A stretch of DNA of 62,408 nucleotides, filler included, from Rhizaria sp. SCN 62-66 (lineage: Eukaryota), in the NCBI GenBank assembly GCA_001724265.1. It is 4 parts of 4 records of this genome, joined end to end, with 100 filler letters (N's around TTAATTAATTAA, not from the genome) between each part and the next. Parts side by side here need not be neighbours in the genome. Positions count along the whole stretch, not along the records: positions 36,963 to 56,308 come from MEDY01000706.1; 3 more parts are not named here. One strand, 5' to 3'. This document shows positions 1 through 62,408 of the stretch, in pieces. Below the pieces are notes generated by a model. That model was not told the origin of the DNA. It ran no database searches and saw only the letters and a program-made list of their open reading frames with translations. Each line of letters starts with the position of its first letter. Position 1 is the first letter of the stretch. A program made the position numbers and the translations under genes.

Positions 1-476
1 TTTGACGATTATTTCACAGAGATTTCTATTGTGGAAGTTACCTGCCGAAAACTGCGTTTTTGGCGTTTTTTAGTTGACGCTACATAGGGGTTACATGTTG
101 TCCCATGTTGTTCGTTAATGATTTTGATGATGTTCATGGCAGTGTGACATTTTGTTAGAATTAAAGGACATCGTGGAAATTGGATTTCATAGTGAAATAT
201 ACGGATGAATTTAATGTAATATGTCATCATTGTTTAAATTGCGTTTTATCGATTCAATATTCCGGCAGTTTACGTCATATCGTAGGCTAATTTGAATCGC
301 CGGGGTGCGGCGTACCACTGAAGAAAATGAAGAAGATAAGCGATACGACAATAAAGTGGATTATCTATTGTAACAGCTAATCATTCAGCTAATTAGTTTA
401 ATATTGGAAAAGTTATCCGTGTTATTGAGCAAATCTTGGTACGTAGTATCATCTAGAAATTGACATCAGTGCCAGT

Positions 477-3400
477 TTACAGTGTACAATCGCTAAGTCC
501 GAGATCCCAGAGCAGTGCAGCAGGAACCTCTACGGTGGGGAACAAAAGTGACAGTAACCACAACAGTTTTCGCGCCAATACAACGTCATCCGCCTCCGAG
601 CCCACAGAAGCGGCATTTGCGCTCACAGTCGGGCGTGCAGCCTCCGTGGCGACGAATAGCGGCGTCGGCGTCGCAACCGTGGCACCCGCAAGCACGAGCG
701 CGGGGTCATGGGCAAGCAGAGACGTCGCCTCCATATGCAGCGGCAGTTGCGCGCGCGCAATCGCAGTCGGCGCTGCGGTGGCTGCAGTCTGCGCAGCCGA
801 ATCAGGAACAGTGGAGTCGTTGGTACCGACTATAGGCACGTTGTGCGTATAGATGGCGTCTGCGAGGCGCGTGATGAACTCAAGGAAAGACGCCCATCCG
901 AGACCAAGGCCCATGCCGTTGGCACCGACACCACTTGCACCACCACTACCAGTGCTTGCACCAGCCCTGGAGCGCTTGCCAGGCTTAGAAGTTGCACCAG
1001 AGCCAGAGCCAGCGCTGTTGGTGGCACGCGCGGAGAGAGGAGCCTTACGTGGCGGCGAGTCCGCAGCACGTTGCTTCCCTCCAGTGCTGTTGTTAGTGTT
1101 GCGTTTACCCTTGGTTGCAGCAACAGGAGCATCTGCGAGCGCAGCTGGGTGGGGGTTCGTACGCGTGAACGCGGCGTCAATCGGGTCTTCACCGTCGTCA
1201 TCATCATCGTCGTCGTCATCATCATCGTCGTCATCGATAGCGCTGTCACCATCGTAGTAACCCTCGCCGTTGAAATCGGCAGCGCTGTCCTTGTTTTTGA
1301 AATAGTTAACGAGAGTGTTGTCGACATCACTATCAGCGACAACGGCGTCATTAGCAGTGGTGGATGCAGTCCTAATCACAGACACATGGTCAGATGTTGC
1401 AGATGTTGCAGCAGTTGCAGACTGGAAATTAGACCCCAAGACCGTGGTCACATTTTCCTTCAGGGCAGCGATCGCGCTGTTGCTCCCAGCTCCTGCATCA
1501 GATTCAGAGTCAGAATCACCGTCAGGCTTGTCAGTGATGTCCACGATTGATACGCGCGCACTCAGCCTCTTGCTATTCCTGGCACTCCTGCGACCAGCGC
1601 CGGTGACCAGCACACCAACAGTAACAGGAACGGGACTTATTGCAGAAGTGGCAACCCGAGCAAAGGAAGACGCAGTCGTATCGTCATCATCGCTGTCGCT
1701 GCTGTCACTGTTCTCGGGGAAGAAATCGCTTTCAAAGCTGTTATCACTATCACCGTCATCGTCTTCGTGGATGGTGTAGCTAGAGTAGTTGTTGTGAGAG
1801 CCCAGCTGCTCAGAGTCCTCGATGTAGTCGACGTCGTTGGCGTCCTCACTCGGACCGAGTCCGAGGAGCACATACGGCGCCATGCCGGCAACTGCCTCAG
1901 CGTAAGACCGCACGCCCATCGTAATACCCGCGCCTCCTGCGCCGCTGTTAGCGCCGCTCATGCCCACTGTCAGCACACTGTTACCGCTATTGCTGCCGAC
2001 GCCGCTGCCCGCGTTGCCATCGCCTGCAATAACAGCGCCGCCGCCGCGCCACGGGACGGCCGTGTGCGTGGCCGCCACGCCCCCAATGGCGCCCGCGAGC
2101 GCCGCCGCCGCACGCCGGCCCGCGCCGCCTTGGCCGCGGGGCGCGCCGGCGGCCAGTGCGGCGCCCGCGCGCGCGGCCGCAGAGCCCGTTCCACCGCGGC
2201 CGCCCGCTCCGGCCTCACCAGACGAGCTCGCACCGGCGTTGCTGCTGCCACTATTGATGTTGCTTGCGGCGGCGTGAGACACGTTCTTGCGTGCACCAGC
2301 TGCTGCTGCTGCGGCGGCCACGGCGGCTGCAGCAGTGACCGTGAGAGCGGCGCCAAGCGCAAGGATGGCGGGGAAGCGCGCGGTCGGCAAAGCGGCGCCG
2401 TAGCCTGCGCGACTGTAGCCCACGCGGAAGCCGCGGGTGTGGCCACGACTATCGCCGCGGCTGGGACTAGAGCTGGTGCCCGCGCGGACGAGTTTGCGCT
2501 GTGAGGAGGGACGCTGCGGTGACTGGGAGCGTGGCCGCGACTGCGGGCGCTGAGGTGACTGCGCGCGCGACTGCGTCTGCTCATTGCCATCACTGCTTGA
2601 AGGCACAGAGGACACCCAGGGGCGTCCCTTGGCCAGGTCCCGGGCAGCCACCCGCGCCTCTGCGCGCGCCCGCGCACGCGCTCGGGCGCGCGCCGGCGGA
2701 CAGGGGTCGTATATGGTCGCCGCAAGCACAGTCACGGGCACAGTCACCGTGACAGGGATGAGCACGTTCGCCCACCCAGAGCGCGCCGTGATAGCCGCTG
2801 CCAGCGCCGCCGCGGCCGCGGAAGGGATGGACCCGCGGCGCGCGGCGGACAGCCCGGCGGAGCGCACAGCGTCGGCGGCGAGGCCCACGCCGCCGGGGGC
2901 AGCAAAGGGCACAGGGACGGGAACCAGCATCGCCACGGCGGGGGGCGGCACGGCATGGCACAACGACGACGGCGCCGGCAGCGGGGGCGGGGCCGGCGCC
3001 GCGGCGGGCGGGCGCGCCGAGAGTGTCGTGGTGGCGCGGCACGCAATGGCGGCGACGGCGGAGAGAGTGCCCGTGGACAGACACGATTGCTGCAGAGACT
3101 GTTGCACGGCGAGAGCGGCGGCTTCAGCATCCTCCTCTTCGCTGTTCTTCGCAGATGACGATGACGACGAACCCTTACCTGCATTGTAAGCGCCAGTAGA
3201 GTTCTTAGTGGAAGCTGCTTTGCTTGCGGTTGCACTGGCACTGGCACTCGTACTTGTGCTTGCGCTAGGGTTTGTGACCGCGGCAACAGCCGCTGCGCTG
3301 GCCGCCGCAGCCGCCGCAGCGCTCACCACAGTCGGCGCTGCCCTGCTCGGCTCCGCCTTGTACGCAGGGCACGTGGGCAGAAGTGATGCAGACCACGTGG

Positions 3401-6400
3401 ATGCGCCGCCGCCGATGCCGCCGGTAGCCGCGGTCGCTGCACGCAGCATCACACCACCACCAGTGCCGCCGCGCGCGCCATTGCCGGCGCCGCTGTTGCC
3501 AGAGGTGGCTGCGCTCGCAGTCGCGCTGGCGTCGACGTTGTTCGCGGCAGCAGTGGCGGCAACAAACGACGCGAGGCCCGCAGCGGCTGCGGCGGCCGTG
3601 CCGGTGCCGGCGGCAGCGAGCGCCAGAGTAAGAGCGGCGCGCGGCGGCAAGGGCGGCGTGACATCAGCCGCGGAGGGCGGCGGCAGCGCCAACGTGAACG
3701 CGGAGATCACATCCCAGGATGTCAGCACCCGGGCGCTTACACCGGAAGGTAGCGGGATCATCCCCGCAACAGCGAAGGCAGCTTTGTTCACACCGCCACT
3801 AGCGTCGCTATTGTTTTTGCTGTTGCTGAGCGCGAGCACAGTCGTCGCGCCCCGCGCAAGTCCCAGAAGCCGTGCCAGGCCCTGTGCGGCAGGCAGCGTG
3901 ACACGGCGCCGCCTCACAGCTGCCACAGTGAGCAACGGCGTCCCCACAAGCGCGGCAGCAGCGCCAGCCCCCGTCTGAACAGTCGCGGCGCCGACCGAGG
4001 CGGCCACGATCGAGGCCGCGGCTGTAGCGGCTTCGGCGGGCGTGCGCGGCGGCTGCAGCGACAGCGCGGCGGCCAGCGGCAGCAGCGCGCGCGCAGTGGG
4101 GGCCGCGGCGGGCGCGGGCGGCAGCGCAAGCGTGGCGGCAGGCGTCACGGCGGTGAGCAGGTGCACGAGCTGCTGGGACTGCAGCGAGCACGGTGATGGC
4201 AGCAGCGGCGCCGCGGTGGCCTGCGCCGCGGCAGCTGCGGCCGCGCCTGCGCCCGCGCCGGGGGCGGATGATGTCGCAGCCGCAGTGGCAACAGCGGATG
4301 CAGCGGCAGCGGCGGCGGGCGAAGAGACGAGCGCGACTGCCGCGGGCGGGAACAAGCCAGGCAATGCTTGGAACACACGCAGAGAAGCAACACGCGCGGA
4401 AGCAACCGCGGCGGGCGTAACTGCGGCGGCAGCAGCGGCAACGGCGGCGAGTGCGGCAGCTGCTGCGGCGCTGGTGCTGCTCGCCAGCTCAATTCCTGCC
4501 GGCTTAGCGGGACTACTGTTGCCGCCGTCACAGCCTGCACCGCTGCCGTTTGCACCGCTGGACGACGCGGTGCCAGCGGAGACTCCTGCCCCTGACGCAA
4601 CCGCCGTGGCCGCCGCAGTTGCGACAAGCGCAGCGACCGCGTCGGCGCAGGCGCGCGCGGAGCCGGAGCCCGCGCCGCCGGGCGCGGTCGACGCGGCGGC
4701 AGCGGCGGCGGGCGCCGGGTCGGAGAGAGCGAGGAAGAGGTCGCGTAGAGACGGCGAGAACAGCGTGAGCACGGCGCGGGGGCGCGGGGTGTGCAGCAGC
4801 GGGCGCAGCGACAGCGGGGAGAGATAACGGGGCACGGCAGTGAGAGACGACAATGCTGAGTTTTTCAAGCCCTCATCCGCATTTTTGTCACTTTCAGGTT
4901 CAGCCTTTGTCTCCGTTTCTGCTGTTGTTGTTGACGTCTTGACCTTGACTTCAGTCGAGGTCTCAATATCGTAATCATCAGCGCTCTTGCGGTTTGTAGT
5001 ATTGGAGTCGCACAGCGCGCTCGAGATCAGAGGAGCGTAAGCTGGAAGCAGCGGCGGCAGCGGCGCAAGCGCAGTGTGCAGGAACGGGTAGAGCCGCTCC
5101 GTGAGCAGAGTGGCAAGCATGCCCGCTGCCTCTGCATCGACCGAGATGACGACGCGACCGCAGGCAGTTACGCTGCGGCTGCCAACGCTCGCACTCGACT
5201 GCGAAACGGTGACGGCAAGGGCGAGCTTAACAAGCACAGCATAGAATGCAGGCAGCGACAGCTGCTCTTGCGGGTTCGAGCGCAGAACAGCGGCTGCGCA
5301 CGCAACCTCACTCTCACTTGCACAGCTGTTTGCGGTCGCACCGCTGCTGCTGTTTACATTGCTGCCGCTGCTGCTGACGAACGTTTGTTGTGCCGGGATG
5401 CGGGCAAGCGCGTGCGCCGCTGCTTGGTGCCACCAGTCGCCCTTCCTGCCGTGGCATGCAATGACACCACTGGCACTGAGGATAGCACCTGCACCGATAT
5501 TGGCCTCAATACCGTCGTTAAGACCAACTTTGCGAGACAGGTTGCTGATGCTAGCGTCTGTGATCGAGTTCGAGGAGTTGGCATTTGTGCTGTTGGAGGC
5601 CGCAGGTGTGGTGATGGCAGCTGCGGCACTCTGCAGCGCACGCCAACGTTCATCGCCCTCACCACCACCACTGGCCAACCCCAGCGATAGCACAAGCCAC
5701 GATGAGGGAAAGTACGGCGGCGGCTGCGCGGGAGCAACGTCTCCGACCGTGGCCGCCGCCGCCAGCGCCACCGACGCTGCAGAGGGGGCGGGGGCAAACT
5801 GTAGCGCGGCAGCGGTGGCTGCTGCGGCGGCCGCGGAGGCAGGATGCAGGCCTGCCGTGGCGGCGGAGACAGCGGCCGCGGAGACGGCAGCAGCGGCGGC
5901 GGTGGCGGCAGCGGGAGCGCTAAAGAAAGCGGGCGAATGGCGAGTCGGCAGTGCAGTAATGAGAGAGGCGATTGCAGGAGGCATCAACGCGAGAGGCTGC
6001 GGCAAGGACGATAGTGATGATGACTGAAGTTCGTTGTTACTATTTGTGTTGTTTTGAGTGTTGGTGTCCCAATGTTGCAAAGTTGCATCAACAAACGCGC
6101 GCCGCCACACGCCCTTCCAACCACCAACACCGATACTGCCGCAAAAACGACGAGACTCTACGTCACGAACAGAAAGACCCCAATGCTGCTTCCCCGCCCG
6201 AGATTTCTGCTGTTGCTTATGAAGCAGTAGGAGCTGGCGGTGGTACAGGCGGTGCGTGCGCAGCAGCCTCTCCAGGTCGATCCCGACCGGCGGGTGCAGC
6301 GGCGCGCGCGGCGGGCGGCGGCGGAGGAAGGGGGGCGCCGCGAGCAGCAGAGCGGTGGCGACCTCCCCGGACACGAGCGCAGGCAACGCGCGGGATGAGG

Positions 6401-9400
6401 TGGTGCCGAGTGCAGAGGTTGCGGTTTGCTGCGGAGGCCCTGAAGTAGCTGCTGTCGATGACGTCCCTGGCGATGACTGCGCTTGAAACGGTGACATCGC
6501 AGGCGGTAACGGGGTCGCAGAGGCGGCAGTCGGAGTCGCTGCGCTCGCCGCAGTGGCTGCCAGCAGCGCAGTCTCCGCAGCAGAAATAGGGAGCAGCGGC
6601 AGCTCAAAGAGCCCGCTGTCGCTGCCGACCATGCTCCACGACGTTGCGGTGCCCGCAGCCGCCGCGCTCGCCGCGGCAGCCGCGGCCGCCGCCTCTGCGT
6701 TGGCAGCGGCTGTAACAGCGTCGTCGTACGCCTGTTTCGCCGCTGTTGCGCGGCATGCTGCGGTAAGCGCGGCCCAAGGCCCCCGGCGGTGCGCGAGTGC
6801 AAGCAGAGAGAACGCCGGCCGCAGAAGCGGGTCGTGGCGTGACAGCACGGCTTTGACTGCCAACAGTCCGCTCGGGGAGAGAACAAAAATCGGCTGGCTA
6901 TCGCTCCCGCTCTTTGCAGCGGTCACATTTGCATTAGTGACAGCTTGGCCACTGTTCTCAGCCTGAAGCTGCTGCTGCTGGTGCTGCTGTGGCTGGTGCT
7001 GGAGCTGTTGTTGCTGCGCAGTCGTGAGCAGCGTCCCTACAGTGGCCCACAACTCCTCGAAGTCCTTCCTGGCTGCCGCCGGTGTCGGCTCCTCCTCCTG
7101 TCCGCCCGCGACCGAGGGCGTGCCAGCCGAGACCAGCGGCAGCACCTCGGGCCGGCCGGTGAACAGCGCGGCGCGCGGCGGGGGCGCCACAGTGTGGGGG
7201 CGTGAATACTCGCGGGCGGCGCGGTCCGCGGTGATACAGCGCAACGCCGCGAATTCGGGGTCTGCGTCTGCAGCGTCCGCACTCACAGTGTTGTTTTGAC
7301 TTCCGCTGTCGTTGGCTACGCAGCAACTGCATTCAGAGATGTTATCATTGACCGTGGAATCATCATCATCGCCATCCTTGTTAGTGAAGAGTTCGCAAAG
7401 CAGCCACTGCTGCTCTGGCACTACAGACGCAGAACTATCCGCATCAGCAGCACCGCTGGGGTCGGATTTAGCGCCGCTATTGTTCGTGTTGTTGTTTTTC
7501 TATGAGATTGCGGCCTTAGCAACCGCGACGGCCTCCGGCGCCGGTCCGTCCCTACTGCCAGTCAGCACCGCCCTGAAGCTCGCGCCCAGCGCTGCCGACA
7601 GCAGCGGGTCCGCGCTGAGCACGGCGCTCATTGCGGCCCGCACCTGCTGCGGCAAACCAGCGGTCCAGCCGAACGCGCTCGCCGCTATGGCCACGCTGCC
7701 GGTCCCAGCGGCCGCTGCGGCCGTTGCGGCGGAGGCAGCGGCTGCGGCAGGGGAAGACGACGCAAGCAGAGACTGTAGCGCTGGGGGCGGCGGGGAAGCT
7801 GGCGCGAGGGGCAGCGGCAGCGCGGCGGGGGTGGCGAGGTTCTGTGACGACGCTCCCGCAGCGTAGCCGGATAGCGCCACGCTGCCGCTGGCATTGCTCG
7901 CCGAGCTTGAGCCATTCGCGGAGTTGGACACATTGCCGCTGGCGCTGCTGCTGTTGCTGCTGCCCGTGCTACCGTTGCTCGCGAGAGGAAGGCGGAAGAG
8001 CGGGTGGCCGTGTTGGTTTGCAGACAGCGCACAGTCGAGAGCAAGCGTCGTGAGAGGTGGGGCGCGGTTGGTGCCGAACAGGCGCGGCGGCGCTGGGGCG
8101 GCGCTGTTAGCAGAGCGAGCAGGAGGACGCGGGGACAAGGCAGGGCCCGCAGTCTTAGTCCTGAGAGCAGTCGCTATTGTTGTCCCACTGAGAGCGTTCT
8201 CACCAGTCTCCTTCAAGGTCTCAGTGATACTCTCGTTCCCGTCGCTTGTAACAGCGACGATCTCGGGATCAACGCTAGTTTTTGGCTCAACTTCTTCATC
8301 AATGACAAGCTCAGACTCAGCAGCTGCATCAACCACACCAGAGCTTGCGTCAGCTTCGGCGACAAGATCAACAGTAGCATCCGTGTTTGCCTCAAGATGG
8401 CTTTGGTCACCAGCTGCCTTATCATCATTACCATTGCTCACAGTCGCTTGCGCCGCCGTTGCCTTCGTCTTCTTCGCAGTTTTAGTCTTCGGACGCGGCA
8501 ATTGTGGCGGCGCGGGCGGAGCTTTGGGCACAACCACGGTAAGCACTGCTTGCCCAAACGCCCCCGTCACTGCGGCCGCGGCGAGCAGCAGCCCGATCAC
8601 AAGCGGGGGCGCGCGCGGGTCCGCCGCAGCCGCGCGCGCGAGGGCGCAAAACCGCGCGGCTGTGGCGGTCGACGCCGCGGGCGCAAGCGTGGCGGCCGGC
8701 GAGGTGAGCGGGAGCGCGGGGACGGGCACTGTGGACGTGGCGGCGGCGGCCACCGCGGCTGCGGTTGCGGGAGCAATGTTGAGCGCAGCCGTGCGCTGCT
8801 GAGCGGCCTTTGAGGTGCCGGTAGTCGTCAGTGCGCTGTTGCTGTTGCTGCTATTGCTTCCGGATGAGGTGCTGGGCGCAGGAGGCGGGTGAGTGAATGA
8901 GGCAGCGAGCCACAATGTGTTGACGCTGGCAGCACGTGCGGATGCGCCTCGCTGCTGCTGCTGCTGCTGCTGCAAACCGTTGGTCGCGCTGGTGGCGTTG
9001 TTGCTGTTGCTAAGTGTATCAGATGATGTCGTTAAGAGAACGACACCTTTTTTGCTCGCAGCCATGGCTGCTGTTGCTGAGAGTCCAAGCTCGCGTCCCT
9101 GCTCAAACTCATCACTATGAGAAGCATCTGTGTGACTGTGCGAGTTGTAAGTGTTTGCAAGCACTACCTTCCCCAGCCCGACCGCTGCCACAGCGCCCGC
9201 GTGCACGAGCACGGACGGCGGCATCGTCTGCCACCACTCAGCGGCCGCGGCCGCCGCGGGCAGTCCGTCGGGAAGACTCCTTTCGGTGACGGCCCAAGCG
9301 CCACTCGCATCACCGGCAGAAGAGAAAGTACTCTGCCTGAGACACACACGGCGCGGCAGCGCGTTGAGGTAGCTCGCCGTGATGACGCGCATCGCGAGCC

Positions 9401-12400
9401 TGCGCAGCGTGAACTCGAGACGGAGCACCGCGGCCACGTGCCTCGGCAGTGGACGCAGCACGACGCCGCCGCCAATGCCCGCGCTAGCAGCGGCCGCCGC
9501 AGCCGCAGCCGCCGCGGCGGTGTTAGTCGCGGTCGCGGTCGCCGCGGCGGGGGGCGGGTGGCCCGCGGCGGAAGAAGCCGCGGTGACAAACGCCAACAAG
9601 GCCGCCATCGCGGTCGGGCTTGGCGGCGGCGGCAGGAACACGTCGACGTCGATCGAGTGCGGGGCAATGTGGCTCGGCCACTGGCACGCTGCGCCCGCGC
9701 AGACGCCGGTGTAGCTCACAGTCGCGGCTGCGGCTGCGGCCGCGGCTGCAGACGCGGCGGAGTTGGCGCTGCTGTAACTGCTGCTGGGCTTGCTGGTGAT
9801 GATAGCAGGAACTGTAATCGGAACGTTGGCAAGAAGACCACAGTGAAGACACACAGGAGGAGGGAGAGCTGCTGCAATGGGAGTGAAAGCAACAGTACTT
9901 GCGTCAGTCACAGTGTTACTCGCCCCATTCGTTGCGTCGAGGCTAGTGGTCTTTGCGTTAAGATTGTTGCTCGTAGCCGTCGTTGTGTTGGAAGATTTAG
10001 TTGTTTGTAAACGAGCCAAATAGTAGCGACTTGTGCCGTGTTTATCACCAGTCGTCGTCGTATTGCTATTGACAGGTAGTGAGGGTACTGTAGCGGCAGG
10101 GTCAACCGTCGGTGTTGCAAGAGCCTTTGAAGTGTCGGCGAGGTCCTTTGATGGCGAGCCAATGGACGACAGCACCCCCCCACTTTGTTTCACACTTGTG
10201 CCTTGCTGTTGCTGTTGTTGCTGCTGTTGTTTCTGTTGCTGGTGCTGCGCCAGCACGTGCTGCGTGCGCGCACGCTTCAGCGCAAGCGCCTTCTTCACGA
10301 TCTGCGCTTTAAGCGCCAAGTTGGGCACTGTCTCAAAGCTTGCTGCCATTGAGGGCGTCATATATCCCGCATTGCGCGAACCAGCGTTCGCGTTGCTGTT
10401 CGTAAGCGCAAGCCCACCGCTGGCGGCCGCAACAGCAGCTGCCATCACAGTAGCGCCGGCGCTCATGTTTGAATTTGCACTCGATTTCGCGACTCTTGCT
10501 GTGGGATTGCTGGTGTTGCCGTCCTCACTGATCAAGCGAGGCACGCGAACGCGTGGCGGGGCCACGGCCAGCGGGTCACACGTCTGCAGCAGCGTCCCCG
10601 AGCTGGGGTCAGGCACCGATACTTCCCACGCCGCCAGCGGGTCACCGCCGGGAGGGCCGAGTAAGTCAGCACATGTGTCGCCGTGCCCACAGCTCTTGTT
10701 GCTGTTGCCATTTGGCTTATTAATGAGCGCGAAGCGCAGCCCACCACCGGGAGCAGGCGGCGCTCGGCCACCGATCGTGGTCGTGGTCACAGTGACAGAG
10801 CCTGAACCGGTAGCGGGCGCAGACGTAACCTTGTCACCAGCAGTCGCAGTGACGCCACAACCGCAGCCGCCATTGTTATGAAGCGAGCAGCCACTGGTCC
10901 CAATAGCGGCTGCCACAGCTGCAGCCGCAGGGGCCGCTGCCCAAGCGACGACAACAGCTCGATTGACTCCACGCGCGGTGCCATTCCCATCGGCGCTGCT
11001 ATCAAGCCCCTGGCCGTGCTCCGTTCCCGACGCAGTGCTGTCGTTGTCGCCGTTGTTTTGACGCGGCTTTGAGTTGGTCCACAAACGAGTCGCCGGGTCC
11101 GGCGCCGCGCTCCAGCCCTGCGCGCTAACGTGCGCGCTCAGTGGCGGCTGAGAGAAAAGGCCGCGCGCCTGGCGACGCGGGGAGCCCATGCCCAGTCCTC
11201 CGCCAACTGCATTCGCGCTGACATCGTTCGCGCCACGCTCAAAACTTGCACGGTAAGACGTGTTTGTTGACTCAGGACCGTCTGCACCTGCATCAACGCC
11301 ATCGGCAACTGGGGCCTCAGCGGCTTCAGCCGAAGTGCCGGCACGCGTCGCCGTCGCAGACAGCAGTCTCTGCGTCAGGCGCGCCCGCACACCGGGCCCT
11401 GCGATGCGCGTCGTGCCACCGCCCAAGTGCAGCAGCGCGCCTGTGCCACTGGTGACGCCGGCGCTGTTGACGCTTACACCGTAGCCATGCGAGCCGGCGA
11501 CTTTGGCACCGGTCGCGTTTCCGGTCGCATGATTTGCGTTTGCATTGCTATTGGAATACGCATCGTCGGAGTCAATCGTGGCGAGCGTCGCAGGCAGCGG
11601 AAACGGGAGTTGAGTGACACCCTTAGACTCAACCTCTGCCCGCCCACGCGCATCACGGTAAGTACCAGAGTTGCCTCCCACGAGTACTGCGTTGATCACA
11701 TTGGCGCCTGAACTGCTGCTAGTGTTGGATAGCAGAGCGTCTGCGGCCGTGTCGGCGCCGACGCGACAGTAGTGGTGCGTTTTGTGCTCAGCCGGCACAT
11801 GCAGGCTGCTGGGGCCATCGACTGCAGGGATGTTGGCAAGCCGGCGACGCGCGGCGCGGCGCTGAGCAGCGACAAGCAGAGCAGCAGCCGCAGTGAGGCC
11901 GGGACCCAAGTGCGAGTGCGCGTGCGGCAGAGGATTGCTGCTACCCGCTTTCACACCGTTACCCTGGCTGGCGGTGGCGTTAACAGTGCTGTTACTTGCG
12001 CTCGTGCGACTAGTAACGCTGCCGTCGGCTGACGTGTTGATCCTGAGATTGTTTGTGGCGCGAGGGTTGACAAATGAAGTGGTCGCAGCGCGGGCGATCG
12101 GGGGCGGCTTGATCTTCAGTTCTTGTTGCTGTTGTTGTTGCTGCTGCGGAGTGACGAGAGCTGTTGTTGCTGTCGCAGCTGTTGACGCTAACACTGACAC
12201 AGGCGCGGCGGTGATAGGGCCTATCGCCGTAGTAGTGACATCAGTGCTACCACGACTGTTCATGTTGGTGACGCTGTTGCAAGTGTGCGTATGCGTGACG
12301 GAGCTGGAATTTGTTGAGACAAACCCAGTTGCAGTCGAAGTTGGCGCGGCTGAAGTTTTCGGCACAGCAGAGACTGTGCTCGCTCTAGTGACCGTTGCAA

Positions 12401-15269
12401 CAGCGTTTGAGCCTGTCATGGAGACAGTATCACTCGCAGTGTCACGATTTCTTTGGATGTTGGCGTGGCCGTTACTATCCGCATTTGCGTTACTAATGTT
12501 GAGCGTTCCAGAAGCGGCAACAGGTTTTGAACTCAAGACAGATACAGTCGTAGACGGAGCTATTGGTGTCGTTACAGAATCGCCGACGGCAGTTTTCGGG
12601 TCAGAGCTTGGACCTAGCAGTGTTGCTGCAAGCTTCTGCGCGGCCAGCAGCCTTGCCCGCGCTGCCAACTCTTCGCCGTCTGCGATATCTCCAGCGTTTG
12701 CAACATTGGAACTCGCCACGCCACTGTTGTTAACATTGCCGTTGGCATTATCAGGGAAGTTAGACATCGTCGGCGCGCGTGAGTATGCAAACACCTCCTT
12801 ATCAGACGCCCAATATCCTCCGGCAGCAGTATTGAGCTGTCCAATGCTTCTGTATCCGCCACTCTCATCCTTGCTCTTGAGTGCGGCTGCCGTCGCCGCC
12901 GCAGCAGCGTCCGCCGCCGCCGCCTCAGCCCGGACGCGCCCGCTGTTGCCTAGCATCGACGTCGCCGCGGCCGTGGCGGCAGCGGTGGCGGCGGCGCCCT
13001 CGTAGCCCAGCCGCTGCACCATCGCGGACGACAGTAGCGGTAGCGGCGGGACCGTCTGGCGCGGCGTCCGCAGCTCGCGCTCGAGCTCCAGCTGCTGCGC
13101 CTGGCGCTGCTGCTGTTGCTTCTTGGTCAAACCACTCATCAGTTGTTGCTGTTGGGTGTCTTGCTGCAATTGTTGCTGCAGCTGTAGCTGCTGTGATTTG
13201 ATGAGACTCGCAGTAACAATCTCACTTGTGGCAGCTGAAGTGCTGCCTGTGTAGGTGCTCGCATCGGTGCTGTCCGCTGTGTTGACAGCAGCAGATACGG
13301 ACGGAGGCAGCGGCTGTTGCCGCGGCAGCACAGACGCAACCTCAGTCCACGGCGCAGACGCCAGCGCTACTGCGGCATGCGTCCGGCGCATCCGCGTCGA
13401 TAGAGAAGCATCGCTAATGGCAGCGGAGTCGAAGTTACCAGAGCTCGAAGACATGCCGTTGTTAGTTGCTCTTGCGGTCATTGCAGCAAGCTCGAACCCA
13501 AGCCCAAACTCCCCTGCGCCAGCCGCGTCCTCGCCTTGGTAGTTCTCCTGTCCCTCTGCAGTGTGCAGCCGCGACAGGTCCAGCACGTCGCTGACCGTGA
13601 GCGGTGCCGTGGCGCTTAGGCCGGCCATTCCCGCCCCGGGCGCCGCGGCCGCAGTGTCTGCACGGCGGCGGGTGGCCTCGTACGTGTCGTAGCGGTCTGC
13701 GTACGCCCTGGGAGGCACGGCGGCGGCGCCGGACAGCAGCAGCTCGTTAACGCTGTCGTTCGCGTCCGCTGCCGCGCTGGCGCCGGTGGGCGCGCTGGCG
13801 CCGGTGTGAGTGGCCGGCGGCGGCAACAGCTTCGCCATTACTCTCCCGCCGCCGTTCTTACCAGAGGTATGGCTACCAGCGTTTGCGTTGTTACTGCTGG
13901 AATTGTAGGTATTGCGGTAGACCGAGAGAGGATCCGTGGCGAGAGAGGCCAGGTACGTGTGTCCCTGCCGGTCCCGGTCACGCAGCTTCTCCAGCACCAC
14001 CATCACCTGCCCCTGCCGCTGCCCCGTCCACCGCAACTTCGCTTCCACGCTCTCGTACAGCGCGAACAGCTCCGCGGTCACGCGCGCGCGCAAGGCCGCG
14101 CGGTGACGGCCACGGTCGCTTGCGGCGCGTTCCGCCGCGGCCGCAGCAGTGCCCGCGCCCGCTGCGGCGACGGCGACGGGAAAGACGTCGAGCAGGGGCA
14201 GCGGCGGCGGCAGCTGCGCCGCCGCGGCCTCGGCCACGACGACCGCGGCCGCGGCGGCTGCCTCGGAGAGCGATACTGCCGCCTTGGCAAGGGTCGACCG
14301 CAGCAGCGCGTGGCGGTGGTCGCAGTCAAAGCGGGCGCGCGCGGCCAGCGCGGCGTCGGCATTGGCGATGGCGGAGGCCGGCGCGGGGGCGGCGGCGGCC
14401 ACGGCCGAGGCCGCGGCGGCGGACGCGGCGGCTGCAGCGGCCACAGCAGCGTCGGCCTCAGCCTTAAGGATCTCAGCGGTCTTCGCAGCGGGCGGAAAGT
14501 AGCGACGCGAGGGCGCGACACGACTGTCTGCGGCCGCAGTCGATGACGAAGATGCCGAGGCAGAGTCTGCGGTAGCTGACGGCGATGACGGAGACGAAGG
14601 TGTGATTTGAAGCGCAATAGCAGATGCGGCAGAGGCGGTGCCAATGCGACGGATGTGCTCGGCGAGGCTCAACGGGCGCGGCACGTGCTCGGCCACAATG
14701 GCATTTCTAGCGGCCGTCGCAGCATCAGCTTTAGCAGGAGCGGGAGTCGAGGCGCTGGTGCTCAGAGCAGCGGGGGTGCGCCCAGTATCAGTTTGCGTGC
14801 TGTTCTGCGCATTGTTAGCGCGGGACTGAACGACATCAGAGCCGCTGCGAGTGCTTGTGGGGTTATTGGCCGAGTCGGGGATAACTGTGGCGTCTGAGAG
14901 AGGAATGCCAAGCTGCGACTCGAGAGATCGCAGCCGGGTCTCGAGACTGATGCACTGCAGCTCGCTCGTTAGCAGCGCGTCAATCATCGGTGGAATGGCA
15001 ATAACAAGCGCAGCGGGGCACTCCAGAAGGGGAAGTGTGGTGCGAGGCAAAGAAGATGCAGATGCACCAGAGCTAGAGAAATAGCCAGCACCAGGGCCAA
15101 CACCACTTGTTGCTGTGTCGGGAGCTGGTGCTGACAAAAGGCGTAGGAGTAAGTGCTCTGCGGGGGAGGAGGGGGGAAAAACATGCAAAAGATGGTCTAA
15201 AACCAAGGCTGAGTCGTTCTCCCCGACCCCAGACGCGCCGCGGTGCGGCGTGTCGGAGCGGCTCGACAT
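477..15269 (-). CDS. Giant (~4930 aa) Ala/Ser/Gln-rich low-complexity protein of unknown function, with one in-frame TAG at 7500-7502
   Basis: ORFs 7500..15398 and 477..7421 are in the same frame and are separated only by TAG plus 26 open codons (KNNNTNNSGAKSDPSG...). The likely start is ATG 15269, just after a TTTTCCACAG acceptor-like tract. The gene ends in TAA. No domain recognised. Confidence 0.7.
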
Positions 15270-16134
15270 CCTGGCGCTCTTCAGTAACCGAAGCTCGCTG
15301 TGGAAAAACAAGACTTGATGAAGCACAACAAGGACAAAAGTGAGAGGCATATTATTAAAAGTTGAATGAGAAAACGGTACAGTTTGCATTGTAACCAAAT
15401 TTCACAGGGCCTGACGAAGACTTTCGAGCACGCATAACGCATTTCGTTCGGCGACTTCCGCCCACGGTCAACAGCTTCGCCAGAGCAACTGCACATTTCT
15501 CAAATGGAGTGCTAACGATGATCATTAAGCTCAATCACACAGCGCTGTGACTTCTTGAAGACAACCTCGTCAGAATTCTGTTGCAATATGCAGCTCTGCA
15601 GTTGGTTATTGTCGTGCATTCGTCCTTGTCACTTGGTTCATGCGCGCTGTCGGACATCCACGTATGCCGAAGAGACCGACGCTTGTTGGGTGTTAAAGAC
15701 ACACAGATGATATGTTATGAGAAACAGAGGTTGTTATAACATGTTTTAGGGGCTTCATTACTGGTTTGCCTTTGTACATTTCTTGATGCCATAACTGTGC
15801 TGTCTATCAGTCAACTTTAGTAGGCGTCCCAGAGCTGCGGCATTGCATCCTGCTTTGCTTCAGGGCATTTTTATCCATGACACGAAACTAAAACTTTATT
15901 TATACGTTGTCATATGGTGGTGTTTGCTGTAGCTATTGCATATTCCGCTCTATGCTTGCTTGGCATTGATGACGCGCTTCTGCTCCTTTGCAACGCCAGG
16001 TCAATTTGAGTCAACATACCACATGATGAGCGCATGCCACAATGCTATGTTACACACTTGCATTCAAACCACTGACAACTTGAAACTCGCATTTTTATTC
16101 TTATTTTTTCAAATATAGCCGGCTTCCCACTGCC

Positions 16135-19100
16135 ATGTCTCATCCGTCCCATACCAGTGTGGAGATGGGGCACATGGGCAACAACGTGGAGGACGACTTT
16201 ATCCGCATCGCAGGTCTCGATTACACGGCAGAGGAAGTCGACCCTTTGCGCGCGCTCTGGCGGAGCGTGAACAATCCCGAATCTTCTGACGTGGACCGCG
16301 ACACTGCGCGCGTGGCTTTCTAGAAGTAGCGGACGCGCCTCAAGCAAATCGTCGCCGCGCGCGCGGCGATGCAGCGCCGCCACTGGGGCAACGTCTCTTG
16401 GCTCGACATCGTGTTGCAACGCTGGCTTACGCCCGTTATTACGCTTGCGTACCGCCACACCGTCACTGAGAGCGACGTCCCCGCGCTGCCCCACGCTGAG
16501 GGCGCGGCCGGCGTGGCGAACGACTTCAACCGCGAGTGGCAGCGCGAGATCGAGCGCGCCGTGCGTCTGCGCCAGCCGCCGTCGGTTGTGCGCTCGCTTG
16601 TACGGAGCAGCATCAAACCTTTCTCCATGATTGCGCTGTACGAGGTATTGCTGTACGGAGCGACGTTCATTTCTCCGTTTCTCATCGACGCTCTCACGAG
16701 CTTCTTCGAGCGCGCGGGCAACGGCGAGCCCACAGACGCGAGCGAGGGCTTACTCTACGCACTGGGGCTCGCGCTCGTTGCGCAGATTGCCGCGGCTATG
16801 GCTGTGTTCAAGTTTTTCTACATCACGATCTTTGGGCAGCGCATGCGCTCCATGGTGATGATGACCGTGTTCGACAAGTCGCTTGCCATCGCGCCCTCGG
16901 CCGCGGCGCAGACGACGACGGGCGAGGTCATGAACCTTATGGGCAACGACGCGCAGAGGCTGGCCGGCGTTGCGATGGTCACGCACATGACTTGGATTTC
17001 ACCCACCGTGATCTTCGTGTGCATGATGCTTCTGTGGACCAAGATTGGCCCCACTGCGCTCGTCTCCATTGCGCTGATGCTCATGCTGCTTCCGATGCAG
17101 ATGCTTGTCGCGCGCCTGGTGGGCAAGAACCGCCGTGCGACGCTCGTGTTCACTGACGCGCGCGTCAAGCAGGTCAACGAGATGCTGCAGGGCGTGCGCG
17201 TGATCAAGCTCTACGCATGGGAGGACGCCGTGCGCCGCACGCTGGCGGCGATCCGCGAGAAGGAGCTCCGCTTCATCCGCAACGGCCTGCTCTATCGTAT
17301 GCTTAACCTCGTCCTGCTGTTCGTGTGGCCCGCGTTAGTGACGTACCTTACCACGGTGGCGTACGCGCATCTTGGCAACGATGAGTTGGATAGCAACACC
17401 ATCTTCTTCATCCTCTCCTTCCTCAACGTCGCGCGTCCCCCTATTACGCTTATGCCCAACATCATGCAGTCGTTTGTCGAGTTCTTTGTCGCTGCACGCC
17501 GTGTATCCACGTACCTCACGCGCGCCGAGCTCCCCCAGCGCCCGCTGCTCCCCGCGCCGGCGCGCGCGCTCGCGCCCCAGCCGACCTCTACCGCGTCCAC
17601 GGCGATTACTGCGACCTCGGCCGGTGCGGGCAGGGGTGCGGTGCAATATGCTGCCGCCATGCCCGCACCGTCACAGGCGACGCTGAGCGCGTCCCTCGCG
17701 CTCGTTCCGCCCTACGCCACTCGCTTCGCCGTCGCCATGCGCCACGCCGCCTTCTCCTGGTCGCGCGCGCCGCTCTCCAGCGACGCCCCGCCCGTGCTCG
17801 CCGACGTGTCCCTCGCCCTGCTGCCCGGCTCGCTGACCGCGGTTGTGGGTCCCGTCGGCGCGGGCAAGTCGTCGCTGATCTCGGCCATTCTGGGCGAGAT
17901 GCACCTCCACGCCTCCGGTGACTGGGCGCGCGCCGCGGGCGCCGTCCCGTCGGGACTCACCGAGCAGGAGCGCGCGCTCTGGCATCTGGCAGCGCGCGGC
18001 GAGGCGCGCGCACCAGAAGCTGCGCCCGCCGTGCCCACGCAACGCCAGCGTCCTAACGCAAACGTGTTCAGCTCCGCGACTGCGGCCGCCCGCGGCGCAG
18101 GCACTGGCGTCGAGAGAGAAGAGCCCTGCGCGCTCTCGCCCGACACTGGGCTGCCGCTGCCGGCGTCGTTCCTGGAGCTGCCCGCGGCCGCGTACTCGAC
18201 GGCGATGCCGCCGCCGCCACCGCTGGCCGCGGGGCCCGACGGCGTGCTGCTGACCGAGCGCCCCGCGGCGGGCGAGCTCGACTGCTCGGACCCGCGCGCA
18301 GTGCTGCAGCTTGTCTGCCTGCGCGGCCGCGTCGGCTACCTCGCTCAGGACCCGTGGATCGTGCACGCGACCGTGCGCGACAACATCACGCTCGGCCTGC
18401 CGTACTCGCGCGCGCGCTTCGACGCCGTCGTCGCCGCGGCGGCGCTGTCGCCCGACCTGGCAATCCTGCAGCACGGCGCCGACACGGTCATCGGCGAGCA
18501 GGGCGTGAACCTTTCGGGCGGCCAGAAGGCGCGCGTCGCCATGGCGCGTCTGCTGTACCGCGCGGACCTGCTCGACGTGGTGCTGCTCGACGACCCCTTC
18601 TCCGCCGTTGACATGGGCGTCGGCAAGCACATGTGGGAGAAGTGCGTGCTGGGCGTGCTGCGCAACAAGACGCGCCTCATTTGCCTTAACTCGCACCTCC
18701 ACTTCCTGCGCCAGGTCGACGCCATCGCTGTGCTCGACACTGCTGCCGGTCGTGGGGCCTCCGCACCGACGACGCCCGTTCACGCCAACACTCAAGCTGC
18801 TCACGTACACGACATTGATCTCGACCTCAGCGTCGATTCAGGCGCCAGCCCTGTCGCTGGCGCTGGCGCAACCAATGCTGCGGTGGGGCTTGTCTCGGAC
18901 ATGACTCGCCGGCCCGTGACGACGATTGTTGCGCAGGGCACGTATGCAGAGCTGGTGGCGGCGGACGTCGAGTTTTCTCGCTTCGAGCACCACAACGAGG
19001 ACCACGACCCCGAGGAGCAGCCCGCGACTGGAGATACTGACAACGAGGACGACGAAGACAACGACGATGACGAAAATGTTCTGCCCGAACCTGACAATAC

Positions 19101-21159
19101 TGCGATCGCGCATGAGATCGTTGATGTCGAAGAGTCGGAGGCCGAAATCGACGAGAGCGAGTCTAAGAGTGATGCTAAAGTCACATCGCCCGAGACCGTG
19201 CGCCGTAGCTCTCTTGATGCACCTCGTGAGCGTGGGCGCGCGGCTAGTTCTGAGAAGCGCGGTCCCCATCATAACGCCGCGCAACCGCAGCGCCCCAAGG
19301 GTCACGGTGCGCCTGCCGGCGGTCGCCGGGGAAAGATTGGCGAGGAGCGGATGGTTAAGGGCGATGTTGGCCTTGGCGCCTATGCAACCTACTTCCGTGG
19401 CGGCTCATCCTTCCAGGTTATGGTGCTGAAGCTCAGCGTGATGGTTGTGCTGGCGCTGCTGGCGCAGTCGACGCGCATGCTGGTCGACTTCTGGGTTCTT
19501 GAATGGGCCAACGACTCTCCTGAATCTCCGACAAGCGCACACACACTGTCGTGGTGGGAAGGCACCAGTGGCATCATCATCACGTCATGCTTTGCTGCGC
19601 TGTTCCTGCGTACGTTCTCGTTTGTGTACACAAACATTTCGGCCTCGCGCAGTCTGCACGACAGCAACTTCGACCGCGTGCTGCACGCGCCCATGGGATG
19701 GTTCGACGTCACGCCGCTGGGCCAGATCATGAACTGCTTCTCCAAGGATATGGACGCTGTCGATGTCACTGTGCCTGATAGTCTCGTCACCGTTGCGCAG
19801 CAGACACTGATGCTCGTCGGTATTGTTGTGCTCGCCTGCATGTCGACCCCTGTGTCCTTGTTGCCTTTCGCCGGCATTGCTGTGCTAATGGGCTTGGCAG
19901 TTGTTTACTTCCGCCGCTCGCTCACACAACTCAAGCGTTGTGAGTCCCGTTCCTTTTCGCCTGTGTACGCCTCTTTCTCGTCGGCGACTAAGGGTGCGAT
20001 GACGATCCGTGCGATGGCGCTTATGCAACAGTTTACGGCGACGCACGAGGCGCTGCTGGACGTCAACACTAAGCTTTGCTATATCTTCAACTTTGTCCAG
20101 CGCTGGCTTTCGTTTCGACTTGATACGCTCTCTTGCGTCTACATCTTTATTGTTGGCGCGCTCGGCGTGGCATTGCGCGGCAGCGTCAATCCCCGCGTCG
20201 CCGGTCTCGCTGTTGTTTACGCGTACCAACTCACAGGTCTGCTGCAGTGGACCGTGCGCTCCGCGCTTACGCTGCAAGCCGCCTTCACCTCCGTTGAACG
20301 AATCGATCAGTACGCACACATCCCGCAAGAGCCTGGATACCGCACCACACCTGACGCACGCATTGCCGTGCGCCGTGCCGCTGCTGCCGCTGGTGTTGAT
20401 CTGTCATCATTCCCCATCGAAGTTACCAATGGTACTCCGCACATCGCGACGCACTCTGTCACCGTTTCCGCGCCCTCCGCGCCGTCCTCACCCGCTCGCG
20501 CCTATGCCCGCTTTGAGGGCGATGATAGTAGCAGCGTTGTGTCTGAGGCTGCGCTGACTGCCGCGGCGGTTGAGGACGCGCCGACGCAGCTGTACGGATG
20601 GCCGTGGCGTGGCGCGATGCGTTTCACGCGTGTGACGATGCGGTACCGCTCCGACCTGCCTATTGTCATTCATGACCTCTCGTTTGCGCTGCCGCCCGGC
20701 AAGAAGGTTGGCATCATCGGCCGCACCGGCGCAGGCAAGTCCTCACTGCTACTCATCCTGTTCCGCATGGTGGAGCTCTCCGCGGGCCGCGTTGAGATCG
20801 ACGGCGTCGACATCTCTACTCTCGGTCTCGGCGACCTCCGCGCGCGCATGTCTATTATCCCACAGCAGCCGACGCTATTCTCCGGCACTGTGCGCTACAA
20901 CCTCGACCCCTTCGGCCACCACAGCGACGCCGAGCTGCTGACGGCGCTGCGCCGCGTGCAGATGCTCGAAGTCGTCGAAGCCATGCCCGGCGTGCTGCAG
21001 GCGCCCGTCAGCGAGTTCGGCGGCAACTTCTCGCAGGGCCAGCGCCAGCTGCTGTGCATCGCGCGCGCGCTGCTGCGTAACAACAAGATCATCGTGCTTG
21101 ACGAAGCCACGGCCGCCGTCGACCCGGCGACTGACGCGGCGATCCAGAGCACAATCCGC
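16135..21159 (+). CDS. ABCC/MRP-type ABC transporter (TMD-NBD-TMD-NBD), 3'-truncated by the contig end, with two in-frame TAG at 16321 and 16327
   Basis: Walker A GPVGAGKSS, signature LSGGQKARV and LLDDPFSAVD in NBD1; GRTGAGKSS, NFSQGQRQL and IIVLDEATAAVD in NBD2. The upstream ORF 16135..16323 (gccATG, GC3-rich) is in frame with 16369.. Confidence 0.93.
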
Positions 21160-21259
21160 NNNNNNNNNNNNNNNNNNNNNNNNNNNNNNNNNNNNNNNNN
21201 NNNTTAATTAATTAANNNNNNNNNNNNNNNNNNNNNNNNNNNNNNNNNNNNNNNNNNNN
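21160..21259. other. Artificial contig spacer
   Basis: N44-TTAATTAATTAA-N44, giving stops in all frames. Genes are truncated on both sides. Confidence 0.97.
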
Positions 21260-22819
21260 CAGCAGCGCGTTAAGCGTCTGCCGGTGGTAGCTCTCCTGCT
21301 TCTTGCTGCGCGCCCCGCCCACCGCGTCGATCTCGTCGATGAAGATGATACACGGCGCCTTGGCCTTGGCCGCGGCGAAGAGCTCGCGGACCTTCTTGGC
21401 GCCAGTGCCGACGAACATCTCGTCAAAGCTAGAGCCGGAGATGAAGAAGAACGGCACGCCGGCCTCCCCCGCGACGGCCTTGGCGAGCAAGGTCTTGCCG
21501 GTGCCGGGGGGCCCGGTGAGCAGCAGGCCGCGGGGGATCTCGGCGCCCATCGAGTTGAACTTCTTGGGGTTCTTGAGGAACTCGACCAGCTCCTCGGCCT
21601 CGGCGCGCGCCTCGTCGCAGCCCTTGACGTCCGCGAATCCGACCTTGCAGTCCTCGGGCGAGACTTCGGAGAAGCTGTCCCCGCCGCCGCCGACGCCGCG
21701 CGGGCGCAGCATGGCTCCGATCAGCAGCACCAGCAGCACCATGGTCGCGAGCATCGACAGCGACGTCAGCGCGCCGACGACGGAGAACGGCATGCGGCGC
21801 GCGCCAGTTGTCGCCGGCACCGCGGCGGGGGAAGCAGCCACGTCCGAGGCGCGGGTCACGAGCGCGGCGGCGTCGGCCGTGGGGGCGCGCGCCGCGAGCG
21901 CCTGAGCCCAGGGCGCGTGCGCGAGCGTGGGAGGCACACCCGAGCGGAGGCCGCCGAATTGCTGCGCGCGCGCGGCCGTGTAGAGCGCGCGCATCGTGGG
22001 CGTGCGGGGGAAATACCCGGCCTCGTAGCGGCGCAGGAAGGCGTTGGAGGAATACTCGGCGAGCTGCTGCGCAAATGTCTCCTGCAGCGCTGCGTTGAGC
22101 GGGTCCGCGTTGGCGCGGCGCTCGAGGTCGAGCAGCAGGCGCACGTAGGGGTCCGTGGTGGCGTCGCCGTAGAGACGCGCGATGGCGGTCACGGCGGGCA
22201 GATGCGACAGCGCCGACCGCAAAGCGGTGGTGGACCGTAGAGTCCGGAAGCCGACAGTGGCGGAAAGAGACGCAGCGGCGGTGGCAGCGGGCGCGGGACC
22301 AACGCGCGTTAAGAAGAAAGACGCGGAGGAGCGGGCGGAGGAAGGCGAAGTGGAGGCCGAGGACGACGAAGTCGAAGACGAGGCAGACGACGAGGATGCA
22401 GAGAGAGCGGCGACGGTGGAGGCGGGGCGCACAGGACCGAGCATAAGAGCGTCGATCAAAACTGCCGCGTCAGACGCCGACACTGACAGCGCTGAGGCGG
22501 TCGCAGACACAGACGCAGACGCTGAGGCGGCGACTGAGGATCGCGAGGAGGCGGTGGAGCTGTAGTGGCGCGCGGCGGCAAGCTCGGCGGCGCGGCGACG
22601 AGGAAAGCGCGCGGGGACGCCCAGCGGGGCGCGCAAAGGGACGGTTGCAGCAACGGCAGGCGCGGCCGCAGAGGAGGAGGATGAAGCGGCAGCGGCGAGC
22701 GTGAGAGAAGTGATGGGGCGAGCGAGGGCAGCGGGAGCGCCAACGCTGTCCGCCTTTGCGGCAAGCGTCAAGACGCTTGGTGCAGATCCGCGGAGGATGG
22801 CCTTACCGCGATGCAACAT
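21260..22819 (-). CDS. YME1: Mitochondrial i-AAA protease YME1/FtsH family, 3'-truncated
   Basis: [45 protein letters not shown] and [12 protein letters not shown] motifs; a single TM segment; long Ser/Ala/Arg-rich presequence-like N-terminus from ATG 22819. Confidence 0.88.
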
Positions 22820-23749
22820 CCGTGCGGGCGTGGCGGGTCTGATGGGAGGACGAGATGGGTGGGTGGGGAATAGGCGGAGAATGATGCCACGTGAGAGGCG
22901 TGGTCGAATAAAGATGTCGATTGAGAGCAATACATTGTACAGAGAGAAAAAACACAAACAAGAACAATAAAACAACAGAAATAAAACAGATGAAACATCA
23001 CAAAGGCTATTGTGACGTTATCTGGTAGTCGCTGCAGAACGAAATCGGTTGCAGACTTTGCCCCACAGCCCCGAGCCACAAAAAAAGCTCCAGAGCGGCG
23101 GTCTGGACTTGGCCGCCAATTGTCACGTGTTACAGTTTGCAAAATGTCGGGCATACACCAAGAGAAAAGAAACTGTACAGAAAAATAAGTGGTTCAAGGA
23201 ATAAATTGTGGCGTGAGTTACTTGAAGAGAGATATTTGATAAACAGACATGTTAGGTTATCTGTATTGAGAGAGGATATCAAGTCAACATCACGCGTGAA
23301 ATTAAAGTGAGAGTTGACTGAGTGACATGATGGATGGGCGAGGTTGACGTTAAGAAAAGTGCACAAAAAGGACAAAACCAGAAGACACATTGCAAAATGT
23401 GGCGTCGGCACTCATTTGGCGCTGGGAAATCAGCGATAAACGATCGTGCGCGCGACAGGCGCGGTGACAGGTGACGGCTTGTGGATGGAGAATGAGAGAC
23501 ACAACCAAAACGGATACGTATGGTAATGCAAGTATAACGAGGCGAGAACAATACATGAAACAGAAGACAAGATACGAGCTGTTATTCAACACAAGCAAGT
23601 CAACCATTGCTCAACGTGAGATGCTTTGTGGATGAACATGACGAGGCTCGAGGTTTACACATGCTTTACTTTCGTAAAAGTGGGGTTCATTGACACTCTT
23701 TCAAAGTGCAGCTTGCATGGGAGCTTGGATGTGAACTTAGATCTACAAC

Positions 23750-26700
23750 TTAAACGTCATAAGTGCTGCCGGTGGCGGTCATCTCGATGCCAGCGTTTCT
23801 ATCTTCCGTCGCAACCTTGCTGCCCGTAGTCGTGGAGCCAGAGGAGCCGGAAGACGCGAAGCAGCAGCACTTGTTGCACCACAGGATAAGCACGATGGCG
23901 ACAATAATGAGGAAACCGCCGACACCGACGACGACACCGATAATGATATCGTCCGTGTTGCTCGACTTGGCCGTGGCCTCGACGGTGCCGGTGCCGGTGC
24001 CAACGGGCAGGTTACCGCAGTCGGAGCCGCACGCGTCGTCGCTGACGCCAATGTTGCTCGGGTCCGCCGCGCTGAGCGTTGCGCCCGTGCTCTGGCCTGT
24101 GGTCAGCGCCGTGATGATCGCCTGGAGCGCCGTATACGTCTCAGTCATGTCCACCGTGGCCTGCGCGGTGAAGCGCGACGCGAAGCGGGCCGCGGGCGTC
24201 AGGGGTGTCATGGGGCGCGTGCGGGCCATGTGCGCGGCGAAAGCGACGGGCAGTGCGGCGGTCTTCTGCGAGACGGCAAAGCAGTCGGGGCCGGCGTAGA
24301 TGAGGATGTTGGCAAACTTGCCCTTCTTGGCCGAGACGGTGCGCACGTTGACGACAGAGAACTGCACCGAGGGCTTGCCGCCGGCGGTCTTGAGGTCCGT
24401 TTGGAGCGCGGCGGACCACACGACGAGCTGTGTGGCCTCGTTGGTGGCGCCTAGGAACGGCATCGCGCTCTGCGGGAAGACGAGGCGCAGGTTGGCAACG
24501 CGGCAACCGCAGTTCTCGTCGAAGTAGCCCGCCTTGCACGTGCACTTGCACTTGGAGGAGATGGAACCCACGGTGCCGTCTGGGTTACAAGCGAGATTAC
24601 ACGCGTCGCAGAGCGGGCCGCCGAAGGGTGAGTCCACGGGGCAGGCGCAGGCTTCAGTGCAGACAGTCGAGTCGGTGTCGTCGTCGTAAGTCGACGACGG
24701 GACGCCGCCGTTGGCGCACGTGACGCCGGCGCATTTGGCAACGGCGACGTTGCACAGCGCGTCCGAAAAGAGGGCGTCACCGTTGCTCGCGGTGCGGCAG
24801 TTGCACTTGGCCTTGTTGTTGACCACCGAGCAGCTGGGGCTCTCGGTGTTGAGCGCGTTGCACGACACGGCCGCGCACGGCGACACCTCGCAGAACGGGC
24901 CGGTCCACCCGCCCTGGCACGCGCACTGGCCCGTGGTGGAGCTGCACGTGCCGCCATTCTCGCACGCGTAGTCATTGGCGTCGTCGGTGTCGCAGAGCGT
25001 GCCGACCACGACGGTGGTGCTGGCCGAGACCGCGGGCGAGAGGAACACAGTCACGGTGTGCTTGCCGGGCGCGAGGCGGTAGTGCACGCCGTTGATGAAC
25101 GAGTACCCGTCGCCGATCGACTCGTCGCCGGTGTTGACCGCGGCCGAGAAGCCGGGCGGCGTGTACAGCACAGACACTTTGACGTTGGTCGTGTCGACCG
25201 CGTTTGTGGTCCAGTACACCTTGATGCCGCGCGTTGCAGTGTCCCACGTGGCGTTGAGCCCCGAGAGCGAGACGGAAGTGCTGCACCCGGCGTCGAAGTA
25301 GTTGGCGCGGCACACACACGTGGCCAGCACGTCGTCGTAAGTCGTGCCGGCGACCGTGTAAGACTCGAAGCCCGAGCACGTGCCCTGGTTCGGGGTGCAC
25401 GACACGGCGGGCGTGCCGCAGTTGACGTACGTGGGCGGCTTGAACTGGCTGTCGCAGACAAAGTCGGCGACGACGACAGTCTCGCTGGTGGTGGAGTTGA
25501 CGTACCCGCACTGGACCGAGTTGGTGATGATCGACTTGCACAGCGGCGCGGAGGAAGTCACACACGATGCCGACGGGGTGGTCATCCAAGCCATGTCCGT
25601 GCCGCAAGCGGGGAGGTTGTTGCATGTCGCGTGGATCTGCTGGCCGGCCAGTGTGCACAGGTTGATGCTCTCAGCCTCCTCGCCATTGTCCATGCACACA
25701 CCGACACGCGTGGCGGTGGTGCCGCACGTGACGAGCTTGTTGTCGGCGTCGTAGCACGGGCTCTGGTTGTTGAACACCACTTGGCACCCGTCAAGGCTGG
25801 GCGCGCATGTCTTCACAAGCTTAATCTCAGCCAGCTCGCTCTTGACCGCGCTGGGGCAGTTCGCGCCGAGGTCTTCGAGGCTGTTGGCGCTGGCGACGCA
25901 CACGGCCACGCGCTCCAGCGACGGGTTGTAGTGGCAGGAGTTGTCGGAGGTGGAGGCGCACGTGCCGAAGCCGCCCGTGCCGTCGTTGTCGGCGCAGGGG
26001 ACCATGTCGGCCTCGGTGGTGGAGTAGCACTTCCACAGCGCGTCGGGACACGTGTACTCCTGGCACGGCAGCGTGTACGCGGGCTCCGCTTCAGTGCACA
26101 GGGAGCTGTTACTGGCGCCACCCGCGTAGACGCCGTTGTTGAGGCGCGCGCAGAAGGGCTCGTTGTCGCGCGCACCGACGCCGCAGTCGGTGTCGCAGGC
26201 GCCAAACTGTGACGTGTCGTTGCGACTGCACACCAGGCCGGCCACAGGAACGCCCTGGGAGTCTGCGCCGTCGCAGCGCCAGTCAAAGGTGCAGGCGAGG
26301 CCAGGCGTCATGAGGCTGCTGAAGCCCGAGGCGAGCGTCATCTTAACGGAGAACCGGTCGGCAGAAGGCACGAGCTTAGTGGTTAAGTCGCAGTCGCTAG
26401 TGACGGCGAAATCGAGCGTGAAACTCATCGTGGCCATCGAGGTGGGAAGCTCATTACTCAGCGGGAGCGTGATAACGCCGTCGACAATGCTACCAGTGAC
26501 CGTGCTCGTGGCGAAACCGTCCGCGGAGACGGTGATGACCAAGCTGGAGTTGTCCTTGTAGAGGTTGGTGAGGCCCGTGCTGGAGAGCTTGATTGTGCCC
26601 GCGTCGGCGCCGATGGACAGCGTGGCGTAAGTCAGCTCAAGCTCGAGCGTCGACTCGGTGAGCTCGGCCTCGGTCAACGTAACATCGACGCCCGTCACAA

Positions 26701-29700
26701 TGGTGCACTCGGCGCCGGAGAACTGTGCCTCGAGCGTGCCAGAGTAAGTCGCAACGGCCACAGCGGGGTTGGGCGTGAGAGCAAACATGATGGCGGAGTC
26801 ACAGTCGAGGCTCGTGTTGAGCGTGGGATAGACGGTGATGAGGCCCTTTTTGGGGAGAATGTTGATGCCGTCAATGTCGAACGACACGGTGATGGCGCCG
26901 GTGGCGGAGTTGTATGCCAGACTCGCGGAGGCGCCGGTGACCGGGAGGCCCGAGGTGGAGTCGATCACAGGCACAGGATTTGCAGACACGCCCGTGAACG
27001 GGTCTGCGTTTTGCGTGTTCATGCGCGTGATGGTGAAGGCGTTGTTGAGGAAAACATCATCGTCGTTGCCGAAATCGGCCCAGGACACGATAAAGCCCTT
27101 GTTGCTGGCGGGCGCGGCCTGGACCTCAGTGGTGAGCTTAAGTCCGTCAAAGATGGAGGGGCACAGCGGGGAGACGTAGTCAATCACTAGTGCGTCGGCG
27201 CCGGGGGCCACGGTCTCTGGCTCTAACGCCACGGCAGACTCGTCGCCCGAGGAAAGCGTGTATGGCGTCGTCGTACTGCACACAGCATCCGGGTTGAGTG
27301 CGGTCGTCAACATCACGCGGCCCTGGGCGGGCACTGCGGTCGTCGTGGTTGGACTGAACGAGACGACAAAGGCACCGGCGTCAATGGCAACGGCGGCGAT
27401 GCCCTGGACGGACGTGTCGGTCGCGAGGTCGGTGAGTGAGATGGTAACGGTCTGGGTGAAATCAAACGCGTCGCTGCCGGCCGCGGGGGGCGCGAGACGG
27501 AAGCTCGACACAAGCGGCACGCCTTCCGTGTTGACAAAGCCGCTCCAAACAATGCCGAAGTTAAACACGTCGTTCGCGGTGACCGTCTCAACGTAGACGC
27601 CGCTGAACGTCGCGGGCGTGGGGCACGCGTCCATGGCGATGTCGGCGGCCAGCGAGCCGACGCCTGCCTCGACCGCGAGCGTCGAGGCCGAGCTGGCGGT
27701 GTACTGTGACGTCTTGCCGCACAGGTGCAGGTCCATCTTGAGCGTGACGCCGACGACGAACGAGGCTTTGGTCGGCAGCAGCACGGCACCCGTTGCGGGC
27801 GTGAACGTGACCGTGATCGCGCCGTCCGCCAGCGCGGCACTGGCAGTGGCGCCGCCGCCGATGTCAATGGTGGCGGCGGAGGCGGCAAGCGCGTCGATGA
27901 CGTCCGAGTCGCCAGCGGTGAGCGAGAGCACGACGGGCAGTGCGGCCTCGTCGTCCGGGCTGCTGACGCCCGTCCACGAGATCTCGAAGCCAGTCGGCGT
28001 GGCGGAGGCAACGCCCTGGGTGACCCAGGCGAGCGAGAAGCCGGAGTACTCGAAGCACACCAGCGAAGTCGCCGCCACGGTCAGCGCGGAGCTGGAGCCC
28101 TGCAGTGAGAAGTTCTCGGAGTCGGAGTCGGTGAAGGCGAGCGTGTAGTCGGTGCTCAGCCCGCAGGTGGCGCTCAGGACGCCGTCGAAGGTGACGGTGC
28201 CAGTGGTGGGCCAATCGCCCGTCGAGAGACCGGTTTCGCCGAAAGCCAGCGTGAAGCTGTTGTCGGCCGCGTCGAACGTGACGGTGAAATACTTGGAGGT
28301 GCTGCCAGTGACGAAGTGCTTGTTGTCAGCGGCCTCAGCAAGCGCGGTGAACACGGCGACCGCGCCAGCAGCAGGCGCAATCGTCAGCGAAGGGAAATCC
28401 GACACGAGCACGCCGTCCACGTTGGTGAACCCGGTCCACGACACGGAGATCGCGCCGTGGCCGTCGAACGCGAGAGCGGCGCCTGACAAGACGGGGCAGG
28501 CCACGGCGCGCGCGCTCGTGGTGAGCAGACTCGGCGTCGGGTTGGCCACGGTGGCGAAGGCGGTGTTAGCCGAGGACAGCTCGTACACCGTCGCAGCGGG
28601 CATGTCGGGGCACGCCGACTCCGTGACCGCGTGCGCGGACGGACTTAAGATGACGTTGGCTGAAGCGGGCACAGTGGCGCCGTCGGCCAGCACAAACTGG
28701 AGTGTGATGACGCCGTTGACGCTCTCGGCATTGACGCTGAGACCCAAGTCCGCAGACGACCACGTGGCGTTCCAAGCGTCGGCGTACACCGCGGGGGCCG
28801 ACGAGGAGGCGCGCTGAACCACGAGCGCGGGCGCGAGCGTGTTGAACGACGCCACGGTAGTGGCGGTCCACGTGACCGCGAGTTGCAGGTCGCCGCTGGG
28901 CTGGGAAGCCACGAGCTTGATGTTGGTGAAGGCGATGGGGCAGTTGCTCCAGACGTAGGTCGCTGCGAGCGAGCCCTCGGTGGCGGCCGCAATGGTGGTG
29001 ACGTTAGCGATGTCGGCGACGGCGAAGCGCGCGTGCGTGTCGCAGGGGAACTGCGTGCTGACGCGCGCGGGGACGACGTCGATCCAGGCCGCCGACGGCA
29101 TGGACCCCACTCCGGCGAACGAGAGCGAGACAACCGAGTCCACGACGGTGGCCGTGACGGTCCAGCCCGCAATGACGCCGGCGGCGTCGCTGATCACGGC
29201 GGTGAGCTGTGAGGTCGTGTCGGCCAGCAGCACGGGCGGCGGGTTCTGCGTCGTGTCGGAGAGAGAGATCCGCACGATGTCGGTGAGATCGTGGCGGTTA
29301 GACGTGAGCCCGGTCCACGCAAAGCGGAAACCCGTGGAGCCTGCTTGCACGGCCGCGGCGGTGCTGTCGGCGTAGGGCGTGGTGAGGGTGACGCCCGAGA
29401 AAACGCTGATGCAGGGCATTGAAGAACCCAAGAACGGTGCGGTGTCGCCCTGCAGGGTGAGCCCCTGGGATCGGAACACAGGAGTAAAAGCCTGGTAACT
29501 AATCAAACCGCAATACATGCTCAGCACCATCTCGAGCTCAACCGAGCCTGTGGCCGGGAACGCGAGTGTGTCATCGGTCTGAGTGAAGGAGACGTACAGG
29601 TCACTTTCGTAGCCCCACATCTGCGCAAACGTGTTTGTGCTGCCGGTGACCGGCACAGTAACGTTGGGATATCTGGCGTCCGAGTACGTGTAGTACTGGG

Positions 29701-30751
29701 TGGTGTTCGTAATCCACGGTGCCACGAGGAAGTTGGCCGGAGCCTGCTCCAGCGTCACACCATCGACGTTACTAATTCCTGTCCAAGCGATGTAGAGCTT
29801 GTTGACGTCCTTCTGCTCGACGGTCAGGCCCAGCAGCGCCGGGCAGGCGGGGTTCCGCGCCGAGGCCATGAGCGTAGTGCCTGCCACGGTGGCCGCTGCG
29901 TTGGCCGAGGCGAGCGTGAGAGTGCTGGTGTACGAGTTGGCGCACGACAGCACGCCGCTGAGGTAAGTGAGCGGGATCACAAGCGTGCCACTCTGCGGGA
30001 CTGAAGAACCAGCGGGCACGGTAAAGGCGAGCTTGATCGGGCCCGTAGTGACGGCCAGCGAGGCCGTCACAGTCACGTCGCTGTTGGTGAGCGCCAAGGG
30101 GAGATCCGCAAAGGTCGCGAACAATGTTTGGTCCATGGAGATCTGGAGCGTCGGTGCAGTTTCGCTGTCAGCGGAGGCAATCGCAGTCCAGTCCACGGTC
30201 AACTGCGGCTTGCCGGCAACGATGGCAAAGGCGATGGAGGCGCCGGTGAAGTCAACGGGCGGGCACAGCGGCCACTCGTAGTCCGCAGTCGTGGTGGCCG
30301 GGGTGAGGGTGGTGGAGGTGTCGTTAGCGGTAAGACTATAGGGCAGGACAGTGCCGCACGCGGGGGAATACGAGTTGAAGCGAGTCAGGGTAACAATCAG
30401 GTTGCCCGAGGCGGGGAGTCCGGTTGAACAGATGGGCAGGAGAGTGATGTCGTTCAGGTTTACTCCAGTGCTGACAATCAGCGATTCACAGCCGGAGAGG
30501 CTGGCAGAGATGGTTGCGAAGTAGAAGGATGAGCCAACGTTGACGTCCCTCAGAAGGAAAGTGGGCTGGTCAGTGCCCGTGATGCTTGTCCAAGAGATAA
30601 CAAAGGTGTCAGTACCATCAGTCGCCGGGGCCCTAGTGGTGGTTGTTAGGTTAACTCCGTTAAGAGAGACGGCGCAGACAAAAGCGAGGCAGAAGGCCAA
30701 CACCGTAAACAGCGGAGCAGTGGTTGCCCGCCAAAGACGTCGTGAAGCCAT
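23750..30751 (-). CDS. 2333-aa type I membrane surface/adhesion protein
   Basis: N-terminal signal peptide; repeated beta-rich ~120-130 aa units with a W-T/S-G/A motif; Cys-rich TSP1-like and EGF-like modules (CENGGTC...CACQGGWTGPFC); TM IIIGVVVGVGGFLIIVAIVLILW; CNKCCC cluster and short tail. Ends in TAA. Confidence 0.85.
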   Translation of the reverse strand: MASRRLWRATTAPLFTVLAFCLAFVCAVSLNGVNLTTTTRAPATDGTDTFVISWTSITGTDQPTFLLRDVNVGSSFYFATISASLSGCESLIVSTGVNLNDITLLPICSTGLPASGNLIVTLTRFNSYSPACGTVLPYSLTANDTSTTLTPATTTADYEWPLCPPVDFTGASIAFAIVAGKPQLTVDWTAIASADSETAPTLQISMDQTLFATFADLPLALTNSDVTVTASLAVTTGPIKLAFTVPAGSSVPQSGTLVIPLTYLSGVLSCANSYTSTLTLASANAAATVAGTTLMASARNPACPALLGLTVEQKDVNKLYIAWTGISNVDGVTLEQAPANFLVAPWITNTTQYYTYSDARYPNVTVPVTGSTNTFAQMWGYESDLYVSFTQTDDTLAFPATGSVELEMVLSMYCGLISYQAFTPVFRSQGLTLQGDTAPFLGSSMPCISVFSGVTLTTPYADSTAAAVQAGSTGFRFAWTGLTSNRHDLTDIVRISLSDTTQNPPPVLLADTTSQLTAVISDAAGVIAGWTVTATVVDSVVSLSFAGVGSMPSAAWIDVVPARVSTQFPCDTHARFAVADIANVTTIAAATEGSLAATYVWSNCPIAFTNIKLVASQPSGDLQLAVTWTATTVASFNTLAPALVVQRASSSAPAVYADAWNATWSSADLGLSVNAESVNGVITLQFVLADGATVPASANVILSPSAHAVTESACPDMPAATVYELSSANTAFATVANPTPSLLTTSARAVACPVLSGAALAFDGHGAISVSWTGFTNVDGVLVSDFPSLTIAPAAGAVAVFTALAEAADNKHFVTGSTSKYFTVTFDAADNSFTLAFGETGLSTGDWPTTGTVTFDGVLSATCGLSTDYTLAFTDSDSENFSLQGSSSALTVAATSLVCFEYSGFSLAWVTQGVASATPTGFEISWTGVSSPDDEAALPVVLSLTAGDSDVIDALAASAATIDIGGGATASAALADGAITVTFTPATGAVLLPTKASFVVGVTLKMDLHLCGKTSQYTASSASTLAVEAGVGSLAADIAMDACPTPATFSGVYVETVTANDVFNFGIVWSGFVNTEGVPLVSSFRLAPPAAGSDAFDFTQTVTISLTDLATDTSVQGIAAVAIDAGAFVVSFSPTTTTAVPAQGRVMLTTALNPDAVCSTTTPYTLSSGDESAVALEPETVAPGADALVIDYVSPLCPSIFDGLKLTTEVQAAPASNKGFIVSWADFGNDDDVFLNNAFTITRMNTQNADPFTGVSANPVPVIDSTSGLPVTGASASLAYNSATGAITVSFDIDGINILPKKGLITVYPTLNTSLDCDSAIMFALTPNPAVAVATYSGTLEAQFSGAECTIVTGVDVTLTEAELTESTLELELTYATLSIGADAGTIKLSSTGLTNLYKDNSSLVITVSADGFATSTVTGSIVDGVITLPLSNELPTSMATMSFTLDFAVTSDCDLTTKLVPSADRFSVKMTLASGFSSLMTPGLACTFDWRCDGADSQGVPVAGLVCSRNDTSQFGACDTDCGVGARDNEPFCARLNNGVYAGGASNSSLCTEAEPAYTLPCQEYTCPDALWKCYSTTEADMVPCADNDGTGGFGTCASTSDNSCHYNPSLERVAVCVASANSLEDLGANCPSAVKSELAEIKLVKTCAPSLDGCQVVFNNQSPCYDADNKLVTCGTTATRVGVCMDNGEEAESINLCTLAGQQIHATCNNLPACGTDMAWMTTPSASCVTSSAPLCKSIITNSVQCGYVNSTTSETVVVADFVCDSQFKPPTYVNCGTPAVSCTPNQGTCSGFESYTVAGTTYDDVLATCVCRANYFDAGCSTSVSLSGLNATWDTATRGIKVYWTTNAVDTTNVKVSVLYTPPGFSAAVNTGDESIGDGYSFINGVHYRLAPGKHTVTVFLSPAVSASTTVVVGTLCDTDDANDYACENGGTCSSTTGQCACQGGWTGPFCEVSPCAAVSCNALNTESPSCSVVNNKAKCNCRTASNGDALFSDALCNVAVAKCAGVTCANGGVPSSTYDDDTDSTVCTEACACPVDSPFGGPLCDACNLACNPDGTVGSISSKCKCTCKAGYFDENCGCRVANLRLVFPQSAMPFLGATNEATQLVVWSAALQTDLKTAGGKPSVQFSVVNVRTVSAKKGKFANILIYAGPDCFAVSQKTAALPVAFAAHMARTRPMTPLTPAARFASRFTAQATVDMTETYTALQAIITALTTGQSTGATLSAADPSNIGVSDDACGSDCGNLPVGTGTGTVEATAKSSNTDDIIIGVVVGVGGFLIIVAIVLILWCNKCCCFASSGSSGSTTTGSKVATEDRNAGIEMTATGSTYDV

Positions 30752-31588
30752 CTGTTAAAAGAAGAAAGTCAGACAAAAGGAAATCAGAGCGTTCGAATGT
30801 TGATGTGAGCTAGATTGGAAGAGGTGGGGCGAGGAGAATGACAAGCTGGAGAGGATTGGGAGGAGCCTGGCAAAGAGGCGTATGAGCGCTCATTATTATG
30901 TTTCAACAAAAAGCACAAACAAATATATAAAGTCAACGCTTCAAATCAGCCCAAAAACTTATTAAGATGCGCGTGACAAGGCTACGAAGCCCCGTATACA
31001 GCCGGGGAAACGTGGCTTTTGCCGCTCCACGCGCTGCCTAAATGGCCGTTGAGTCACAATTTGACATGCACACCATACAAACAGTGTTGAAGCGAAGGAA
31101 AAAAAAAAGAACTATCTTTAAAACAACGAGTGAAGTACAAATCATAAGGGAGAAACTCCTTTCATCCGCTTTACAGGTCGAAATTTCTCTGTTTCGTTGG
31201 CTACTCAAAAAAGGATGGGCCGTGGACGGACAGTGCGTCCGTCGTTGGAGGTCTAGATTTCTGGGGACTAAAAGGATTACCTCAACTCCTCCTTGGTTTG
31301 AGGTGAGACTCCGACGAATAGAGACGAGCTGATTCCAGAAATGATTGATCACAATCGCCAATGAGGTTACTTTATGTATTTTATGTGTGGACTCTGTACT
31401 TTTCGTGTTATGCGGTGTTCGCGGCACCAACAACTCGATTAACCGTTCTTGCTGGACTCTTCCGATCTCAAACCACTCACAATCGCTCTTCTGACCATTT
31501 CCACACTGCTCGCCATGATAATGCTCTCAATATGCTTACATTTACTCTTCCTTCGTGTCATATCAACATACACTAAAGCCTGCTTAGC

Positions 31589-31664
31589 TCAGAATGTCGA
31601 CGTCATGAAGTCGAACACGTCAGTGCCGCTCTGCTGCGACAACTGCTCCTGACTCCCCGCATCG

Positions 31665-31721
<57 letters not shown>

Positions 31722-34700
31722 AGCTGCCGCTGCTGGTGCTGCTGGTGGTACTGGTGACTGCTGTTGCTGGCGAGCTTTTTGCGCTTCACCGCCGCCGCAC
31801 CCGCCGCAGTCGCCGCCGCAGCGACAGCCGCCGGCCTGCGCAACGCGCTCAGCACCGCAACACTACCATTGCTACTGTTGTAGCCGTTGCTGTGGCTGCT
31901 GCTGCTGCCGTTGTTGTGACTATAGCTAGCCTTCCGCACCACCCCGGCCCCGGCCCCAGCCCCGGCCCCGGTCGCTGCGGTGGCCGCCGCCGCCGGTGTG
32001 CGCGGCTTGGCCAGCGGCGTGAAGTCGTACACCGACGCTGCACTGGCACTGGCACTAGCATTGGCAGACGCTGTGTTTGCGCTGTGGCCGTACTTGTGGA
32101 CATGAGTGCCGCTGCGGACGGGCGTGAGCGGCGGAATGCCGGTGCCGGTGGCGGTGCCAGCGCCGGTGGCGGCGGTGCTCGTGCGCGCCGCCCAGTTGCT
32201 GTTGTGCCCCGCTTGCGCTGGCGCTGACGACGGCAGCGACGACGTCAGCGTAGACGGCGCGCAAGGCGTGCACTGAGCCTTGCTGCTGCTGCTGCTGTTG
32301 GTGTTGATGTTGTTCGGCAAGTGCGCACTGGCGTTGTCAATTGTGGCGTGCTTGCTTTGCGCGTGCGCATGAGTGGGAGTGTTTGAGTTCGAATTACCGC
32401 CAGCGAATGCGAATGCGTACGGATCGACAACAGCCACAGACGGCAGCTTACGACTTGCGGCAGAGTCCGCCGTGGCATTCGCGGTCCGCGGGCGCACACT
32501 TCCCGTCGCAACGGCACTGCGCTGCTTCGACTGCGCCTGCGCCTGCGCCTGTGATGGTGACTGCGACTGCGGCTGTAAGTGTGAGTGTGAGTAAGACTGC
32601 TGCAAGCGCGGCTGCGGCGGCTGCGGCGGCTGCGGCTGTGTGCGAACACTTGTCTGCTGCTTCTGAGAGCCGCTGTAGTTGGACACGTCATCATCATTGT
32701 TGTCGTTGTGTTGCTGCTGCCACGTGCTATCGTCATTGTCATCATTGTCGTCGTCGCTGTCATTATAGCCATGCCCGTGACTGTGATTAACAGTGCGCGC
32801 GTTGCGGTTGCCGCTGTCGCCATGGCTGCCGCTGCCGCTGCCACGCACTGCGTTTTCCTTGCCACTTTGCACTCGCGCTCGCGCCTGCGCCTGCGACTGC
32901 GGCTGCAAGTGTGACTGCCGAGAGTGTTCCTGCAGCGAAGGCTTGCGGGGCGACTCGAAAATCGACGGCACACGGCCCATGGCACCACACGCGTTGTATT
33001 GCGTGTGCACATGCACACTGCGCTGCTGATGCTGCTGCTGCTGTTGCTGTTGTGTGGCGCCGGTAGTTCCGGCAGTGGCAGCAGTGGCGGATGCAAGGAG
33101 CTCTTCGGCGTCGACTTCGTCGTCGGAACTGAAGCCGCCGTCGCCCAACAGCTGCGCGCTCGGCTTGACGGTCACCGGCGCACTCGCGCGCTGCTGCTGG
33201 TGCATTACATGCTGGTGCTGTTGCTGTTGCTGTTGTTGTTGCAGAAGTTCGCGGTTTTGGAGTTCGCGTTCGCGGCGCTGGAGCTGCTGCTCACGGTCAC
33301 GCTGCTCACGGTCACGTTGCTCCTGCTCACTGTGCTCTTGTGCAATGCGCTCGCGCTCAGTGCGCTCCAGCTCAAGCCGTTTGCGTTCAAGACGTTCGCG
33401 TTCAACACGCTCACGCTCGCACTGCTGCTCGCACTGTTGTTCTTGCTCACACTTCTCGCGCTCAGCCCTCTCAGCACGCTCTGCCCGCTCGCGCTCTTGC
33501 TGTTCACGCTGCTCTTGCTCTTGATGTTCACGCTCCTGTTGCTCGCGCTGTTCTTGCTCGCGTGCGGCGCGCAGCTTGTCCTCCGCGGCGGCCAACGCGC
33601 TCTGCAGCTTCGCGCGCGTTTTCTCCGCGGCGGCGGTACGCTTCGCCACCTCCGCGGCCCTGCGCGCGGCCTGCTCGGCCATCGCGGCGCGGAACGCCGC
33701 GGTCGCCGCCACGCGCGCCTCCGTCTCGGCGCGCGCGCGCAGCAGGCCGCCGCGGCGCTGCTGCTCCGCGTTCATCGCGCCCCGCGCGGCAGCCACGCGC
33801 GCGTCCAGCCCGGCGCGCTCCTGCGCAACAGCCTCCAGCTCTGCAGCTGCGGCAGCCGCGGCAGCAGCAGCCTCAGCGGCAGCGGCTGCGGCGGCGGCGG
33901 TATCAGCGCTGGCGGTGCCAGCCCCGGTATCGCTCTCGCTCTCAGCGCCAGTGCCACTGCCAGTGCCGCTGTCGGCGGCCGCGGCCTCGAGCGCTGCGAG
34001 CTCTGCGACTGCGGCGGCGTGGGCCTGCCGCGCTGTGTCTCGCGCGGCCGCGGCGGCGTTGCGCTTCGCGCCGCAGCTCTCCACCTCCGCGCGCGCGTTC
34101 TCCGCGGCCTTGGTGGCGTCACTGCGCGCCGTGGCGAGATCGGCCACAAGCGCGGTGTGGCGCGCGGCCAGCGCGCAGTGCTCCTGCGCGCGCGCGGCGA
34201 CGTCGGCGCGGCGCTGCTTGGCCTGGGCCGCCCCGCGCTGCGCGTCGGCCAGCGCGGCCACGGCGCCGGCGCGCAGCGTCTCGGCCCGCGCGGTCGACGT
34301 CACCGTCACAGCGCTGCTCTCGCCGTCGTCGTCGCCGTCGTCGTCGTCGCCAACACCGGCAGCAGCGGCGGCGTCCTGGCGGTCGAGCTCCACCGCGGCG
34401 GCTAATAACGCGCCGGCCTCTTCGGCGGCGGCGGCGGCGCGCGCCAGCGCCACGTCGCGCGCATGCTCGACCCCTGCGCGCTCTGCTGCCGCGGCAGCGT
34501 GGTCCGACTCCGCCGCCGCGCAGTCTCCGGCGGTGACGGCCGCGGCGGCGCGCAGGGCGGCGCAGCGGGCGCGCGCCGCGGGGAGTGGGCCGCTGGCCGC
34601 GTCGGTCAGCGCGCGGAGCGCGGCGCAGTCGCTCTGCGCGGTTTCCACGGCGGCTGCGGCCTCTGCGGCGGCGCGCGCGGAGACGTCGCGCGCCGTGGTG

Positions 34701-36013
34701 GCCTCTGCGGCGGTCTGCGCGAGCGCGACGAGCTCCTGCTCCAGCGCGGCGTTGCGCGTTGTGAGCGCTGCCGTGTGTGCGCGCGCCACTGCCTCGGTCT
34801 GCCGCGCCGCGGCGAGCGCTGTGGCCAGCGCGGCGTGACGGGCGGCGGCGTTAGTCGAGGCCACGGTCAGCGCCGAGAGGTCGCGGGCCAGCGCGGCGAC
34901 GGCATCCTCGGTGCGCTGCGCTGTGGCGCTCTCGGTGTTCGTGGCGCGCGCGAGGGCCGCGAGCAGGGCTGCCGTGCGCGCGCGCGCGTGCTGCCGCGCG
35001 GCGGCGCCCGCGGTCACGCGCCGCTCGAGCTCACGCACGGACTTGAGCCGTCTTTGAGCGAGAGCAACGCAGCAGCAGTTGAGTAAGAAAGTAGAGTGAT
35101 ATCATGAGTGAGTGAGTGAGCGAGCGATTCACTACTTTGTCTTAAATCAAATTGTTTTGTTTGATCTCAAGCTGATTATGATGCTTAACATCGAGATTAG
35201 GTCAGAGAGAGCCACGCCAAGGTCATGTGATTTTGTTTCGCGAACTATTTACTCGTGATACGTACTCTTTGTTTTCTGCGTCGAGCGTCCTGACGTGCTC
35301 GCGGAGCCCGCGCACGCGGTCCTGGCGCTGCGCCGTCTCCCGCGCGGCACGCTCCTTGAGCCCCGCGAAGGCCTGCAACTCGCTCGCGGCGGCCTCGAAC
35401 CGGCGCGCGTGCTGCTCCATCACCGCAGTGGCGGCCTCGCTGGCGCGCACGTCGGCTGCGGTCACCGAGAGCCTTGAGGACTGCGTCTGCGCGTGCGCAA
35501 GCGCGAGGCTCTGTGCGCTGTATTGCGCGTGCTCTACCAGGGAACCCGCGGGGTACGCATGGCCGGCGTTGCTCATCGACATGGGAGCACTGCTTCCATA
35601 GGGGCCGCTGCCAGCAGCTGCACCATTTCGACTTGCGGATTGCCACTGCGAGGCGCGGGGTGCACCGGTGGGCTGAAATTAGGGGGGGAAAGAACGAATT
35701 TATGTGAGCACGGGGCGATCAAGTGCGTTTGCGATGCGTGCGAAGTTGCGAGCGAGGGTTCGTGGGAGACGTACCAGACGCGGGTAGTAGCCGTCGACAC
35801 TCCGTGGAGTGGAAGGCATTGGTGCCTGCGTAAACGAAGTCGGAAAGTTAAGTTGCGATGAGAGCCTTGTTTACATTGAAAAAGTGAGAGAGCTGACATA
35901 TGCGCGTGGAGAGTAGGACGTACCATTTGCGTTTGAACGGCAGCGAGCGCTCGCTGCTGGCGCGGAACCATCGCGTTCGCGGCTTCGCTGCCTCGTACAT
36001 GCCCGTATTGCAT
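31589..36013 (-). CDS. Four-exon coiled-coil protein with polyQ/disordered C-terminus (exons 36013-35924, 35825-35775, 35672-35266, 35051-31589)
   Basis: Three introns each begin GTACGT and end in pyrimidine-rich ...AG. Splicing joins all exons in frame into ORF 31589..35038. Ends in TGA. A further upstream exon is possible. Confidence 0.75.
31664..31720 (-). repeat. (CAG)n microsatellite encoding polyglutamine
   Basis: Long uninterrupted TGC run on the + strand inside the CDS. Confidence 0.9.
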
Positions 36014-36567
36014 GCTAGAGGAGAAATAAATAAAGAGATAGTACGATTGTGAGCCATTATTTAATACGAGTCTTACTCTTGGCGGCGCGGAATGTGGGCA
36101 ACTGACTCTTGAGTGTTCGTTGTCGTCAGGGGGCGGGCGCAGCAAACTTGTGCAACTTGAAAAATAATGCGAACAATCCAATTGACGTCCTGGTGAAGAC
36201 AGTCAATGTGTCTAGCTGTTTGGACAATACGGTGAGATCGGTGAATATTATTTTATATAAGTGACAGCTGTTTGAAGCGAGAAAATCCACAGACGCATAT
36301 TGTGTTAAATGTGGATTTGGGAAACTTAGCAATCCACTTTGGAGCGGCCGCGGGTGTGAAATTGATGCTTTGAGGGCATAAACGAATAACTATGTATGTA
36401 TTGATTGAAAGCGTGCACAGTCGAGGTGGTGACAACACTCGCTCGATAATAACAACGCACGAAGTTAATAAATATCCTCTCCTCGCTCTCGCTCTCTCGC
36501 CTGGATTCGTCCGTGGCCTGATTCGGTGTCAAGACGCGGACGAGCGCAGTGTGTCCTAAGTCACCCC

Positions 36568-36862
36568 TCACTTGGTCCAGGTGATCTTGCGAGTCTTGAG
36601 AACAGAGAAGCGGAGGCGCTTCCAGTAGCCGGCGGCGAGTAGGCCCATGAGGCACACGCCGAGGGTCTTGACGCCCATGCGCTTGCGGTCGTCCGTCTCG
36701 GGCTCCGACACCCAGCCGAGGAAGGCGGAGACGTCCTTGGCCATCTGGGAAACGGTCGCGGGAGTGCCGTCCTCGTACTCGATCTGGCCGTCAGAGAGCG
36801 GGGGCGCCATGCCCATGGTGCCGCCGGGGAAGTAGGGGTTGAAGTGGAGGCCCGCGCGGACG
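36568..36862 (-). CDS. CYC1: Cytochrome c1 (complex III), C-terminal fragment
   Basis: [57 protein letters not shown] followed by the TM helix. Ends in TGA. 5'-truncated by the spacer. Confidence 0.95.
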
Positions 36863-36962
36863 NNNNNNNNNNNNNNNNNNNNNNNNNNNNNNNNNNNNNN
36901 NNNNNNTTAATTAATTAANNNNNNNNNNNNNNNNNNNNNNNNNNNNNNNNNNNNNNNNNNNN
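36863..36962. other. Artificial contig spacer
   Basis: N44-TTAATTAATTAA-N44. Confidence 0.97.
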
Positions 36963-37680
36963 TGAGTCAAGGATCTTGTCCACTAATTTTATATTTTCAT
37001 GGATATTTGAGAAAAATAATTTCAAAAAGTGATGATCAAAATTAAAAAAGTGATGATCAAAATTAAAAAAGTGATGATCAAAATTAAATTGATATTTCTT
37101 TCACATTAGTGGATATAAGTCTTGATTTTTATATGTTTCAGGGGAATCAGAACATCTAAAAAACAAAACCCAAATTTGGGTTTGGGTTTCTATACCCTTT
37201 GGGTTTGGGTTTGGGGTTTGAATTTGGGTTTCTAAATGAATAGCAAAAGTGAATTTATTTATTGCAAAATATCACATTTGGGTTTCTATACCCTTTGGGT
37301 TTGGGTTTGGGTTTGGGTTTGGGTTTCTAAATGAATAGCAAAAGTGAATTTATTTATTGTAAAATATGACGTTTTGTTTATACTTTTTGGATTTGGGTTT
37401 CTATACCCTTTGGGTTTGTGTTTTTAAAATGCTCTGATGACTCTGAGACATATAAAAATCAAGATTTGTGTCCACTAATGTAAAGAAAATATCATCTATT
37501 TTTTGATCATCACTTTTGAGTTTGGTTTTTAAGATGCTCTGATGGCCCTGAAACATATAAAAGTAGTACATGAGTCAAGGATCTTGTCCACTAATATAGA
37601 ATAATATCAGTTTAATGGTGATCATCACTTTTTTGATCATCACTTTTTTGATCATCACTTTTTTAATCATCACTTTTAGG
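36963..37680. repeat. rDNA spacer: imperfect inverted repeat enclosing TTTGGG tracts, plus AAAAAAGTGATGATC repeats in both orientations
   Basis: ~37090-37160 is the approximate reverse complement of ~37420-37495. TTTGGG runs span 37174-37410. TGAGTCAAGGATCTTGTCCACTAAT recurs at 36963 and 37571. Confidence 0.8.
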
Positions 37681-37814
37681 CTGAAAATCAAAACAGTAAC
37701 GTACGTGAATTTGGATCCAGGGAAATGCGAGATGCTGGGAGACTTTCCTGGAGATTGAATATCAATATGGCCCGGGGACGTACTTGAATCCAGTAGCCTA
37801 GGTTTTATCAAAAA

Positions 37815-39315
37815 TTAAAATTAGGCATACAACGGTCTTCTAATCATGCGAAAAAGATATTCCTCGGGCCCGTATCTCGCAGCGACCCCCACGACTGTCG
37901 GGTATATCAAAATTAAAATTAGGCATACGAGGGTCTTCTAATCATGCGAAAAAGATATCCCCCGAGCCCGTATCTCGATTCTAGGGTATATCAAAAAAAA
38001 ATTAGGCATACAACGGTCTTCTAATCATGCGAAAAAGATATTCCCCAAGCCCGTATCTCGAAGCGACACTCTCCCTTTACCGCTGGGTCATTTAGACACA
38101 ACATTAGGCATACGACGGTCTTCTAATCATGCGAAAAAGATATTCCCCGAGCCCGTATCTCGATTCCAGGGTATATCAAAAAAGAAGCGACCCCCCCCCT
38201 TTACCGCTGGGTCATTTAGACACAATATTAAGTACACAACGGTCTTCTATGCATATAAAAAGATATCCCCCGAGCCCGTATCTCGCAGTGATTCCCTTTT
38301 TTTTGCCGGGTCATTTAGACACAACATTAGGCATACGACGGTCTTCTAATCATGCGAAAAAGATATTCCCCGAGCCCGTATCTCGATTCCAGGGTATATC
38401 AAAAAACATACAACGGTCTTCTAATCATGCGAAAAAGATATCTCCCGAGCCCGTATCTCGAGGTGAAATTTTTAGGCAGAAACGCTAAACAGTGGCCCGA
38501 CGGCGCCTAACTAAAGTATATCAATTATTTTCTGCCTAAAAGTTCGATCCCCTGGACCAAAAAGCAAAAAAAAAAAAAAAATTTTTTTTTTTTTTTTTTT
38601 GATTTGCTGTATCACGCGACGCGCGTACGCGCGCGTGATACAGAAATTTTTTTAAATTTAACTTTATTTTTTAGTACCTTACTTTTTCTAATTCTTCGTT
38701 ATTTTAGAGCCATTTGGCTCTATCTCAAAAAAAGGTAAAAAATCGAAAAAATTCCCTCACTTTGCCGCTGGATCATTTAGACACAACATTAGACATACGA
38801 CGGTCTTCTAATCATACGAAAAAGATATCTCCCACGGGGCCGTATTTTTAAATAATCCCCCTTGCCGCTGGGTCATTTAGACACAACATTAGGCATACGA
38901 CAGTCTTCTATTCATGCGAAAAAGATACCCCCCGAGCCCGTATCTCGCAGCGACCCCCTTTTTACCGCTGGGTCATTTAGACACAACATTAGGCATACGA
39001 CGGTCTTCTATTCATGCGAAAAAGATATCCCCCGAGCCCGTATCTCGCAGCGACCCCCCTGCTGCCCCGCCTGCTGCCGGGTATATCAAAATTAATATTA
39101 GGCATACGACGGTCTTCTAATCATGCGAAAAAGATATCTCCCGAGCCCGTATCTCGCAGCGACNNNNNNNNNNNNNNNNNNNNNNNNNNNNNNNNNNNNN
39201 NNNNNNNNNNNNNNTGCTGCCCCCCTGCTGCCGGGTATATCAAAATTAATATTAGGCATACGACGGTCTTCTAATCATGCGAAAAAGATATCTCCCGAGC
39301 CCGTATCTCGAAGCG
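37815..39315 (+). repeat. rDNA spacer array of ~12 copies of a ~60-nt core at 80-125 nt period
   Basis: TTAGGCATACGACGGTCTTCTAATCATGCGAAAAAGATATYCCCGAGCCCGTATCTCG is repeated. The array is interrupted at ~38460-38760 and by an N gap at 39164-39214. Confidence 0.9.
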
Positions 39316-39894
39316 ACTCCCTACGGGTAGAGAATCCTAAACTTCGTCGTAGGTGATTATAACCATGAAATTCCGGGATATGGACTGCCTAAAAGTTTGA
39401 TCCCCTGATGCCAAAAGGTAATCCGAGCTTGGTCCAATTAGAAGGAAATCCTAAACTTCGTCAGAGTTGATGATGATTGCGAAATTCCGTGGTATGGACT
39501 GCCTAAAAGTTTAATCCCCTGATGCCAAAAGGTAAAATAAAAAAAAAAACTCAAGGGTATATCAAAAATTCATGTTAGTGGATAAGGGTCGCCTAATAAA
39601 TCAAAATATGATACCCATTTGTCCATCAGACAAACTTTTTTTGGAAAAAAAAGTGTATAGTTCCATTTCGACATACCAGGAAGATTCTTCTAGGAAAGTA
39701 TACCACTTAAGTACTAAATTTTATAGTTAGAAGAAAATGTAGGATTTGTAATCCCGGAAATCACCCCTAGGGTCCCGGTGGGGGGGCCGGTGCGGGGTGC
39801 GGCCGTGCCGGGTGGGACCCACACCGCACCGATAACGCTGGCATGCCGTTATCGTCGAGGCCCATACCCCTACGCGCGGGCGCGCGCGGGGGGC

Positions 39895-40940
39895 CTCATC
39901 ATCAAAAAAGTGATGATCAAAAAAGTGATGATCACATGGTGGGTGGCGACCACCGCAGGCCGGGTGCAGGAGGGGCACGCCGCGCAGACCCGGTTGCCCC
40001 CGGGCGAAAAAAGTGATGATCAAATGGTGGCTTGAGCAACCACCGCAGGTAGGTAGGACCTGCAGGCAGGAGGGGGCACGCCGCGCAGACACGGTTGCCC
40101 CCGGGCGAAAAAATGATGATCAAAAAAGTGATGATCAAAAAAGTGATGATCACATGGTGGGTGGTGACCACCGCAGGCTGGGTGCAGGAGGGGCACGCCG
40201 CGCAGACCCGGTTGCCCCCGGGGGAAAAAAGTGATGATCAAATGGTGGCTTGAGCAACCACCACAGAGGCAGACACGGCTGCCCCAGAGAAAAAAGTGAT
40301 GATCAAAAAAGTGATGATGGTTTGGTGGCTTGAGCAACCACCGCAGGCAGGCAGGACGGGCACCCGGAGAGGGGGTAAGACCCGCATGAAAGGTGCGCCG
40401 CGCATACACGGCTGCCCCAGAGAAAAAAGTGATGATCAAAAAAGTGATGATCAAATGGTGGCTTGAGCAACCACCACAGAGGCAGACACGGCTGCCCCAG
40501 AGAAAAAAGTGATGATCAAAAAAATGATGATCAAATGGTGGCTTGAGCAACCACCGCAGGCCAGTCTAATTAGCTTGGACACCTAATTAACTGGACCTGA
40601 AGGGGAAAAAATGAAAAAAGGATGGAAAAAGGATGGAAAAACGATCATGAAATGGTGGCCTGGGCAACCACCGCAGGCGGCACCCAACGGACAGGGGTAA
40701 GACCGATCTGCATATGAAATAGGGGAAAAAATGAAGAAAGGATGGAAAAACGATCATGAAATGGTGGCCTGGGCAACCACCGCAGGCGGCACCCAACGGA
40801 CAGGGGTAAGACCGATCTGCATGAAATAGGGGAAAAAATGAAAGAAGGGTGAAAAAAGGATCATGAAATGGTGGCTTGGGCAACCACCGCAGGCCAGTCT
40901 AATTAGCTTGGACACCTAATTAGGCTGGACCTGAAGGCAG
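39895..40940 (+). repeat. rDNA spacer/ETS repeats (GC-rich hairpin unit plus AAAAAAGTGATGATC)
   Basis: ATGGTGGCTTGAGCAACCACCGCAGG and variants are repeated about 10 times. Confidence 0.85.
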
Positions 40941-40969
40941 GAGGAAAGGAGAGAAGGGTGAAGGAATAG

Positions 40970-41280
40970 AGATCATTTAAACATTTTCCCATGAAACCAA
41001 GTCCGGTAGCCGATTAGCGGCCTGGCAACAAAGTGATTCTGAAAGAAGTGTATGAAAGCACTAATTTCTTGATCATTTAAACATTTTTTTCCATGAAACC
41101 AAGTCCGGTAGCCGATTAGCGGCCTGGCAAACGTTAGAGAGCGAAACTGATGCATAAAAGCACTAGTTTCTTGATCATTTAAACATTTTTCCATGAAACC
41201 AAGTCCGGTAGCCGATTAGCGGCCTGGCAACAAAGTGATTCTGAAAGAAGTGTATGAAAGCACTAATTTCTTGATCATAA
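40970..41280 (+). repeat. Three ~100-nt tandem repeats just upstream of the SSU gene (candidate Pol I promoter/ETS elements)
   Basis: GATCATTTAAACATTTT..CCATGAAACCAAGTCCGGTAGCCGATTAGCGGCCTGGCAA occurs three times. Function is inferred from position only. Confidence 0.75.
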
Positions 41281-42007
41281 ACAAATATTGATGTATAAAC
41301 GAGGAAATTTTACGAGAAAGATAGAGAAACAATTAAACGAATACGAGGTTGTATAAAAGAGAGAAATCTCTTTTTTAAAAGAAAAAAAGTGAATATATAT
41401 ATATATATATGTTCATAAAATACCTGGTTGATCCTGCCAGTAGTCATATGCTTGTCTCAAAGATTAAGCCATGCACGTGTAAGATCGTTCAGCGGGGCAA
41501 CCCGAAACAAAATAATCTGCGGATGGCTCATTATAACAGTTATAAACTTGGCTACCAGCTTTATCCTTAAACGGATAACACCGTCAAATGCGGTGATAAT
41601 ACGTGTCCCGAAAGAACCCGAAAGGTTCAGACGAAATGGATGTCGGAAGGACTTCATTTCTGCAATACGTTTTTGTTTCCTCGGAAACGAAGGGTATGTG
41701 GACTACTATTCTAGTAGCCTGGAAGAGGTATTTCTTACTTATCAGGTACGTTGTTTCAGTAAGGGTGAAACAAGCCAATTACGAGTACGGCGAATCAGTG
41801 TTCGATTCCGGAGAGGGAGCCTGAGAAATGGCTACTACATCTAAGGATGGCAGCAGGCGCGAAAATTACCCAATACAGAGTTTGTGAGGTAGTGACAAGA
41901 TATAACGACCTTCTATCATTTGATGGAAGGGTACCGTGTTAAAAAGCGGTTTGGAATGATTCTAGTTTAAACGTCTATTAGAGTAACAATTGGAGGACAA
42001 GTCTGGT

Positions 42008-43012
42008 TGCATTATTGGTAAGCCAGATGTCAAATACACACAACAAATCAGGTCTTGAATACATTAAAGTTTACTACATGTCGGACGAAGAAGCTTTCTA
42101 TCATCACAATACGATGGAAAATCAGGTGGAGCAGAGAGATATAATTGGTTGTTGCATACGCGAAGATTCACGTTGTTGGTATGTGAAATCGCAGAAGGGT
42201 AGATATACATCACCAGGATCTAAAAACCAAACCTGTTTTGGTTATCAACTGGCTGCGCGGAAGAAATACGGCAACCAAGCGATTCGGGCACACAAACAAT
42301 CGATGAGAGATATGATGATATCTCATTTGTGTGGTGCTCCAGGATCAAGATGTGTAAACCCAGATCACCTCGTTATTGAGGAAAAGAAAGTTAATGATGA
42401 ACGGGTTCACTGCCACTTCTTCATGAACAAAATCATGAAACAATGGAAAAATCCAACAGCAAAGAAGCACTTTGTGACCAATATAAAGATTCTCTTGAAC
42501 GACTTTGTAGATAAATACTGTCCACATGAACCAAAATGTGGATCCGTTAGCAAGTAAATGTGTATCTTGGCAGAAAGTCAGATATGAGCACTGACTGTAC
42601 TACTGTAAATTGCGGGAAAACCCTCGTAAGCTCTAGTATACCGCGGTCACACAAGCAATTGGTGATGCAGCAGATAATATAACGATTATCGGATGGTAAT
42701 AAGTACTAGAGAAGGAGTTGTGGCTCCACACAACTGTAACCCGGGGACAATCCGCAGCCAAGCCTCTTTCCTGATTGATTATGATGATCATAATCATGAT
42801 CATCACCATCATAAGAAAAAAAAGGGAAAGAGGAAGGTTCAGAGACTATAATCAGTTGGGGGAGTCAAAAAGAAAGAGACTTCTTAAGGTATAGTCCACA
42901 CCCACCAGAAATGGTGCAATCATTCTATTAAGAGTTGTGCTCAACTCCTAGGGATTGATTTTGACTCTAGAACTAGCTGAGGAAATGCTGCTAGTTATGA
43001 GTGGTAATTTGG
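42008..43012 (+). mobile_element. Group I (IC1) intron at S516 with homing endonuclease gene
   Basis: Exons GTCTGGT^GCCAGC, terminal G, and core elements AAATTGCGGG, AATCCGCAGC, CAGAGACTA and TAAGGTATAGTCC. Confidence 0.95.
42027..42557 (+). CDS. His-Cys box homing endonuclease (S516), 176 aa
   Basis: SHLCGAPGSRCVNPDHLVIEEKKVNDERVHCH...CPHEPKC, resembling the Naegleria S516 endonuclease family. Confidence 0.92.
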   Translation: MSNTHNKSGLEYIKVYYMSDEEAFYHHNTMENQVEQRDIIGCCIREDSRCWYVKSQKGRYTSPGSKNQTCFGYQLAARKKYGNQAIRAHKQSMRDMMISHLCGAPGSRCVNPDHLVIEEKKVNDERVHCHFFMNKIMKQWKNPTAKKHFVTNIKILLNDFVDKYCPHEPKCGSVSK

Positions 43013-43025
43013 GCCAGCACCCGCG

Positions 43026-43477
43026 AAAACCATGCTGGAATCCGCGGAGCAGCAGGAAAAAACCTGAAGTGCTTAATAAACTGCTAAACATCATCAAATT
43101 GCTGGAAGTCCCTAAAGCTGTTTGGTACCGTCCTAACGCCGAAAGGAGAAGTTAGTGACACCATAATGAAAGTTGTGGGTGTGGTGATAATCTAAACAGA
43201 TGTTTCCTTATTGCACATTGAAACGCAATGGGTAATCAGCAGCCAAGTCCTAAAGCAGGCTTCCCTCTTGTTTACTATAAACAAGGGCCTGATATGGATG
43301 CAGTTCACAGACTAAATGGTGGTGGGTCGTTGATGAAATGAGTAGCTAAAATGATAATGCGAAAACGGAAGCGGCTTAAGATATAGTCGGTCCTGCTAGG
43401 AAACTAGTGGGGGTTCGTAACCAATATTTTGTACAAAAAAATTAGTCAAAAGAATGATTATAATATTGGTTATAACG
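43026..43477 (+). ncRNA. Group I (IC1) intron at S529
   Basis: Exons CCCGCG^GTAATTCC. P1 CCGCG/CGCGG, P10 GCTGGAAT/ATTCCAGC, and core CACAGACTAAAT and TAAGATATAGTC. Confidence 0.93.
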
Positions 43478-44119
43478 GTAATTCCAGCTCCAAAAGCATA
43501 TACTAAAATTGCTGTAGTTAAAACGCTCGTAGTTGATAAAAGGTATTATTAATCGGAGCCTGTTTAGTTTCATCTATGTATATTGGCTATTCCAAGTCTT
43601 TATATGTTTAAAAATGGTATTCGTTTCCCAAAGAGACGAGTATTAGGGGGCTAAGCCATTTGGCGTATTAAAACCTTTTTTAAGGTGTCAGTCTTCTTCC
43701 ACCTTTTAAAAGGGCGTAGGCTTGATTAATGATTGCCGTTGAAAACCGTGAACAAATTAGTGTGTTTCAAACAAGCAGCGTGAAATCGATATCATTTTGG
43801 TAACGATTTTGAGTTTGAATAATTTAGCATGGTACTTTACGACTTTCTTTTGCAAAAAAGGAAGAATAAAATAGAAGGGATAGAGGACTCTGGTATTGCG
43901 CGTCTAGAGGTGAAATTCCGATATTTTCGCAAGACGAACGGAGGCGTAAGCGGTCGAGTCCATCGTGTCTTCATTGATCAGGAACGAGAGTCAGGGGATC
44001 GAAGATGATTAGATACCGTCGTAGTCCTGACTGTAAACGATGCCAACTCAAGTTCAGGTATGAAACATATAAATTGATCTTCTTGGAATTGACGGGAAAC
44101 CATTAAGTTATTGGGTTCT

Positions 44120-44167
<48 letters not shown>

Positions 44168-44194
44168 ACACCACCAGGAGTGGAGTTTGCGGCT

Positions 44195-44653
44195 TTTGTT
44201 GTATTGACTTAGGCCGAAATTGTTACAATAAAAGTTGTAGCAAGTCCATAGTGACTAAAATGCTAGCGTCACTATTGGGCAACACCGTCCAATTGCTCGA
44301 AGGTCCTGTTAGGCAATAACTACCGTCCTAGTGCCGAAAGGTCTAGCTAGTGACACCATAGGGAAACTTGTGGGTATGGTAAGAATGTTATTGATAGGGA
44401 TAATGAGCAGCCAAGTCCTTAGTTAGCAAGTTGCGCCCCAAAAGCAACTTTGGTAATATGGATGCAGTTCACAGACTAAATGGCGGTGCAACACACTAGT
44501 TTGTGTTGTAAGATATAGTCGGGCCCACTTGAAAAAGTGCTTCTATTAAAGTCTAAACTAGCAAGGTGTGATAGAAGAGGCTAAATATCTGAAGAGTTGT
44601 GGCAAGTGACAACTCTGAAAGATATATGTGTGTATATTAGCTGGGATAAACCG
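44195..44653 (+). ncRNA. Group I (IC1) intron at S956
   Basis: Exons GCGGCT^TAATTCGAC, IGS GGCCG, conserved core, terminal G. Confidence 0.93.
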
Positions 44654-44964
44654 TAATTCGACTCAACGCGGGAAAACTCACCAGGACAGGACAGTGTCGA
44701 GATTGACAGGTGAAAGAGTCCTTTCTTGATTCACTGGTTGGTGGTGCATGGTCGTTCTTAGTTCGTGGAGTGATCTGTCTACTTAATTGTGCCAACGAAC
44801 GAGACCTTGACCCTTAATTAGGTACCAACAATGATAGCAATATTATTGGGCTTTTCCTCGGAAAAGATTGGGTTACCGGGCTTCGAAAGAAGCTTTTACG
44901 CTTTAAGGGGACAAGACGAGGTCATATTTGACTTAGCGTAAGGAAGAGCAAGGCAATAACAGGT

Positions 44965-45515
44965 TAAAAGTGGAATATGTCAAGGAAAAGGGGACAATAT
45001 TCCTGGTATTCTTAGGTTGAATTAGATCAACCAAAAAAATAAATCATGAAAAAAATATTTATTTTTTTGTAATACCAAACAGGCCTGAGTAATTTGAAGA
45101 TGAATTACTAGTCGCTTCAACGTCTCTTTTGACGTATGTTGTGGCAACACCATCAAATTGCGGGAACCTCCTTAGAGCTTTCAATACCAAACATATCTTG
45201 AAAAAGAATATGTGGCCAAGGTAGCGCCTTGGGTACGGTAAAAAGTTGAAAGATTGGACAATCCGCAGCCAAGTCCTAAATCAGGCTTCTCTTTTTTAAG
45301 AATTCCTGACAAGGATGCAGTTCACAGACTAAATGTTGGTGGGTCGTTAATGAACAAAGTAGCTAAACAATAATGCGAACCGGGAAACGGCCTAAGATAT
45401 AGTCGAAGCCACCAAGAAATTGTGTGCTTAAGAGAGGAAGGTTTTATGGGTAATGCTTGACCGGAGAGCTCTTAAGGATAAAAGAAAGAGATATTTTTCT
45501 TTTATTGGGAACTTG
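44965..45515 (+). ncRNA. Group I (IC1) intron at S1199
   Basis: Exons AACAGGT^CTGTAATGCCC. The IGS ACAGGCCTG is at ~45080, after a ~115-nt P1 loop. Conserved core. Confidence 0.93.
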
Positions 45516-45721
45516 CTGTAATGCCCTTTAGATGCCCTGGGCGGCACGCGTACTACAATGTTATTTACAAGGAGCAAAAACAGTTTTTTCTGATCCAGCG
45601 CCTTAAAGGTGTAGGTAATCTGTAATAAGTAACAAGACTGGGATAGATGTTTGTAAATACATCTTGAACGAGGAATTCCTAGTAAGCGTAAGTCATCATC
45701 TTGCATTGATTACGTCCCTGT

Positions 45722-45754
<33 letters not shown>

Positions 45755-45865
45755 GGAATGTTGAAATGAACCTAATGGATAGGTGATATTAGTTGAATTT
45801 TGTCATTTGTAGGAAGGAGAAGTCGTAACAAGGTCTTCGTAGGTGAACCTGCGTAGGGATCATTC

Positions 45866-46913
45866 ATATAATAATAATGATGATCATTGAAGAAGCAATT
45901 CTTCTCCGAGGTCGTTTCCCTCTTGTATCATTTATATAATGATCATTGAAGAAACAATTACAGGTCGTTACCTTTTTAAGGTGTTTCCCTGATCAAAAAG
46001 AAACAAAACTTTGAGCGGTCTTTACCTTTTATCTTTAAGATAAGGTGTTTCCCCACAAAGAAACGAAATTTTCGAGGGTTTTCCCTCTCCTGTATCATTT
46101 ATATAATGATCAGAAAGAAACAATTCTTCGATATCTTTCTCTCATGTATCATTTAATAATAAGAATGTTGTGGGATTCGTCTCACAGTTTTTGTTTTTCC
46201 CCCCAACCTCCCTCTCCTCTCTTTTTTTATGGTCACAAAAAAGAGAGAAGAGGGAGGGAAAGACGAAACATTCATATAAAATGATCATGATGATCAAAAT
46301 GATCATAAAGAAAAGTATCATTTAATAAGAATGTTGTGGGATTCGTCTCACAGTTTTTGTTTTTCCCCCCAACCTCCCTCTCCTCTCTTTTTTGTAACCA
46401 TAAAAAGAGAGAAGAGGGAGGGAAAGACGAAACATTCATATATAATGATCAAAATGACCAAAATGATCATAAAGAAAAGTATCATTTAATAAGAATGTTG
46501 TGGGATTCGTCTCACAGTTTTTGTTTTTCCCCCCAACCTCCCTCTTCTCTCTTTTTTTATGGTCAGAAAAAAGAGAGGAGAGGGAGGGAAAGACAAAGCA
46601 TTCATATATAATGATCAAAATGACCAAAATGATCATAAAGAAAGAAAAGTATCATTTAATAATAAGAATGTTGTGGGATTCGTTTTCACGTTTTTCCCCT
46701 GTCAATCTCTCTCTTTCCTCTCTTTTTTGACCAGAAAAAGAGATTCGTCTCCTCTCTTTTGGACAAAAAAGAGAGAAAAGGGAGGGAAAGATGGAAACAT
46801 TCATTTATATAATGATCATTGAAGAAAAGTTTCGCAAGGTCTTTCCTTTTTTTTAATCTAACAAGAGAGAGATTCGTCTTCTCTTAAGAGAAAAAAAGGG
46901 AAAGACCGATTCA
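45866..46913 (+). repeat. ITS1 (~1.05 kb) with ~165-170 nt tandem repeats
   Basis: Units start at 46146, 46315, 46479 and 46649. Each has a pyrimidine/purine hairpin CCTCCCTCT..TTTTT / AAAAAGAGA..GAGGGAGG. Confidence 0.85.
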
Positions 46914-47066
46914 AAAAGCTATATGGTTGATGACTAGGTTCGTGTAACGAGGAAGAACGTAGTGAATTACGAAATTTCTTATGAATTGCAAACCCTCCGG
47001 GGGATTACTACGGTATTCTAATGCTCTCTCGCACTCAATAATATGAGTAACCTTGTTTGATTGTCA
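46914..47066 (+). rRNA. 5.8S rRNA (divergent; ends approximate)
   Basis: CGAGGAAGAACGTAGTGAA...ATGAATTGCA motifs, located between SSU and LSU. Confidence 0.8.
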
Positions 47067-47204
47067 TTTTTTAAAGAATATAATGATGAATCCTTCTCTT
47101 TGTAACAAAAGAGGGGGGGGGGAAAATAATTATATTTTGGTAAACACCAATTTATTTGTTGTTATTGGAGAATGACATCATTCCAGGTAGGCAACCCGCT
47201 GAAC

Positions 47205-47237
<33 letters not shown>

Positions 47238-48187
47238 AACAAGGATTCCCTTAGTAGCGGCGAGTGAAAAGGGAAAAGTCCATCCTGAGGGGTGTTAAAA
47301 CCCGATGCGGGGTAAAAAGGTAAATCTAGAAACCGTATTATTATTAATGTATCCGGAAATGGAATATGTCTACTCTTTTGAGGACCAAAGAAAGTGAAAG
47401 TCTTTGATTAATAATGATATAGGGGATAAGATTTTAACCAACGAGTACAGTTGTTTGATAATACAGCTGGAATATGGGAGGTAAATTCCTTTTAAGACTA
47501 AATACACTACACGAAACCGATAGTTCACAAGTACCGCGAGGGAACGGTGAAAAGCACTCTGATAAGAGGGTGAAAAGCGTCTGAAACTATATAGCGTTTA
47601 ATCGTAATGATTACGCTTCGAAACACATTTTAACGGATGTGCAATACTAATAAATAGTATGTATGCATGCCGATGTGATACTACTTGTTCGAAAGAACAG
47701 TTTTTGAGGGTAATAAATCGACTATCAAGACTATGACGAATAAAGAAAACAAAGTTACGAGAGGGGTTTTCCGTTAAAAGTAACCAATCTTACTAAGGTT
47801 GTCTTTTTTTATTAAGAGTATGGATGTCAATTATCCCTTTCAAGGTAGTTATCAAATTGATGAAGCGTTTGTTACGTCCCGTCTTGAAACACGGACCAAG
47901 GAATTTGTCGTTTATGCAAGTCATTCGGTTTTTAAAACCGAAGGACATAATGAAAGTGATTTTTTCTTCGAGTATGTACAATACCCACCTTACTAGTAGA
48001 TATCCGACACAGGTAACAAGATATCATAGTCAAGAGTGTGAGTATAAACGGCAAGACCCGAAAGGTTGTGATCTATACTTGACATGGTAGAAGTCAAAGG
48101 AAACTTTGATGGAAGACCTCCGAACGGTGCTGACGTGCAGATCGCTTGTCAGAGTTGAGTATAGGGGCGAAAGACTCATCGAACAAT

Positions 48188-49294
48188 CAAAAAAGAAACG
48201 GAAACCAAATGCCCAAACACAAACGTGATAAAAGCGAAACTGATATCGAAGCAAAAAAGGCAAAAAATGAGAAAATTCAAAACTTTTCCTTAAGTTTTAA
48301 GGAACAGTTCCCAAAATCCAACGTGATCAACGCATATACGATTAGACAGTTGGAGGGATTCTACAAGAATTTGAAAAAAGAAGCAACAAAAGAGAGTCCA
48401 CGATTATATGGCATTGATGTCAATAACTTGAAAAAATTGATGTCTATTGTCAATACTCGAGACGGCACGTACTGGTACAAGTACGTGTACTGCCTAGTTT
48501 CTCACTTGAAACCCCAAAAAACAAGCCATCCTCGGTATCAAACAAGAGCGCCACCCAAGGAAAAGGAGTACATGATAAAAAAGTACTGTTCCGTAAAGGA
48601 ACTGGATTGCCAAGTTAAACTTGCTGTCCACCATATCTCGTATGTAATAGCATACGAGAAAGAGCTTGATTTTTTGGGTTCAGGATCAGGAAACAGCAAA
48701 GTTGTTGAGCATTTGTGCGATGTAAAAGGTTGTTTCCGTAAAGGACATATTAACCCTGTTTTGGTCACACCCAAACAGAACGTCGACAGAGCCAATAGCA
48801 GATGCAAAGGTTGGATATTGGTTGTTGCTAATGGAGTAATTATTACAGAAAAATGTCTATGTAATCATCATCCAGCCTGTGTTGCGGTATCCGTAGTCGC
48901 AATAAACTAAGTGTTTGCGAGTATTTCATTGTATCTTAAAAGGTTGTTAATAGGGCACTAAAAGGGTGACCCTAGTCTTGTTATCTTTACAAGGCGACAC
49001 TGTCAAATTGCGGGAACACCCTAAAGCTTTCACTACCAAGCATACCTCGAAAGAGAGTATGTGGCCGGGGTAATGACCTAGGGTATGGTAAAAACGTGAA
49101 AGATGCTTAGAGTCAAAAGAAAAAGCAATAACAATGGGCAATCCGCAGCCAAGTCCTAAAAAACCAAAAAAATGTATTAAATTTTATTGGTAATATGGAT
49201 GCAGTTCAGAGACTAAATGGCAGTGGGTCTTTATATGAAAATGTAAAGGCTTAAGATATAGTCCCCACCATACGGAAACGTATGGAGTTTTGGG
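48188..49294 (+). mobile_element. Group I (IC1) intron at L798 with homing endonuclease gene
   Basis: Exons GAACAAT^CTAGTAGCTGG. The IGS GTTGTT at 48943 lies after the ORF. Full IC1 core at 48990-49265. Confidence 0.93.
48209..48910 (+). CDS. His-Cys box homing endonuclease (L798), 233 aa
   Basis: VHHISY...EHLCDVKGCFRKGH...KQNVDR..RC...CLCNHHPAC and a basic N-terminus. First ATG inside the intron. Confidence 0.87.
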   Translation: MPKHKRDKSETDIEAKKAKNEKIQNFSLSFKEQFPKSNVINAYTIRQLEGFYKNLKKEATKESPRLYGIDVNNLKKLMSIVNTRDGTYWYKYVYCLVSHLKPQKTSHPRYQTRAPPKEKEYMIKKYCSVKELDCQVKLAVHHISYVIAYEKELDFLGSGSGNSKVVEHLCDVKGCFRKGHINPVLVTPKQNVDRANSRCKGWILVVANGVIITEKCLCNHHPACVAVSVVAIN

Positions 49295-50752
49295 CTAGTA
49301 GCTGGTTTCCTCCGAAATATCTCTCAGGATAGCAAAAACTCACTAGTTATGTCTGGTAAAGCAAATGATTAGCGGTCTTGGAGTTTAACGATTTCATCCG
49401 ATTCTCAAACTCTAAATGGGCAACAAAGAGAGTCGACAAGACTCTTGTTAGAACTTTAATTACTTAAACCTGGTTTTTTTGAATTAAGTTCTGTAATAAA
49501 ATGAGTTTTTAGTGGGCAGGGCTTGGTAAGCAGGTCAGGCGATGTGGGATGAACTGTTAGTTGGTAAGAAAAGTTTCGAAAAAAAGTTTAATCGATACCA
49601 TAAAAGGCGTAAGTTCATCCAGACAGTTGGACGGTGGTCATGGAAGTTGAAAACCGCCAAGGAGTGTGTAACAACTCACCAACCGAATGAACTTGCCCTG
49701 AAAATGGAAGAAGCTTATACTTTTGAGCTTCTCTTATACCGTTATATTGTTATACATACAAAAAAAAATATAACGAGTAGGAGGACGTCTATATCAGCGG
49801 TAAAGTTTAATCGAGATGATTAAATGAAGCGGTATAGAGTGCAGATCTTGGTGGTAGTAGCAATTATTCAAACGAGATGGTTATTTCTAAGAATTGTTAT
49901 GCAATTTTTAGATATGTTTAGCTTTGAAGACCGTGGTGGAGAAGGTTTCCCCGTCAATGGCACTCATACGGGGGTTAGTCGGTCCTAATTAGTTGGTTAA
50001 CTCTCTGGAATGAAATCCCCTATATGGGGTCATACTTTGAAAGGGAAGTAGGTTGATATTCCTACACTAATTAATCCCTCATCGTAAAAAAAGCTTATTG
50101 ATAGGCAAGGTGGTAGCTTGTAACTAGTTGGAGTTTTCTATTCTAACTAACTTGAAATCGGGAGCGCTCAGTAATCGGGTCATTAGGCGATTGAGACTGC
50201 TTTTCGGAAGATCACTAGTATTTGCTAGTGAGAGTTACCTAGTTACTACAAGGAAAAAGCTTATTAATTATGTTTTAAAAAAGGGGAAGCAATTAACCGT
50301 ACCAGATACCGCAACAGGTCTCCAAAGTGATCAGTTTCTGGTTTTGTAGAGTTTAATGTAGGTAAGGGAAGTCGGCAAAACGGATTTGTATCTTAGGGAT
50401 AAAGGTTGGCTCTTTAGATAAAGTATTGTGGTAAAGCTCTAATAATTACTATATGGTGGTCTTAAGTTTCTTTGGATTATAAGTAATCGCAAGATGAAAG
50501 TAATTTAAAGGGTTTATAACTTCTCGGTAATTATAAGGTTTTACAGCGTTGTAAAAGACCGTTTGCGATACTATTTGTTATCAAATAAGAACTGATGGAA
50601 TCCGGAGGAATCTGACTGTTTAATTAAAACCAAGCAAAGAGTTGACTTGAAAAAGGCACGCCCTCTTTGTGATTTCTGCCCAGTGCCTGAATGTTAAGGT
50701 GAAGAGATTCGAACAAGCACGGGTCAACGGCGGGAGTAACTATGACTCTCTT

Positions 50753-51744
50753 GAACATTTATAATAGTTTTTAATGCCAAGCAAAAAATCAAAACCAAGG
50801 GCTTGTACGGTTGATAATTGTAAAAAGGCATACAGAAGATTCGTTAAGGAAATAATGGATAATGATCTGCTTGAGATTGCTGGCAATGAATATTGCTTCT
50901 TCTATGATTTATGCGGTTTTAGGAACCAATATAGAATTGGTTACAAGAAGAACGGGAGTAAATACTTTCGAGTAAAAACCCACAGAATGTGGTTTTACTC
51001 GTCTGCTGAATTGATCGCAATGGCGGAAGATCACAAGAATTACACGGTGAGCCACTTGTGTCACGGAAGCGGATGTATTAATCCAAATCATCTTGTTCTG
51101 GAATCGTTAGCTGTAAACAAATCGAGGAACGTTTGTCCAGCTGGATCAAAATGTTGGCACGAGCCAAAATGCATTAGAGAAGGACATCAATTAAGCAATC
51201 AGAAGATAGCTTATTGGGATGGATGCAAAATGTCGAAACAGAGTAAATAACCATTTTCCAAAACGTTTTAAAGCTATTTTGAGAGAGATAGGTGGGTGCC
51301 GGCACTTGTTATAAAACCGCCAATAACAAGGAACGGAATAAACACTATGCCACCTAGTCAACGTTTAGTTGGCAACACACCTGGTTGCGGAGAGTCCTAC
51401 CTGGCAACATTTTAATATAGTTGCAAAGATAGGGAAGTATTATCTACCACCTCATCAAGGAAGTAGGGGCGAATGAGCTTATCGAGTACTTGTTTGAGGG
51501 ACCACGGTTAATGCCCGTTCCCAATGGTAATCAACGGTAATGCTAATGGATAACCCGCAGGCGAGTCTGCCTTTACAGACCGTCTCATCGACTGGTAAGG
51601 TGTGCGTTTACAAGTAAAAAAGAGAAAGAGATAGTTTATACTTGTAGGCGTAAGGTACAGTCAGCACCACGGGTAACCGGCACTGGATCTTGAAAAAAAC
51701 CAGTGGCTTTTTTTTTGACTTTTCAAAAAAGGCGGATTAATGCG
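50753..51744 (+). mobile_element. Group I intron at L1926 (IE-like core) with homing endonuclease gene
   Basis: Exons CTCTCTT^AAGGTAGCC. IGS GAGAGAG at 51281. Core CTGGTTGCGG, AACCCGCAGG, CGACTGGTAAGGTGTG and TAAGGTACAGTC. Confidence 0.92.
50774..51250 (+). CDS. His-Cys box homing endonuclease, I-PpoI-like, 158 aa
   Basis: THR...SHLCHGSGCINPNHLVLESLAVNKSRNVCPAGSKCWHEPKC parallels I-PpoI [30 protein letters not shown]. Confidence 0.93.
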   Translation: MPSKKSKPRACTVDNCKKAYRRFVKEIMDNDLLEIAGNEYCFFYDLCGFRNQYRIGYKKNGSKYFRVKTHRMWFYSSAELIAMAEDHKNYTVSHLCHGSGCINPNHLVLESLAVNKSRNVCPAGSKCWHEPKCIREGHQLSNQKIAYWDGCKMSKQSK

Positions 51745-51767
51745 AAGGTAGCCAAATGCCTCGTCAT

Positions 51768-52179
51768 TCTCAAATGAGTGATTAAAAGCTGTCCAGTAAT
51801 GGACAGCTAGTGAGTGTGTCACGTCCTTATCAGACTGACATGCTTGCAACACCTTCAAATTGCGGGAAAATCCTAAAGCTTAGAATACCGCGGCTCGTCG
51901 AAAGATTGAGTGTCAGCAGGTGGTCGAAAGACCACTGGATGGTAAGAACGTCTGAGATGGAACAATGGACAATCCGCAGCCAAGTCCTAACCCTTGAACG
52001 AGGTATGGATGCAGTTCACAGACTAAATGGAGGTGGGTCATTTTCATCATTAGATTATGGCTTAAGATATAGTCGGTCCCACTCCGAAAGGAGTGCTACA
52101 AGGAGGAATCTGACTGAGGGCAACCAAAGTCAGAGGAGAGCCTTGTAGGTGGTGCTTTTCTAGTACTACGGGTTAAACG
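51768..52179 (+). ncRNA. Group I (IC1) intron at L1949
   Basis: Exons CTCGTCAT^TTAATTTGTGACG, conserved core, terminal G. Confidence 0.93.
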
Positions 52180-52296
52180 TTAATTTGTGACGCGCATGAA
52201 TGGATCAACGAGATTCCTACTGTCCCTACTTACGTTCTAGCGAACCCACAGCCAAGGGAACGGGCTTGGGCATTGACAGCGGGGAAAGAAGACCCT

Positions 52297-52735
52297 AAAA
52301 AAACTCTTTGGGGTAGCTATAAGACAAAGTTATAGCTAAACATCATCAAATTGCGGGAAGTCCCTAAAGCCTTTATTTGGTACCGCTCTAGTACTGAAAA
52401 GTCTAACTAGTTGCACCACTGGGAAACTAGTGGGTATGGTAAGAATCCAAAAGGATATATATAATGTTCAACACAATATATAATGGGTAATCCGCAGCCA
52501 AATCCTAAACTAAGGCGCTCTTAAAAAGAGAGAGAGTCCCCTGGCATTTGGATGCAGTTCAGAGACTATATGGTGGTGGGTTACTAATGAAAACAAGTAG
52601 CTAAACAATGATGCAAACGTTGGAAGTAGCTTAAGATATAGTCCGGCCTTTATTGAAAAATAAGCCTTATGAGTTTACATGAGGCATTCCATTTCATTTT
52701 CTTTACGAAACGCGAGATGGAATGGGATAAAACCG
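52297..52735 (+). ncRNA. Group I (IC1) intron at L2066
   Basis: Exons GAAGACCCT^GTTGAG, IGS GGGGT, conserved core. Confidence 0.93.
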
Positions 52736-53174
52736 GTTGAGTTTGACTCTAGTCTAATTTGGTAAAATGACGCGAGGGATGTAGTATAGGTGGTAGAGCA
52801 ATCAACAATGAAATACCACTGCTTTTGGTTGTCATTTGACTCACTCTATGAAAAGCAAATCCCTTTCGGGGGATCGTTTAACAAGTGGTTGAATTCTTAG
52901 GAATTTAATTATGCACTGAATTGATAGGGTACAGAATTAGGTGGGGAGTTTGGCTGGGGCGGCACATCTGTTAAACGATAACGCAGGTGTACAAAGGTTA
53001 GCACAAGTTGGTCAGAAACCAACTGTAGCGGATAAGGCCATTAGCTAGCCTGACTAGTATTTTCAGTACAAGTACTAGCTGCGAAAGCGCGTCCTTACGA
53101 TCCTTTAGTGAAATTATATTTTATAGTCTTTCAGAATTTGAAGCTAGAGGTGTCAGAAAAATTACCACAGGGAT

Positions 53175-53303
53175 CTCCATATTTTATCCTTTGAAACAAA
53201 TGGAAATTGTAATAGAATTTAAGTGACTGTTTAAGAAGAAAAATATATATATAAAATGATACAGTCCCATGTAAAAAAAGAGAAGTAAACAAACAATACT
53301 TGG
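53175..53303 (+). ncRNA. 129-nt degenerate group I-like mini-intron at L2449
   Basis: Splits ACAGGGAT^AACTGGC, follows a U and ends in G. Only a P7-like GACTGT/ACAGTC pairing is recognisable. Confidence 0.8.
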
Positions 53304-53327
53304 AACTGGCTTGTGGCAGCCAAGCGT

Positions 53328-53768
53328 TCATAAAATATTATCATGATCATATATGATTATGTTAATATTTTGCTATGAGCGCAAGCATTAGTGAAAAGCT
53401 ATGTGCTAGTCACCGGGTCTGGTGGCAACATTGTCAAATTGCCGGAACATCTTGTTAGGTCCTTGGTACCGCCTTTGCACTGAAAAGTGTGATAAAAATG
53501 GCACCACGGTGAAAGTCGTGGGTATGGTAATAATCCAATGAATAAAGATAATCGGCAGCCAAGTCCTAAACCTCCTTTTGTGTGAGGCATGGATGCAGTT
53601 CACAGACTAAATGGCAATGGGTCATTTTCATCATTAGATTATGGCTTAAGATATAGTCGGGCCCTCTGGAGACAGAGCTGTTGGATAAAGAATGGATGAC
53701 AGACCCAATTTCTATCTATTCCCGAGCCAACAGAGGAGAGTTTATTATAAACTCTCTGGGACAAACCG
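53328..53768 (+). ncRNA. Group I (IC1) intron at L2473
   Basis: Exons CAAGCGT^TCATAGCGAC. The IGS GCTATGAGCGC pairs with both exons. Conserved core. Confidence 0.92.
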
Positions 53769-53781
53769 TCATAGCGACGTT

Positions 53782-53815
<34 letters not shown>

Positions 53816-53879
53816 CTAGCGAAGCAGAATTCACTAAGGGTTAGATTGTTCACCTACTAACAGGGAACGTGAGCTGGGT

Positions 53880-54407
53880 TTGTAAATAATGAATGAAGAA
53901 AGTTTCCCGTTCATTATTAAGAAAAGCCCAATAGTTAAGAGGTACAAAGTGGTGAATTTCACGGTTCGCATATATCAATACACGGACGTACAAGGAAACT
54001 CTTGGCCCAATTGAGTGCAACAAAGATCGTCAAATTGTTCGGGGAAGCCCTTAAGCTCTTATCGCCGCCTGTGGCTCGAAAGAGAAGAAACATGCCCATC
54101 TATTCAGAGTATAAGTCTGTATTGTGCATGTACCACAGAGCCCCAAGTTCCTTGGGAGGAAAAAGTATAAGAGATTGGGCAATCCGCAGCCAAGCTCCTA
54201 ACGGTTTTTTTTAACTTATGGAGAAGGTACAACGACTGTAAGGCGTACCACGCAAGTGGAATATACAGTCTAGCCCCACGGGAAACTGTGCTCACATGTT
54301 ATTAACCAAATACTTTGCACAAATTATATATATACTTGTTATTTGGCTAGGATATGCGAGGGATTACGAGGCCTGGAGGAAATGCCAGGAAGAGTCCGGT
54401 GTAAGCG
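53880..54407 (+). ncRNA. Group I intron at L2584
   Basis: Exons GCTGGGT^TTAGACCG, IGS GCCCA, AATCCGCAGC, P7 GACTGTA/TACAGTC, and a short P8 CCAC-GCAA-GTGG. Confidence 0.9.
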
Positions 54408-54444
<37 letters not shown>

Positions 54445-55189
54445 TCAATATGGGTAAGAGATTTAGTAATTATTTGACCTTTAGTGTTAAATAACTACTA
54501 AAGCTCAGTACGAGAGGAACTGTTTTGGTCATCCGCTTTTCAGCAGGGATTAAGAGTATAACCTTGTTTGGAACGATGGGAAGAATAATCAAGTATGACT
54601 GAATGCCTCTAAGTTTGAATTCAGTGTTTTATAAGATGGAATTCGTTTTGGCCCTGGGAAGAATAATTAATGATAGCGCATTAATAATAAGTTAACTTGG
54701 AATTGAGTACATGTGGTAGCCGTTGGGGAGATAGCAAGTAAGATGTTTGCAAGTAATTCAAATTGGTATTAATATAGCCGTGAATCACTGGAATACCACC
54801 AGTTGGGACCTATAAGCAATTAAATGCATTTTTGTAGGGTCATTAAACAATCACTTGTAAGTCTTAGAGATTTGCAGGAATCGATTTGTTGAGAGGAGGT
54901 CGTAATGAAAGATTTTTCATTTACGAGCCTCTTAAATTTAATCATATAATAATATGATTCACGGTTACAGTATATATGTAAACTTCGTAGGGCATATAAC
55001 TGTTGAACAATGTGTTTTAGCACTTTCATAAGGACACATTTGTTCTAGTGTGTTTGAGCACTTTCATAAGGACACACTTATTCTGTAGGTATGATTTCTG
55101 TAGGTATGATAATAGAAGACAAGACATTTGTTGTGGAGTGTGCGTCTTTTTAGATGTTTTTTCTCTCTTGGAGAAAAGGGATGATGATT

Positions 55190-56030
55190 ACAAAGTTTGG
55201 AGGTCGTTTCGAAGGAAACAAATTCCAAGGTCTTTTCCGTTTGCTCATTTTTAAGTTGCGCGAGCTGGCATCCACCGAATCTAATTAACCTCTTTTCAGC
55301 AAGAAAAGATAGATACGGTCCAAACCCAGTCTATCCCAATTTCGTCAAGAAAAGGGATACTTTTCCACAAAAAATGAACATGAACATTAAGAAGGAAATT
55401 TCCAAGGTATTTCTCTCTTGTATCATTTAATGTTGCTCCTTCCCATTTCTCTCCTTTTTGGCAAAAAAAGAGGTGAACAATGCATCAAAAGAATAGGAAA
55501 TTCCAAGAGCTTTCCCTTTTGCTCATTTATAATAGATGCGGTCTGGGGTCCATCGAATCTAATTAACCTCTTTTCGTCAAGAAAAGAGATAGATTTTTGC
55601 CCAGTCTACAAAACCCTCTTTCGTCAAGAAAAGGGTCAGCATAAAATGAACACAAAGAAGGAAAGCACAAAGAATGGGGTTTCTAGCATATTTCTCCGTT
55701 ATATGAAATCCAGTAAGTAGATGGTTTTCTCTCTTCTTATGTACAAGAAGAGAAAAGGGGCAAATTTTCCTTCATATGTGTCGATATTACAAACTTTTGG
55801 GGGCGTTTCCAAGGAAACAAATTCTAAGGTCTTTCCCTTTATATGGTCATTTAACATTGTGGTCTGGGGTTTATCGAATCTAATTACCCTCTTTTCAGCG
55901 AGAAAAGAGATAGATTTTTGCCCAGTCTTTCCCTCTTTCGTCAAGAAAAGGGTTATTGAGTTTCCATAAAATGAACATTAAGAAGGAAATTTCCAAGGTT
56001 TTTCTCCATTGTATTATCTAATATGAATGT
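55190..56030 (+). repeat. 3' spacer, three degenerate ~300-nt repeats
   Basis: CGAATCTAATTAMCCTCTTTTC...CCCAGTCT...TTCGTCAAGAAAAGGG recurs at ~55275, ~55553 and ~55874. Confidence 0.8.
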
Positions 56031-56308
56031 TGTTCCTTGCCATCTTTCTCTTTTTTACAAAAGAGATGGACATGTAGCAAGAGAAATTCTACAAAGTCGT
56101 AACTCTAGGGGGTTGTCAATGTCTATTAGCCGTTGATCGTAAAAGTGGTCTGTTACAAGGGGGGAAATCGATTAACAATAAGAGTTGTGGATATTGTTCT
56201 ATGATGGATACCGCAAATAGCGTTTACTCGTTGCAGTATCATCATTTAATGGTTGAAGGAATGTGGAGGATTGTTAAAAGATCAACTTTTTGTTTCGTGG
56301 CTTTTGTG

Positions 56309-56408
56309 NNNNNNNNNNNNNNNNNNNNNNNNNNNNNNNNNNNNNNNNNNNNTTAATTAATTAANNNNNNNNNNNNNNNNNNNNNNNNNNNNNNNNNNNN
56401 NNNNNNNN
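56309..56408. other. Artificial contig spacer
   Basis: N44-TTAATTAATTAA-N44. Confidence 0.97.
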
Positions 56409-59400
56409 GAGCGCGAGGCCGCCGCGGCCGCGGAGGCACGCGCCGAGGCAGAGCGCGCGCGCGAGGCGCTTGCGGCCCGCGGCGTGCGCGCGGAGGAAGA
56501 CGCGGCTGCGCGCGAGCAGGCCGCTGTCGCCCGCGCGGCGGCCGCGGCGGCCCGCGAGGCGGCGCTGCGCGAGAGTCTGGCGCAGACGCGCGAGGAGCTG
56601 GCCCAAGCGCAGGCACGCGCGCGCGCCGCGGGGTCGGAGCTGGAGAGCGCGGCCGAGCGCGCAGAGCACCTGGCCGGCATGGACGCGCAGCGGCGCCGGC
56701 TCAAGCTGGCGCTCGACGCGGTGAAGCGCGAGCTGCTGCGGCGCGCCGAGGCCGCGGGCGTGCGCGTTGAGCGCTACACCGACGAGACCGACAGCAACGA
56801 GTTCGTTCACAACAACGACGACGATGATACTGGTGGTGACGCGCACAACAGAAGCGCGATATCGCCGATGACCCCGCGCAAGGGCGCCCACGGCGGGTTC
56901 AGCGCGGCGACGACGCCGCAGCGCACGCGCTCAACCGCGGCGCGCACGCCCGGCGGGACGTTGCCCGCACTGCTGTCCCCCGGCGCGCCCGCGGTGCGGC
57001 CCGCGTCGCCCGTGCGCGCGAGCGAGGTCGACGCCGTGCTGGGCGGCCGCGGCTTCGGGCTCTGGGGCTGCGATGCGCTCGACGCGGCCTATGCGGCCAT
57101 GGCGCGCGCGCTGCGTCAGGCCGAGCACGAGCTGCAGATGGAGCGACTACGCGCGGGCGACGCGCAGTCGGCGCACGAGGGCGAGGCAGCGCGGCTCAAG
57201 CGGCTCGCTGACGAGCTCACCGCGGCGATGCGGCGTGCGGAGGATCAGGCGCGCGGCGCCGACGAGCAGCTGCGCACGCTCGCGGCGACGCAGGCCGAGG
57301 CCGCCGCGCTGCGGACCAAGGTCGCCGAGCTGACGCGCCTGGCCGAGACGGCCGCGGCGGACGCGGCGGCCGCGGCGCGCGGCAAGGCGGATGAGGGCGC
57401 GCGCGTACGCGACGCCGAGGCCGCACGCGCCGCCGCCGAGGCCGAGGCCGCCAAGTGGCGTGAGGACGCCGGGCGCGCGCGCGGCGACCTGGAGGCCGAG
57501 CTCGCGCGACTGTCAGCCGCCGTGGACGAGCTGACGGTGCGGAACCGGTCGCTGACGCGGCAGCTGAGCGGGCGGGAGGACCAGTTGTCGGAGCTGGAGG
57601 AAGTGATTCGAAACCTCGAGGCGCTGCTCGGCAAGGAGCGCCGCCAGCAGGCCGCGCACGGCGAAGACTTCACAGCCATCATGCGGCGCAAGGAGTCTGT
57701 GCTTGCGCACCACACCGAGGAGATGGAGCGGCTCCGCGGCGAAATGCAGGCCGCGATGCAGCAGCAGCTGGACCACGTGCAGCGGCTCTCGGATACGGTG
57801 CAGCGTAACGAAGAGGCGCTGGAGCGCGCGCAGAGCGAGATCACGGCGCTCGAGACGCAGCTGGCCGCCGCCGTGGCCGCCGAGGCGCGCGCGGGGGCCG
57901 AGGCCGCGCGCTGGCGCCAGTGGGGCGAGGACCACGCCGCCGCGGTCGAGGACGTCGACACGCTGCGCCGCGATTGCAACGAGGCCCTGGAACGCGCGAG
58001 CCGCGCTGAGGCTGCCGCGGCCGACGCCGCCGAGTGCCGCGCCGCCGTCGCGCGCACGCAGTCGGCACTGCTAGACTCGCGCGCGCAGCTGGGCGCGGCC
58101 GTGCGCGAGCTCGAGGACCAGCGCCTCGCGGCCGCCAAGGACCGCCGCGCGCTGGCCAGCGAGGCGGAGCAGCTGGCCGAGGGCAAGGCCGCGGCCGAGC
58201 GCGCCGTCGCCGGTGCACGCGACGCCGCGCGGGCCGCCGAGGTGCGGGCCGACGAGGCGCGCGCCGCGGCGCACCGCATCGCGCTGGAGCGCGACGAGTG
58301 GGAGCGCGCGACCGCCGACGCGCGGGCCGACGCCGTGCGCGCGCGCGAGACCGCGGCCGAGGCGCAGGCGCGCGGGCGCGAGCTGGCCGCCGCCGTCGAG
58401 GCGCGCGAGGCCGCGGCGCGCGCGGTGGCCGCGGAGGGCGAGCGCGCCGCTGCTGGTGCTGCGCAGCGCGCAGCGCTGATGGACGCCGCGGCCGCGCAGC
58501 ACGAGCAGGCGCTGTCGCGCGCGCGCGAGGACGCTGCCGCTGAGCAGACGCGGTTGGGCGTAGCCGCCACCGATGCCGCCGCGCGTGCCGGTGCCGCTGA
58601 GGAGCGCGCAGACGCGCTAGAGCGCGCGCTGGCCGCCGCAAACGAGCGCGTGCGCGTCGCAGAGAACGCGCGCGAGGCCGCCGAGCGCGAGCAGCGCGAC
58701 TTCGTTGCCGTGCGCGAGCGCGCCGAGGCGCTGCTGTCGGCCAAGGCCGGCGCCGACGCCGCTGCTGGCGACGCCACGCGCAGCAAGGAGCACGCCGAGG
58801 CGCGCGCACGGGCCGCCGAGCGCCGCGCACGCACGGCCGAGCTCGAGGCGCGCGCGCTGCGCGACAGTCTGGCCGCCTACCACGACGGCGAGCGCAGCAA
58901 GCTCGCGGTGCTCGGTGGCGGCAACGCGGGCGCCGACGGCAACGGCAGTAGCAGCGGCGGTGCGCGTGTGCGCGACGTCACCGCGAGCGGGCCCTTCGCG
59001 CGCTCGCTGCCGTGGCTCGCCAACAGCAACGCCGGTTCTGCCAACAGCCGTGGTATGGACGCGGGCGCGATCGACTCGGACGATGAGGACGCCGGCACCG
59101 CTGCCATTGCCCTGGCCGGTGTCCCCGGAGTGCTGCCGCCGGCCGCGCCCGCCGAGGTCGCCGCTAGCGAGGCCTATCCTGCCTTCTCGGACGCGCCTTC
59201 TGACCCAGCCCTCGCGGTCGCCGCCGCCACGCGCGCCGCCGCCCACGCCGCCGCGGCCGCGCACACGGCGGGCCCCGCGGGCGAGGACGCCGGCGCCGGC
59301 GCGCGCGCGGGCGCGGACATCAACGCCGCGGCCGCGGGCGCCGCCGAGCGCGCGCGTGCCGTAGACAGCGCAAACGCCGTGCTCGACGGGTGGCTGAGTC

Positions 59401-61868
59401 TGGACACGGTCGAGGCCGCGGCAGCGACGGGCGCGGTGCCGGGCAGCGCGGTGGAGGCGCTGCAGGCGAAGCTCAACGCGGCCGCGCTGCTGCTGCTGCA
59501 CGCGCGCGGCCAGCGGCGCCAGCTCTGGGCCGCGCTGCAGGCCCGCGACGGCGCCGTGGCCCGCGCGGAGGACAAGGCTGCCGTGGCGCGGGCCGATGCG
59601 GCGCGCGCGCTCGCCGCCGCCGACGCCGCGACGGCCGCCGCGGAAGGGCTGGAGGCCGAGGTGGCTGCGCTGGAGCAGCGGCTGAGTAAGCAGCAGGATG
59701 CACGCACCGACCTCGAGCGCAAGCTCTTTGTCGACAGGCCCGCTAACGTCGGCAATAACAGCGGCAACAACGGTTTGCTCACGTATAATAATAATAACAA
59801 CAACAGCAACGGCGACAGTGCTACTAGAGGCGGACTAGCTGCGAGCAGCGGTGCCCACAGCGGCGGCGACTACTCTGTCTCTGCCTCAGTCGACGGTCAC
59901 GGCAACGCTGACTCCCACGCGAGCTCGAGCTCGGTCACTGGCACGGTGCAAAGCGCGCTCGAGGGCCTCCGCGGCGACGCCGCCGCGGCCCTGCGCGCGG
60001 ACGTGGCCCGCTGGCAGGCGCTCTGCGACGGCGAGGCCCGCGCCGCCCACGCCGAGCGCGCGCGCGCGCAGCGGCTGACGGCGCGTGTGCTCGCCGCGGT
60101 GCAGCGGGCACAGGCACTGCAGCTGCAGACGGCGCTGGCGGAGCAGGCCTCGCTCGCGGCGCTGGCGCAGCGCGACGCCGCAGAGGAGGCCAAGACGCGT
60201 GGCATTGCCGAGGCGCACGCTGTGGCCGCCGCGCAGGCCAAGGTCGACGCCGCGCGCATGGCGCAGGAGGCCGTGGACGCCGCGCGCGCCGAGGCTGACG
60301 CCGCCACCGACGCCGCCGCGCTTGCGCGGGCCGAAGCGCGGGCCAGCGCGGAGGCCGCTGAGGCGCTGAATGTGCGCGTGGACCGGCTCACCGACGACGC
60401 GCGGGCCGCTGCGGGCGCGCTCGCTGCCGCCGAGGCCGCGCGCGCCGCCGCCGAGGGCGAGCGTGAGCGCGCGGCCGAGCGGGCTGACGCGGCGACCGAG
60501 GCCGCGGCTGCCGCGCGCGAGCGGGCTGCCGCGGCGGCGCGCGCTGCCGAGGACGCCGAGGCTGAGGCGGCTGAGTGCCGAGCGCGCACGCACGAGCTGG
60601 AGGCCGCGCTGGCCGTATCCGAGTCTGCCGCCGCCGAGGCCGCCGCGCGCGCCGACGCCGAGGCCGTCACGGTCGCGGCGCTGCGCAGCGAAGCCGAGAC
60701 GCTCTCGGAGCAGATCTCGATGCTGCAGCACAACGCGCAGGAGGCCGCTGAGCAGCTTGAAGCCGCCGCCGCAGAGAGCGCGGCGCTGCGCGGCGCCGCG
60801 GCGGCCGCTGAGGAGGCCGCAGCGCTCGCCGAGGCCGCCGCCGCGGAGGAGCGCGCGCGCGCTGACGCGGCCCGCGAGCTGGCCGGCGCGCTCGAGGGCG
60901 CCGTGCGCACCACTGGGGCCGCGCTGGGCGAGGTCGAGGCGCGCAGCGGCGCGGCGGCAGAAGAGCTTGAAGAGGCCGCTGCCGTCGCCGCGAGCGCGCT
61001 GCGCAACGAGGCCGCCGCCGCGCGCGCTGCCGGCGTCGATGTCGACAGCCTCGACCTCGAGCTTGACTCCGACTTTAACAACAATGGCAACAGCGGCAGA
61101 GATGCGGACATGTCGTTCCTCTCTGCCACCGCCGCGCACGACAACACAGGCAGCTTGAACCGCTCCGTGCGCGCCGCCGACGCGGCCCACCGCACCGCCG
61201 CGCCCGCGGCCCGCGCAGTGGACCGCGTGCTGCGAGCGGCGTCTCTGCTTCGCGCCGCCGCCGCCGCACGCGCTCAGTGCGCCGCGGCCGTGCAAGGCGA
61301 CTGCGCTGCGCGGCTCCGCGGCGCACAGCATGAGCTCGCGGCGGGCGCCGCGCTGCGAGAGCGCTGCGGCGTCGCAGGCCGCGCCGTGGCCGCGACTGCA
61401 GCGGCGCTGCAGCGGCTGCAGCGGCACGGCGCGCGCGGCGTCGCGGCGCTCAAGCAGCATCACGCGCTGCGCACGCGCGCCGCCGCGTTACTGCCCGAGC
61501 CGCTGCCGCTGTCGCCCGCGCTGACCGACGCCGCCGCCGCGCTCAACAACGCAGGCGCGAGCTCGAGCGCGAGCGCTGGTGACGCCGGCGACGACGGGCG
61601 CGCGCTGGCGGCGGCGGCGCTGGCTACAGCGCAGGCGGCCGACTCCGCTGCGGCGCACGCCGACGGGTTTGCCGAGGCTGCGCGCGCTCTTGTGCTGGAC
61701 GCGGCGGCGGCGCGGCGCGCGCGGGCTGAGCGCGGCGAGTTCCCGCTTCCAGAGGACGTCGAGGACGCCGCCGCGATGGGCGCCTGGGCCGCGGGGCTGC
61801 GCAGGCGCGTTGTGGCTGAGCTCGTTGCGCACGGTGTGCTTTCCAGGGACCCATACGCGTCGCAGTGA
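56409..61868 (+). CDS. Long Ala/Glu/Arg-rich coiled-coil protein, 5'-truncated
   Basis: The frame is open from the contig start and heptad-like over more than 1500 aa. Ends in TGA followed by an AT-rich 3' region. Confidence 0.8.
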   Translation, partial: EREAAAAAEARAEAERAREALAARGVRAEEDAAAREQAAVARAAAAAAREAALRESLAQTREELAQAQARARAAGSELESAAERAEHLAGMDAQRRRLKLALDAVKRELLRRAEAAGVRVERYTDETDSNEFVHNNDDDDTGGDAHNRSAISPMTPRKGAHGGFSAATTPQRTRSTAARTPGGTLPALLSPGAPAVRPASPVRASEVDAVLGGRGFGLWGCDALDAAYAAMARALRQAEHELQMERLRAGDAQSAHEGEAARLKRLADELTAAMRRAEDQARGADEQLRTLAATQAEAAALRTKVAELTRLAETAAADAAAAARGKADEGARVRDAEAARAAAEAEAAKWREDAGRARGDLEAELARLSAAVDELTVRNRSLTRQLSGREDQLSELEEVIRNLEALLGKERRQQAAHGEDFTAIMRRKESVLAHHTEEMERLRGEMQAAMQQQLDHVQRLSDTVQRNEEALERAQSEITALETQLAAAVAAEARAGAEAARWRQWGEDHAAAVEDVDTLRRDCNEALERASRAEAAAADAAECRAAVARTQSALLDSRAQLGAAVRELEDQRLAAAKDRRALASEAEQLAEGKAAAERAVAGARDAARAAEVRADEARAAAHRIALERDEWERATADARADAVRARETAAEAQARGRELAAAVEAREAAARAVAAEGERAAAGAAQRAALMDAAAAQHEQALSRAREDAAAEQTRLGVAATDAAARAGAAEERADALERALAAANERVRVAENAREAAEREQRDFVAVRERAEALLSAKAGADAAAGDATRSKEHAEARARAAERRARTAELEARALRDSLAAYHDGERSKLAVLGGGNAGADGNGSSSGGARVRDVTASGPFARSLPWLANSNAGSANSRGMDAGAIDSDDEDAGTAAIALAGVPGVLPPAAPAEVAASEAYPAFSDAPSDPALAVAAATRAAAHAAAAAHTAGPAGEDAGAGARAGADINAAAAGAAERARAVDSANAVLDGWLSLDTVEAAAATGAVPGSAVEALQAKLNAAALLLLHARGQRRQLWAALQARDGAVARAEDKAAVARADAARALAAADAATAAAEGLEAEVAALEQRLSKQQDARTDLERKLFVDRPANVGNNSGNNGLLTYNNNNNNSNGDSATRGGLAASSGAHSGGDYSVSASVDGHGNADSHASSSSVTGTVQSALEGLRGDAAAALRADVARWQALCDGEARAAHAERARAQRLTARVLAAVQRAQALQLQTALAEQASLAALAQRDAAEEAKTRGIAEAHAVAAAQAKVDAARMAQEAVDAARAEADAATDAAALARAEARASAEAAEALNVRVDRLTDDARAAAGALAAAEAARAAAEGERERAAERADAATEAAAAARERAAAAARAAEDAEAEAAECRARTHELEAALAVSESAAAEAAARADAEAVTVAALRSEAETLSEQISMLQHNAQEAAEQLEAAAAESAALRGAAAAAEEAAALAEAAAAEERARADAARELAGALEGAVRTTGAALGEVEARSGAAAEELEEAAAVAASALRNEAAAARAAGVDVDSLDLELDSDFNNNGNSGRDADMSFLSATAAHDNTGSLNRSVRAADAAHRTAAPAARAVDRVLRAASLLRAAAAARAQCAAAVQGDCAARLRGAQHELAAGAALRERCGVAGRAVAATAAALQRLQRHGARGVAALKQHHALRTRAAALLPEPLPLSPALTDAAAALNNAGASSSASAGDAGDDGRALAAAALATAQAADSAAAHADGFAEAARALVLDAAAARRARAERGEFPLPEDVEDAAAMGAWAAGLRRRVVAELVAHGVLSRDPYASQ

Positions 61869-62315
61869 GAGATTCGGAATGCGTACGTAGGACAAGGACA
61901 CAACGCTAATTGTGTCTCTGAAACGCTAACACTGAACACCGGACACAATGATCGTTTATCAATCGTAGTAGCAGTGACGAGTATGTGTACAATGATATGA
62001 TAGAGATCTAATACGATTGAATATGAATATACTATGCAGGAATACAAAACTAGAATAGGATCAGCAAGCTTTTCATACGACGCAGACAACGCAGAAGTGA
62101 CATAATGAAAGTTACACAGAAAGTTACGCAGATAAAAGAGTTGGTGAAGATGGTCATTTTGTATTGCTTGGCACAAACCGGCGGGTTAACGCCGTCTCAG
62201 GTTTCACAACACACATACACACACCCACACGCGTTGCAAGCGAGCCTACAGCGCGGGCGGACGTGCATACGGGGGAGGAGACTTGGTCCCGTATACTACA
62301 GTAAGGTTGAGTTGC

Positions 62316-62408
62316 TTAGTAGACGAAGCCGAGGATCTTGCCACCGACGTGCTTGCGGCGGGCCTCGTTGTGGTCCATGATGCCCTTGGAGGTGGTCATG
62401 ATGACGAG
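62316..62408 (-). CDS. RPS15A: 40S ribosomal protein S15a (uS8), C-terminal fragment
   Basis: Translates as [33 protein letters not shown], the conserved uS8 C-terminus. Confidence 0.93.

Follow-up and report, generated by a model that had tools for sequence, protein, structure and literature searches.

In-frame TAG codons in a GC-rich microbial eukaryote suggest low-usage decoding of UAG as an amino acid

The question raised by this locus is whether a single TAG, standing in the middle of an otherwise uninterrupted giant reading frame, separates two genes or is translated within one. We analysed a stretch of 62,408 nucleotides from assembly GCA_001724265.1 (Rhizaria sp. SCN 62-66), hereafter the window, in which contigs are joined by runs of N (21160-21259, 36863-36962, 39164-39214 and 56309-56408) and contig 1 takes up positions 1-21159. 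The window also includes an rDNA contig (41421-53935), which may derive from the same organism. The source setting of the GC-rich contigs is that of wastewater-type metagenomes and of a microbial eukaryote. Our preferred reading, to which we give a probability of roughly 55%, is that both this organism and a sister species translate UAG into an amino acid, while using the codon very rarely.

The TAG in question (site 1; 7500..7502, minus strand) stands between the two parts of a giant orphan ORF: a low-complexity upstream half at 7503..15389 (minus strand; 2,629 codons if counted from an ATG at 15389) and a downstream half in the same frame at 477..7499 (minus strand; 2,340 codons plus the TAA at 477-479). 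From 15398 to 477 this minus-strand frame holds exactly one internal stop, the TAG, as codon 2633 of 4974 and within the peptide ..AVAKAAIS*KNNNTNNS.., which confirms an earlier reading, made from the sequence alone, of two giant same-frame halves split by one TAG. The true start of the ORF is more likely an ATG near 15269 than the one at 15389. Coding potential, as judged by codon usage, runs in frame at about +0.3 per codon from 80 codons before to 180 codons after the TAG and is continuous from the TAG into the downstream half (+0.26 per codon over the first 60 codons), while the other two frames score negative; GC drops to ~0.50 over the 180 nt 3' of the TAG. By computation, a random frame at ~67% GC would meet a stop every ~44 codons, and a frame open for 2,340 codons right behind the TAG is thus not a product of chance. 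Our ORFs were bounded by TAA and TGA by design, which makes their lack of in-frame TAA and TGA partly circular.

One way to rescue a two-gene interpretation would be a separate start for the downstream half. Its first in-frame ATG lies at 6632, 290 codons behind the TAG. A HMMER search whose query of 1,199 residues ran across the TAG returned one match, the relative P0025, whose alignment (with the motifs EPTPAA.R.D.E.LW and VKAVLSRHDPLLR) begins at residue 118 after the TAG, ahead of this first methionine, and in which the methionine at residue 290 is replaced by threonine. Both observations argue that the downstream half has no start of its own. A Pfam search with both halves of the giant protein found no family, and none of the ORFs of the window had an exact counterpart in the protein collection.

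The TAGs considered here are real in the DNA, and in-frame coding sequence continues behind each of them. The read evidence comes from four runs, all in the form of Logan contigs, with X3 being a DNA run from another study. Site 1 is covered by independent DNA contigs of X3 (6713-8109) and X4 (6708-7511), and the two further TAGs described below by others of X3 (14787-16539) and X4 (15644-16339), with 0 differences in each case; the possibility of an assembly error, which had been named as a threat to the idea of a code change, is thereby removed. Contigs from polyA-RNA libraries lie over both the upstream half (9876-10149, 13192-13683 and 14477-14780) and the downstream half (579-940, 2253-2508, 6497-6771 and 6960-7378) of the giant ORF. 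The numerous contig joints that were listed reflect cross-matching between low-complexity stretches, each side being 20-30 letters long. Stretches that no contig covered were not taken as evidence.

The two further TAGs are found at a second locus, where a main ABCC/MRP-type ABC transporter ORF (16369..21159, plus strand; Pfam ABC_membrane and ABC_tran) runs off the contig end. Upstream of it lies a stretch of 78 codons at 16135..16368 (plus strand), which can be read either as an N-terminal extension of the ABCC-type transporter gene or as an upstream ORF (uORF) plus spacer, with TAGs at 16321-16323 and 16327-16329, which are codons 63 and 65 if the ATG at 16135 is taken as codon 1. The sequence-only reading had placed these two TAGs in the ABC gene; they do exist, but they are located in the extension, ahead of the ATG at 16369 with which the database proteins P0002 (100% identical) and P0003 (82%) both start. 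The two proteins come from other assemblies, and their common start at this second ATG would agree with a stop-like codon lying upstream there as well. A Pfam search of the extension found no family.

A metagenome scan with the ABC protein returned two loci, one from a sister species (L001; 81% amino-acid identity over 614 codons) and one a distant ABC gene (L002); a genome scan gave three bacterial ABC genes only, all irrelevant, and none of 70 pattern matches in a scan of viral contigs was confirmed. Alignability between the window and L001 begins exactly at the common ATG at 16135: the DNA upstream of it is unalignable (132 differences over 186 ungapped positions), while the 62 codons that lead up to the first TAG align free of indels, with 11, 6 and 28 differences at the first, second and third codon position. 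Conservation is best in the N-terminal and middle part of this stretch and weakest beside the stop. The first TAG is also TAG in L001; the second is GAG, a glutamate codon.

Such a pattern could arise from two ordinary causes acting separately: a conserved-peptide uORF of 62 codons that ends at the first TAG, with the transporter starting at 16369, and, at site 1, a gene that was truncated or hit by a nonsense mutation so recently that its downstream half is still intact. Conserved-peptide uORFs are short ORFs that precede a main ORF and are conserved in both their peptide and their stop, and a short conserved stretch upstream of the ABC gene with a conserved TAG looks much like one. The shared start of P0002 and P0003 favours this account, and compared with ABCC4-type N-termini the ATG at 16369 would give a normal short-ABCC N-terminus; moreover, the spacer of 15 codons from the first TAG to that ATG (12 of 45 nt differing from L001) is not significantly above synonymous sites in conservation, being indistinguishable from the fourfold-degenerate sites of the main ORF (105 of 330; P = 0.29). 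On the other hand, the same spacer is free of indels at 27% differences, set against unalignable DNA upstream of 16135, and it holds the TAG/GAG pair in which the second TAG corresponds to a sense codon of the sister species. The putative uORF would also be unusual in itself, as it would hold three in-frame ATGs, lie in frame with the main ORF and end just 15 codons before the main ATG, with a peptide conserved best in its N-terminal and middle section and not beside the stop. Furthermore, a uORF cannot account for site 1, and the explanation needs two TAG coincidences within 43 kb. Every run holds the same strain at the compared stretches (0 differences) and no orthologue was found to cover site 1, so that the DNA alone is compatible with a recent fixed nonsense mutation there; the strain with the site-1 TAG does, however, recur in at least three studies, whose runs span the years 2015 to 2025. 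Taken together, we regard this pair of causes as quite unlikely.

A different way of avoiding translation across the TAGs would be their loss from the mRNA, either by splicing of tiny GT..AG introns or by U-to-C RNA editing. An in-frame GT upstream, together with the TAG's own AG, can indeed frame both TAG sites (24 nt at 7523-7500 and 18 nt at 16312-16329), and among the RNA contigs listed none extends across 7500 or 16321. In L001, however, GA stands in place of the GT of the 18-nt candidate, so that this border is not conserved between the species, and the 18 codons before the first ABC TAG change as coding sequence does, mostly at third positions (5, 3 and 12 differences at positions 1, 2 and 3). 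The only conventional intron that we recognised in the window, at 35052..35265 (minus strand), served as an internal control and, judged by its letters, is of a very different kind: it is 214 nt long, runs GTACGT..AAAG in phase 2, has a GC content of 0.42 between exons of 0.73 and 0.78, carries 13 stops across the three frames and has a length that is not a multiple of 3. The 18- and 24-nt candidates, where substitution is of a coding kind, are unlike this control. ORFs of 1,600 to 2,600 codons that are otherwise uninterrupted make frequent tiny introns unlikely, and an 18-nt or 24-nt deletion is absent among the indels listed, a table that does not show whether RNA covers the sites. The tiny-intron objection, foreseen when reassignment was first proposed, is hence disfavoured, and we consider removal of the TAGs from the mRNA very improbable.

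If UAG is translated, termination would fall to UAA and UGA, and the gene ends of the window agree with this division of labour. TAA closes the giant ORF (477-479, minus strand, an in-frame end), a 2,333-aa EGF-like gene (23750..23752, minus strand) and uS8/RPS15A (62316..62318, minus strand), whereas TGA closes a coiled-coil gene (31589..31591, minus strand), cytochrome c1 (36568..36570, minus strand) and a second coiled-coil gene (61866..61868, plus strand), all six ends having been verified. This makes three TAA, three TGA and no TAG among six ends, which is a small sample. As had been claimed for them, two of the genes stop at their conserved C-termini: uS8/RPS15A ends exactly at the residue equivalent to 130 of 130 of yeast S22, and for the cytochrome c1 fragment the alignment with solved homologues reaches to ~5 residues or less from their ends. 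The two kinds of codon also differ in what follows them. The 60 codons behind each of the three TAGs score as coding, at +0.17 to +0.26 per codon, and contain no TAA or TGA; behind all six TAA and TGA ends the score is -0.04 to -0.34, as in non-coding DNA, and more stops appear within 60 codons. When the GC-rich contigs were scanned in all six frames, high-scoring ORFs ended by TAG were confined to the giant-ORF and ABC loci. The other TAG-ended ORFs listed overlap genes assigned to the opposite strand and were taken as spurious.

The usage of TAG is indeed low, as had been proposed, at 3 of 12,555 in-frame codons versus 93 of 25,088 off-frame triplets. This ~15-fold depletion is also what one would expect of a codon that still terminates, and it therefore counts against reassignment. 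It lends weight to leaky or programmed read-through, in which UAG would be an ambiguous codon that still acts as terminator genome-wide, with release at UAG being inefficient, or suppressed at particular sites by near-cognate tRNAs; these genes would then give rise to full-length products some of the time. In-frame TAG would then be rare as if it were still costly, the coding continuity behind the TAGs would fit equally well as under full reassignment, and six gene ends are too few to exclude TAG as a terminal codon. Yet most of the translation of a gene of ~4,970 codons would be lost if it relied on read-through halfway along, and three sites in two of about eight genes are dense for the programmed kind. 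The TAG contexts are TAG-AAA, TAG-AAG and TAG-CGG, plus TAG-AAG in L001, with A as the next base in three of four, and TAG-A is not a leaky context in eukaryotic termination. Downstream folding is unremarkable (z = -2.0, +0.2 and +0.8 at the three TAGs) and there is no common structure, so that neither a leaky context nor a stimulatory downstream structure was found at the TAGs. We judge read-through to be unlikely. The claim of a UAG reassignment is supported in so far as the TAGs are real, the frames behind them are coding, one of them is conserved and none of six ends is TAG; its stronger form, in which UAG never terminates, asks too much of six ends.

Decoding of UAG by the ribosome as an amino acid, our preferred reading, would most probably be carried out by a cognate or strongly suppressing tRNA. 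Translation would then pass across all three TAGs, and such passage would be a feature of the genetic code itself, not one peculiar to the three sites. The giant ORF at 15389..477 would be one gene of ~4,970 codons, and the ABC transporter would start at 16135 and carry a 78-residue extension. Within the window, no tRNA genes were found and eRF1 was likewise absent.

Which amino acid would UAG specify? Glutamine or leucine had been suggested, and the only orthologous sense codon that we have, the GAG opposite the second ABC TAG, does not favour that choice; as a single correspondence in a variable region it hints weakly at glutamate, with glutamine and leucine also possible. We know of no code that combines UAG as glutamate with UAA as stop. 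In a study of an oligohymenophorean ciliate, UAG is reportedly read as glutamate. The same ciliate uses UAA and UAG for different amino acids (PMC10553269), and in Blastocrithidia nonstop UAR encodes glutamate (PMC12153298). Both offer precedents for UAG as glutamate, but in both UAA is reassigned as well, whereas here it ends three of six genes.

Closer parallels in the division between UAG and UAA come from the handful of lineages from which UAG-only nuclear reassignments are known (PMC5304391, PMC11687900). In the rhizarian exLh (Sainouroidea), UAG is leucine and UAA and UGA are stops, with 384 in-frame UAGs in 71 genes that map to conserved leucines; the main text of that paper, as available, makes no mention of GC content (Panek et al. 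2017, PMC5304391). Our case resembles exLh in that UAG alone occurs in frame, that the gene ends we have, six in number, are UAA or UGA, and that the sequence of a protist outside the ciliates has come to us solely as a contaminant or from the environment. It differs in that UAG is frequent in exLh, while here it occurs 3 times, at poorly conserved positions and with one counterpart being GAG. In Iotanema spirale, a member of Fornicata in which UAG is glutamine (PMC5304391), the meanings of UAG and UAA are similarly uncoupled. Published descriptions of Fornicata are of anaerobes whose mitochondrion-related organelles are reduced (PMC9161772), and the GC-rich contigs here encode cytochrome c1, which points to an organism of a different kind. 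Phyllopharyngean ciliates read UAG as leucine or glutamine and prefer UAA as stop, with suppressor tRNAs found in two of their genomes (McGowan et al. 2024, PMC11687900). They too show a UAG-only reassignment that came to light from mined, metagenome-derived eukaryote genomes, but UAG is widespread in them, whereas here we see long GC-rich genes and a conventional intron of 214 nt. Among the matches listed, the literature on UAG code variants held no GC-rich wastewater eukaryote, and that on UAG reassignment in activated-sludge eukaryotes yielded nothing relevant.

If our preferred reading is true, its interest would lie in the stage of the process that it captures. A UAG that is translated and yet avoided ~15-fold, with one instance common to two species, would be a rare early or intermediate step of stop-codon capture in a GC-rich genome, whereas in exLh and the phyllopharyngean ciliates UAG is already common (PMC5304391, PMC11687900). 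The "ambiguous intermediate" and "codon capture" models would become testable. A more far-reaching picture, which we offer tentatively and think doubtful in its full form, is that of an unsampled GC-rich, aerobic lineage of wastewater-type habitats with at least two species, in which UAG has been reassigned at an early, low-usage stage, possibly to glutamate, with UAA and UGA kept as stops; UAG-only reassignment would then extend beyond ciliates, Fornicata and the sainouroid. Additionally, gene calling under the standard code would split or truncate genes in such genomes; the 78-residue extension, for instance, is missing from both P0002 and P0003.

Cytochrome c1 also bears on the kind of organism from which the GC-rich contigs derive. 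Its best named relatives are oomycete proteins at 61% identity, and metagenome proteins reach 66%. In the PDB it matches animal, plant and fungal chains at ~1e-30, and the weakest among the matches listed is 7tgh, which we take to be a complex of the ciliate Tetrahymena, at only 7e-10, a further difference from ciliates. In the Atlas, cytochrome c1 fell into generic cytochrome c1 clusters only.

An in-frame TAG does interrupt the giant low-complexity frame. As the sequence-only reading had claimed, two long ORFs share one frame on the minus strand, running from 15398 to 477, whose sole internal stop is the TAG at 7500-7502 (site 1) and which terminates with TAA at 477-479 (-). Counting from the ATG at 15389, 2,629 codons precede this TAG and 2,340 follow it. 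The observation is confirmed, and assembly error is excluded as the source of the TAG, because independent contigs from two DNA runs, one from another study (X3, spanning 6713-8109) and a second (X4, spanning 6708-7511), carry identical letters, with 0 differences from the window. A codon-usage score trained on other genes of the window stays at about +0.3 per codon in the site-1 frame from -80 to +180 codons around the TAG and is negative in the two alternative frames, and the nearest in-frame ATG 3' of the TAG lies 290 codons on. Among 1.84 billion representatives, a full HMMER search returned a sole relative of the giant protein, P0025, encoded on a 7,135-nt metagenome contig; its alignment begins at residue 118 after the TAG, with conserved motifs upstream of the Met at residue 290, which itself corresponds to Thr in P0025. 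Given the continuity of the score, the distance of the ATG and the match upstream of that Met, the downstream half is coding and lacks an initiation site of its own.

On both halves of the frame there are contigs from the polyA RNA library (X5, a metatranscriptome), including 6960-7378, and none among the matches listed bridges the site-1 TAG; in the intergenic bin 15074-15740, polyA library depth is 0, whereas DNA runs cover it. A single gene across site 1 (477-15389, -) would give an orphan protein of ~4,970 residues in which Ala, Ser, Thr, Asn and Gln abound, and a search for Pfam domains found none in either half. The C-terminal part of P0025 (residues about 820-986) becomes Arg-, Cys- and Gly-rich, like a wrong-frame translation, which suggests a frameshift, intron or assembly indel on its contig.

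Two further in-frame TAGs, at 16321-16323 (+) and 16327-16329 (+), are codons 63 and 65 from an ATG at 16135, in a frame that enters an ABCC/MRP-type transporter with no other stops. Both had been noted before, but not that they lie 5' of the ATG at 16369, where the database proteins P0002 (another assembly, 100% identical) and P0003 (sister species, 82%) have their N-terminus. The identity of P0002 was scored over the first 500 residues; farther on there are a few mismatches (e.g., LLTERPAAGE vs LLAERPAAGD), so the other assembly represents another, slightly divergent strain or haplotype. A metagenome scan provided L001, a sister-species contig of 2,508 nt, including 637 nt upstream of the ATG at 16369. 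The two species are unalignable 5' of 16135 (132/186 ungapped differences) and align with 0 indels from the shared ATG at 16135 on, and the 62 codons ahead of the first TAG differ 11, 6 and 28 times at codon positions 1, 2 and 3, the pattern typical of a frame under translation. Both species share the first TAG, and the counterpart of the second in L001 is GAG (Glu).

This one TAG/GAG pair is a weak hint that UAG might encode Glu; Gln and Leu, between which the sequence-only reading had left the choice, are neither supported nor contradicted. In the codes with UAG = Glu that the literature search listed, one of them in a ciliate, UAA is reassigned as well.

The ABC locus also bears on a different account. 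The 15-codon spacer from the first TAG to the second ATG differs at 12 of 45 nt, including three synonymous third-position changes, and is not significantly more conserved than the fourfold sites of the main ORF (105/330; P = 0.29); this locus alone is therefore compatible with a conserved-peptide uORF ending at the TAG. Such a uORF, paired with a nonsense mutation that arose recently at site 1, is in our view rather improbable: it requires two TAG-specific coincidences within 43 kb and does not account for the TAG/GAG pair. It keeps some probability because no orthologue covers site 1 and every run carries the same strain. Translation of UAG in this lineage would instead bring all three TAG sites under one cause. 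In X4 and X5 we also found a second contig with the L001 letters C, C and G at 16200, 16212 and 16215, so both species occur together, and a polyA RNA library contains the ABC extension of the sister species. The X4 contigs over the TAG sites (6708-7511; 15644-16339) break off 9 and 10 bases beyond a TAG, which may reflect chance or an assembly branching point.

Removal of the TAGs by splicing or editing seems very improbable. Of the tiny GT..AG introns raised as an alternative by the sequence-only reading (24 nt, 7523-7500; 18 nt, 16312-16329), the ABC candidate has GA for GT in the sister species, and changes in the stretch are biased to third codon positions. A putative conventional intron in the coiled-coil gene (35265-35052, -; 214 nt, GTACGT..AAAG), proposed on sequence only, has a GC of 0.42, against 0.73 and 0.78 in the exons on either side, contains 13 stops over three frames and has a length that is no multiple of three, and its excision rejoins the frames exactly. 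This intron, which lies near the 5' end of the gene, explains why the first ~440 codons of the frame 31589-35101 contain no ATG. The TAG-bearing stretches do not resemble it. Leaky or ambiguous read-through, another way in which UAG would be translated, is unlikely but less so than splicing or editing; the context is not leaky (A follows in 3 of 4 TAGs) and RNA structure 3' of the TAGs is unremarkable (z = -2.0, +0.2 and +0.8).

True gene ends behave differently from the TAGs. All six previously named are correct, with TAA at 477, 23750 and 62316 and TGA at 31589, 36568 and 61866, a tally that is small; uS8/RPS15A stops at residue 130 of the 130 in its yeast counterpart, and cytochrome c1 a few residues from the ends of solved homologues. 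Behind 3/3 TAGs, the next 60 codons score as coding in frame (+0.17 to +0.26) with 0 TAA/TGA, an absence partly built in, as the same codons delimited the ORFs; behind 6/6 TAA/TGA ends the score is negative (-0.04 to -0.34), with more stops inside 60 codons. Scanning all six frames gave just two high-scoring ORFs with TAG at the end, the giant gene's upstream half and the ABC extension. The remaining TAG-ended ORFs on the list lie across genes assigned to the opposite strand and were taken as spurious.

The proposal that UAG is read as sense is thus partly supported: coding continues in frame past the TAGs and none of the six ends is TAG, but TAG is used very sparingly (3 of 12,555 codons in frame vs 93 of 25,088 off-frame triplets), which is the chief argument against a settled reassignment. 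We put the probability that UAG is translated in this lineage as a true sense codon at slightly above one half (roughly 0.55).

Reassignment of UAG only is documented for the sainouroid rhizarian exLh (UAG = Leu; 384 in-frame UAGs over 71 genes, which end in 56 UAA and 15 UGA; PMC5304391), for Iotanema (UAG = Gln; PMC5304391) and for several phyllopharyngean ciliates (UAG = Leu or Gln; PMC11687900). The present case shares the pattern that defines these, with UAG the one stop codon found in frame and genes ending in UAA or UGA, but differs in its GC-rich composition, gene structure and far lower UAG usage. At the molecular level, such codes are defined by a tRNA with CUA anticodon and an altered eRF1. 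The literature searched returned no account of such an organism; if true, the reading would add one more lineage to these rare, already known reassignments.

The window of 62,408 bases consists of several contigs with runs of N between them. Its three GC-rich pieces (1-21159, 21260-36862 and 56409-62408; about 0.60-0.80) come from an aerobic eukaryote, encoding cytochrome c1 and uS8, whose genes are very long, Ala-rich and of low complexity, with few introns; the closest named relatives of its cytochrome c1 are at just 61% identity. Words from 3000-12000 recur in bioreactor, wastewater and activated-sludge metagenome runs of several studies and are present in part in the polyA metatranscriptome. 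The remaining piece is an rDNA contig (GC 0.35-0.50) whose organism may differ from that of the GC-rich contigs. It holds a complete rDNA unit at 41421-54292 (+), with SSU (41421-45865, +), 5.8S (46915-47066, +) and LSU (47173-53935, +). The unit is interrupted or followed by ten stretches that match the group I intron model (four in the SSU, five in the LSU and one just beyond the LSU match), and three homing-endonuclease-type ORFs (42027-42554, 48209-48907 and 50774-51247), one scoring slightly below the Pfam cut-off, match the His-Me/His-Cys-box zinc-loop domain PF05551.

What the first reader, a model, noticed from the sequence alone, without database searches (positions are those of the whole stretch)
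16135..16371. Two in-frame TAG codons (TAG AAG TAG) in the ABCC transporter N-terminus (sites 2 and 3)
Seen: a gccATG at 16135 opens 62 GC3-rich codons, then TTC TAG AAG TAG CGG ACG CGC CTC AAG CAA..., continuing in frame to the 1612-aa ORF. It reads as a helix with Gln (VAFQKQRTRLKQ) or Leu (VAFLKLRTRLKQ). The rest of the gene has no lesions, so two nonsense mutations 6 nt apart are unlikely. The introns I could define here are 98-214 nt with GTACGT donors, unlike any GT..AG that could remove these TAGs. This is independent support for UAG reassignment.
Basis: partly seen in the sequence, partly recalled or inferred. Interest (0 to 1): 0.8.

Follow-up and report, generated by a model that had tools for sequence, protein, structure and literature searches.

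The report
Translated TAG codons in ABCC gene
Two TAG "stop" codons lie inside a conserved, protein-coding N-terminal part of a transporter gene of an uncultured wastewater eukaryote, which suggests that this organism reads TAG as an amino acid rather than as a stop.

Summary
ATG 16135 opens 62 codons, then TAG (16321), AAG, TAG (16327), then 13 codons in frame to ATG 16369 of an ABCC transporter.

Comparison shows that the TAGs sit inside conserved coding sequence:
- A relative (L001) has the same 78-codon extension without indels. dN/dS is about 0.13 before the TAG. TAG is kept at codon 63, and codon 65 is GAG (Glu).
- A third, more distant metagenomic protein (P0075, 48% identity) carries the whole extension fused to the ABCC body in one ORF (Thr63, Glu65).
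- The TAG-plus-spacer stretch is 75% identical with no gaps. The non-coding DNA upstream is 38% identical with gaps.

The proposed 39-nt intron is rejected. Its donor is absent in the relative, this organism's inferred introns are 98-214 nt GTACGT..AG, and the region is colinear with P0075.

A third in-frame TAG (7502-7500, minus strand) joins the two halves of a 4,975-codon ORF. Four of four gene ends use TAA or TGA.

Best reading (0.6): UAG is translated in this lineage, possibly as Glu. Not excluded: a split gene or uORF with reinitiation at Met79, readthrough, and UAG-to-UGG editing. RNA contigs did not cover the site, and no tRNA or eRF1 data were available.

The parts
16135..16320 (+). 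N-terminal extension of the ABCC gene, codons 1-62, from the conserved start ATG 16135
   Evidence: Against L001: dN 0.153, dS 1.219, differences by codon position 11/6/28, 0 gaps. Aligns without gaps to residues 1-62 of P0075. Coding score +0.247 in frame against -0.318 and -0.759 in the other frames.
16321..16323 (+). In-frame TAG, codon 63
   Evidence: TAG at the homologous codon in L001 (590-592). Thr in P0075.
16327..16329 (+). In-frame TAG, codon 65
   Evidence: GAG (Glu) in L001 and Glu in P0075.
16324..16368 (+). Codons 64-78 between the first TAG and Met79 (the 'spacer' of the uORF reading)
   Evidence: TAG plus spacer (16321-16368): 36 of 48 columns identical to L001 with 0 gaps, against 159 of 420 columns with 35 gap columns upstream of the ATG. 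K64, R66, R68, L69, V73, R76 and M79 are invariant in all three sequences.
16369..21159 (+). ABCC transporter body from Met79 to the contig end
   Evidence: Pfam ABC_membrane (2 stretches, E 2.8e-59) and ABC_tran (3 stretches, E 1.5e-45). ABCC4 structures match from query residue 93. P0002 (1718 aa, 100% over the part compared) gives the full length.
7500..7502 (-).
   Evidence: With TAG read as sense, the ORF 15401..477 is 4,975 codons with this single TAG. The coding score is positive in frame on both sides. The first in-frame ATG after it lies 290 codons downstream. The X1 contig 6000-14421 has 0 differences. The X4 contig 6708-7511 has 0 differences but ends 9 nt past the TAG.
477..15401 (-). 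Giant low-complexity ORF (first ATG 15389, TAA at 477-479)
   Evidence: No Pfam family in either half.

Best explanation
In this uncultured, GC-rich eukaryote and its close relative, UAG is decoded as an amino acid. The ABCC transporter is therefore translated from ATG 16135 through both TAGs as one protein. Its 78-residue N-terminal extension precedes the canonical ABCC start. TAA and TGA remain the terminators. UAG is a rare sense codon: 3 in about 12,700 codons of the window's genes. Inferred, not shown: a tRNA with anticodon CUA and an eRF1 that no longer recognises UAG well. The residue may be Glu, because the second TAG stands where both relatives have Glu, one base away (GAG).
For: (1) L001, a relative with 81% identity in the ABCC body, has the same ATG, 62 codons, TAG at codon 63, AAG, GAG at codon 65, 13 codons, then ATG. 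There is no indel over the 234 nt.
(2) Purifying selection holds in this frame up to the TAG: dN 0.153, dS 1.219, with no such signal in the shifted frames. The extension has therefore been kept as a protein since the two species split, with the TAG in place in both.
(3) The stretch after the TAG is constrained. 36 of 48 columns are identical with 0 gaps, against 38% identity and 35 gap columns in the 420 columns upstream of the ATG. The binomial tail for 33 of 45 matches is 1.8e-7 at p=0.35 and 0.033 at p=0.59.
(4) P0075 is an 880-aa protein of a third species, seen on 4 contigs. It matches query residues 18-140 in one stretch (E 7e-29) and aligns without gaps from M1. It has T63, K64 and E65, and seven spacer residues are invariant in all three sequences. 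The extension is thus ancestrally part of the ABCC protein. Met79 is an internal residue in that species.
(5) An independent site: one TAG inside a 4,975-codon ORF. The coding signal continues on both sides and there is no ATG for 290 codons after it.
(6) All 3 in-frame stops are TAG. 0 of 4 gene ends in the window use TAG (TAA 2, TGA 2).
(7) An intron is excluded.
Against: Only 3 TAG sites in 2 neighbouring genes were seen. The other four large genes (about 6,000 codons) have none. Two TAGs within three codons is odd for a rare sense codon and looks like a tandem stop. Met79 coincides with the first residue of CFTR and lies near the start of ABCC4, so a start at 16369 would give a normal short ABCC. 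In the 15 spacer codons the substitution pattern is not clearly coding: 4 synonymous and 7 non-synonymous changes, dN 0.28, dS 0.44. Four gene ends are too few to show that TAG is avoided as a terminator. The window has no tRNA at all, no eRF1 was seen, and no RNA or peptide across the site was obtained. The Glu assignment rests on one site. The other site aligns with Thr.
Confidence: 0.6

Rival explanations
1. Standard code with a split gene. The ancestral N-terminal extension became a separately translated 62-residue peptide (a conserved-peptide uORF) ending at TAG 16321. The transporter is made from Met79 (ATG 16369) by reinitiation or leaky scanning. The second TAG is a chance or back-up stop in the leader.
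For: The first TAG is kept in both species. TAG AAG TAG looks like a tandem stop. Met79 aligns with the first residue of CFTR and lies close to the start of ABCC4. Gene callers list the 62-aa peptide and the Met79 protein as separate products (P0076, P0077, P0002, P0003), but they assume TAG is a stop, so this is not independent. The spacer dN/dS is not clearly coding.
Against: The spacer is as conserved as the coding flanks and has no gaps, while real non-coding DNA upstream is at random level. Its residues match those of P0075, where the stretch is certainly inside the ORF. Three in-frame AUGs (codons 1, 11, 14) precede Met79. From general knowledge of scanning, reinitiation after a 62-codon ORF across 45 nt is expected to be poor (inference). 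This reading does not explain the TAG inside the 4,975-codon ORF.
Confidence: 0.17
2. UAG is still a stop, but it is read through at these sites (programmed or context-dependent readthrough, or an ambiguous UAG). This would give both a short peptide and an extended transporter.
For: The evidence for translation beyond the TAG is the same as for the best explanation. Three of four TAGs in the two species are followed by AA (TAG AAG twice, TAG AAA once), which could be a shared context.
Against: The window species has two TAGs to pass, which would square a low efficiency. As recalled, not tested, a purine after the stop is a good termination context in most eukaryotes, and the known leaky motifs (a C after the stop, or CARYYA) are absent. 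Local RNA folds are no more stable than shuffles (z 0.78, 0.26, -0.54).
Confidence: 0.1
3. mRNA editing turns UAG into a sense codon before translation, for example A-to-I giving UGG. In Fusarium graminearum two tandem UAGs in PUK1 are edited to UGG (PMC4817773, start of abstract seen in the listing).
For: All three in-frame stops are UAG, and two are close together, as in PUK1. In the minimum-energy folds the first TAG lies in a hairpin loop in both species. Fungal editing prefers hairpin loops with U at position -1 (PMC11156358, start of abstract).
Against: Editing would put Trp where both relatives have Glu (codon 65) and where the third species has Thr (codon 63), so it would not restore an ancestral residue. 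The folds are not better than shuffles. This type of editing is known only from filamentous ascomycetes. The ABCC here is only 26-30% identical to fungal proteins.
Confidence: 0.05
4. Not a working feature: a decaying gene, an assembly artefact, or a small intron (16291-16329) that removes the TAGs.
For: Nothing beyond the presence of the stops. RNA contigs shown did not cover the site, so splicing was not observed directly.
Against: The TAG is kept across species under purifying selection. It is seen in contigs of two studies and in 4 plus 7 contigs on record. The relative has GCC at the proposed donor. The candidate is 39 nt, starts GTGGAC and has GC 0.62, against 3 of 3 inferred introns of 98-214 nt that start GTACGT and have GC 0.42-0.55. 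P0075 has residues aligned to every codon of the candidate.
Confidence: 0.03

Closest known systems
Nuclear codes with UAG as sense and UAA/UGA as stops: Rhizaria sp. exLh (UAG=Leu) and Iotanema spirale (UAG=Gln), PMC5304391 (passages and section 7 read)
   Same: Only UAG appears in frame inside genes. Bona fide gene ends use UAA or UGA. These are non-ciliate protists from faecal or endobiotic habitats.
   Different: Those cases rest on 384 UAGs in 71 genes and 204 UAGs in 126 genes, with the residue assigned from many conserved positions and with candidate tRNAs. Here there are 3 sites in 2 genes and UAG is very rare. The one informative site points to Glu, not Leu or Gln. The lineage is unknown.
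Oligohymenophorea sp. PL0344: UAG=Glu, UAA=Lys (PMC10553269, abstract read)
   Same: UAG read as glutamate, if the hint from codon 65 holds.
   Different: That organism is a ciliate. UAA is also reassigned there and only UGA terminates. Here TAA ends 2 of 4 genes.
Phyllopharyngean ciliates: independent UAG to Leu or Gln changes with UAA as the preferred stop (PMC11687900, abstract read)
   Same: UAG alone is reassigned and was found by mining metagenome-derived assemblies.
   Different: Those are ciliates with widespread use of UAG and identified suppressor tRNAs. None of this is shown here.
Blastocrithidia nonstop: UAR=Glu, UGA=Trp (PMC12153298, start of abstract seen in listings)
   Same: UAG as Glu, arising one step from GAG.
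   Different: There all three stops are reassigned. This organism has spliceosomal introns, and its ABCC is only about 25% identical to a trypanosomatid-named hit (P0062).
Conserved-peptide upstream ORFs
   Same: Under the standard code this is a conserved 62-codon ORF in the leader of a larger ORF.
   Different: The 'uORF' is homologous to the N-terminus of the main protein in a third species. It is in frame, and the stretch between it and the main ATG is conserved like coding sequence.
Restorative A-to-I editing of in-frame UAGs in Fusarium (PUK1; PMC4817773 and PMC10776026, starts of abstracts seen)
   Same: Two neighbouring in-frame UAGs in an otherwise intact gene.
   Different: That editing is fungal and specific to the sexual stage, and it gives Trp. 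The relatives here have Glu and Thr at these sites. Not testable here.
Short ABCC transporters (ABCC4, CFTR) and ABCC5
   Same: Two ABC_membrane and ABC_tran matches. ABCC4 residue 22 aligns with query residue 93, and CFTR residue 10 with query residue 88.
   Different: A 78-residue extension precedes the canonical start. ABCC5 also has a long N-terminal part (its residue 103 aligns with query residue 86), but no similarity of the extensions was seen.

Membership tests
Nuclear genetic code with UAG reassigned to sense (UAA/UGA stops) | In-frame UAG inside conserved coding sequence of several genes | tested here: met
   3 TAGs in 2 genes. The ABCC sites are flanked by sequence conserved in two other species. 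The giant-ORF site has a coding signal on both sides. The sample is small: 0 in-frame TAGs in the other four large genes.
Nuclear genetic code with UAG reassigned to sense (UAA/UGA stops) | UAG not used as a bona fide terminator | tested here: inconclusive
   0 of 4 gene ends in the window are TAG (TAA 2, TGA 2). Four ends are too few.
Nuclear genetic code with UAG reassigned to sense (UAA/UGA stops) | UAG positions align with one amino acid in orthologues | tested here: inconclusive
   Codon 65: Glu in 2 of 2 relatives. Codon 63: TAG in one relative and Thr in the other. No orthologue was found for the giant ORF.
Nuclear genetic code with UAG reassigned to sense (UAA/UGA stops) | tRNA with anticodon CUA, and altered eRF1 | not testable with these tools
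   0 tRNAs in the window. No genome is held.
Nuclear genetic code with UAG reassigned to sense (UAA/UGA stops) | UAG present in mature mRNA (not spliced out, not edited) | tested here: inconclusive
   The polyA RNA contigs listed lie at 16450-16683 and beyond. None is listed over 16135-16400 (32 pieces shown, 5191 not shown).
Conserved-peptide uORF | Peptide conserved, and the ORF ends before the main start | tested here: met
   dN/dS about 0.13. Under the standard code it ends at 16323, 45 nt before ATG 16369.
Conserved-peptide uORF | The uORF is a separate unit and not part of the main protein, and the leader between them is non-coding | tested here: not met
   It is fused to the ABCC body in P0075. 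The spacer is 75% identical with 0 gaps, against 38% with gaps upstream.
Spliceosomal intron removing the TAGs | GT..AG borders conserved in relatives, features like the organism's other introns, and extra length relative to intron-less homologues | tested here: not met
   The donor is GCC in L001. The candidate is 39 nt, starts GTGGAC and has GC 0.62, against 98-214 nt, GTACGT and GC 0.42-0.55. The alignment to P0075 has no gaps.
Programmed stop-codon readthrough | A single leaky stop in a known leaky context or followed by a stimulating structure | tested here: not met
   There are two stops in the window species. The next base is A at the conserved TAG. The folds are no better than shuffles. 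The list of leaky contexts is recalled, not taken from a call.
ABCC (MRP/CFTR-type) full-length ABC transporter | TMD-NBD-TMD-NBD with an ABCC-type N-terminal lasso region | tested here: met
   Pfam ABC_membrane with 2 stretches and ABC_tran with 3 stretches. The best solved matches are ABCC4, E 9.5e-48, from query residue 93. The C-terminal end is missing at the contig end but is present in P0002.

The most novel reading that the evidence does not exclude
An uncultured, GC-rich, intron-bearing, non-ciliate eukaryote found in wastewater and bioreactor metagenomes, and at least one sister species, use a code not in the NCBI tables as I recall them: UAG = Glu, with both UAA and UGA kept as stops. 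It would be caught at an early stage, with UAG used only about once per 4,000 codons. That would make it a natural snapshot of how a stop codon is captured.
Probability: 0.3. Interest if true: 0.8.

Novelty: new member of a known kind. Interest (0 to 1): 0.65.

Why it matters
Changes of the nuclear genetic code are rare. UAG-only changes outside ciliates are known from very few lineages (PMC5304391). If this holds, it would add a lineage known only from metagenomes. It might also add a new codon meaning (UAG=Glu with UAA still a stop), at a stage where the codon is still very rare. Such a stage bears on how reassignments begin.

There is also a practical consequence. Gene callers currently split or truncate this organism's genes at TAG. 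The databases hold the 62-aa piece and the Met79 protein as separate entries.

Tried and rejected
RNA evidence. One search for runs and one laying (runs X4, X6, X16, X1). The polyA RNA contigs of X6 that were listed lie on the ABCC body (16450-16683, 17649-17986) and on both halves of the giant ORF. None is listed over 16135-16400 or across 7500. Only 32 pieces were shown and 5191 were not. Only 15 joints were shown and 353 were not, and none of those shown lies at 16291-16329. This allows no conclusion on splicing or editing.

Homologues of the giant ORF around its TAG: none at E<=0.001 among 8000 candidates. Low complexity probably swamped the word search. Even the organism's own product did not appear.

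More DNA loci. Genome contigs gave 161 pattern matches and viral contigs 92, with 0 relatives in each. The metagenome scan gave 1 locus. No whole genome is held.

The last protein search, for longer proteins, found only P0075, P0003 and P0002.

Earlier findings of the scan: nothing.

Lineage. The Atlas look-up of the AAA protein was uninformative. I considered a kinetoplastid because a pyrimidine tract plus AG stands before the ATG. I dropped this because introns are present and the trypanosomatid-named ABCC hit is only about 25% identical.

Other GT..AG pairs. Window 16312-16329 (18 nt) has no GT in L001. The 57-nt GT..TAG that is possible in both species would delete residues invariant in all three sequences (N46, R55, A61, F62).

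RNA structure at the TAGs is not more stable than shuffles.

Literature searches found no paper on a GC-rich wastewater protist with UAG as sense. This rests on those three word searches only. Supplements were not opened.
Full report
WHAT THE WINDOW IS. The window is not one molecule. It holds four contigs joined by N44 + TTAATTAATTAA + N44 linkers: 1-21159, 21260-36862, 36963-56308 and 56409-62408. Three contigs have GC-rich genes (GC 0.6-0.8) with AT-richer spacers. The third contig is a eukaryotic rDNA unit. No genome is held for the window. Near-identical DNA occurs in bioreactor, wastewater and sludge metagenomes of several studies. Part of it occurs in a polyA metatranscriptome of activated sludge. 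The organism is an uncultured eukaryote and I could not name its lineage.

THE OBSERVATION. ATG 16135 opens 62 codons. These are followed by TAG (16321-16323), AAG, TAG (16327-16329) and 13 further codons, then ATG 16369, which heads the 1612-codon ORF. All are in one frame. The ORF is an ABCC transporter: Pfam ABC_membrane E 2.8e-59 and ABC_tran E 1.5e-45, and ABCC4 structures at E 9.5e-48. It has no lesion and simply runs off the contig end. A database protein that is 100% identical over the part compared gives the full 1718 aa from Met79. A DNA-run contig (X1) covers 14393-16539 with 0 differences. A contig from a run of another study (X4) covers 15644-16339 with 0 differences. The exact 62-aa product is on record from 4 contigs. 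The TAGs are therefore real.

RELATIVES. Upstream of its ABCC ATG (L001:638) it has the same arrangement: ATG at 404, 62 codons, TAG at 590-592, AAG, GAG, 13 codons, ATG. The two sequences align over these 234 nt without a single gap. Upstream of the first ATG similarity drops to 38%, with 35 gap columns in 420.

- Codons 1-62: dN 0.153, dS 1.219, differences by codon position 11/6/28.
- ABCC body, codons 79-358: dN 0.112, dS 0.596.
- The two shifted frames show no excess of synonymous change.

The extension is therefore a translated, selected protein sequence right up to ..A-F-TAG in both species. It has stayed so with the TAG in place.

The exhaustive HMMER search with the first 140 residues found 3 proteins:
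- the organism's own Met79 protein;
- the relative's 62-aa piece (P0076);
- P0075, an 880-aa protein of a more distant species (48% identity, on 4 contigs), matched over query residues 18-140 in one stretch.

P0075 aligns without gaps from M1 and reads ..FEAF-T-K-E-RERLQQVVTTRQEM-KLRH... In that species the extension, the 'spacer' and the ABCC body are one open frame. Met79 is an internal residue there. K64, R66, R68, L69, V73, R76 and M79 are invariant in all three sequences.

Codon 63 is TAG / TAG / Thr. Codon 65 is TAG / Glu (GAG) / Glu. The order is window, L001, P0075.

WHAT THIS EXCLUDES. An intron is excluded for three reasons.
- All its codons have aligned residues in P0075, several of them invariant.
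- It does not look like this organism's introns.

They are 98, 102 and 214 nt, all GTACGT..AG, with GC 0.42-0.55. Removing them leaves an open frame of 1336 codons from ATG 36013 to TGA 31589. These are inferred from sequence, not from RNA. The candidate is 39 nt, starts GTGGAC and has GC 0.62.

A recent nonsense mutation or gene decay is excluded by the conserved TAG under purifying selection.

WHAT REMAINS. Either ribosomes translate through UAG, or the ancestral N-terminal domain is now made as a separate 62-aa peptide and the transporter starts at Met79.

For the second reading:
- Met79 corresponds to the first residue of CFTR and lies near the start of ABCC4.
- TAG AAG TAG looks like a tandem stop.
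- The 15 spacer codons alone do not show a clear coding pattern (4 synonymous and 7 non-synonymous changes).

Against it:
- The TAG-plus-spacer stretch is 75% identical with no gaps, like the coding flanks and unlike true non-coding DNA.
- It has kept half of its residues in common with P0075.
- Three in-frame AUGs precede Met79.
- It leaves a second, independent case unexplained.

THE SECOND CASE. On the minus strand a single TAG (7502-7500) separates a 2632-codon ORF from a 2349-codon open frame in the same phase. Read through, they form 4,975 codons ending at TAA 477-479. The coding score is positive in this frame, and negative in the other two, on both sides of the TAG. GC does not dip as it does in spacers. 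The next in-frame ATG is 290 codons downstream. Both halves appear among the polyA RNA contigs. That does not show a single transcript.

All three in-frame stops in the window are TAG. A scan that relaxed TGA or TAA in the same way found none inside the known genes. The four gene ends that can be read use TAA twice and TGA twice.

MECHANISM. The best-supported reading is that UAG is a rare sense codon in this lineage. There are 3 in about 12,700 codons, summed. UAA and UGA act as terminators. A suppressor-type tRNA(CUA) and a changed eRF1 are inferred by analogy with the published cases (PMC5304391; PMC10553269 and PMC11687900 abstracts). They were not seen.

The residue is open. GAG to TAG is one step, and Glu is conserved at codon 65 in both relatives, which makes Glu the first guess. 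Codon 63 (Thr in P0075) gives no help.

Rivals are the split gene with reinitiation, site-specific readthrough, and UAG-to-UGG editing. Readthrough is disfavoured by the two stops and by the A after the conserved TAG. The editing rival is modelled on the Fusarium PUK1 case (abstracts). It would place Trp where the relatives have Glu and Thr, and the local folds are no better than shuffles.

COMPARISON AND NOVELTY. UAG-only reassignment with UAA kept as a stop is known from Rhizaria sp. exLh (Leu), Iotanema spirale (Gln) and phyllopharyngean ciliates (Leu or Gln). UAG=Glu is known from the ciliate PL0344 and from Blastocrithidia, but together with a changed UAA. This would be a new member of that kind in an unnamed lineage. 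If Glu holds, it would be a new combination.

My three literature searches found no description of it. Supplements were closed and were not consulted.

The evidence here is comparative and limited to two genes. The decisive data (RNA across the sites, a genome-wide codon survey, tRNA, eRF1, peptides) could not be obtained.

Noticed in passing
window 7500-7502 (minus strand), ORF 477-15401: A single in-frame TAG joins a 2632-codon ORF and a 2349-codon open frame into 4,975 codons of low-complexity protein with no Pfam family. No homologue was found.
   Followed up: partly
window 21160-21259, 36863-36962, 56309-56408: N44 + TTAATTAATTAA + N44 linkers. The window is four contigs stitched together, so neighbouring genes across these points are not linked. 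There is also an inner gap at 39164-39214.
   Followed up: yes
window 41421-54292: AT-rich contig (GC 0.35-0.45) with a eukaryotic rDNA unit: SSU 41421-45865, 5.8S 46915-47066, LSU 47173-53935. It carries 9 group I intron hits, 4 in the SSU, 4 in the LSU and 1 just past the LSU match. Its composition differs strongly from the GC-rich gene contigs. Whether it is the same organism was not tested.
   Followed up: no
window 48209-48907 (+): ORF of 233 aa with a His-Me/His-Cys-box homing-endonuclease zinc loop (PF05551, E 1.1e-5, just under the curated cut-off). It lies inside the LSU next to the group I intron core at 48935-49285.
   Followed up: no
window 35052-35923 (minus strand): Three inferred spliceosomal introns of 98, 102 and 214 nt, all GTACGT..AG, at the 5' end of a gene that then runs open from ATG 36013 to TGA 31589 (1336 codons, no Pfam family).
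   Followed up: yes
window 16060-16134 and L001 250-403: In both species a pyrimidine-rich tract followed by AG stands shortly before the start ATG. The sequences themselves are not alignable. Its meaning is unknown (promoter or leader feature?).
   Followed up: no
P0075 (third species), residues 860-880: The predicted protein leaves the ABCC alignment after ..DDPFSAID and stops 13 residues later. This is probably an intron or frame problem in that contig. Its DNA could not be read.
   Followed up: no
window 39767-40582 (minus strand): Open frame with a good coding score on both sides of an in-frame TGA (40240), in the spacer part of the rDNA contig. It may be a repeat or an artefact of the scoring.
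   Followed up: no
window 23750-30751 (minus strand): ORF of 2333 aa with very high GC3 (0.84). Its only Pfam hits are weak EGF-like matches (EGF_2 E 1.6e-4). It ends in TAA.
   Followed up: no

Follow-up and report, generated by a model that had tools for sequence, protein, structure and literature searches.

An rDNA unit of a likely heterolobosean sludge protist with eleven insertions, including a coreless mini-insert at L2449

The closest described intron-rich rDNAs are those of myxomycetes, for which the accessible parts of two accounts give 20 introns in Diderma niveum, 12 in Fuligo septica and 7 in Mucilago crustacea, and name S529, S956, S1199, L1926, L1949, L2066 and L2449 as insertion sites (PMC3679873, PMC8395846). 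Among acrasids, Pocheina rosea NJ13 is described in the available part of its source with introns at S516, S895, S956, S1199 and S1211 and two His-Cys nuclease genes; the most intron-rich acrasid SSU in the open literature searched has five, none of them at S529 (bioRxiv 2024.10.05.616810). Degenerate group I introns of lichen fungi, according to the text accessible to us, have lost sequences needed for catalysis and are cleanly removed, and host machinery is therefore implied (PMC8527467). The locus described here is a new example of intron-rich rDNA, a type already known; its most novel point is a mini-insert of 76-129 nt at L2449 that is common to all three related lineages.

The window (the whole stretch of DNA analysed, 62,408 nt) is a concatenation of contigs, with separators of the form N44-TTAATTAATTAA-N44 (N runs plus linker) at 36863-36962 and 56309-56408. 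They enclose a 19.3-kb rDNA contig that is interrupted internally by 51 Ns (39164-39214). High-GC neighbours are therefore unlinked to the rDNA, and the linkage to the rest of the window implied by the initial annotation falls away. That annotation had placed the unit at 41421..54960; its start stands, but the last LSU exon stops at about 54875 according to Rfam. Its four SSU and seven LSU insertions were all recovered, summing to 6515 nt where about 6.5 kb had been proposed. We are confident that this is a real nuclear/nucleolar rDNA unit of a sludge protist, likely of Tetramitia, with ten group I introns, L1926 probably among them, and a putative mini-intron at L2449. The features are as follows.

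36963..56308, no strand: stand-alone rDNA contig, ~40% GC (GC profile), contig separators at both ends
41421..45865, + strand: SSU rRNA gene (RF01960, 916.5 bits), 1978 nt after removal of 4 introns
42008..43012, + strand: S516 group I intron, 1005 nt (RF00028, 66 bits at 42503-42918); L002 and L006 empty
43013..43025, + strand: mini-exon of 13 nt between the S516 and S529 introns, E. coli 517-529
43026..43477, + strand: S529 group I intron, 452 nt (RF00028, 101.8 bits); G at -1
44195..44653, + strand: S956 group I intron, 459 nt (RF00028, 94.7 bits); L002 and L006 empty
44965..45515, + strand: S1199 group I intron, 551 nt (RF00028, 95.6 bits); L002 empty
46915..47066, + strand: 5.8S rRNA (RF00002, 65.4 bits)
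47173..54875, + strand: LSU rRNA gene with 7 insertions (RF02543); 3' end of last exon by Rfam
48188..49294, + strand: L798 group I intron, 1107 nt (RF00028, 128.1 bits at 48935-49285); L002 and L006 empty
50753..51744, + strand: L1926 intron, 992 nt, position by alignment; no RF00028 match, P1 guide, structured RNA
51768..52179, + strand: L1949 group I intron, 412 nt (RF00028, 122.3 bits); L002 and L006 empty
52297..52735, + strand: L2066 group I intron, 439 nt (RF00028, 98.4 bits); site empty in relatives
53175..53303, + strand: L2449 mini-insertion, 129 nt, 25% GC; no ribozyme core, in all relatives
53328..53768, + strand: L2473 group I intron, 441 nt (RF00028, 122.9 bits); site empty in relatives
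53880..54407, + strand: L2584 group I intron, 528 nt (RF00028, 52.4 bits); site empty in relatives

Insertion borders were read from the sequence and E. coli numbers taken from local alignment to rrsH/rrlH, save that S1199 is numbered by convention; the rrsH alignment did not reach across that junction. All 11 insertions lie at conserved core rRNA positions in the E. coli alignment. The intron-less relatives used for comparison are metagenome rDNAs, namely L002/L005/L043 and L006. The precise exon junctions claimed earlier hold for 10 of the 11 insertions, whose predicted ligated exons equal the uninterrupted sequence of one or the other of these relatives; for L2449 no empty allele is available. 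Around the 13-nt mini-exon the predicted spliced product is the intron-less L002 sequence, and 23 nt of exon separate the L1926 and L1949 introns. L006 holds orthologues of the S529 (80% identity) and S1199 (84%) introns. The last intron nucleotide is G throughout (11/11) and the nucleotide at -1 is U in all but S529, which follows a G that could form a G:C pair with CGCGG at 43043; the Diderma S529 intron, in the part of the account available, is likewise inserted after G (PMC3679873). Counting against a heterolobosean origin, the set S529, L1949, L2066 and L2449 is typical of myxomycetes rather than of heteroloboseans in the literature as far as accessible (PMC3679873, PMC8395846).

RF00028 scores above its gathering threshold in nine of the 11 insertions (52-128 bits, E 2e-10 to 4e-33), so that the eleven group I-type introns first annotated become nine recognised introns, plus L1926, unrecognised by this model, plus the coreless L2449. 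For L1926 there was no RF00028 match even at E<=10. It has a 7-bp P1 with the guide GAGAGAG at 51281, and its non-coding part is mostly identical to its L006 counterpart; folded jointly, the two give 126 predicted pairs, eight of them compensatory with both sides changed, and we regard L1926 as probably a group I intron. P1 candidates are non-unique in several introns. Seven introns (S529, S956, S1199, L798, L1949, L2066 and L2473), with conserved core stretches 80-88% identical, have closely related IC1-like cores, and S516, L2584 and L1926 are distinct. Guanosine-initiated transesterification in two steps would remove all ten and restore the conserved rRNA core sequences. A twin-ribozyme (lariat-capping) intron was also considered and rejected, with no GIR1-family match in 36000-56500 at E<=1.

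By alignment to E. coli, the L2449 insert separates U2449 from A2450 within the peptidyl-transferase loop. It occurs in three of three lineages (the window, L002/L005/L043 and L006), including otherwise intron-free rDNA, and measures 76 nt in L002 and 81 nt in L006, with motifs shared between versions. U at -1 and the terminal G are kept. In each lineage an invariant motif can pair with both the 5' exon (GUCCC/GGGAU) and the 3' exon (CAGU/ACUG), a predicted pairing of the kind by which a group I guide sequence works. No RF00028 match was obtained, 129 nt being too short for a core, and inspection by hand revealed no bulge-helix-bulge motif. We infer a group-I-derived, vertically inherited mini-intron that a factor acting in trans would remove. 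It is possible, and we propose it with some reserve, that such inserts form a new and extreme class of nuclear rDNA intron, 76-129 nt long, obligatory, inherited vertically and with the ribozyme wholly lost. Splicing in trans would then be required because the whole ribozyme is gone, with either a free-standing group I ribozyme or a dedicated host factor as the agent; L002 contains no other rDNA intron able to supply a core.

The missing core and bulge-helix-bulge motif would also suit an insert that is never spliced, being either excised without ligation, to leave a split LSU rRNA, or retained in the mature rRNA. We find this unlikely, as the buried position in the peptidyl-transferase loop, where we know of neither a retained loop of 76-129 nt nor a free end, argues against both outcomes, and so do the U at -1, the terminal G and the guide-like motif in all three lineages. 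The reading as a mini-intron removed in trans is the one followed below.

Three introns contain nuclease genes, all on the sense strand and starting 19-21 nt into the intron.

42027..42557, + strand: ORF1 in S516, 176 aa, His-Cys box (PF05551, 53.6 bits, 3.4e-14)
48209..48910, + strand: ORF2 in L798, 233 aa, divergent His-Cys box (PF05551, 26.0 bits)
50774..51250, + strand: ORF3 in L1926, 158 aa, I-PpoI-like His-Cys box (PF05551, 60.2 bits, 3.1e-16)

Their description as three intact His-Cys box ORFs is borne out: the frames are uninterrupted and the catalytic His/Asn and zinc ligands are kept. ORF1 sits at the 5' end of its intron and ORF2 precedes the P1 guide strand. The PF05551 cut-off is 27 bits, so ORF2 falls 1 bit below it; of 20 tested among its 53 relatives at E<=1e-3, however, 17 match the family at E<=1e-3, and for 12 of these the score reaches the cut-off. 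A word-indexed search returned a single relative of ORF1 (34% identity) and no named acrasid relative. ORF3 has 16 relatives at 44-61% identity and aligns with I-PpoI residue by residue (4.1e-11), whereas ORF1 and ORF2 gave no I-PpoI match by phmmer. We take the zinc sites of I-PpoI to be C41/C100/C105/H110 and C125/C132/H134/C138, alongside a catalytic His and a metal-binding Asn. Equivalents of its C41, H98, C100, C105 and H110 are present without change in all 10 sequences aligned, and the Asn and the second zinc site align in ORF1, ORF2 and ORF3. By analogy with I-PpoI, each nuclease may recognise its own site in intron-less rDNA and cut there, and repair of the cut allele by copying the intron would constitute homing. 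The layout, exon junctions, ribozyme cores and nuclease motifs are read directly from the sequence; splicing, nuclease activity and homing are inferred. Intact putative target sequences do occur in the intron-less rDNAs of relatives.

The rDNA unit recurs in metagenomes from sludge, wastewater and bioreactors. Of the words sampled from 41421-47100, half or more were present in 20 runs from 15 studies, six of them RNA runs and one possibly the source sample. For the SSU stretch laden with introns, at least eight runs reached 75% or more of its sampled words, a pattern closer to fixation. The exact ORF1 protein was found on two contigs and the exact ORF3 protein on seven. Relatives carry other intron and nuclease sets; in L006, for instance, the same L1926 ribozyme is paired with another nuclease gene, of 278 aa, whose start codon is an ATG in the exon. 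The initial annotation had taken the three ORFs to suggest recent or ongoing homing, a view that our analysis does not support as stated: the relatives differ but are only ~85% identical in the SSU, and no empty allele of the same organism was seen. Judged from the sequences at hand, the differing sets show turnover at the level of lineages and not ongoing homing.

The host is most likely an uncultured free-living protist common in activated sludge and bioreactors, and likely a heterolobosean of Tetramitia. The label heterolobosean-like given earlier is plausible, with support from an extra hairpin and the S516 layout rather than from a tree. Compared with the Rfam eukaryote consensus, the SSU has 21 extra nucleotides between helices 17 and 18, with a second hairpin, at the place where the accessible part of one study describes the Tetramitia-specific helix 17_1 (PMC12328842). 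The distance from the intron 5' end to the S516 nuclease gene is 19 nt here, much like the 14 bp of acrasid S516 introns according to the available text (bioRxiv 2024.10.05.616810). An amoebozoan, myxomycete-like host would account for S529 (with G at -1), S956, S1199, L1926, L1949, L2066 and an ever-present L2449, which are myxomycete hallmarks in the accounts as far as accessible. We nevertheless hold it to be improbable given the hairpin, the acrasid-like nuclease layout, and the fact that S516, S956 and S1199 are common acrasid sites as well. Against it also stands the rDNA of the relatives, which makes up short contigs of its own, 8.5-12 kb long and bounded on either side by repeats; these fit the rDNA plasmids reported for Heterolobosea in the accessible part of one source (PMC4167309).

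Very improbable, finally, is an assembly composite in which the rDNA variants of several strains were merged and no single copy has all eleven insertions. Co-residence in one copy does rest on a metagenome-type assembly with concatenated contigs and an internal N gap, and the similar cores of seven introns could mislead an assembler. In other runs, however, the 5.7-kb SSU-ITS stretch is represented by 0.90-0.95 of its sampled words, and since introns make up 43% of it, the four SSU introns occur together in those runs. Moreover, 16427 nt is the longest contig given for both ORF1 and ORF3, which are separated by 9 kb, and the junctions are without exception clean and in register with relatives.

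The single genuine unit that we favour can be set against several described systems. A degenerate lichen intron is ~300 nt long with a partial core in the text available, whereas L2449 has 76-129 nt and just a P1/P10-like guide (PMC8527467). The S516 twin-ribozyme introns of Naegleria and Allovahlkampfia occupy the same site and contain a His-Cys nuclease gene, and their hosts are heteroloboseans, as that of the window probably is, but their gene lies within GIR2, while that of the window is at the intron 5' end and is accompanied by no GIR1 match. Acrasids, in the source as far as available, share S516, S956 and S1199, and their S516 intron, too, measures about 1 kb and has a nuclease gene in forward orientation near its 5' end. 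ORF3 shares all catalytic and zinc residues with I-PpoI of Physarum Pp.L1925 and targets the same rRNA stretch, but its intron is inserted one base further along (L1926) and has a ribozyme that RF00028 does not recognise.

The comparison of the intron load with myxomycetes proved apt, as seven of the insertion sites are also named for them in the accessible text (PMC3679873, PMC8395846). Taking in S516, the shared sites are S516, S529, S956, S1199, L1926, L1949, L2066 and L2449; alike, too, are the many group I introns per pre-rRNA, the S529 insertion after G and an L2449 insert always present in the lineage. L798, L2473 and L2584 are additional in the window relative to the myxomycete sites available to us, and its SSU differs by an extra hairpin of putative heterolobosean type. 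L1949 has a full core here (122 bits), unlike the truncated, P8-less form given for Physarales in the parts accessible. Mucilago has a group IC1 intron at L2449 (PMC8395846, in part) where the lineages studied here have a coreless 76-129 nt, and the large peripheral insertions described for Physarales L2449 introns (PMC3679873, in part) are lacking in that of the window. Nevertheless, as with the obligatory L2449 intron of Physarales in the same partial accounts, every member of the lineage has it, here three of three.

Rfam models place the SSU at 41421-45865, the 5.8S at 46915-47066 and the LSU from 47173 to a last exon that stops at 54875, short of the 54960 at which the initial annotation had ended the rDNA unit. 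These genes are interrupted by eleven insertions, named by subunit (S or L) and E. coli position (numbering against rrsH/rrlH), whose junctions were placed by eye from the sequence and then verified. Comparison of the unspliced rDNA with E. coli by blastn and nhmmer gave few anchors only, and S1199 is numbered by convention because the local E. coli alignment stopped short of spanning the junction.

Insertions in the SSU and LSU genes (window coordinates)
42008-43012, S516, 1005 nt
43026-43477, S529, 452 nt
44195-44653, S956, 459 nt
44965-45515, S1199, 551 nt (site number by convention)
48188-49294, L798, 1107 nt
50753-51744, L1926, 992 nt
51768-52179, L1949, 412 nt
52297-52735, L2066, 439 nt
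53175-53303, L2449, 129 nt
53328-53768, L2473, 441 nt
53880-54407, L2584, 528 nt

The count of four SSU and seven LSU insertions totaling about 6.5 kb, as initially annotated, is upheld: the insertions sum to 6515 nt, and their removal leaves an SSU of 1978 nt, with mini-exons of 13 nt (S516 to S529) and 23 nt (L1926 to L1949). Nine group I cores exceed the gathering score of the Rfam group I model RF00028 (52-128 bits), and a permissive scan of 36000-56500 returned neither an extra group I core nor a lariat-capping ribozyme.

Related organisms served as a check on the junctions. Scanning metagenomes with 20 bases of the divergent 5.8S recovered six loci, three with rDNA (L002, L005 and L006) and three with no rRNA (L003, L004 and L007). 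L002 and L005 represent one organism, being 99.99% identical across a 9.7-kb aligned block, and L006 a second. The L002 rDNA (SSU 1919 nt, LSU 3596 nt) has no group I match. At 10 of the 11 placed junctions intron-less relatives show uninterrupted exon, judged by BLAST breakpoints and site-by-site sequence, and all relatives share a C at position 524 of the 530-loop. Window exons are ~85% (SSU) and ~80% (LSU) identical to those of L002; the two are related lineages rather than strains. The base before the L798 site (window 48187) is U in the window and L006 and C in L002 (8067-8090); this C would abolish the U:G pair needed there.

Splice-site bases follow group I usage closely, U preceding the intron in 10/11 cases and G ending it in 11/11. 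S529 has G at -1, and CGCGG at 43043 could form G:C at the splice site, a matching anomaly being published for S529 of Diderma (PMC3679873). The S529, S956, S1199, L798, L1949, L2066 and L2473 cores have common stretches at 80-88% identity, and those of S516, L2584 and L1926 lie outside this seven-member family. The closest intron pairs are same-site pairs between window and L006 (S1199 84%, S529 80%), as expected of site-specific families, going by sequence identity.

L1926 taken alone returned no RF00028 match, even at E<=10. Its 7-bp guide, GAGAGAG at 51281, pairs with the exon so as to leave U:G at the splice site, and its non-coding sequence (~490 nt) is for the most part identical to that of the L006 L1926 intron. 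A joint fold of these two sequences predicts 126 pairs, 8 of them compensatory on both sides, a weak signal from only two sequences. The Mucilago L1926 intron is described as class IE (PMC8395846). We are confident that L1926 belongs to group I, in a subclass poorly covered by the Rfam model. Word shares in RNA runs (0.51-0.69) do not discriminate spliced from unspliced RNA and were not used as splicing support. The initial annotation's eleven group I-type introns are therefore to be read as nine RF00028 cores plus L1926, leaving aside L2449, which has no core.

This L2449 element, 129 nt at 25% GC, has a version in every relative: that of L006 measures 81 nt, and that of L002, which has no other intron, 76 nt. 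Conserved are the CTC start, the motifs AGTGACTG and GATACAGTCCC and a final GG, the remainder being unalignable. Within the conserved motifs, GUCCC can pair with GGGAU of the 5' exon, with U:G at the junction, and CAGU is able to pair either with ACUG in the 3' exon or with an internal GACUG. Such predicted pairing resembles that of a group I P1/P10 guide minus the ribozyme. By alignment to E. coli the element interrupts the peptidyl-transferase loop between U2449 and A2450, where a retained loop or a break is unlikely; we therefore infer that the element is removed, with ligation, by a putative trans-acting factor. Hand inspection of its borders found no bulge-helix-bulge motif (4-bp central helix) of the kind associated with tRNA endonuclease. 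Precedents are the L2449 introns of Physarales, reported as always present and non-self-splicing (PMC3679873), and the degenerate group I introns of lichen fungi (PMC8527467), yet both are far larger than the element seen here. If it is spliced, host-factor removal of core-less group I remnants would become directly testable.

A genome-collection scan with the mini-insert motif returned 36 loci, one of them rDNA (L043, which matches L002 at 100% identity along 6881 nt), the others being chance matches in bacteria and archaea. L043 (1-6881) is a eukaryotic rDNA contig filed in a bacterial MAG, in a record titled Caedibacter, into which it was probably mis-binned.

Three introns carry nuclease genes, all on the sense strand: ORF1 in S516 (176 aa), ORF2 in L798 (233 aa) and ORF3 in L1926 (158 aa), entered 19, 21 and 21 nt from the intron start, respectively. 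That these are three uninterrupted His-Cys box ORFs, as first proposed, was borne out: all are open and match PF05551, the Pfam His-Cys box homing endonuclease family (cut-off 27 bits), at 53.6, 26.0 and 60.2 bits, ORF2 falling 1 bit under the cut-off. ORF3 matches I-PpoI at 4e-11, and its catalytic His, its Asn and every zinc ligand are aligned; phmmer gave no I-PpoI match for ORF1 or ORF2, and in multiple alignments both retain the I-PpoI Cys/His set and the Asn. ORF1 has a single relative (34% identity) and ORF3 has 16 (44-61%), all metagenome records. ORF2 has a 98%-identical variant, likewise intact, and an exhaustive search at E<=1e-3 yielded 53 relatives; 17 of the 20 tested match PF05551, 12 of these at or above the cut-off. 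In L798 and L1926 the ORF sits within the P1 loop, downstream of the 5' splice site and ahead of the P1 guide strand. The placement of ORF1 in its intron is ambiguous because S516 offers two P1 guide candidates (42022 and 42577). Three predicted rDNA-specific nucleases are thereby gained, those of S516 and L798 with few or no close relatives.

In L006 the S529, S1199 and L1926 introns encode nucleases of 172, 191 and 278 aa, the last starting at an ATG of the upstream exon. Tblastn with the L006 proteins found no nuclease genes or remnants in window S529 or S1199 (best E 0.19). The L1926 ribozymes (L006 1767-3068, minus strand, and window 50753-51744) are identical for the most part (84.8% in the 421 nt that BLAST aligned), whereas the nucleases (278 and 158 aa) share just 24% identity in alignment, which suggests that the nuclease gene was exchanged independently of the ribozyme. 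Compared at sequence level, the relatives show gain and loss of introns and nuclease genes between lineages. The initial suggestion of recent or ongoing homing is not borne out as stated: ongoing homing here does not follow from such turnover, no empty allele of the window exon haplotype was seen, and at least 8 sequencing runs contain >=75% of the words sampled from the SSU-ITS stretch, 43% of which is intron. Window and relatives form a natural series of 0, 3 and 10 full introns, a resource for work on intron and nuclease turnover, with one L1926 ribozyme and two different nuclease genes within it.

The rDNA occupies a contig of its own (36963-56308; 19,346 nt, ~40% GC, a single internal 51-N gap), since 44-N runs flanking a linker (TTAATTAATTAA) at 21160-21259, 36863-36962 and 56309-56408 are contig separators and the window thus comprises several molecules. 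The adjoining contigs (1-36862 and 56409-62408) have 60-78% GC and no physical link to it; this GC gap calls for caution in placing them in one organism, and they may belong to another. They carry giant uninterrupted ORFs (1149-2632 aa), of which six were tested. Five of these matched no Pfam family, and the remaining one encodes a full-length ABC transporter that resembles eukaryotic ABCC-type transporters in feature space.

The spacer 5' of the SSU shows TTTGGG repeat clusters with unique sequence between them (37175-37423), telomere-like in look and contig-internal, and a ~100-nt tandem repeat (37777-39317; 11 copies as assembled) that crosses the 51-N gap. In ITS1 (46180-46820) a unit of ~165 nt occurs about four times, and every copy contains a long, almost perfect inverted repeat of polypyrimidine and polypurine arms. 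These inverted repeats give many sub-threshold microRNA-family matches on both strands; snoRNA and miRNA readings of the contig were rejected as sub-threshold chance matches.

At least half of the words of 41421-47100 occur in each of 20 runs from 15 studies (bioreactor, sludge, wastewater and soil metagenomes), six of the runs being RNA and one possibly the source sample. The host is probably a heterolobosean (Tetramitia): its SSU shows an additional hairpin between helices 17 and 18, where helix 17_1 is reported as Tetramitia-specific (PMC12328842), acrasids have an S516 intron layout like that of the window (bioRxiv 2024.10.05.616810), and rDNA of the relatives lies on short stand-alone contigs, circular rDNA plasmids being reported in Heterolobosea (PMC4167309). 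The ends of the L002 contig have IGS repeats in common, compatible with a circle or a tandem array, and no end overlap of the window's rDNA contig was found. A myxomycete-like amoebozoan host is improbable against the hairpin and the S516 layout, and has in its favor a myxomycete-like set of intron sites (PMC3679873, PMC8395846), a feature at odds with the initial description of this rDNA as heterolobosean-like.

With a heterolobosean host, the unit compares as follows with known intron-rich rDNA. L798 is a frequent fungal IC1 site, and L2473 is possibly new: in the open literature searched, which did not extend to the CRW and GISSD lists or to many subscription papers, no paper mentions a group I intron together with L2473, L2584 or L2585. 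Beyond this site, the side results are the core-less obligatory L2449 element and the apparent L1926 nuclease gene swap. The richest heterolobosean case in the searchable literature has 5 SSU introns and two nuclease genes, as described in bioRxiv 2024.10.05.616810. Multi-intron rDNA with His-Cys nuclease genes is well known from myxomycetes, with 20 introns reported in Diderma (PMC3679873), 12 in Fuligo and 7 in Mucilago (PMC8395846). Ten group I introns and three intact nuclease genes in one unit would be a myxomycete-like load in a second, unrelated amoeboid lineage.

Follow-up and report, generated by a model that had tools for sequence, protein, structure and literature searches.

Ribosomal DNA unit of the window

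The window, that is, the whole stretch of DNA analyzed here (62,408 nt), contains an rDNA unit from Rhizaria sp. SCN 62-66 in which Rfam models placed the SSU at 41421-45865, the 5.8S at 46915-47066, and the LSU from 47173 onward. The unit had approximately 40% G+C and was located between flanks of 60-77% G+C that carried long open frames and eukaryote-type genes, with sharp jumps in G+C between rDNA and flanks at 36000-41400 and 55000-56500. One flank gene encoded a full ABCC-type transporter, for which close relatives were metagenomic only and the best named matches were eukaryotic MRP proteins with at most 36% identity. This single unit could be an rDNA copy on a chromosome, a mini-chromosome that became integrated, or a product of joining during assembly. 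Repeats were present in several regions, specifically TTTGGG-type repeats and a palindrome with 108-nt arms at 37067-37562, many tandem repeat families of 80-185 nt upstream of the SSU, and, in ITS1 (46157-46723), a 164-nt tandem repeat in roughly three copies, with inverted repeats inside it. The LSU stretch or part of it was found in 20 of the 24 listed sequencing runs, with at least half of its words in 19, which has no bearing on the insert described below. Six of the listed runs were RNA (LSU shares 0.47-0.62), and the 15 studies involved covered wastewater, sludge, bioreactors, biofilm, and soil.

Nine group I introns with complete cores were detected in the window rDNA using Rfam. Comparison with an intron-free relative and E. 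coli placed LSU introns other than the insert near L798/799, L1926, L1949/1950, L2066, L2473, and L2584/2585. In the SSU, two group I matches (66 and 101.8 bits) were 50 nt apart at 42503-43410 and could represent a twin arrangement or two separate introns at neighboring sites. The L1926 intron (50753-51744, 992 nt) gave no Rfam group I match at E ≤ 1 and was considered as a second coreless intron, a candidacy that we rejected based on a 158-aa His-Me (His-Cys box) homing-endonuclease ORF (50774-51250; PF05551, E 3e-16) and GACUGG/ACAGUC elements identified by eye; it is probably a group IE intron missed by the Rfam model. Additionally, a 254-aa ORF at 48146-48910 ran from the exon into the L798/799 intron and had a weaker match to the PF05551 homing-endonuclease family (24.9 bits, just below the cut-off of 27).

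A small insert in the peptidyl-transferase loop

Alignment to the Rfam eukaryotic LSU model extended up to ...UUACCACAGG at 53171 and restarted with AACUGGCUUGUGG at 53304, leaving a remainder of GAU plus 129 nt, and the gap of the insert fell between model positions 2827 and 2828. With E. coli K-12 rrlH as the numbering reference, the 5′ exon end GGGAU (53170-53174, plus strand) ends with U2449 at 53174 and AAC starts with A2450, such that the 129-nt insert (53175-53303, plus strand) lies exactly between U2449 and A2450 of the eukaryotic LSU rRNA gene. Sliding of the borders was impossible (T|C on the 5′ side and G|A on the 3′ side). The base preceding the insert is U (GGGAU|C), which makes a group I-type 5′ border, and its final base is G (53303, plus strand), at the omega-G position. 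A 24-nt exon, A2450-U2473 by comparison with E. coli (53304-53327, plus strand), separates the insert from a group I intron with a complete core at L2473 (53328-53770, plus strand; RF00028, 122.9 bits at 53351-53679). Five bases, TCATA, are repeated at both borders of the latter, and only placement after U2473 gives a preceding U together with a terminal G. The original prediction, made from this DNA alone, had placed an insert with a final G between U2449 and A2450 and an L2473 intron 24 nt downstream, both of which were borne out, and the positions that it gave for five short motifs (ATCCTT at 53186, AAATTG at 53204, GACTGT at 53225, ACAGTC at 53261, and GTCCC at 53264) were all correct.

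The stretch U2449-A2451 lies in the central loop of the peptidyl-transferase center. An insert between U2449 and A2450 would break this loop, and therefore it must come out.

We scanned for relatives using the two exon flanks with 100-130 free bases between them, after GGGAT. The matches were two metagenome contigs, L001 and L002, and a short contaminant contig, L003, all from other assemblies and with inserts at the same junction, of 114 nt in L001 (1629-1742), 102 nt in L002 (3197-3096, minus strand), and 112 nt in L003 (81-192). L003 is a 719-nt contig with a eukaryotic LSU rDNA fragment, found in a MAG labeled Candidatus Nitrosocaldus, and is a binning contaminant. The scan design finds insert-bearing relatives only, so that presence in all four rDNAs and the U at position -1 are true by construction, and the count of four carries no information on whether the insert is obligatory in the clade. 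The last base was left free by the scan pattern and was G in all four inserts (product of G frequencies, 0.0012). Scans of viral contigs for the ligated-exon form and for inserts of 70-100 nt gave no match, in a collection where rDNA is not expected. Taken together, the assemblies place a putative intron of 102-129 nt in no fewer than four uncultured eukaryotes that are related to one another.

The exons beside the insert were canonical and near-identical across all four rDNAs. Pairwise identity of the inserts was at shuffle level in four of six pairs and modestly above it in the other two, window-L001 (62 versus 54 ± 2.2) and L002-L003 (64 versus 54 ± 2.4). GU-repeat stretches were present in the L002 and L003 inserts. 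The four inserts thus appear to have drifted almost to randomness and were barely alignable.

One explanation to be weighed against these comparisons is that the copy in the window is not used, being part of an rDNA unit that is silent or in decay, or resulting from an assembly artifact such as a collapsed longer intron. The single unit of approximately 40% G+C between stretches of 60-77% G+C, alongside which other rDNA copies may exist, and a run of N at 39208-39214 would be compatible with this. However, a small insert of differing size and sequence was present at the same junction in four independent assemblies, the adjacent exons are canonical and near-identical in all of them, and every other intron in the window has either an intact core or a homing-endonuclease ORF, which renders the unused-copy explanation very improbable.

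The small size also raises other kinds of intron, and spliceosomal introns about as small occur in ascomycete rDNA according to the available text of PMC8527467. Borders of the GU...AG type were, however, found in none of the four inserts, which start with CU, AU, CU, and CU and end with GG, AG, GG, and GG. In bulge-helix-bulge introns, which are cut by the tRNA splicing endonuclease, the first bases of the intron pair with those of the 3′ exon in a 4-bp helix, and both splice sites occupy 3-nt bulges flanking it. Here, no complementarity to ACUG, at the beginning of the 3′ exon, was seen for the bases after the 5′ border (UCCA, UCGA, UCAA, and UCAA) of any insert. We give either kind of intron hardly any credence.

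Searches for a group I core within the insert were negative. Specifically, RF00028 gave no match at E ≤ 1 around the window insert (52880-53360 searched), and none at E ≤ 10 around that of L003. The original prediction held that there was no room for P4-P6, and this was supported by the lack of a covariance-model match and by the spacing between the R-like and S-like elements, with only 12-52 nt between the helix strands in the four inserts. Since there is no room for P3-P6 and P8 and the insert is invisible to the group I covariance model, splicing on its own is not expected; without P3, P4-P6, and P8, the insert should not act as a ribozyme alone. The folding energy of the window insert was not unusual relative to shuffles (z = +0.48 alone and +0.26 to +0.79 with flanks), and three of the four inserts folded no better than shuffles. 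Rfam matches to snoRNA and miRNA families had scores far under their thresholds and were dismissed as chance.

A conserved element and its possible pairings

Despite this divergence, GACTG upstream and AGTCC downstream formed the sole ordered complementary 5-mer pair common to all four inserts. Any such pair arose in 5 of 5000 shuffles, and a G+C-rich pair in none of 5000. Because inserts occur at the same junction in three other rDNAs and share the GACTG...AGTCC pair, the insert is, to judge from these sequences, more than a product of chance. The tests of conserved pairs were performed with direct scripts, rather than RNAalifold or pair counting, and with four sequences and invariant exons covariation cannot discriminate between structural readings; MAFFT failed to bring either the R elements or the 3′ ends into register across the four inserts.

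In the window insert, the putative 5′ strand of a P7-like helix is GACUGU (53225-53230, plus strand), in an R-like position, GACUG being present in all four inserts, and the 3′ strand is ACAGUC (53261-53266, plus strand). The two form a hairpin in both the MFE and the centroid structure of the insert folded alone, and the P7-like hairpin also appeared in the MFE of L002. The GACUG/AGUCC helices of the four inserts had 6, 4, 6, and 5 bp, with loops of 30, 52, 12, and 28 nt, respectively. The helix of L001 has 4 bp and was outside its MFE fold, in which GACU belonged to another, stronger hairpin.

The downstream element, with its 5′ neighbors, reads UGAUACAGUCC, UGAAACAGUCC, AGAUACAGUCC, and UGAACGAGUCC in the four inserts. 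In the seven IC1 introns of the window, the S element at J8/7-P7 was AAGATATAGTC in every case, and the L798 intron carries GATATAGTCCCCA, which continues ...GTCCCCA. In the window insert, a J8/7-like AUGAU (53256-53260, plus strand) precedes the 3′ strand of the helix, and the corresponding ATGATACAGTC differed from the S consensus by two mismatches, a marginal result equaled in 1355 of 20000 shuffles. The L003 insert has AAGATACAGTC, with one mismatch (equaled in 42 of 20000 shuffles), while the best matches of L002 and L001 were at other places in the insert and were not significant. Among control spacer tiles, 1 of 53 had two or fewer mismatches to this consensus.

In all four cases, pairing is possible between the bases that follow AGUC and the 3′ end of the insert (CCA:UGG, CUUU:AAAG, CC:GG, and CCG:UGG). 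In the window this P9.0-like CCA is at 53267-53269 (plus strand) and its partner UGG at 53301-53303. These pairings have 3, 4, 2, and 3 bp, and 16 of 5000 shuffles reached the sum of 12, in a test chosen after the data had been seen. P7, J8/7, and P9.0 make up the part of a group I intron that holds the terminal G. The conserved element may thus consist of remnants of the G-binding helix P7 and of J8/7 with a P9.0-like contact to the 3′ end, a reading that covers the conserved GACUG and GAUA and to which we assign about one half of the weight.

A second reading involves the 5′ exon. GUCCC (53264-53268, plus strand), which overlaps the P7-like strand, can pair with GGGAU of the 5′ exon to form a U.G wobble. 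It was present in three of the four inserts, with GUCCU in L001, so that a U.G-forming GUCC(C/U) is found in all four, 78-90 nt into the intron and overlapping the P7-like strand. The exon:GUCCC pairing appeared in the MFE of the window insert with flanks, extended as ACAGGGAU/GUCCC-A-UGU, and as GGGAU/GUCCC in that of L003. GUCCC may therefore be a P1 guide to GGGAU, in which case the intron would amount to a P1 helix with an extended loop, followed by a short tail and the terminal G; this reading covers the CC after GUC and receives about one third of the weight. The two readings share GUC and their pairings are mutually exclusive, although the P7-like and exon-guide pairings may alternate. 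Energy-based folding, as modeled here, does not decide between them, and the remaining weight falls on both or neither.

The candidate 5′-proximal guide AUCCUU (53186-53191, plus strand) pairs with AGGGAU, and the splice-site pair would be U-A, not U.G. ATCCT was in this 5′-proximal position in two of the four inserts, and among the relatives a similar UUUAUCCU was present in L001 only. With respect to the motifs that the original prediction had proposed as vestiges and guides, the P7-like GACTGT/ACAGTC corresponds to the GACTG/AGTCC pair of all four inserts and GTCCC has counterparts in the relatives, while AAATTG was at that place in one insert of four and ATCCTT lost ground on account of its distribution and its U-A pair.

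These shared features also bear on the idea that the insert is excised like a transcribed spacer without ligation, leaving the LSU rRNA in two pieces broken in the peptidyl-transferase loop. LSU rRNAs in several pieces are known from some protists and organelles, and the near-shuffle identity, the GU repeats of L002 and L003, and the absence of a significant fold in three of the four inserts resemble spacer-like evolution, with nothing more direct in its favor. On the other hand, spacer excision gives no reason for the terminal G in all four inserts or for a GACUG/CAGUCC pair that looks like the G-binding helix of group I introns, and we know of no break at U2449/A2450 in any cytoplasmic ribosome. 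We therefore regard it as improbable.

Proposed removal with help in trans and comparison with known introns

The U before the insert, its final G, the GACUG/GAUACAGUC-like elements, and the lack of a core support group I descent and a need for help, as the original prediction had held in proposing removal with outside help; its further suggestion, that the helper might be a neighboring ribozyme such as L2473, was not supported. The L2473 intron was found in none of the three relatives, and its guide, UAUGA|GCGC as read by eye, pairs with UCAUA and GCGU, its own site. The L002 contig, which comprises a complete LSU, the 5.8S, SSU positions 581-1831 (the first 580 SSU positions lying outside it), and 2.5 kb past the LSU, yielded no group I hit (E ≤ 1) over its full 8040 nt. 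Likewise, Rfam searches detected no group I intron in the complete LSU of L002 or in that of L001 from model position 1309, both LSUs were close to model length, and the mini-intron was the only insert found within either. The MAG holding L003 also had no group I match, an uninformative result given that only one contaminant contig is expected there. Given that L2473 is missing from all three relatives and that no group I ribozyme was detected in the 8 kb of L002, a mechanism in which the neighbor helps is, on present sequences, not general.

A broader form of this idea is that the mini-intron serves, through a P1 of GGGAU:GUCCC and the terminal G, as substrate for a complete group I ribozyme located elsewhere; the actor would be L2473 in the window, with another copy taking that role in the relatives. 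The proximity of L2473, 24 nt away in the window, is in line with this, as is the GUCCC pairing with the 5′ exon, which gives the canonical U.G in three of the four inserts, is present in the MFE structures described above, and has a counterpart in L001, where GUCCUU pairs with AGGGAU. Moreover, a ribozyme downstream of the LSU in L001 has GUCCC at the guide place, which would fit GGGAU. That GUCCC can, however, be accounted for by a local GGGGU approximately 60 nt upstream, GUCC[C/U] is at the guide position in no window intron, and the guide of the window L2473 fits its own exons. The absence of L2473 from all three relatives and of group I matches at E ≤ 1 from the 8040 nt of L002 also stands against a separate ribozyme, which would leave the conserved GACUG and the GAUA before CAGUC without explanation. 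We consider such a ribozyme unlikely.

The ribozyme of L001 (2639-2955, 88 bits) is complete, is located approximately 350 nt past the LSU 3′ end and outside any rRNA, and is homologous to the L2473 intron of the window, with ...GCAG GUCCC at the guide place. The GGGGU upstream is a possible 5′ exon of its own, and the ribozyme, considered with its flanks (2560-3500), may be an ectopic, perhaps reverse-spliced, intron copy in the 3′ spacer. From approximately 3136, L001 has an apparent open frame by eye, yet the stretch tested contained two stops and the ORF is unconfirmed.

We consider it probable, with appreciable doubt, that the insert derives by strong reduction from a group I intron at L2449, and that it is non-autonomous and removed with trans-acting help. 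Such an intron would have retained the U before the 5′ splice site and the terminal G, one element of ~11 nt (UGAUACAGUCC and variants) with the complementary GACUG upstream, and a few base pairs joining the nucleotides that follow AGUC to the intron 3′ end, and would have lost P3, P4-P6, and P8. Because the insert would break the peptidyl-transferase loop, we infer that it is cut out and that the exons are ligated, with the terminal G and the conserved element presumably acting as removal signals. The missing catalyst would come from elsewhere, in the form of a protein or of an RNA supplying the scaffold, rather than from the adjoining L2473. The insert persists in lineages that lost, or never had, other LSU introns. 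Somewhat more tentatively, at less than even weight, we propose that a group I remnant of ~100 nt, keeping either P7/J8-7/P9.0 and the omega-G or a P1 guide and the omega-G, would persist in the peptidyl-transferase loop throughout a whole clade of uncultured eukaryotes because the cell supplies the remainder of its catalyst in trans.

If true, this would be the smallest group I-type intron known and a natural ribozyme turned into the substrate of a dedicated nuclear splicing machinery, whether that consists of a protein maturase or of a scaffold provided by a separate RNA. Nearly devoid of RNA structure and placed where excision has to be precise, such an intron would offer a very clean substrate for finding the helper factor, would help to define the minimal RNA signals read by that factor, and would show the extent to which a ribozyme can decay without being lost. 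In the open-access literature, supplementary tables aside, we found no description of an intron of ~100 nt at L2449, or of one at any rDNA site with only such a module. The original prediction had spoken of an undescribed assisted-splicing system; host-dependent, core-truncated nuclear group I introns are already in print, and assisted splicing of crippled nuclear group I introns has thus been described, so that the novelty lies in how far the intron has been reduced.

Such introns are known from lichen fungi, in which, according to the available text of PMC8527467, group I introns missing on average ~100 nt fail to self-splice yet are excised in vivo, with dedicated host machinery being postulated. 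Like the present insert, they are shortened and are without catalytically needed parts; they cannot self-splice and do not occur in mature rRNA, as would be expected of the insert. They differ in retaining group I-like folds and a length of a few hundred nucleotides (~300 nt in the one probed), the present insert being two to three times smaller, as well as in the organisms and rDNA sites concerned. The spliceosomal introns of ascomycete rDNA are alike in small size and in their location in rRNA genes, but differ in having spliceosomal signals and GU...AG borders, the latter found in none of the four inserts.

Another close comparison is with the Physarales, in which the L2449 and L1949 introns are described as obligatory, vertically inherited, and not self-splicing in the accessible parts of PMC3679873, PMC3511172, and PMC8395846, and in Didymium both are spliced and their exons ligated (PMC13182076, as far as available). 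According to PMC3679873, no helper factor has been identified for any host-dependent nuclear group I intron. The L1949 introns, often without P8 (PMC3679873, PMC8395846), resemble the present case, as proposed, in being nuclear group I introns with partial core loss that do not self-splice and are removed in vivo, but there only P8 is missing, the scaffold domain is kept, and the introns are large. The L2449 introns, of group IC1, occupy the same site after U2449, have long been kept, and do not self-splice in vitro; the original prediction had characterized myxomycete L2449 introns as large, obligatory, and host-dependent, in agreement with what is available of PMC3511172 and PMC3679873. Physarales rDNA also has optional mobile introns at L1926, L1949, and L2066, and the window has introns near those sites. 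The hosts appear to differ in that the rDNA of Physarales is an extrachromosomal linear mini-chromosome, while that of the window lies between G+C-rich genes. The introns themselves, compared here by description, differ in their extent. In Physarales a conserved catalytic core of ~120 nt carries large peripheral extensions, the largest cited intron being 2483 nt (PMC3511172, in the text available), whereas here the whole insert is 102-129 nt without P3-P6 and P8. Were the reduced-intron explanation correct, L2449 would be a site of fixed introns in two shapes, huge in Physarales and tiny here.
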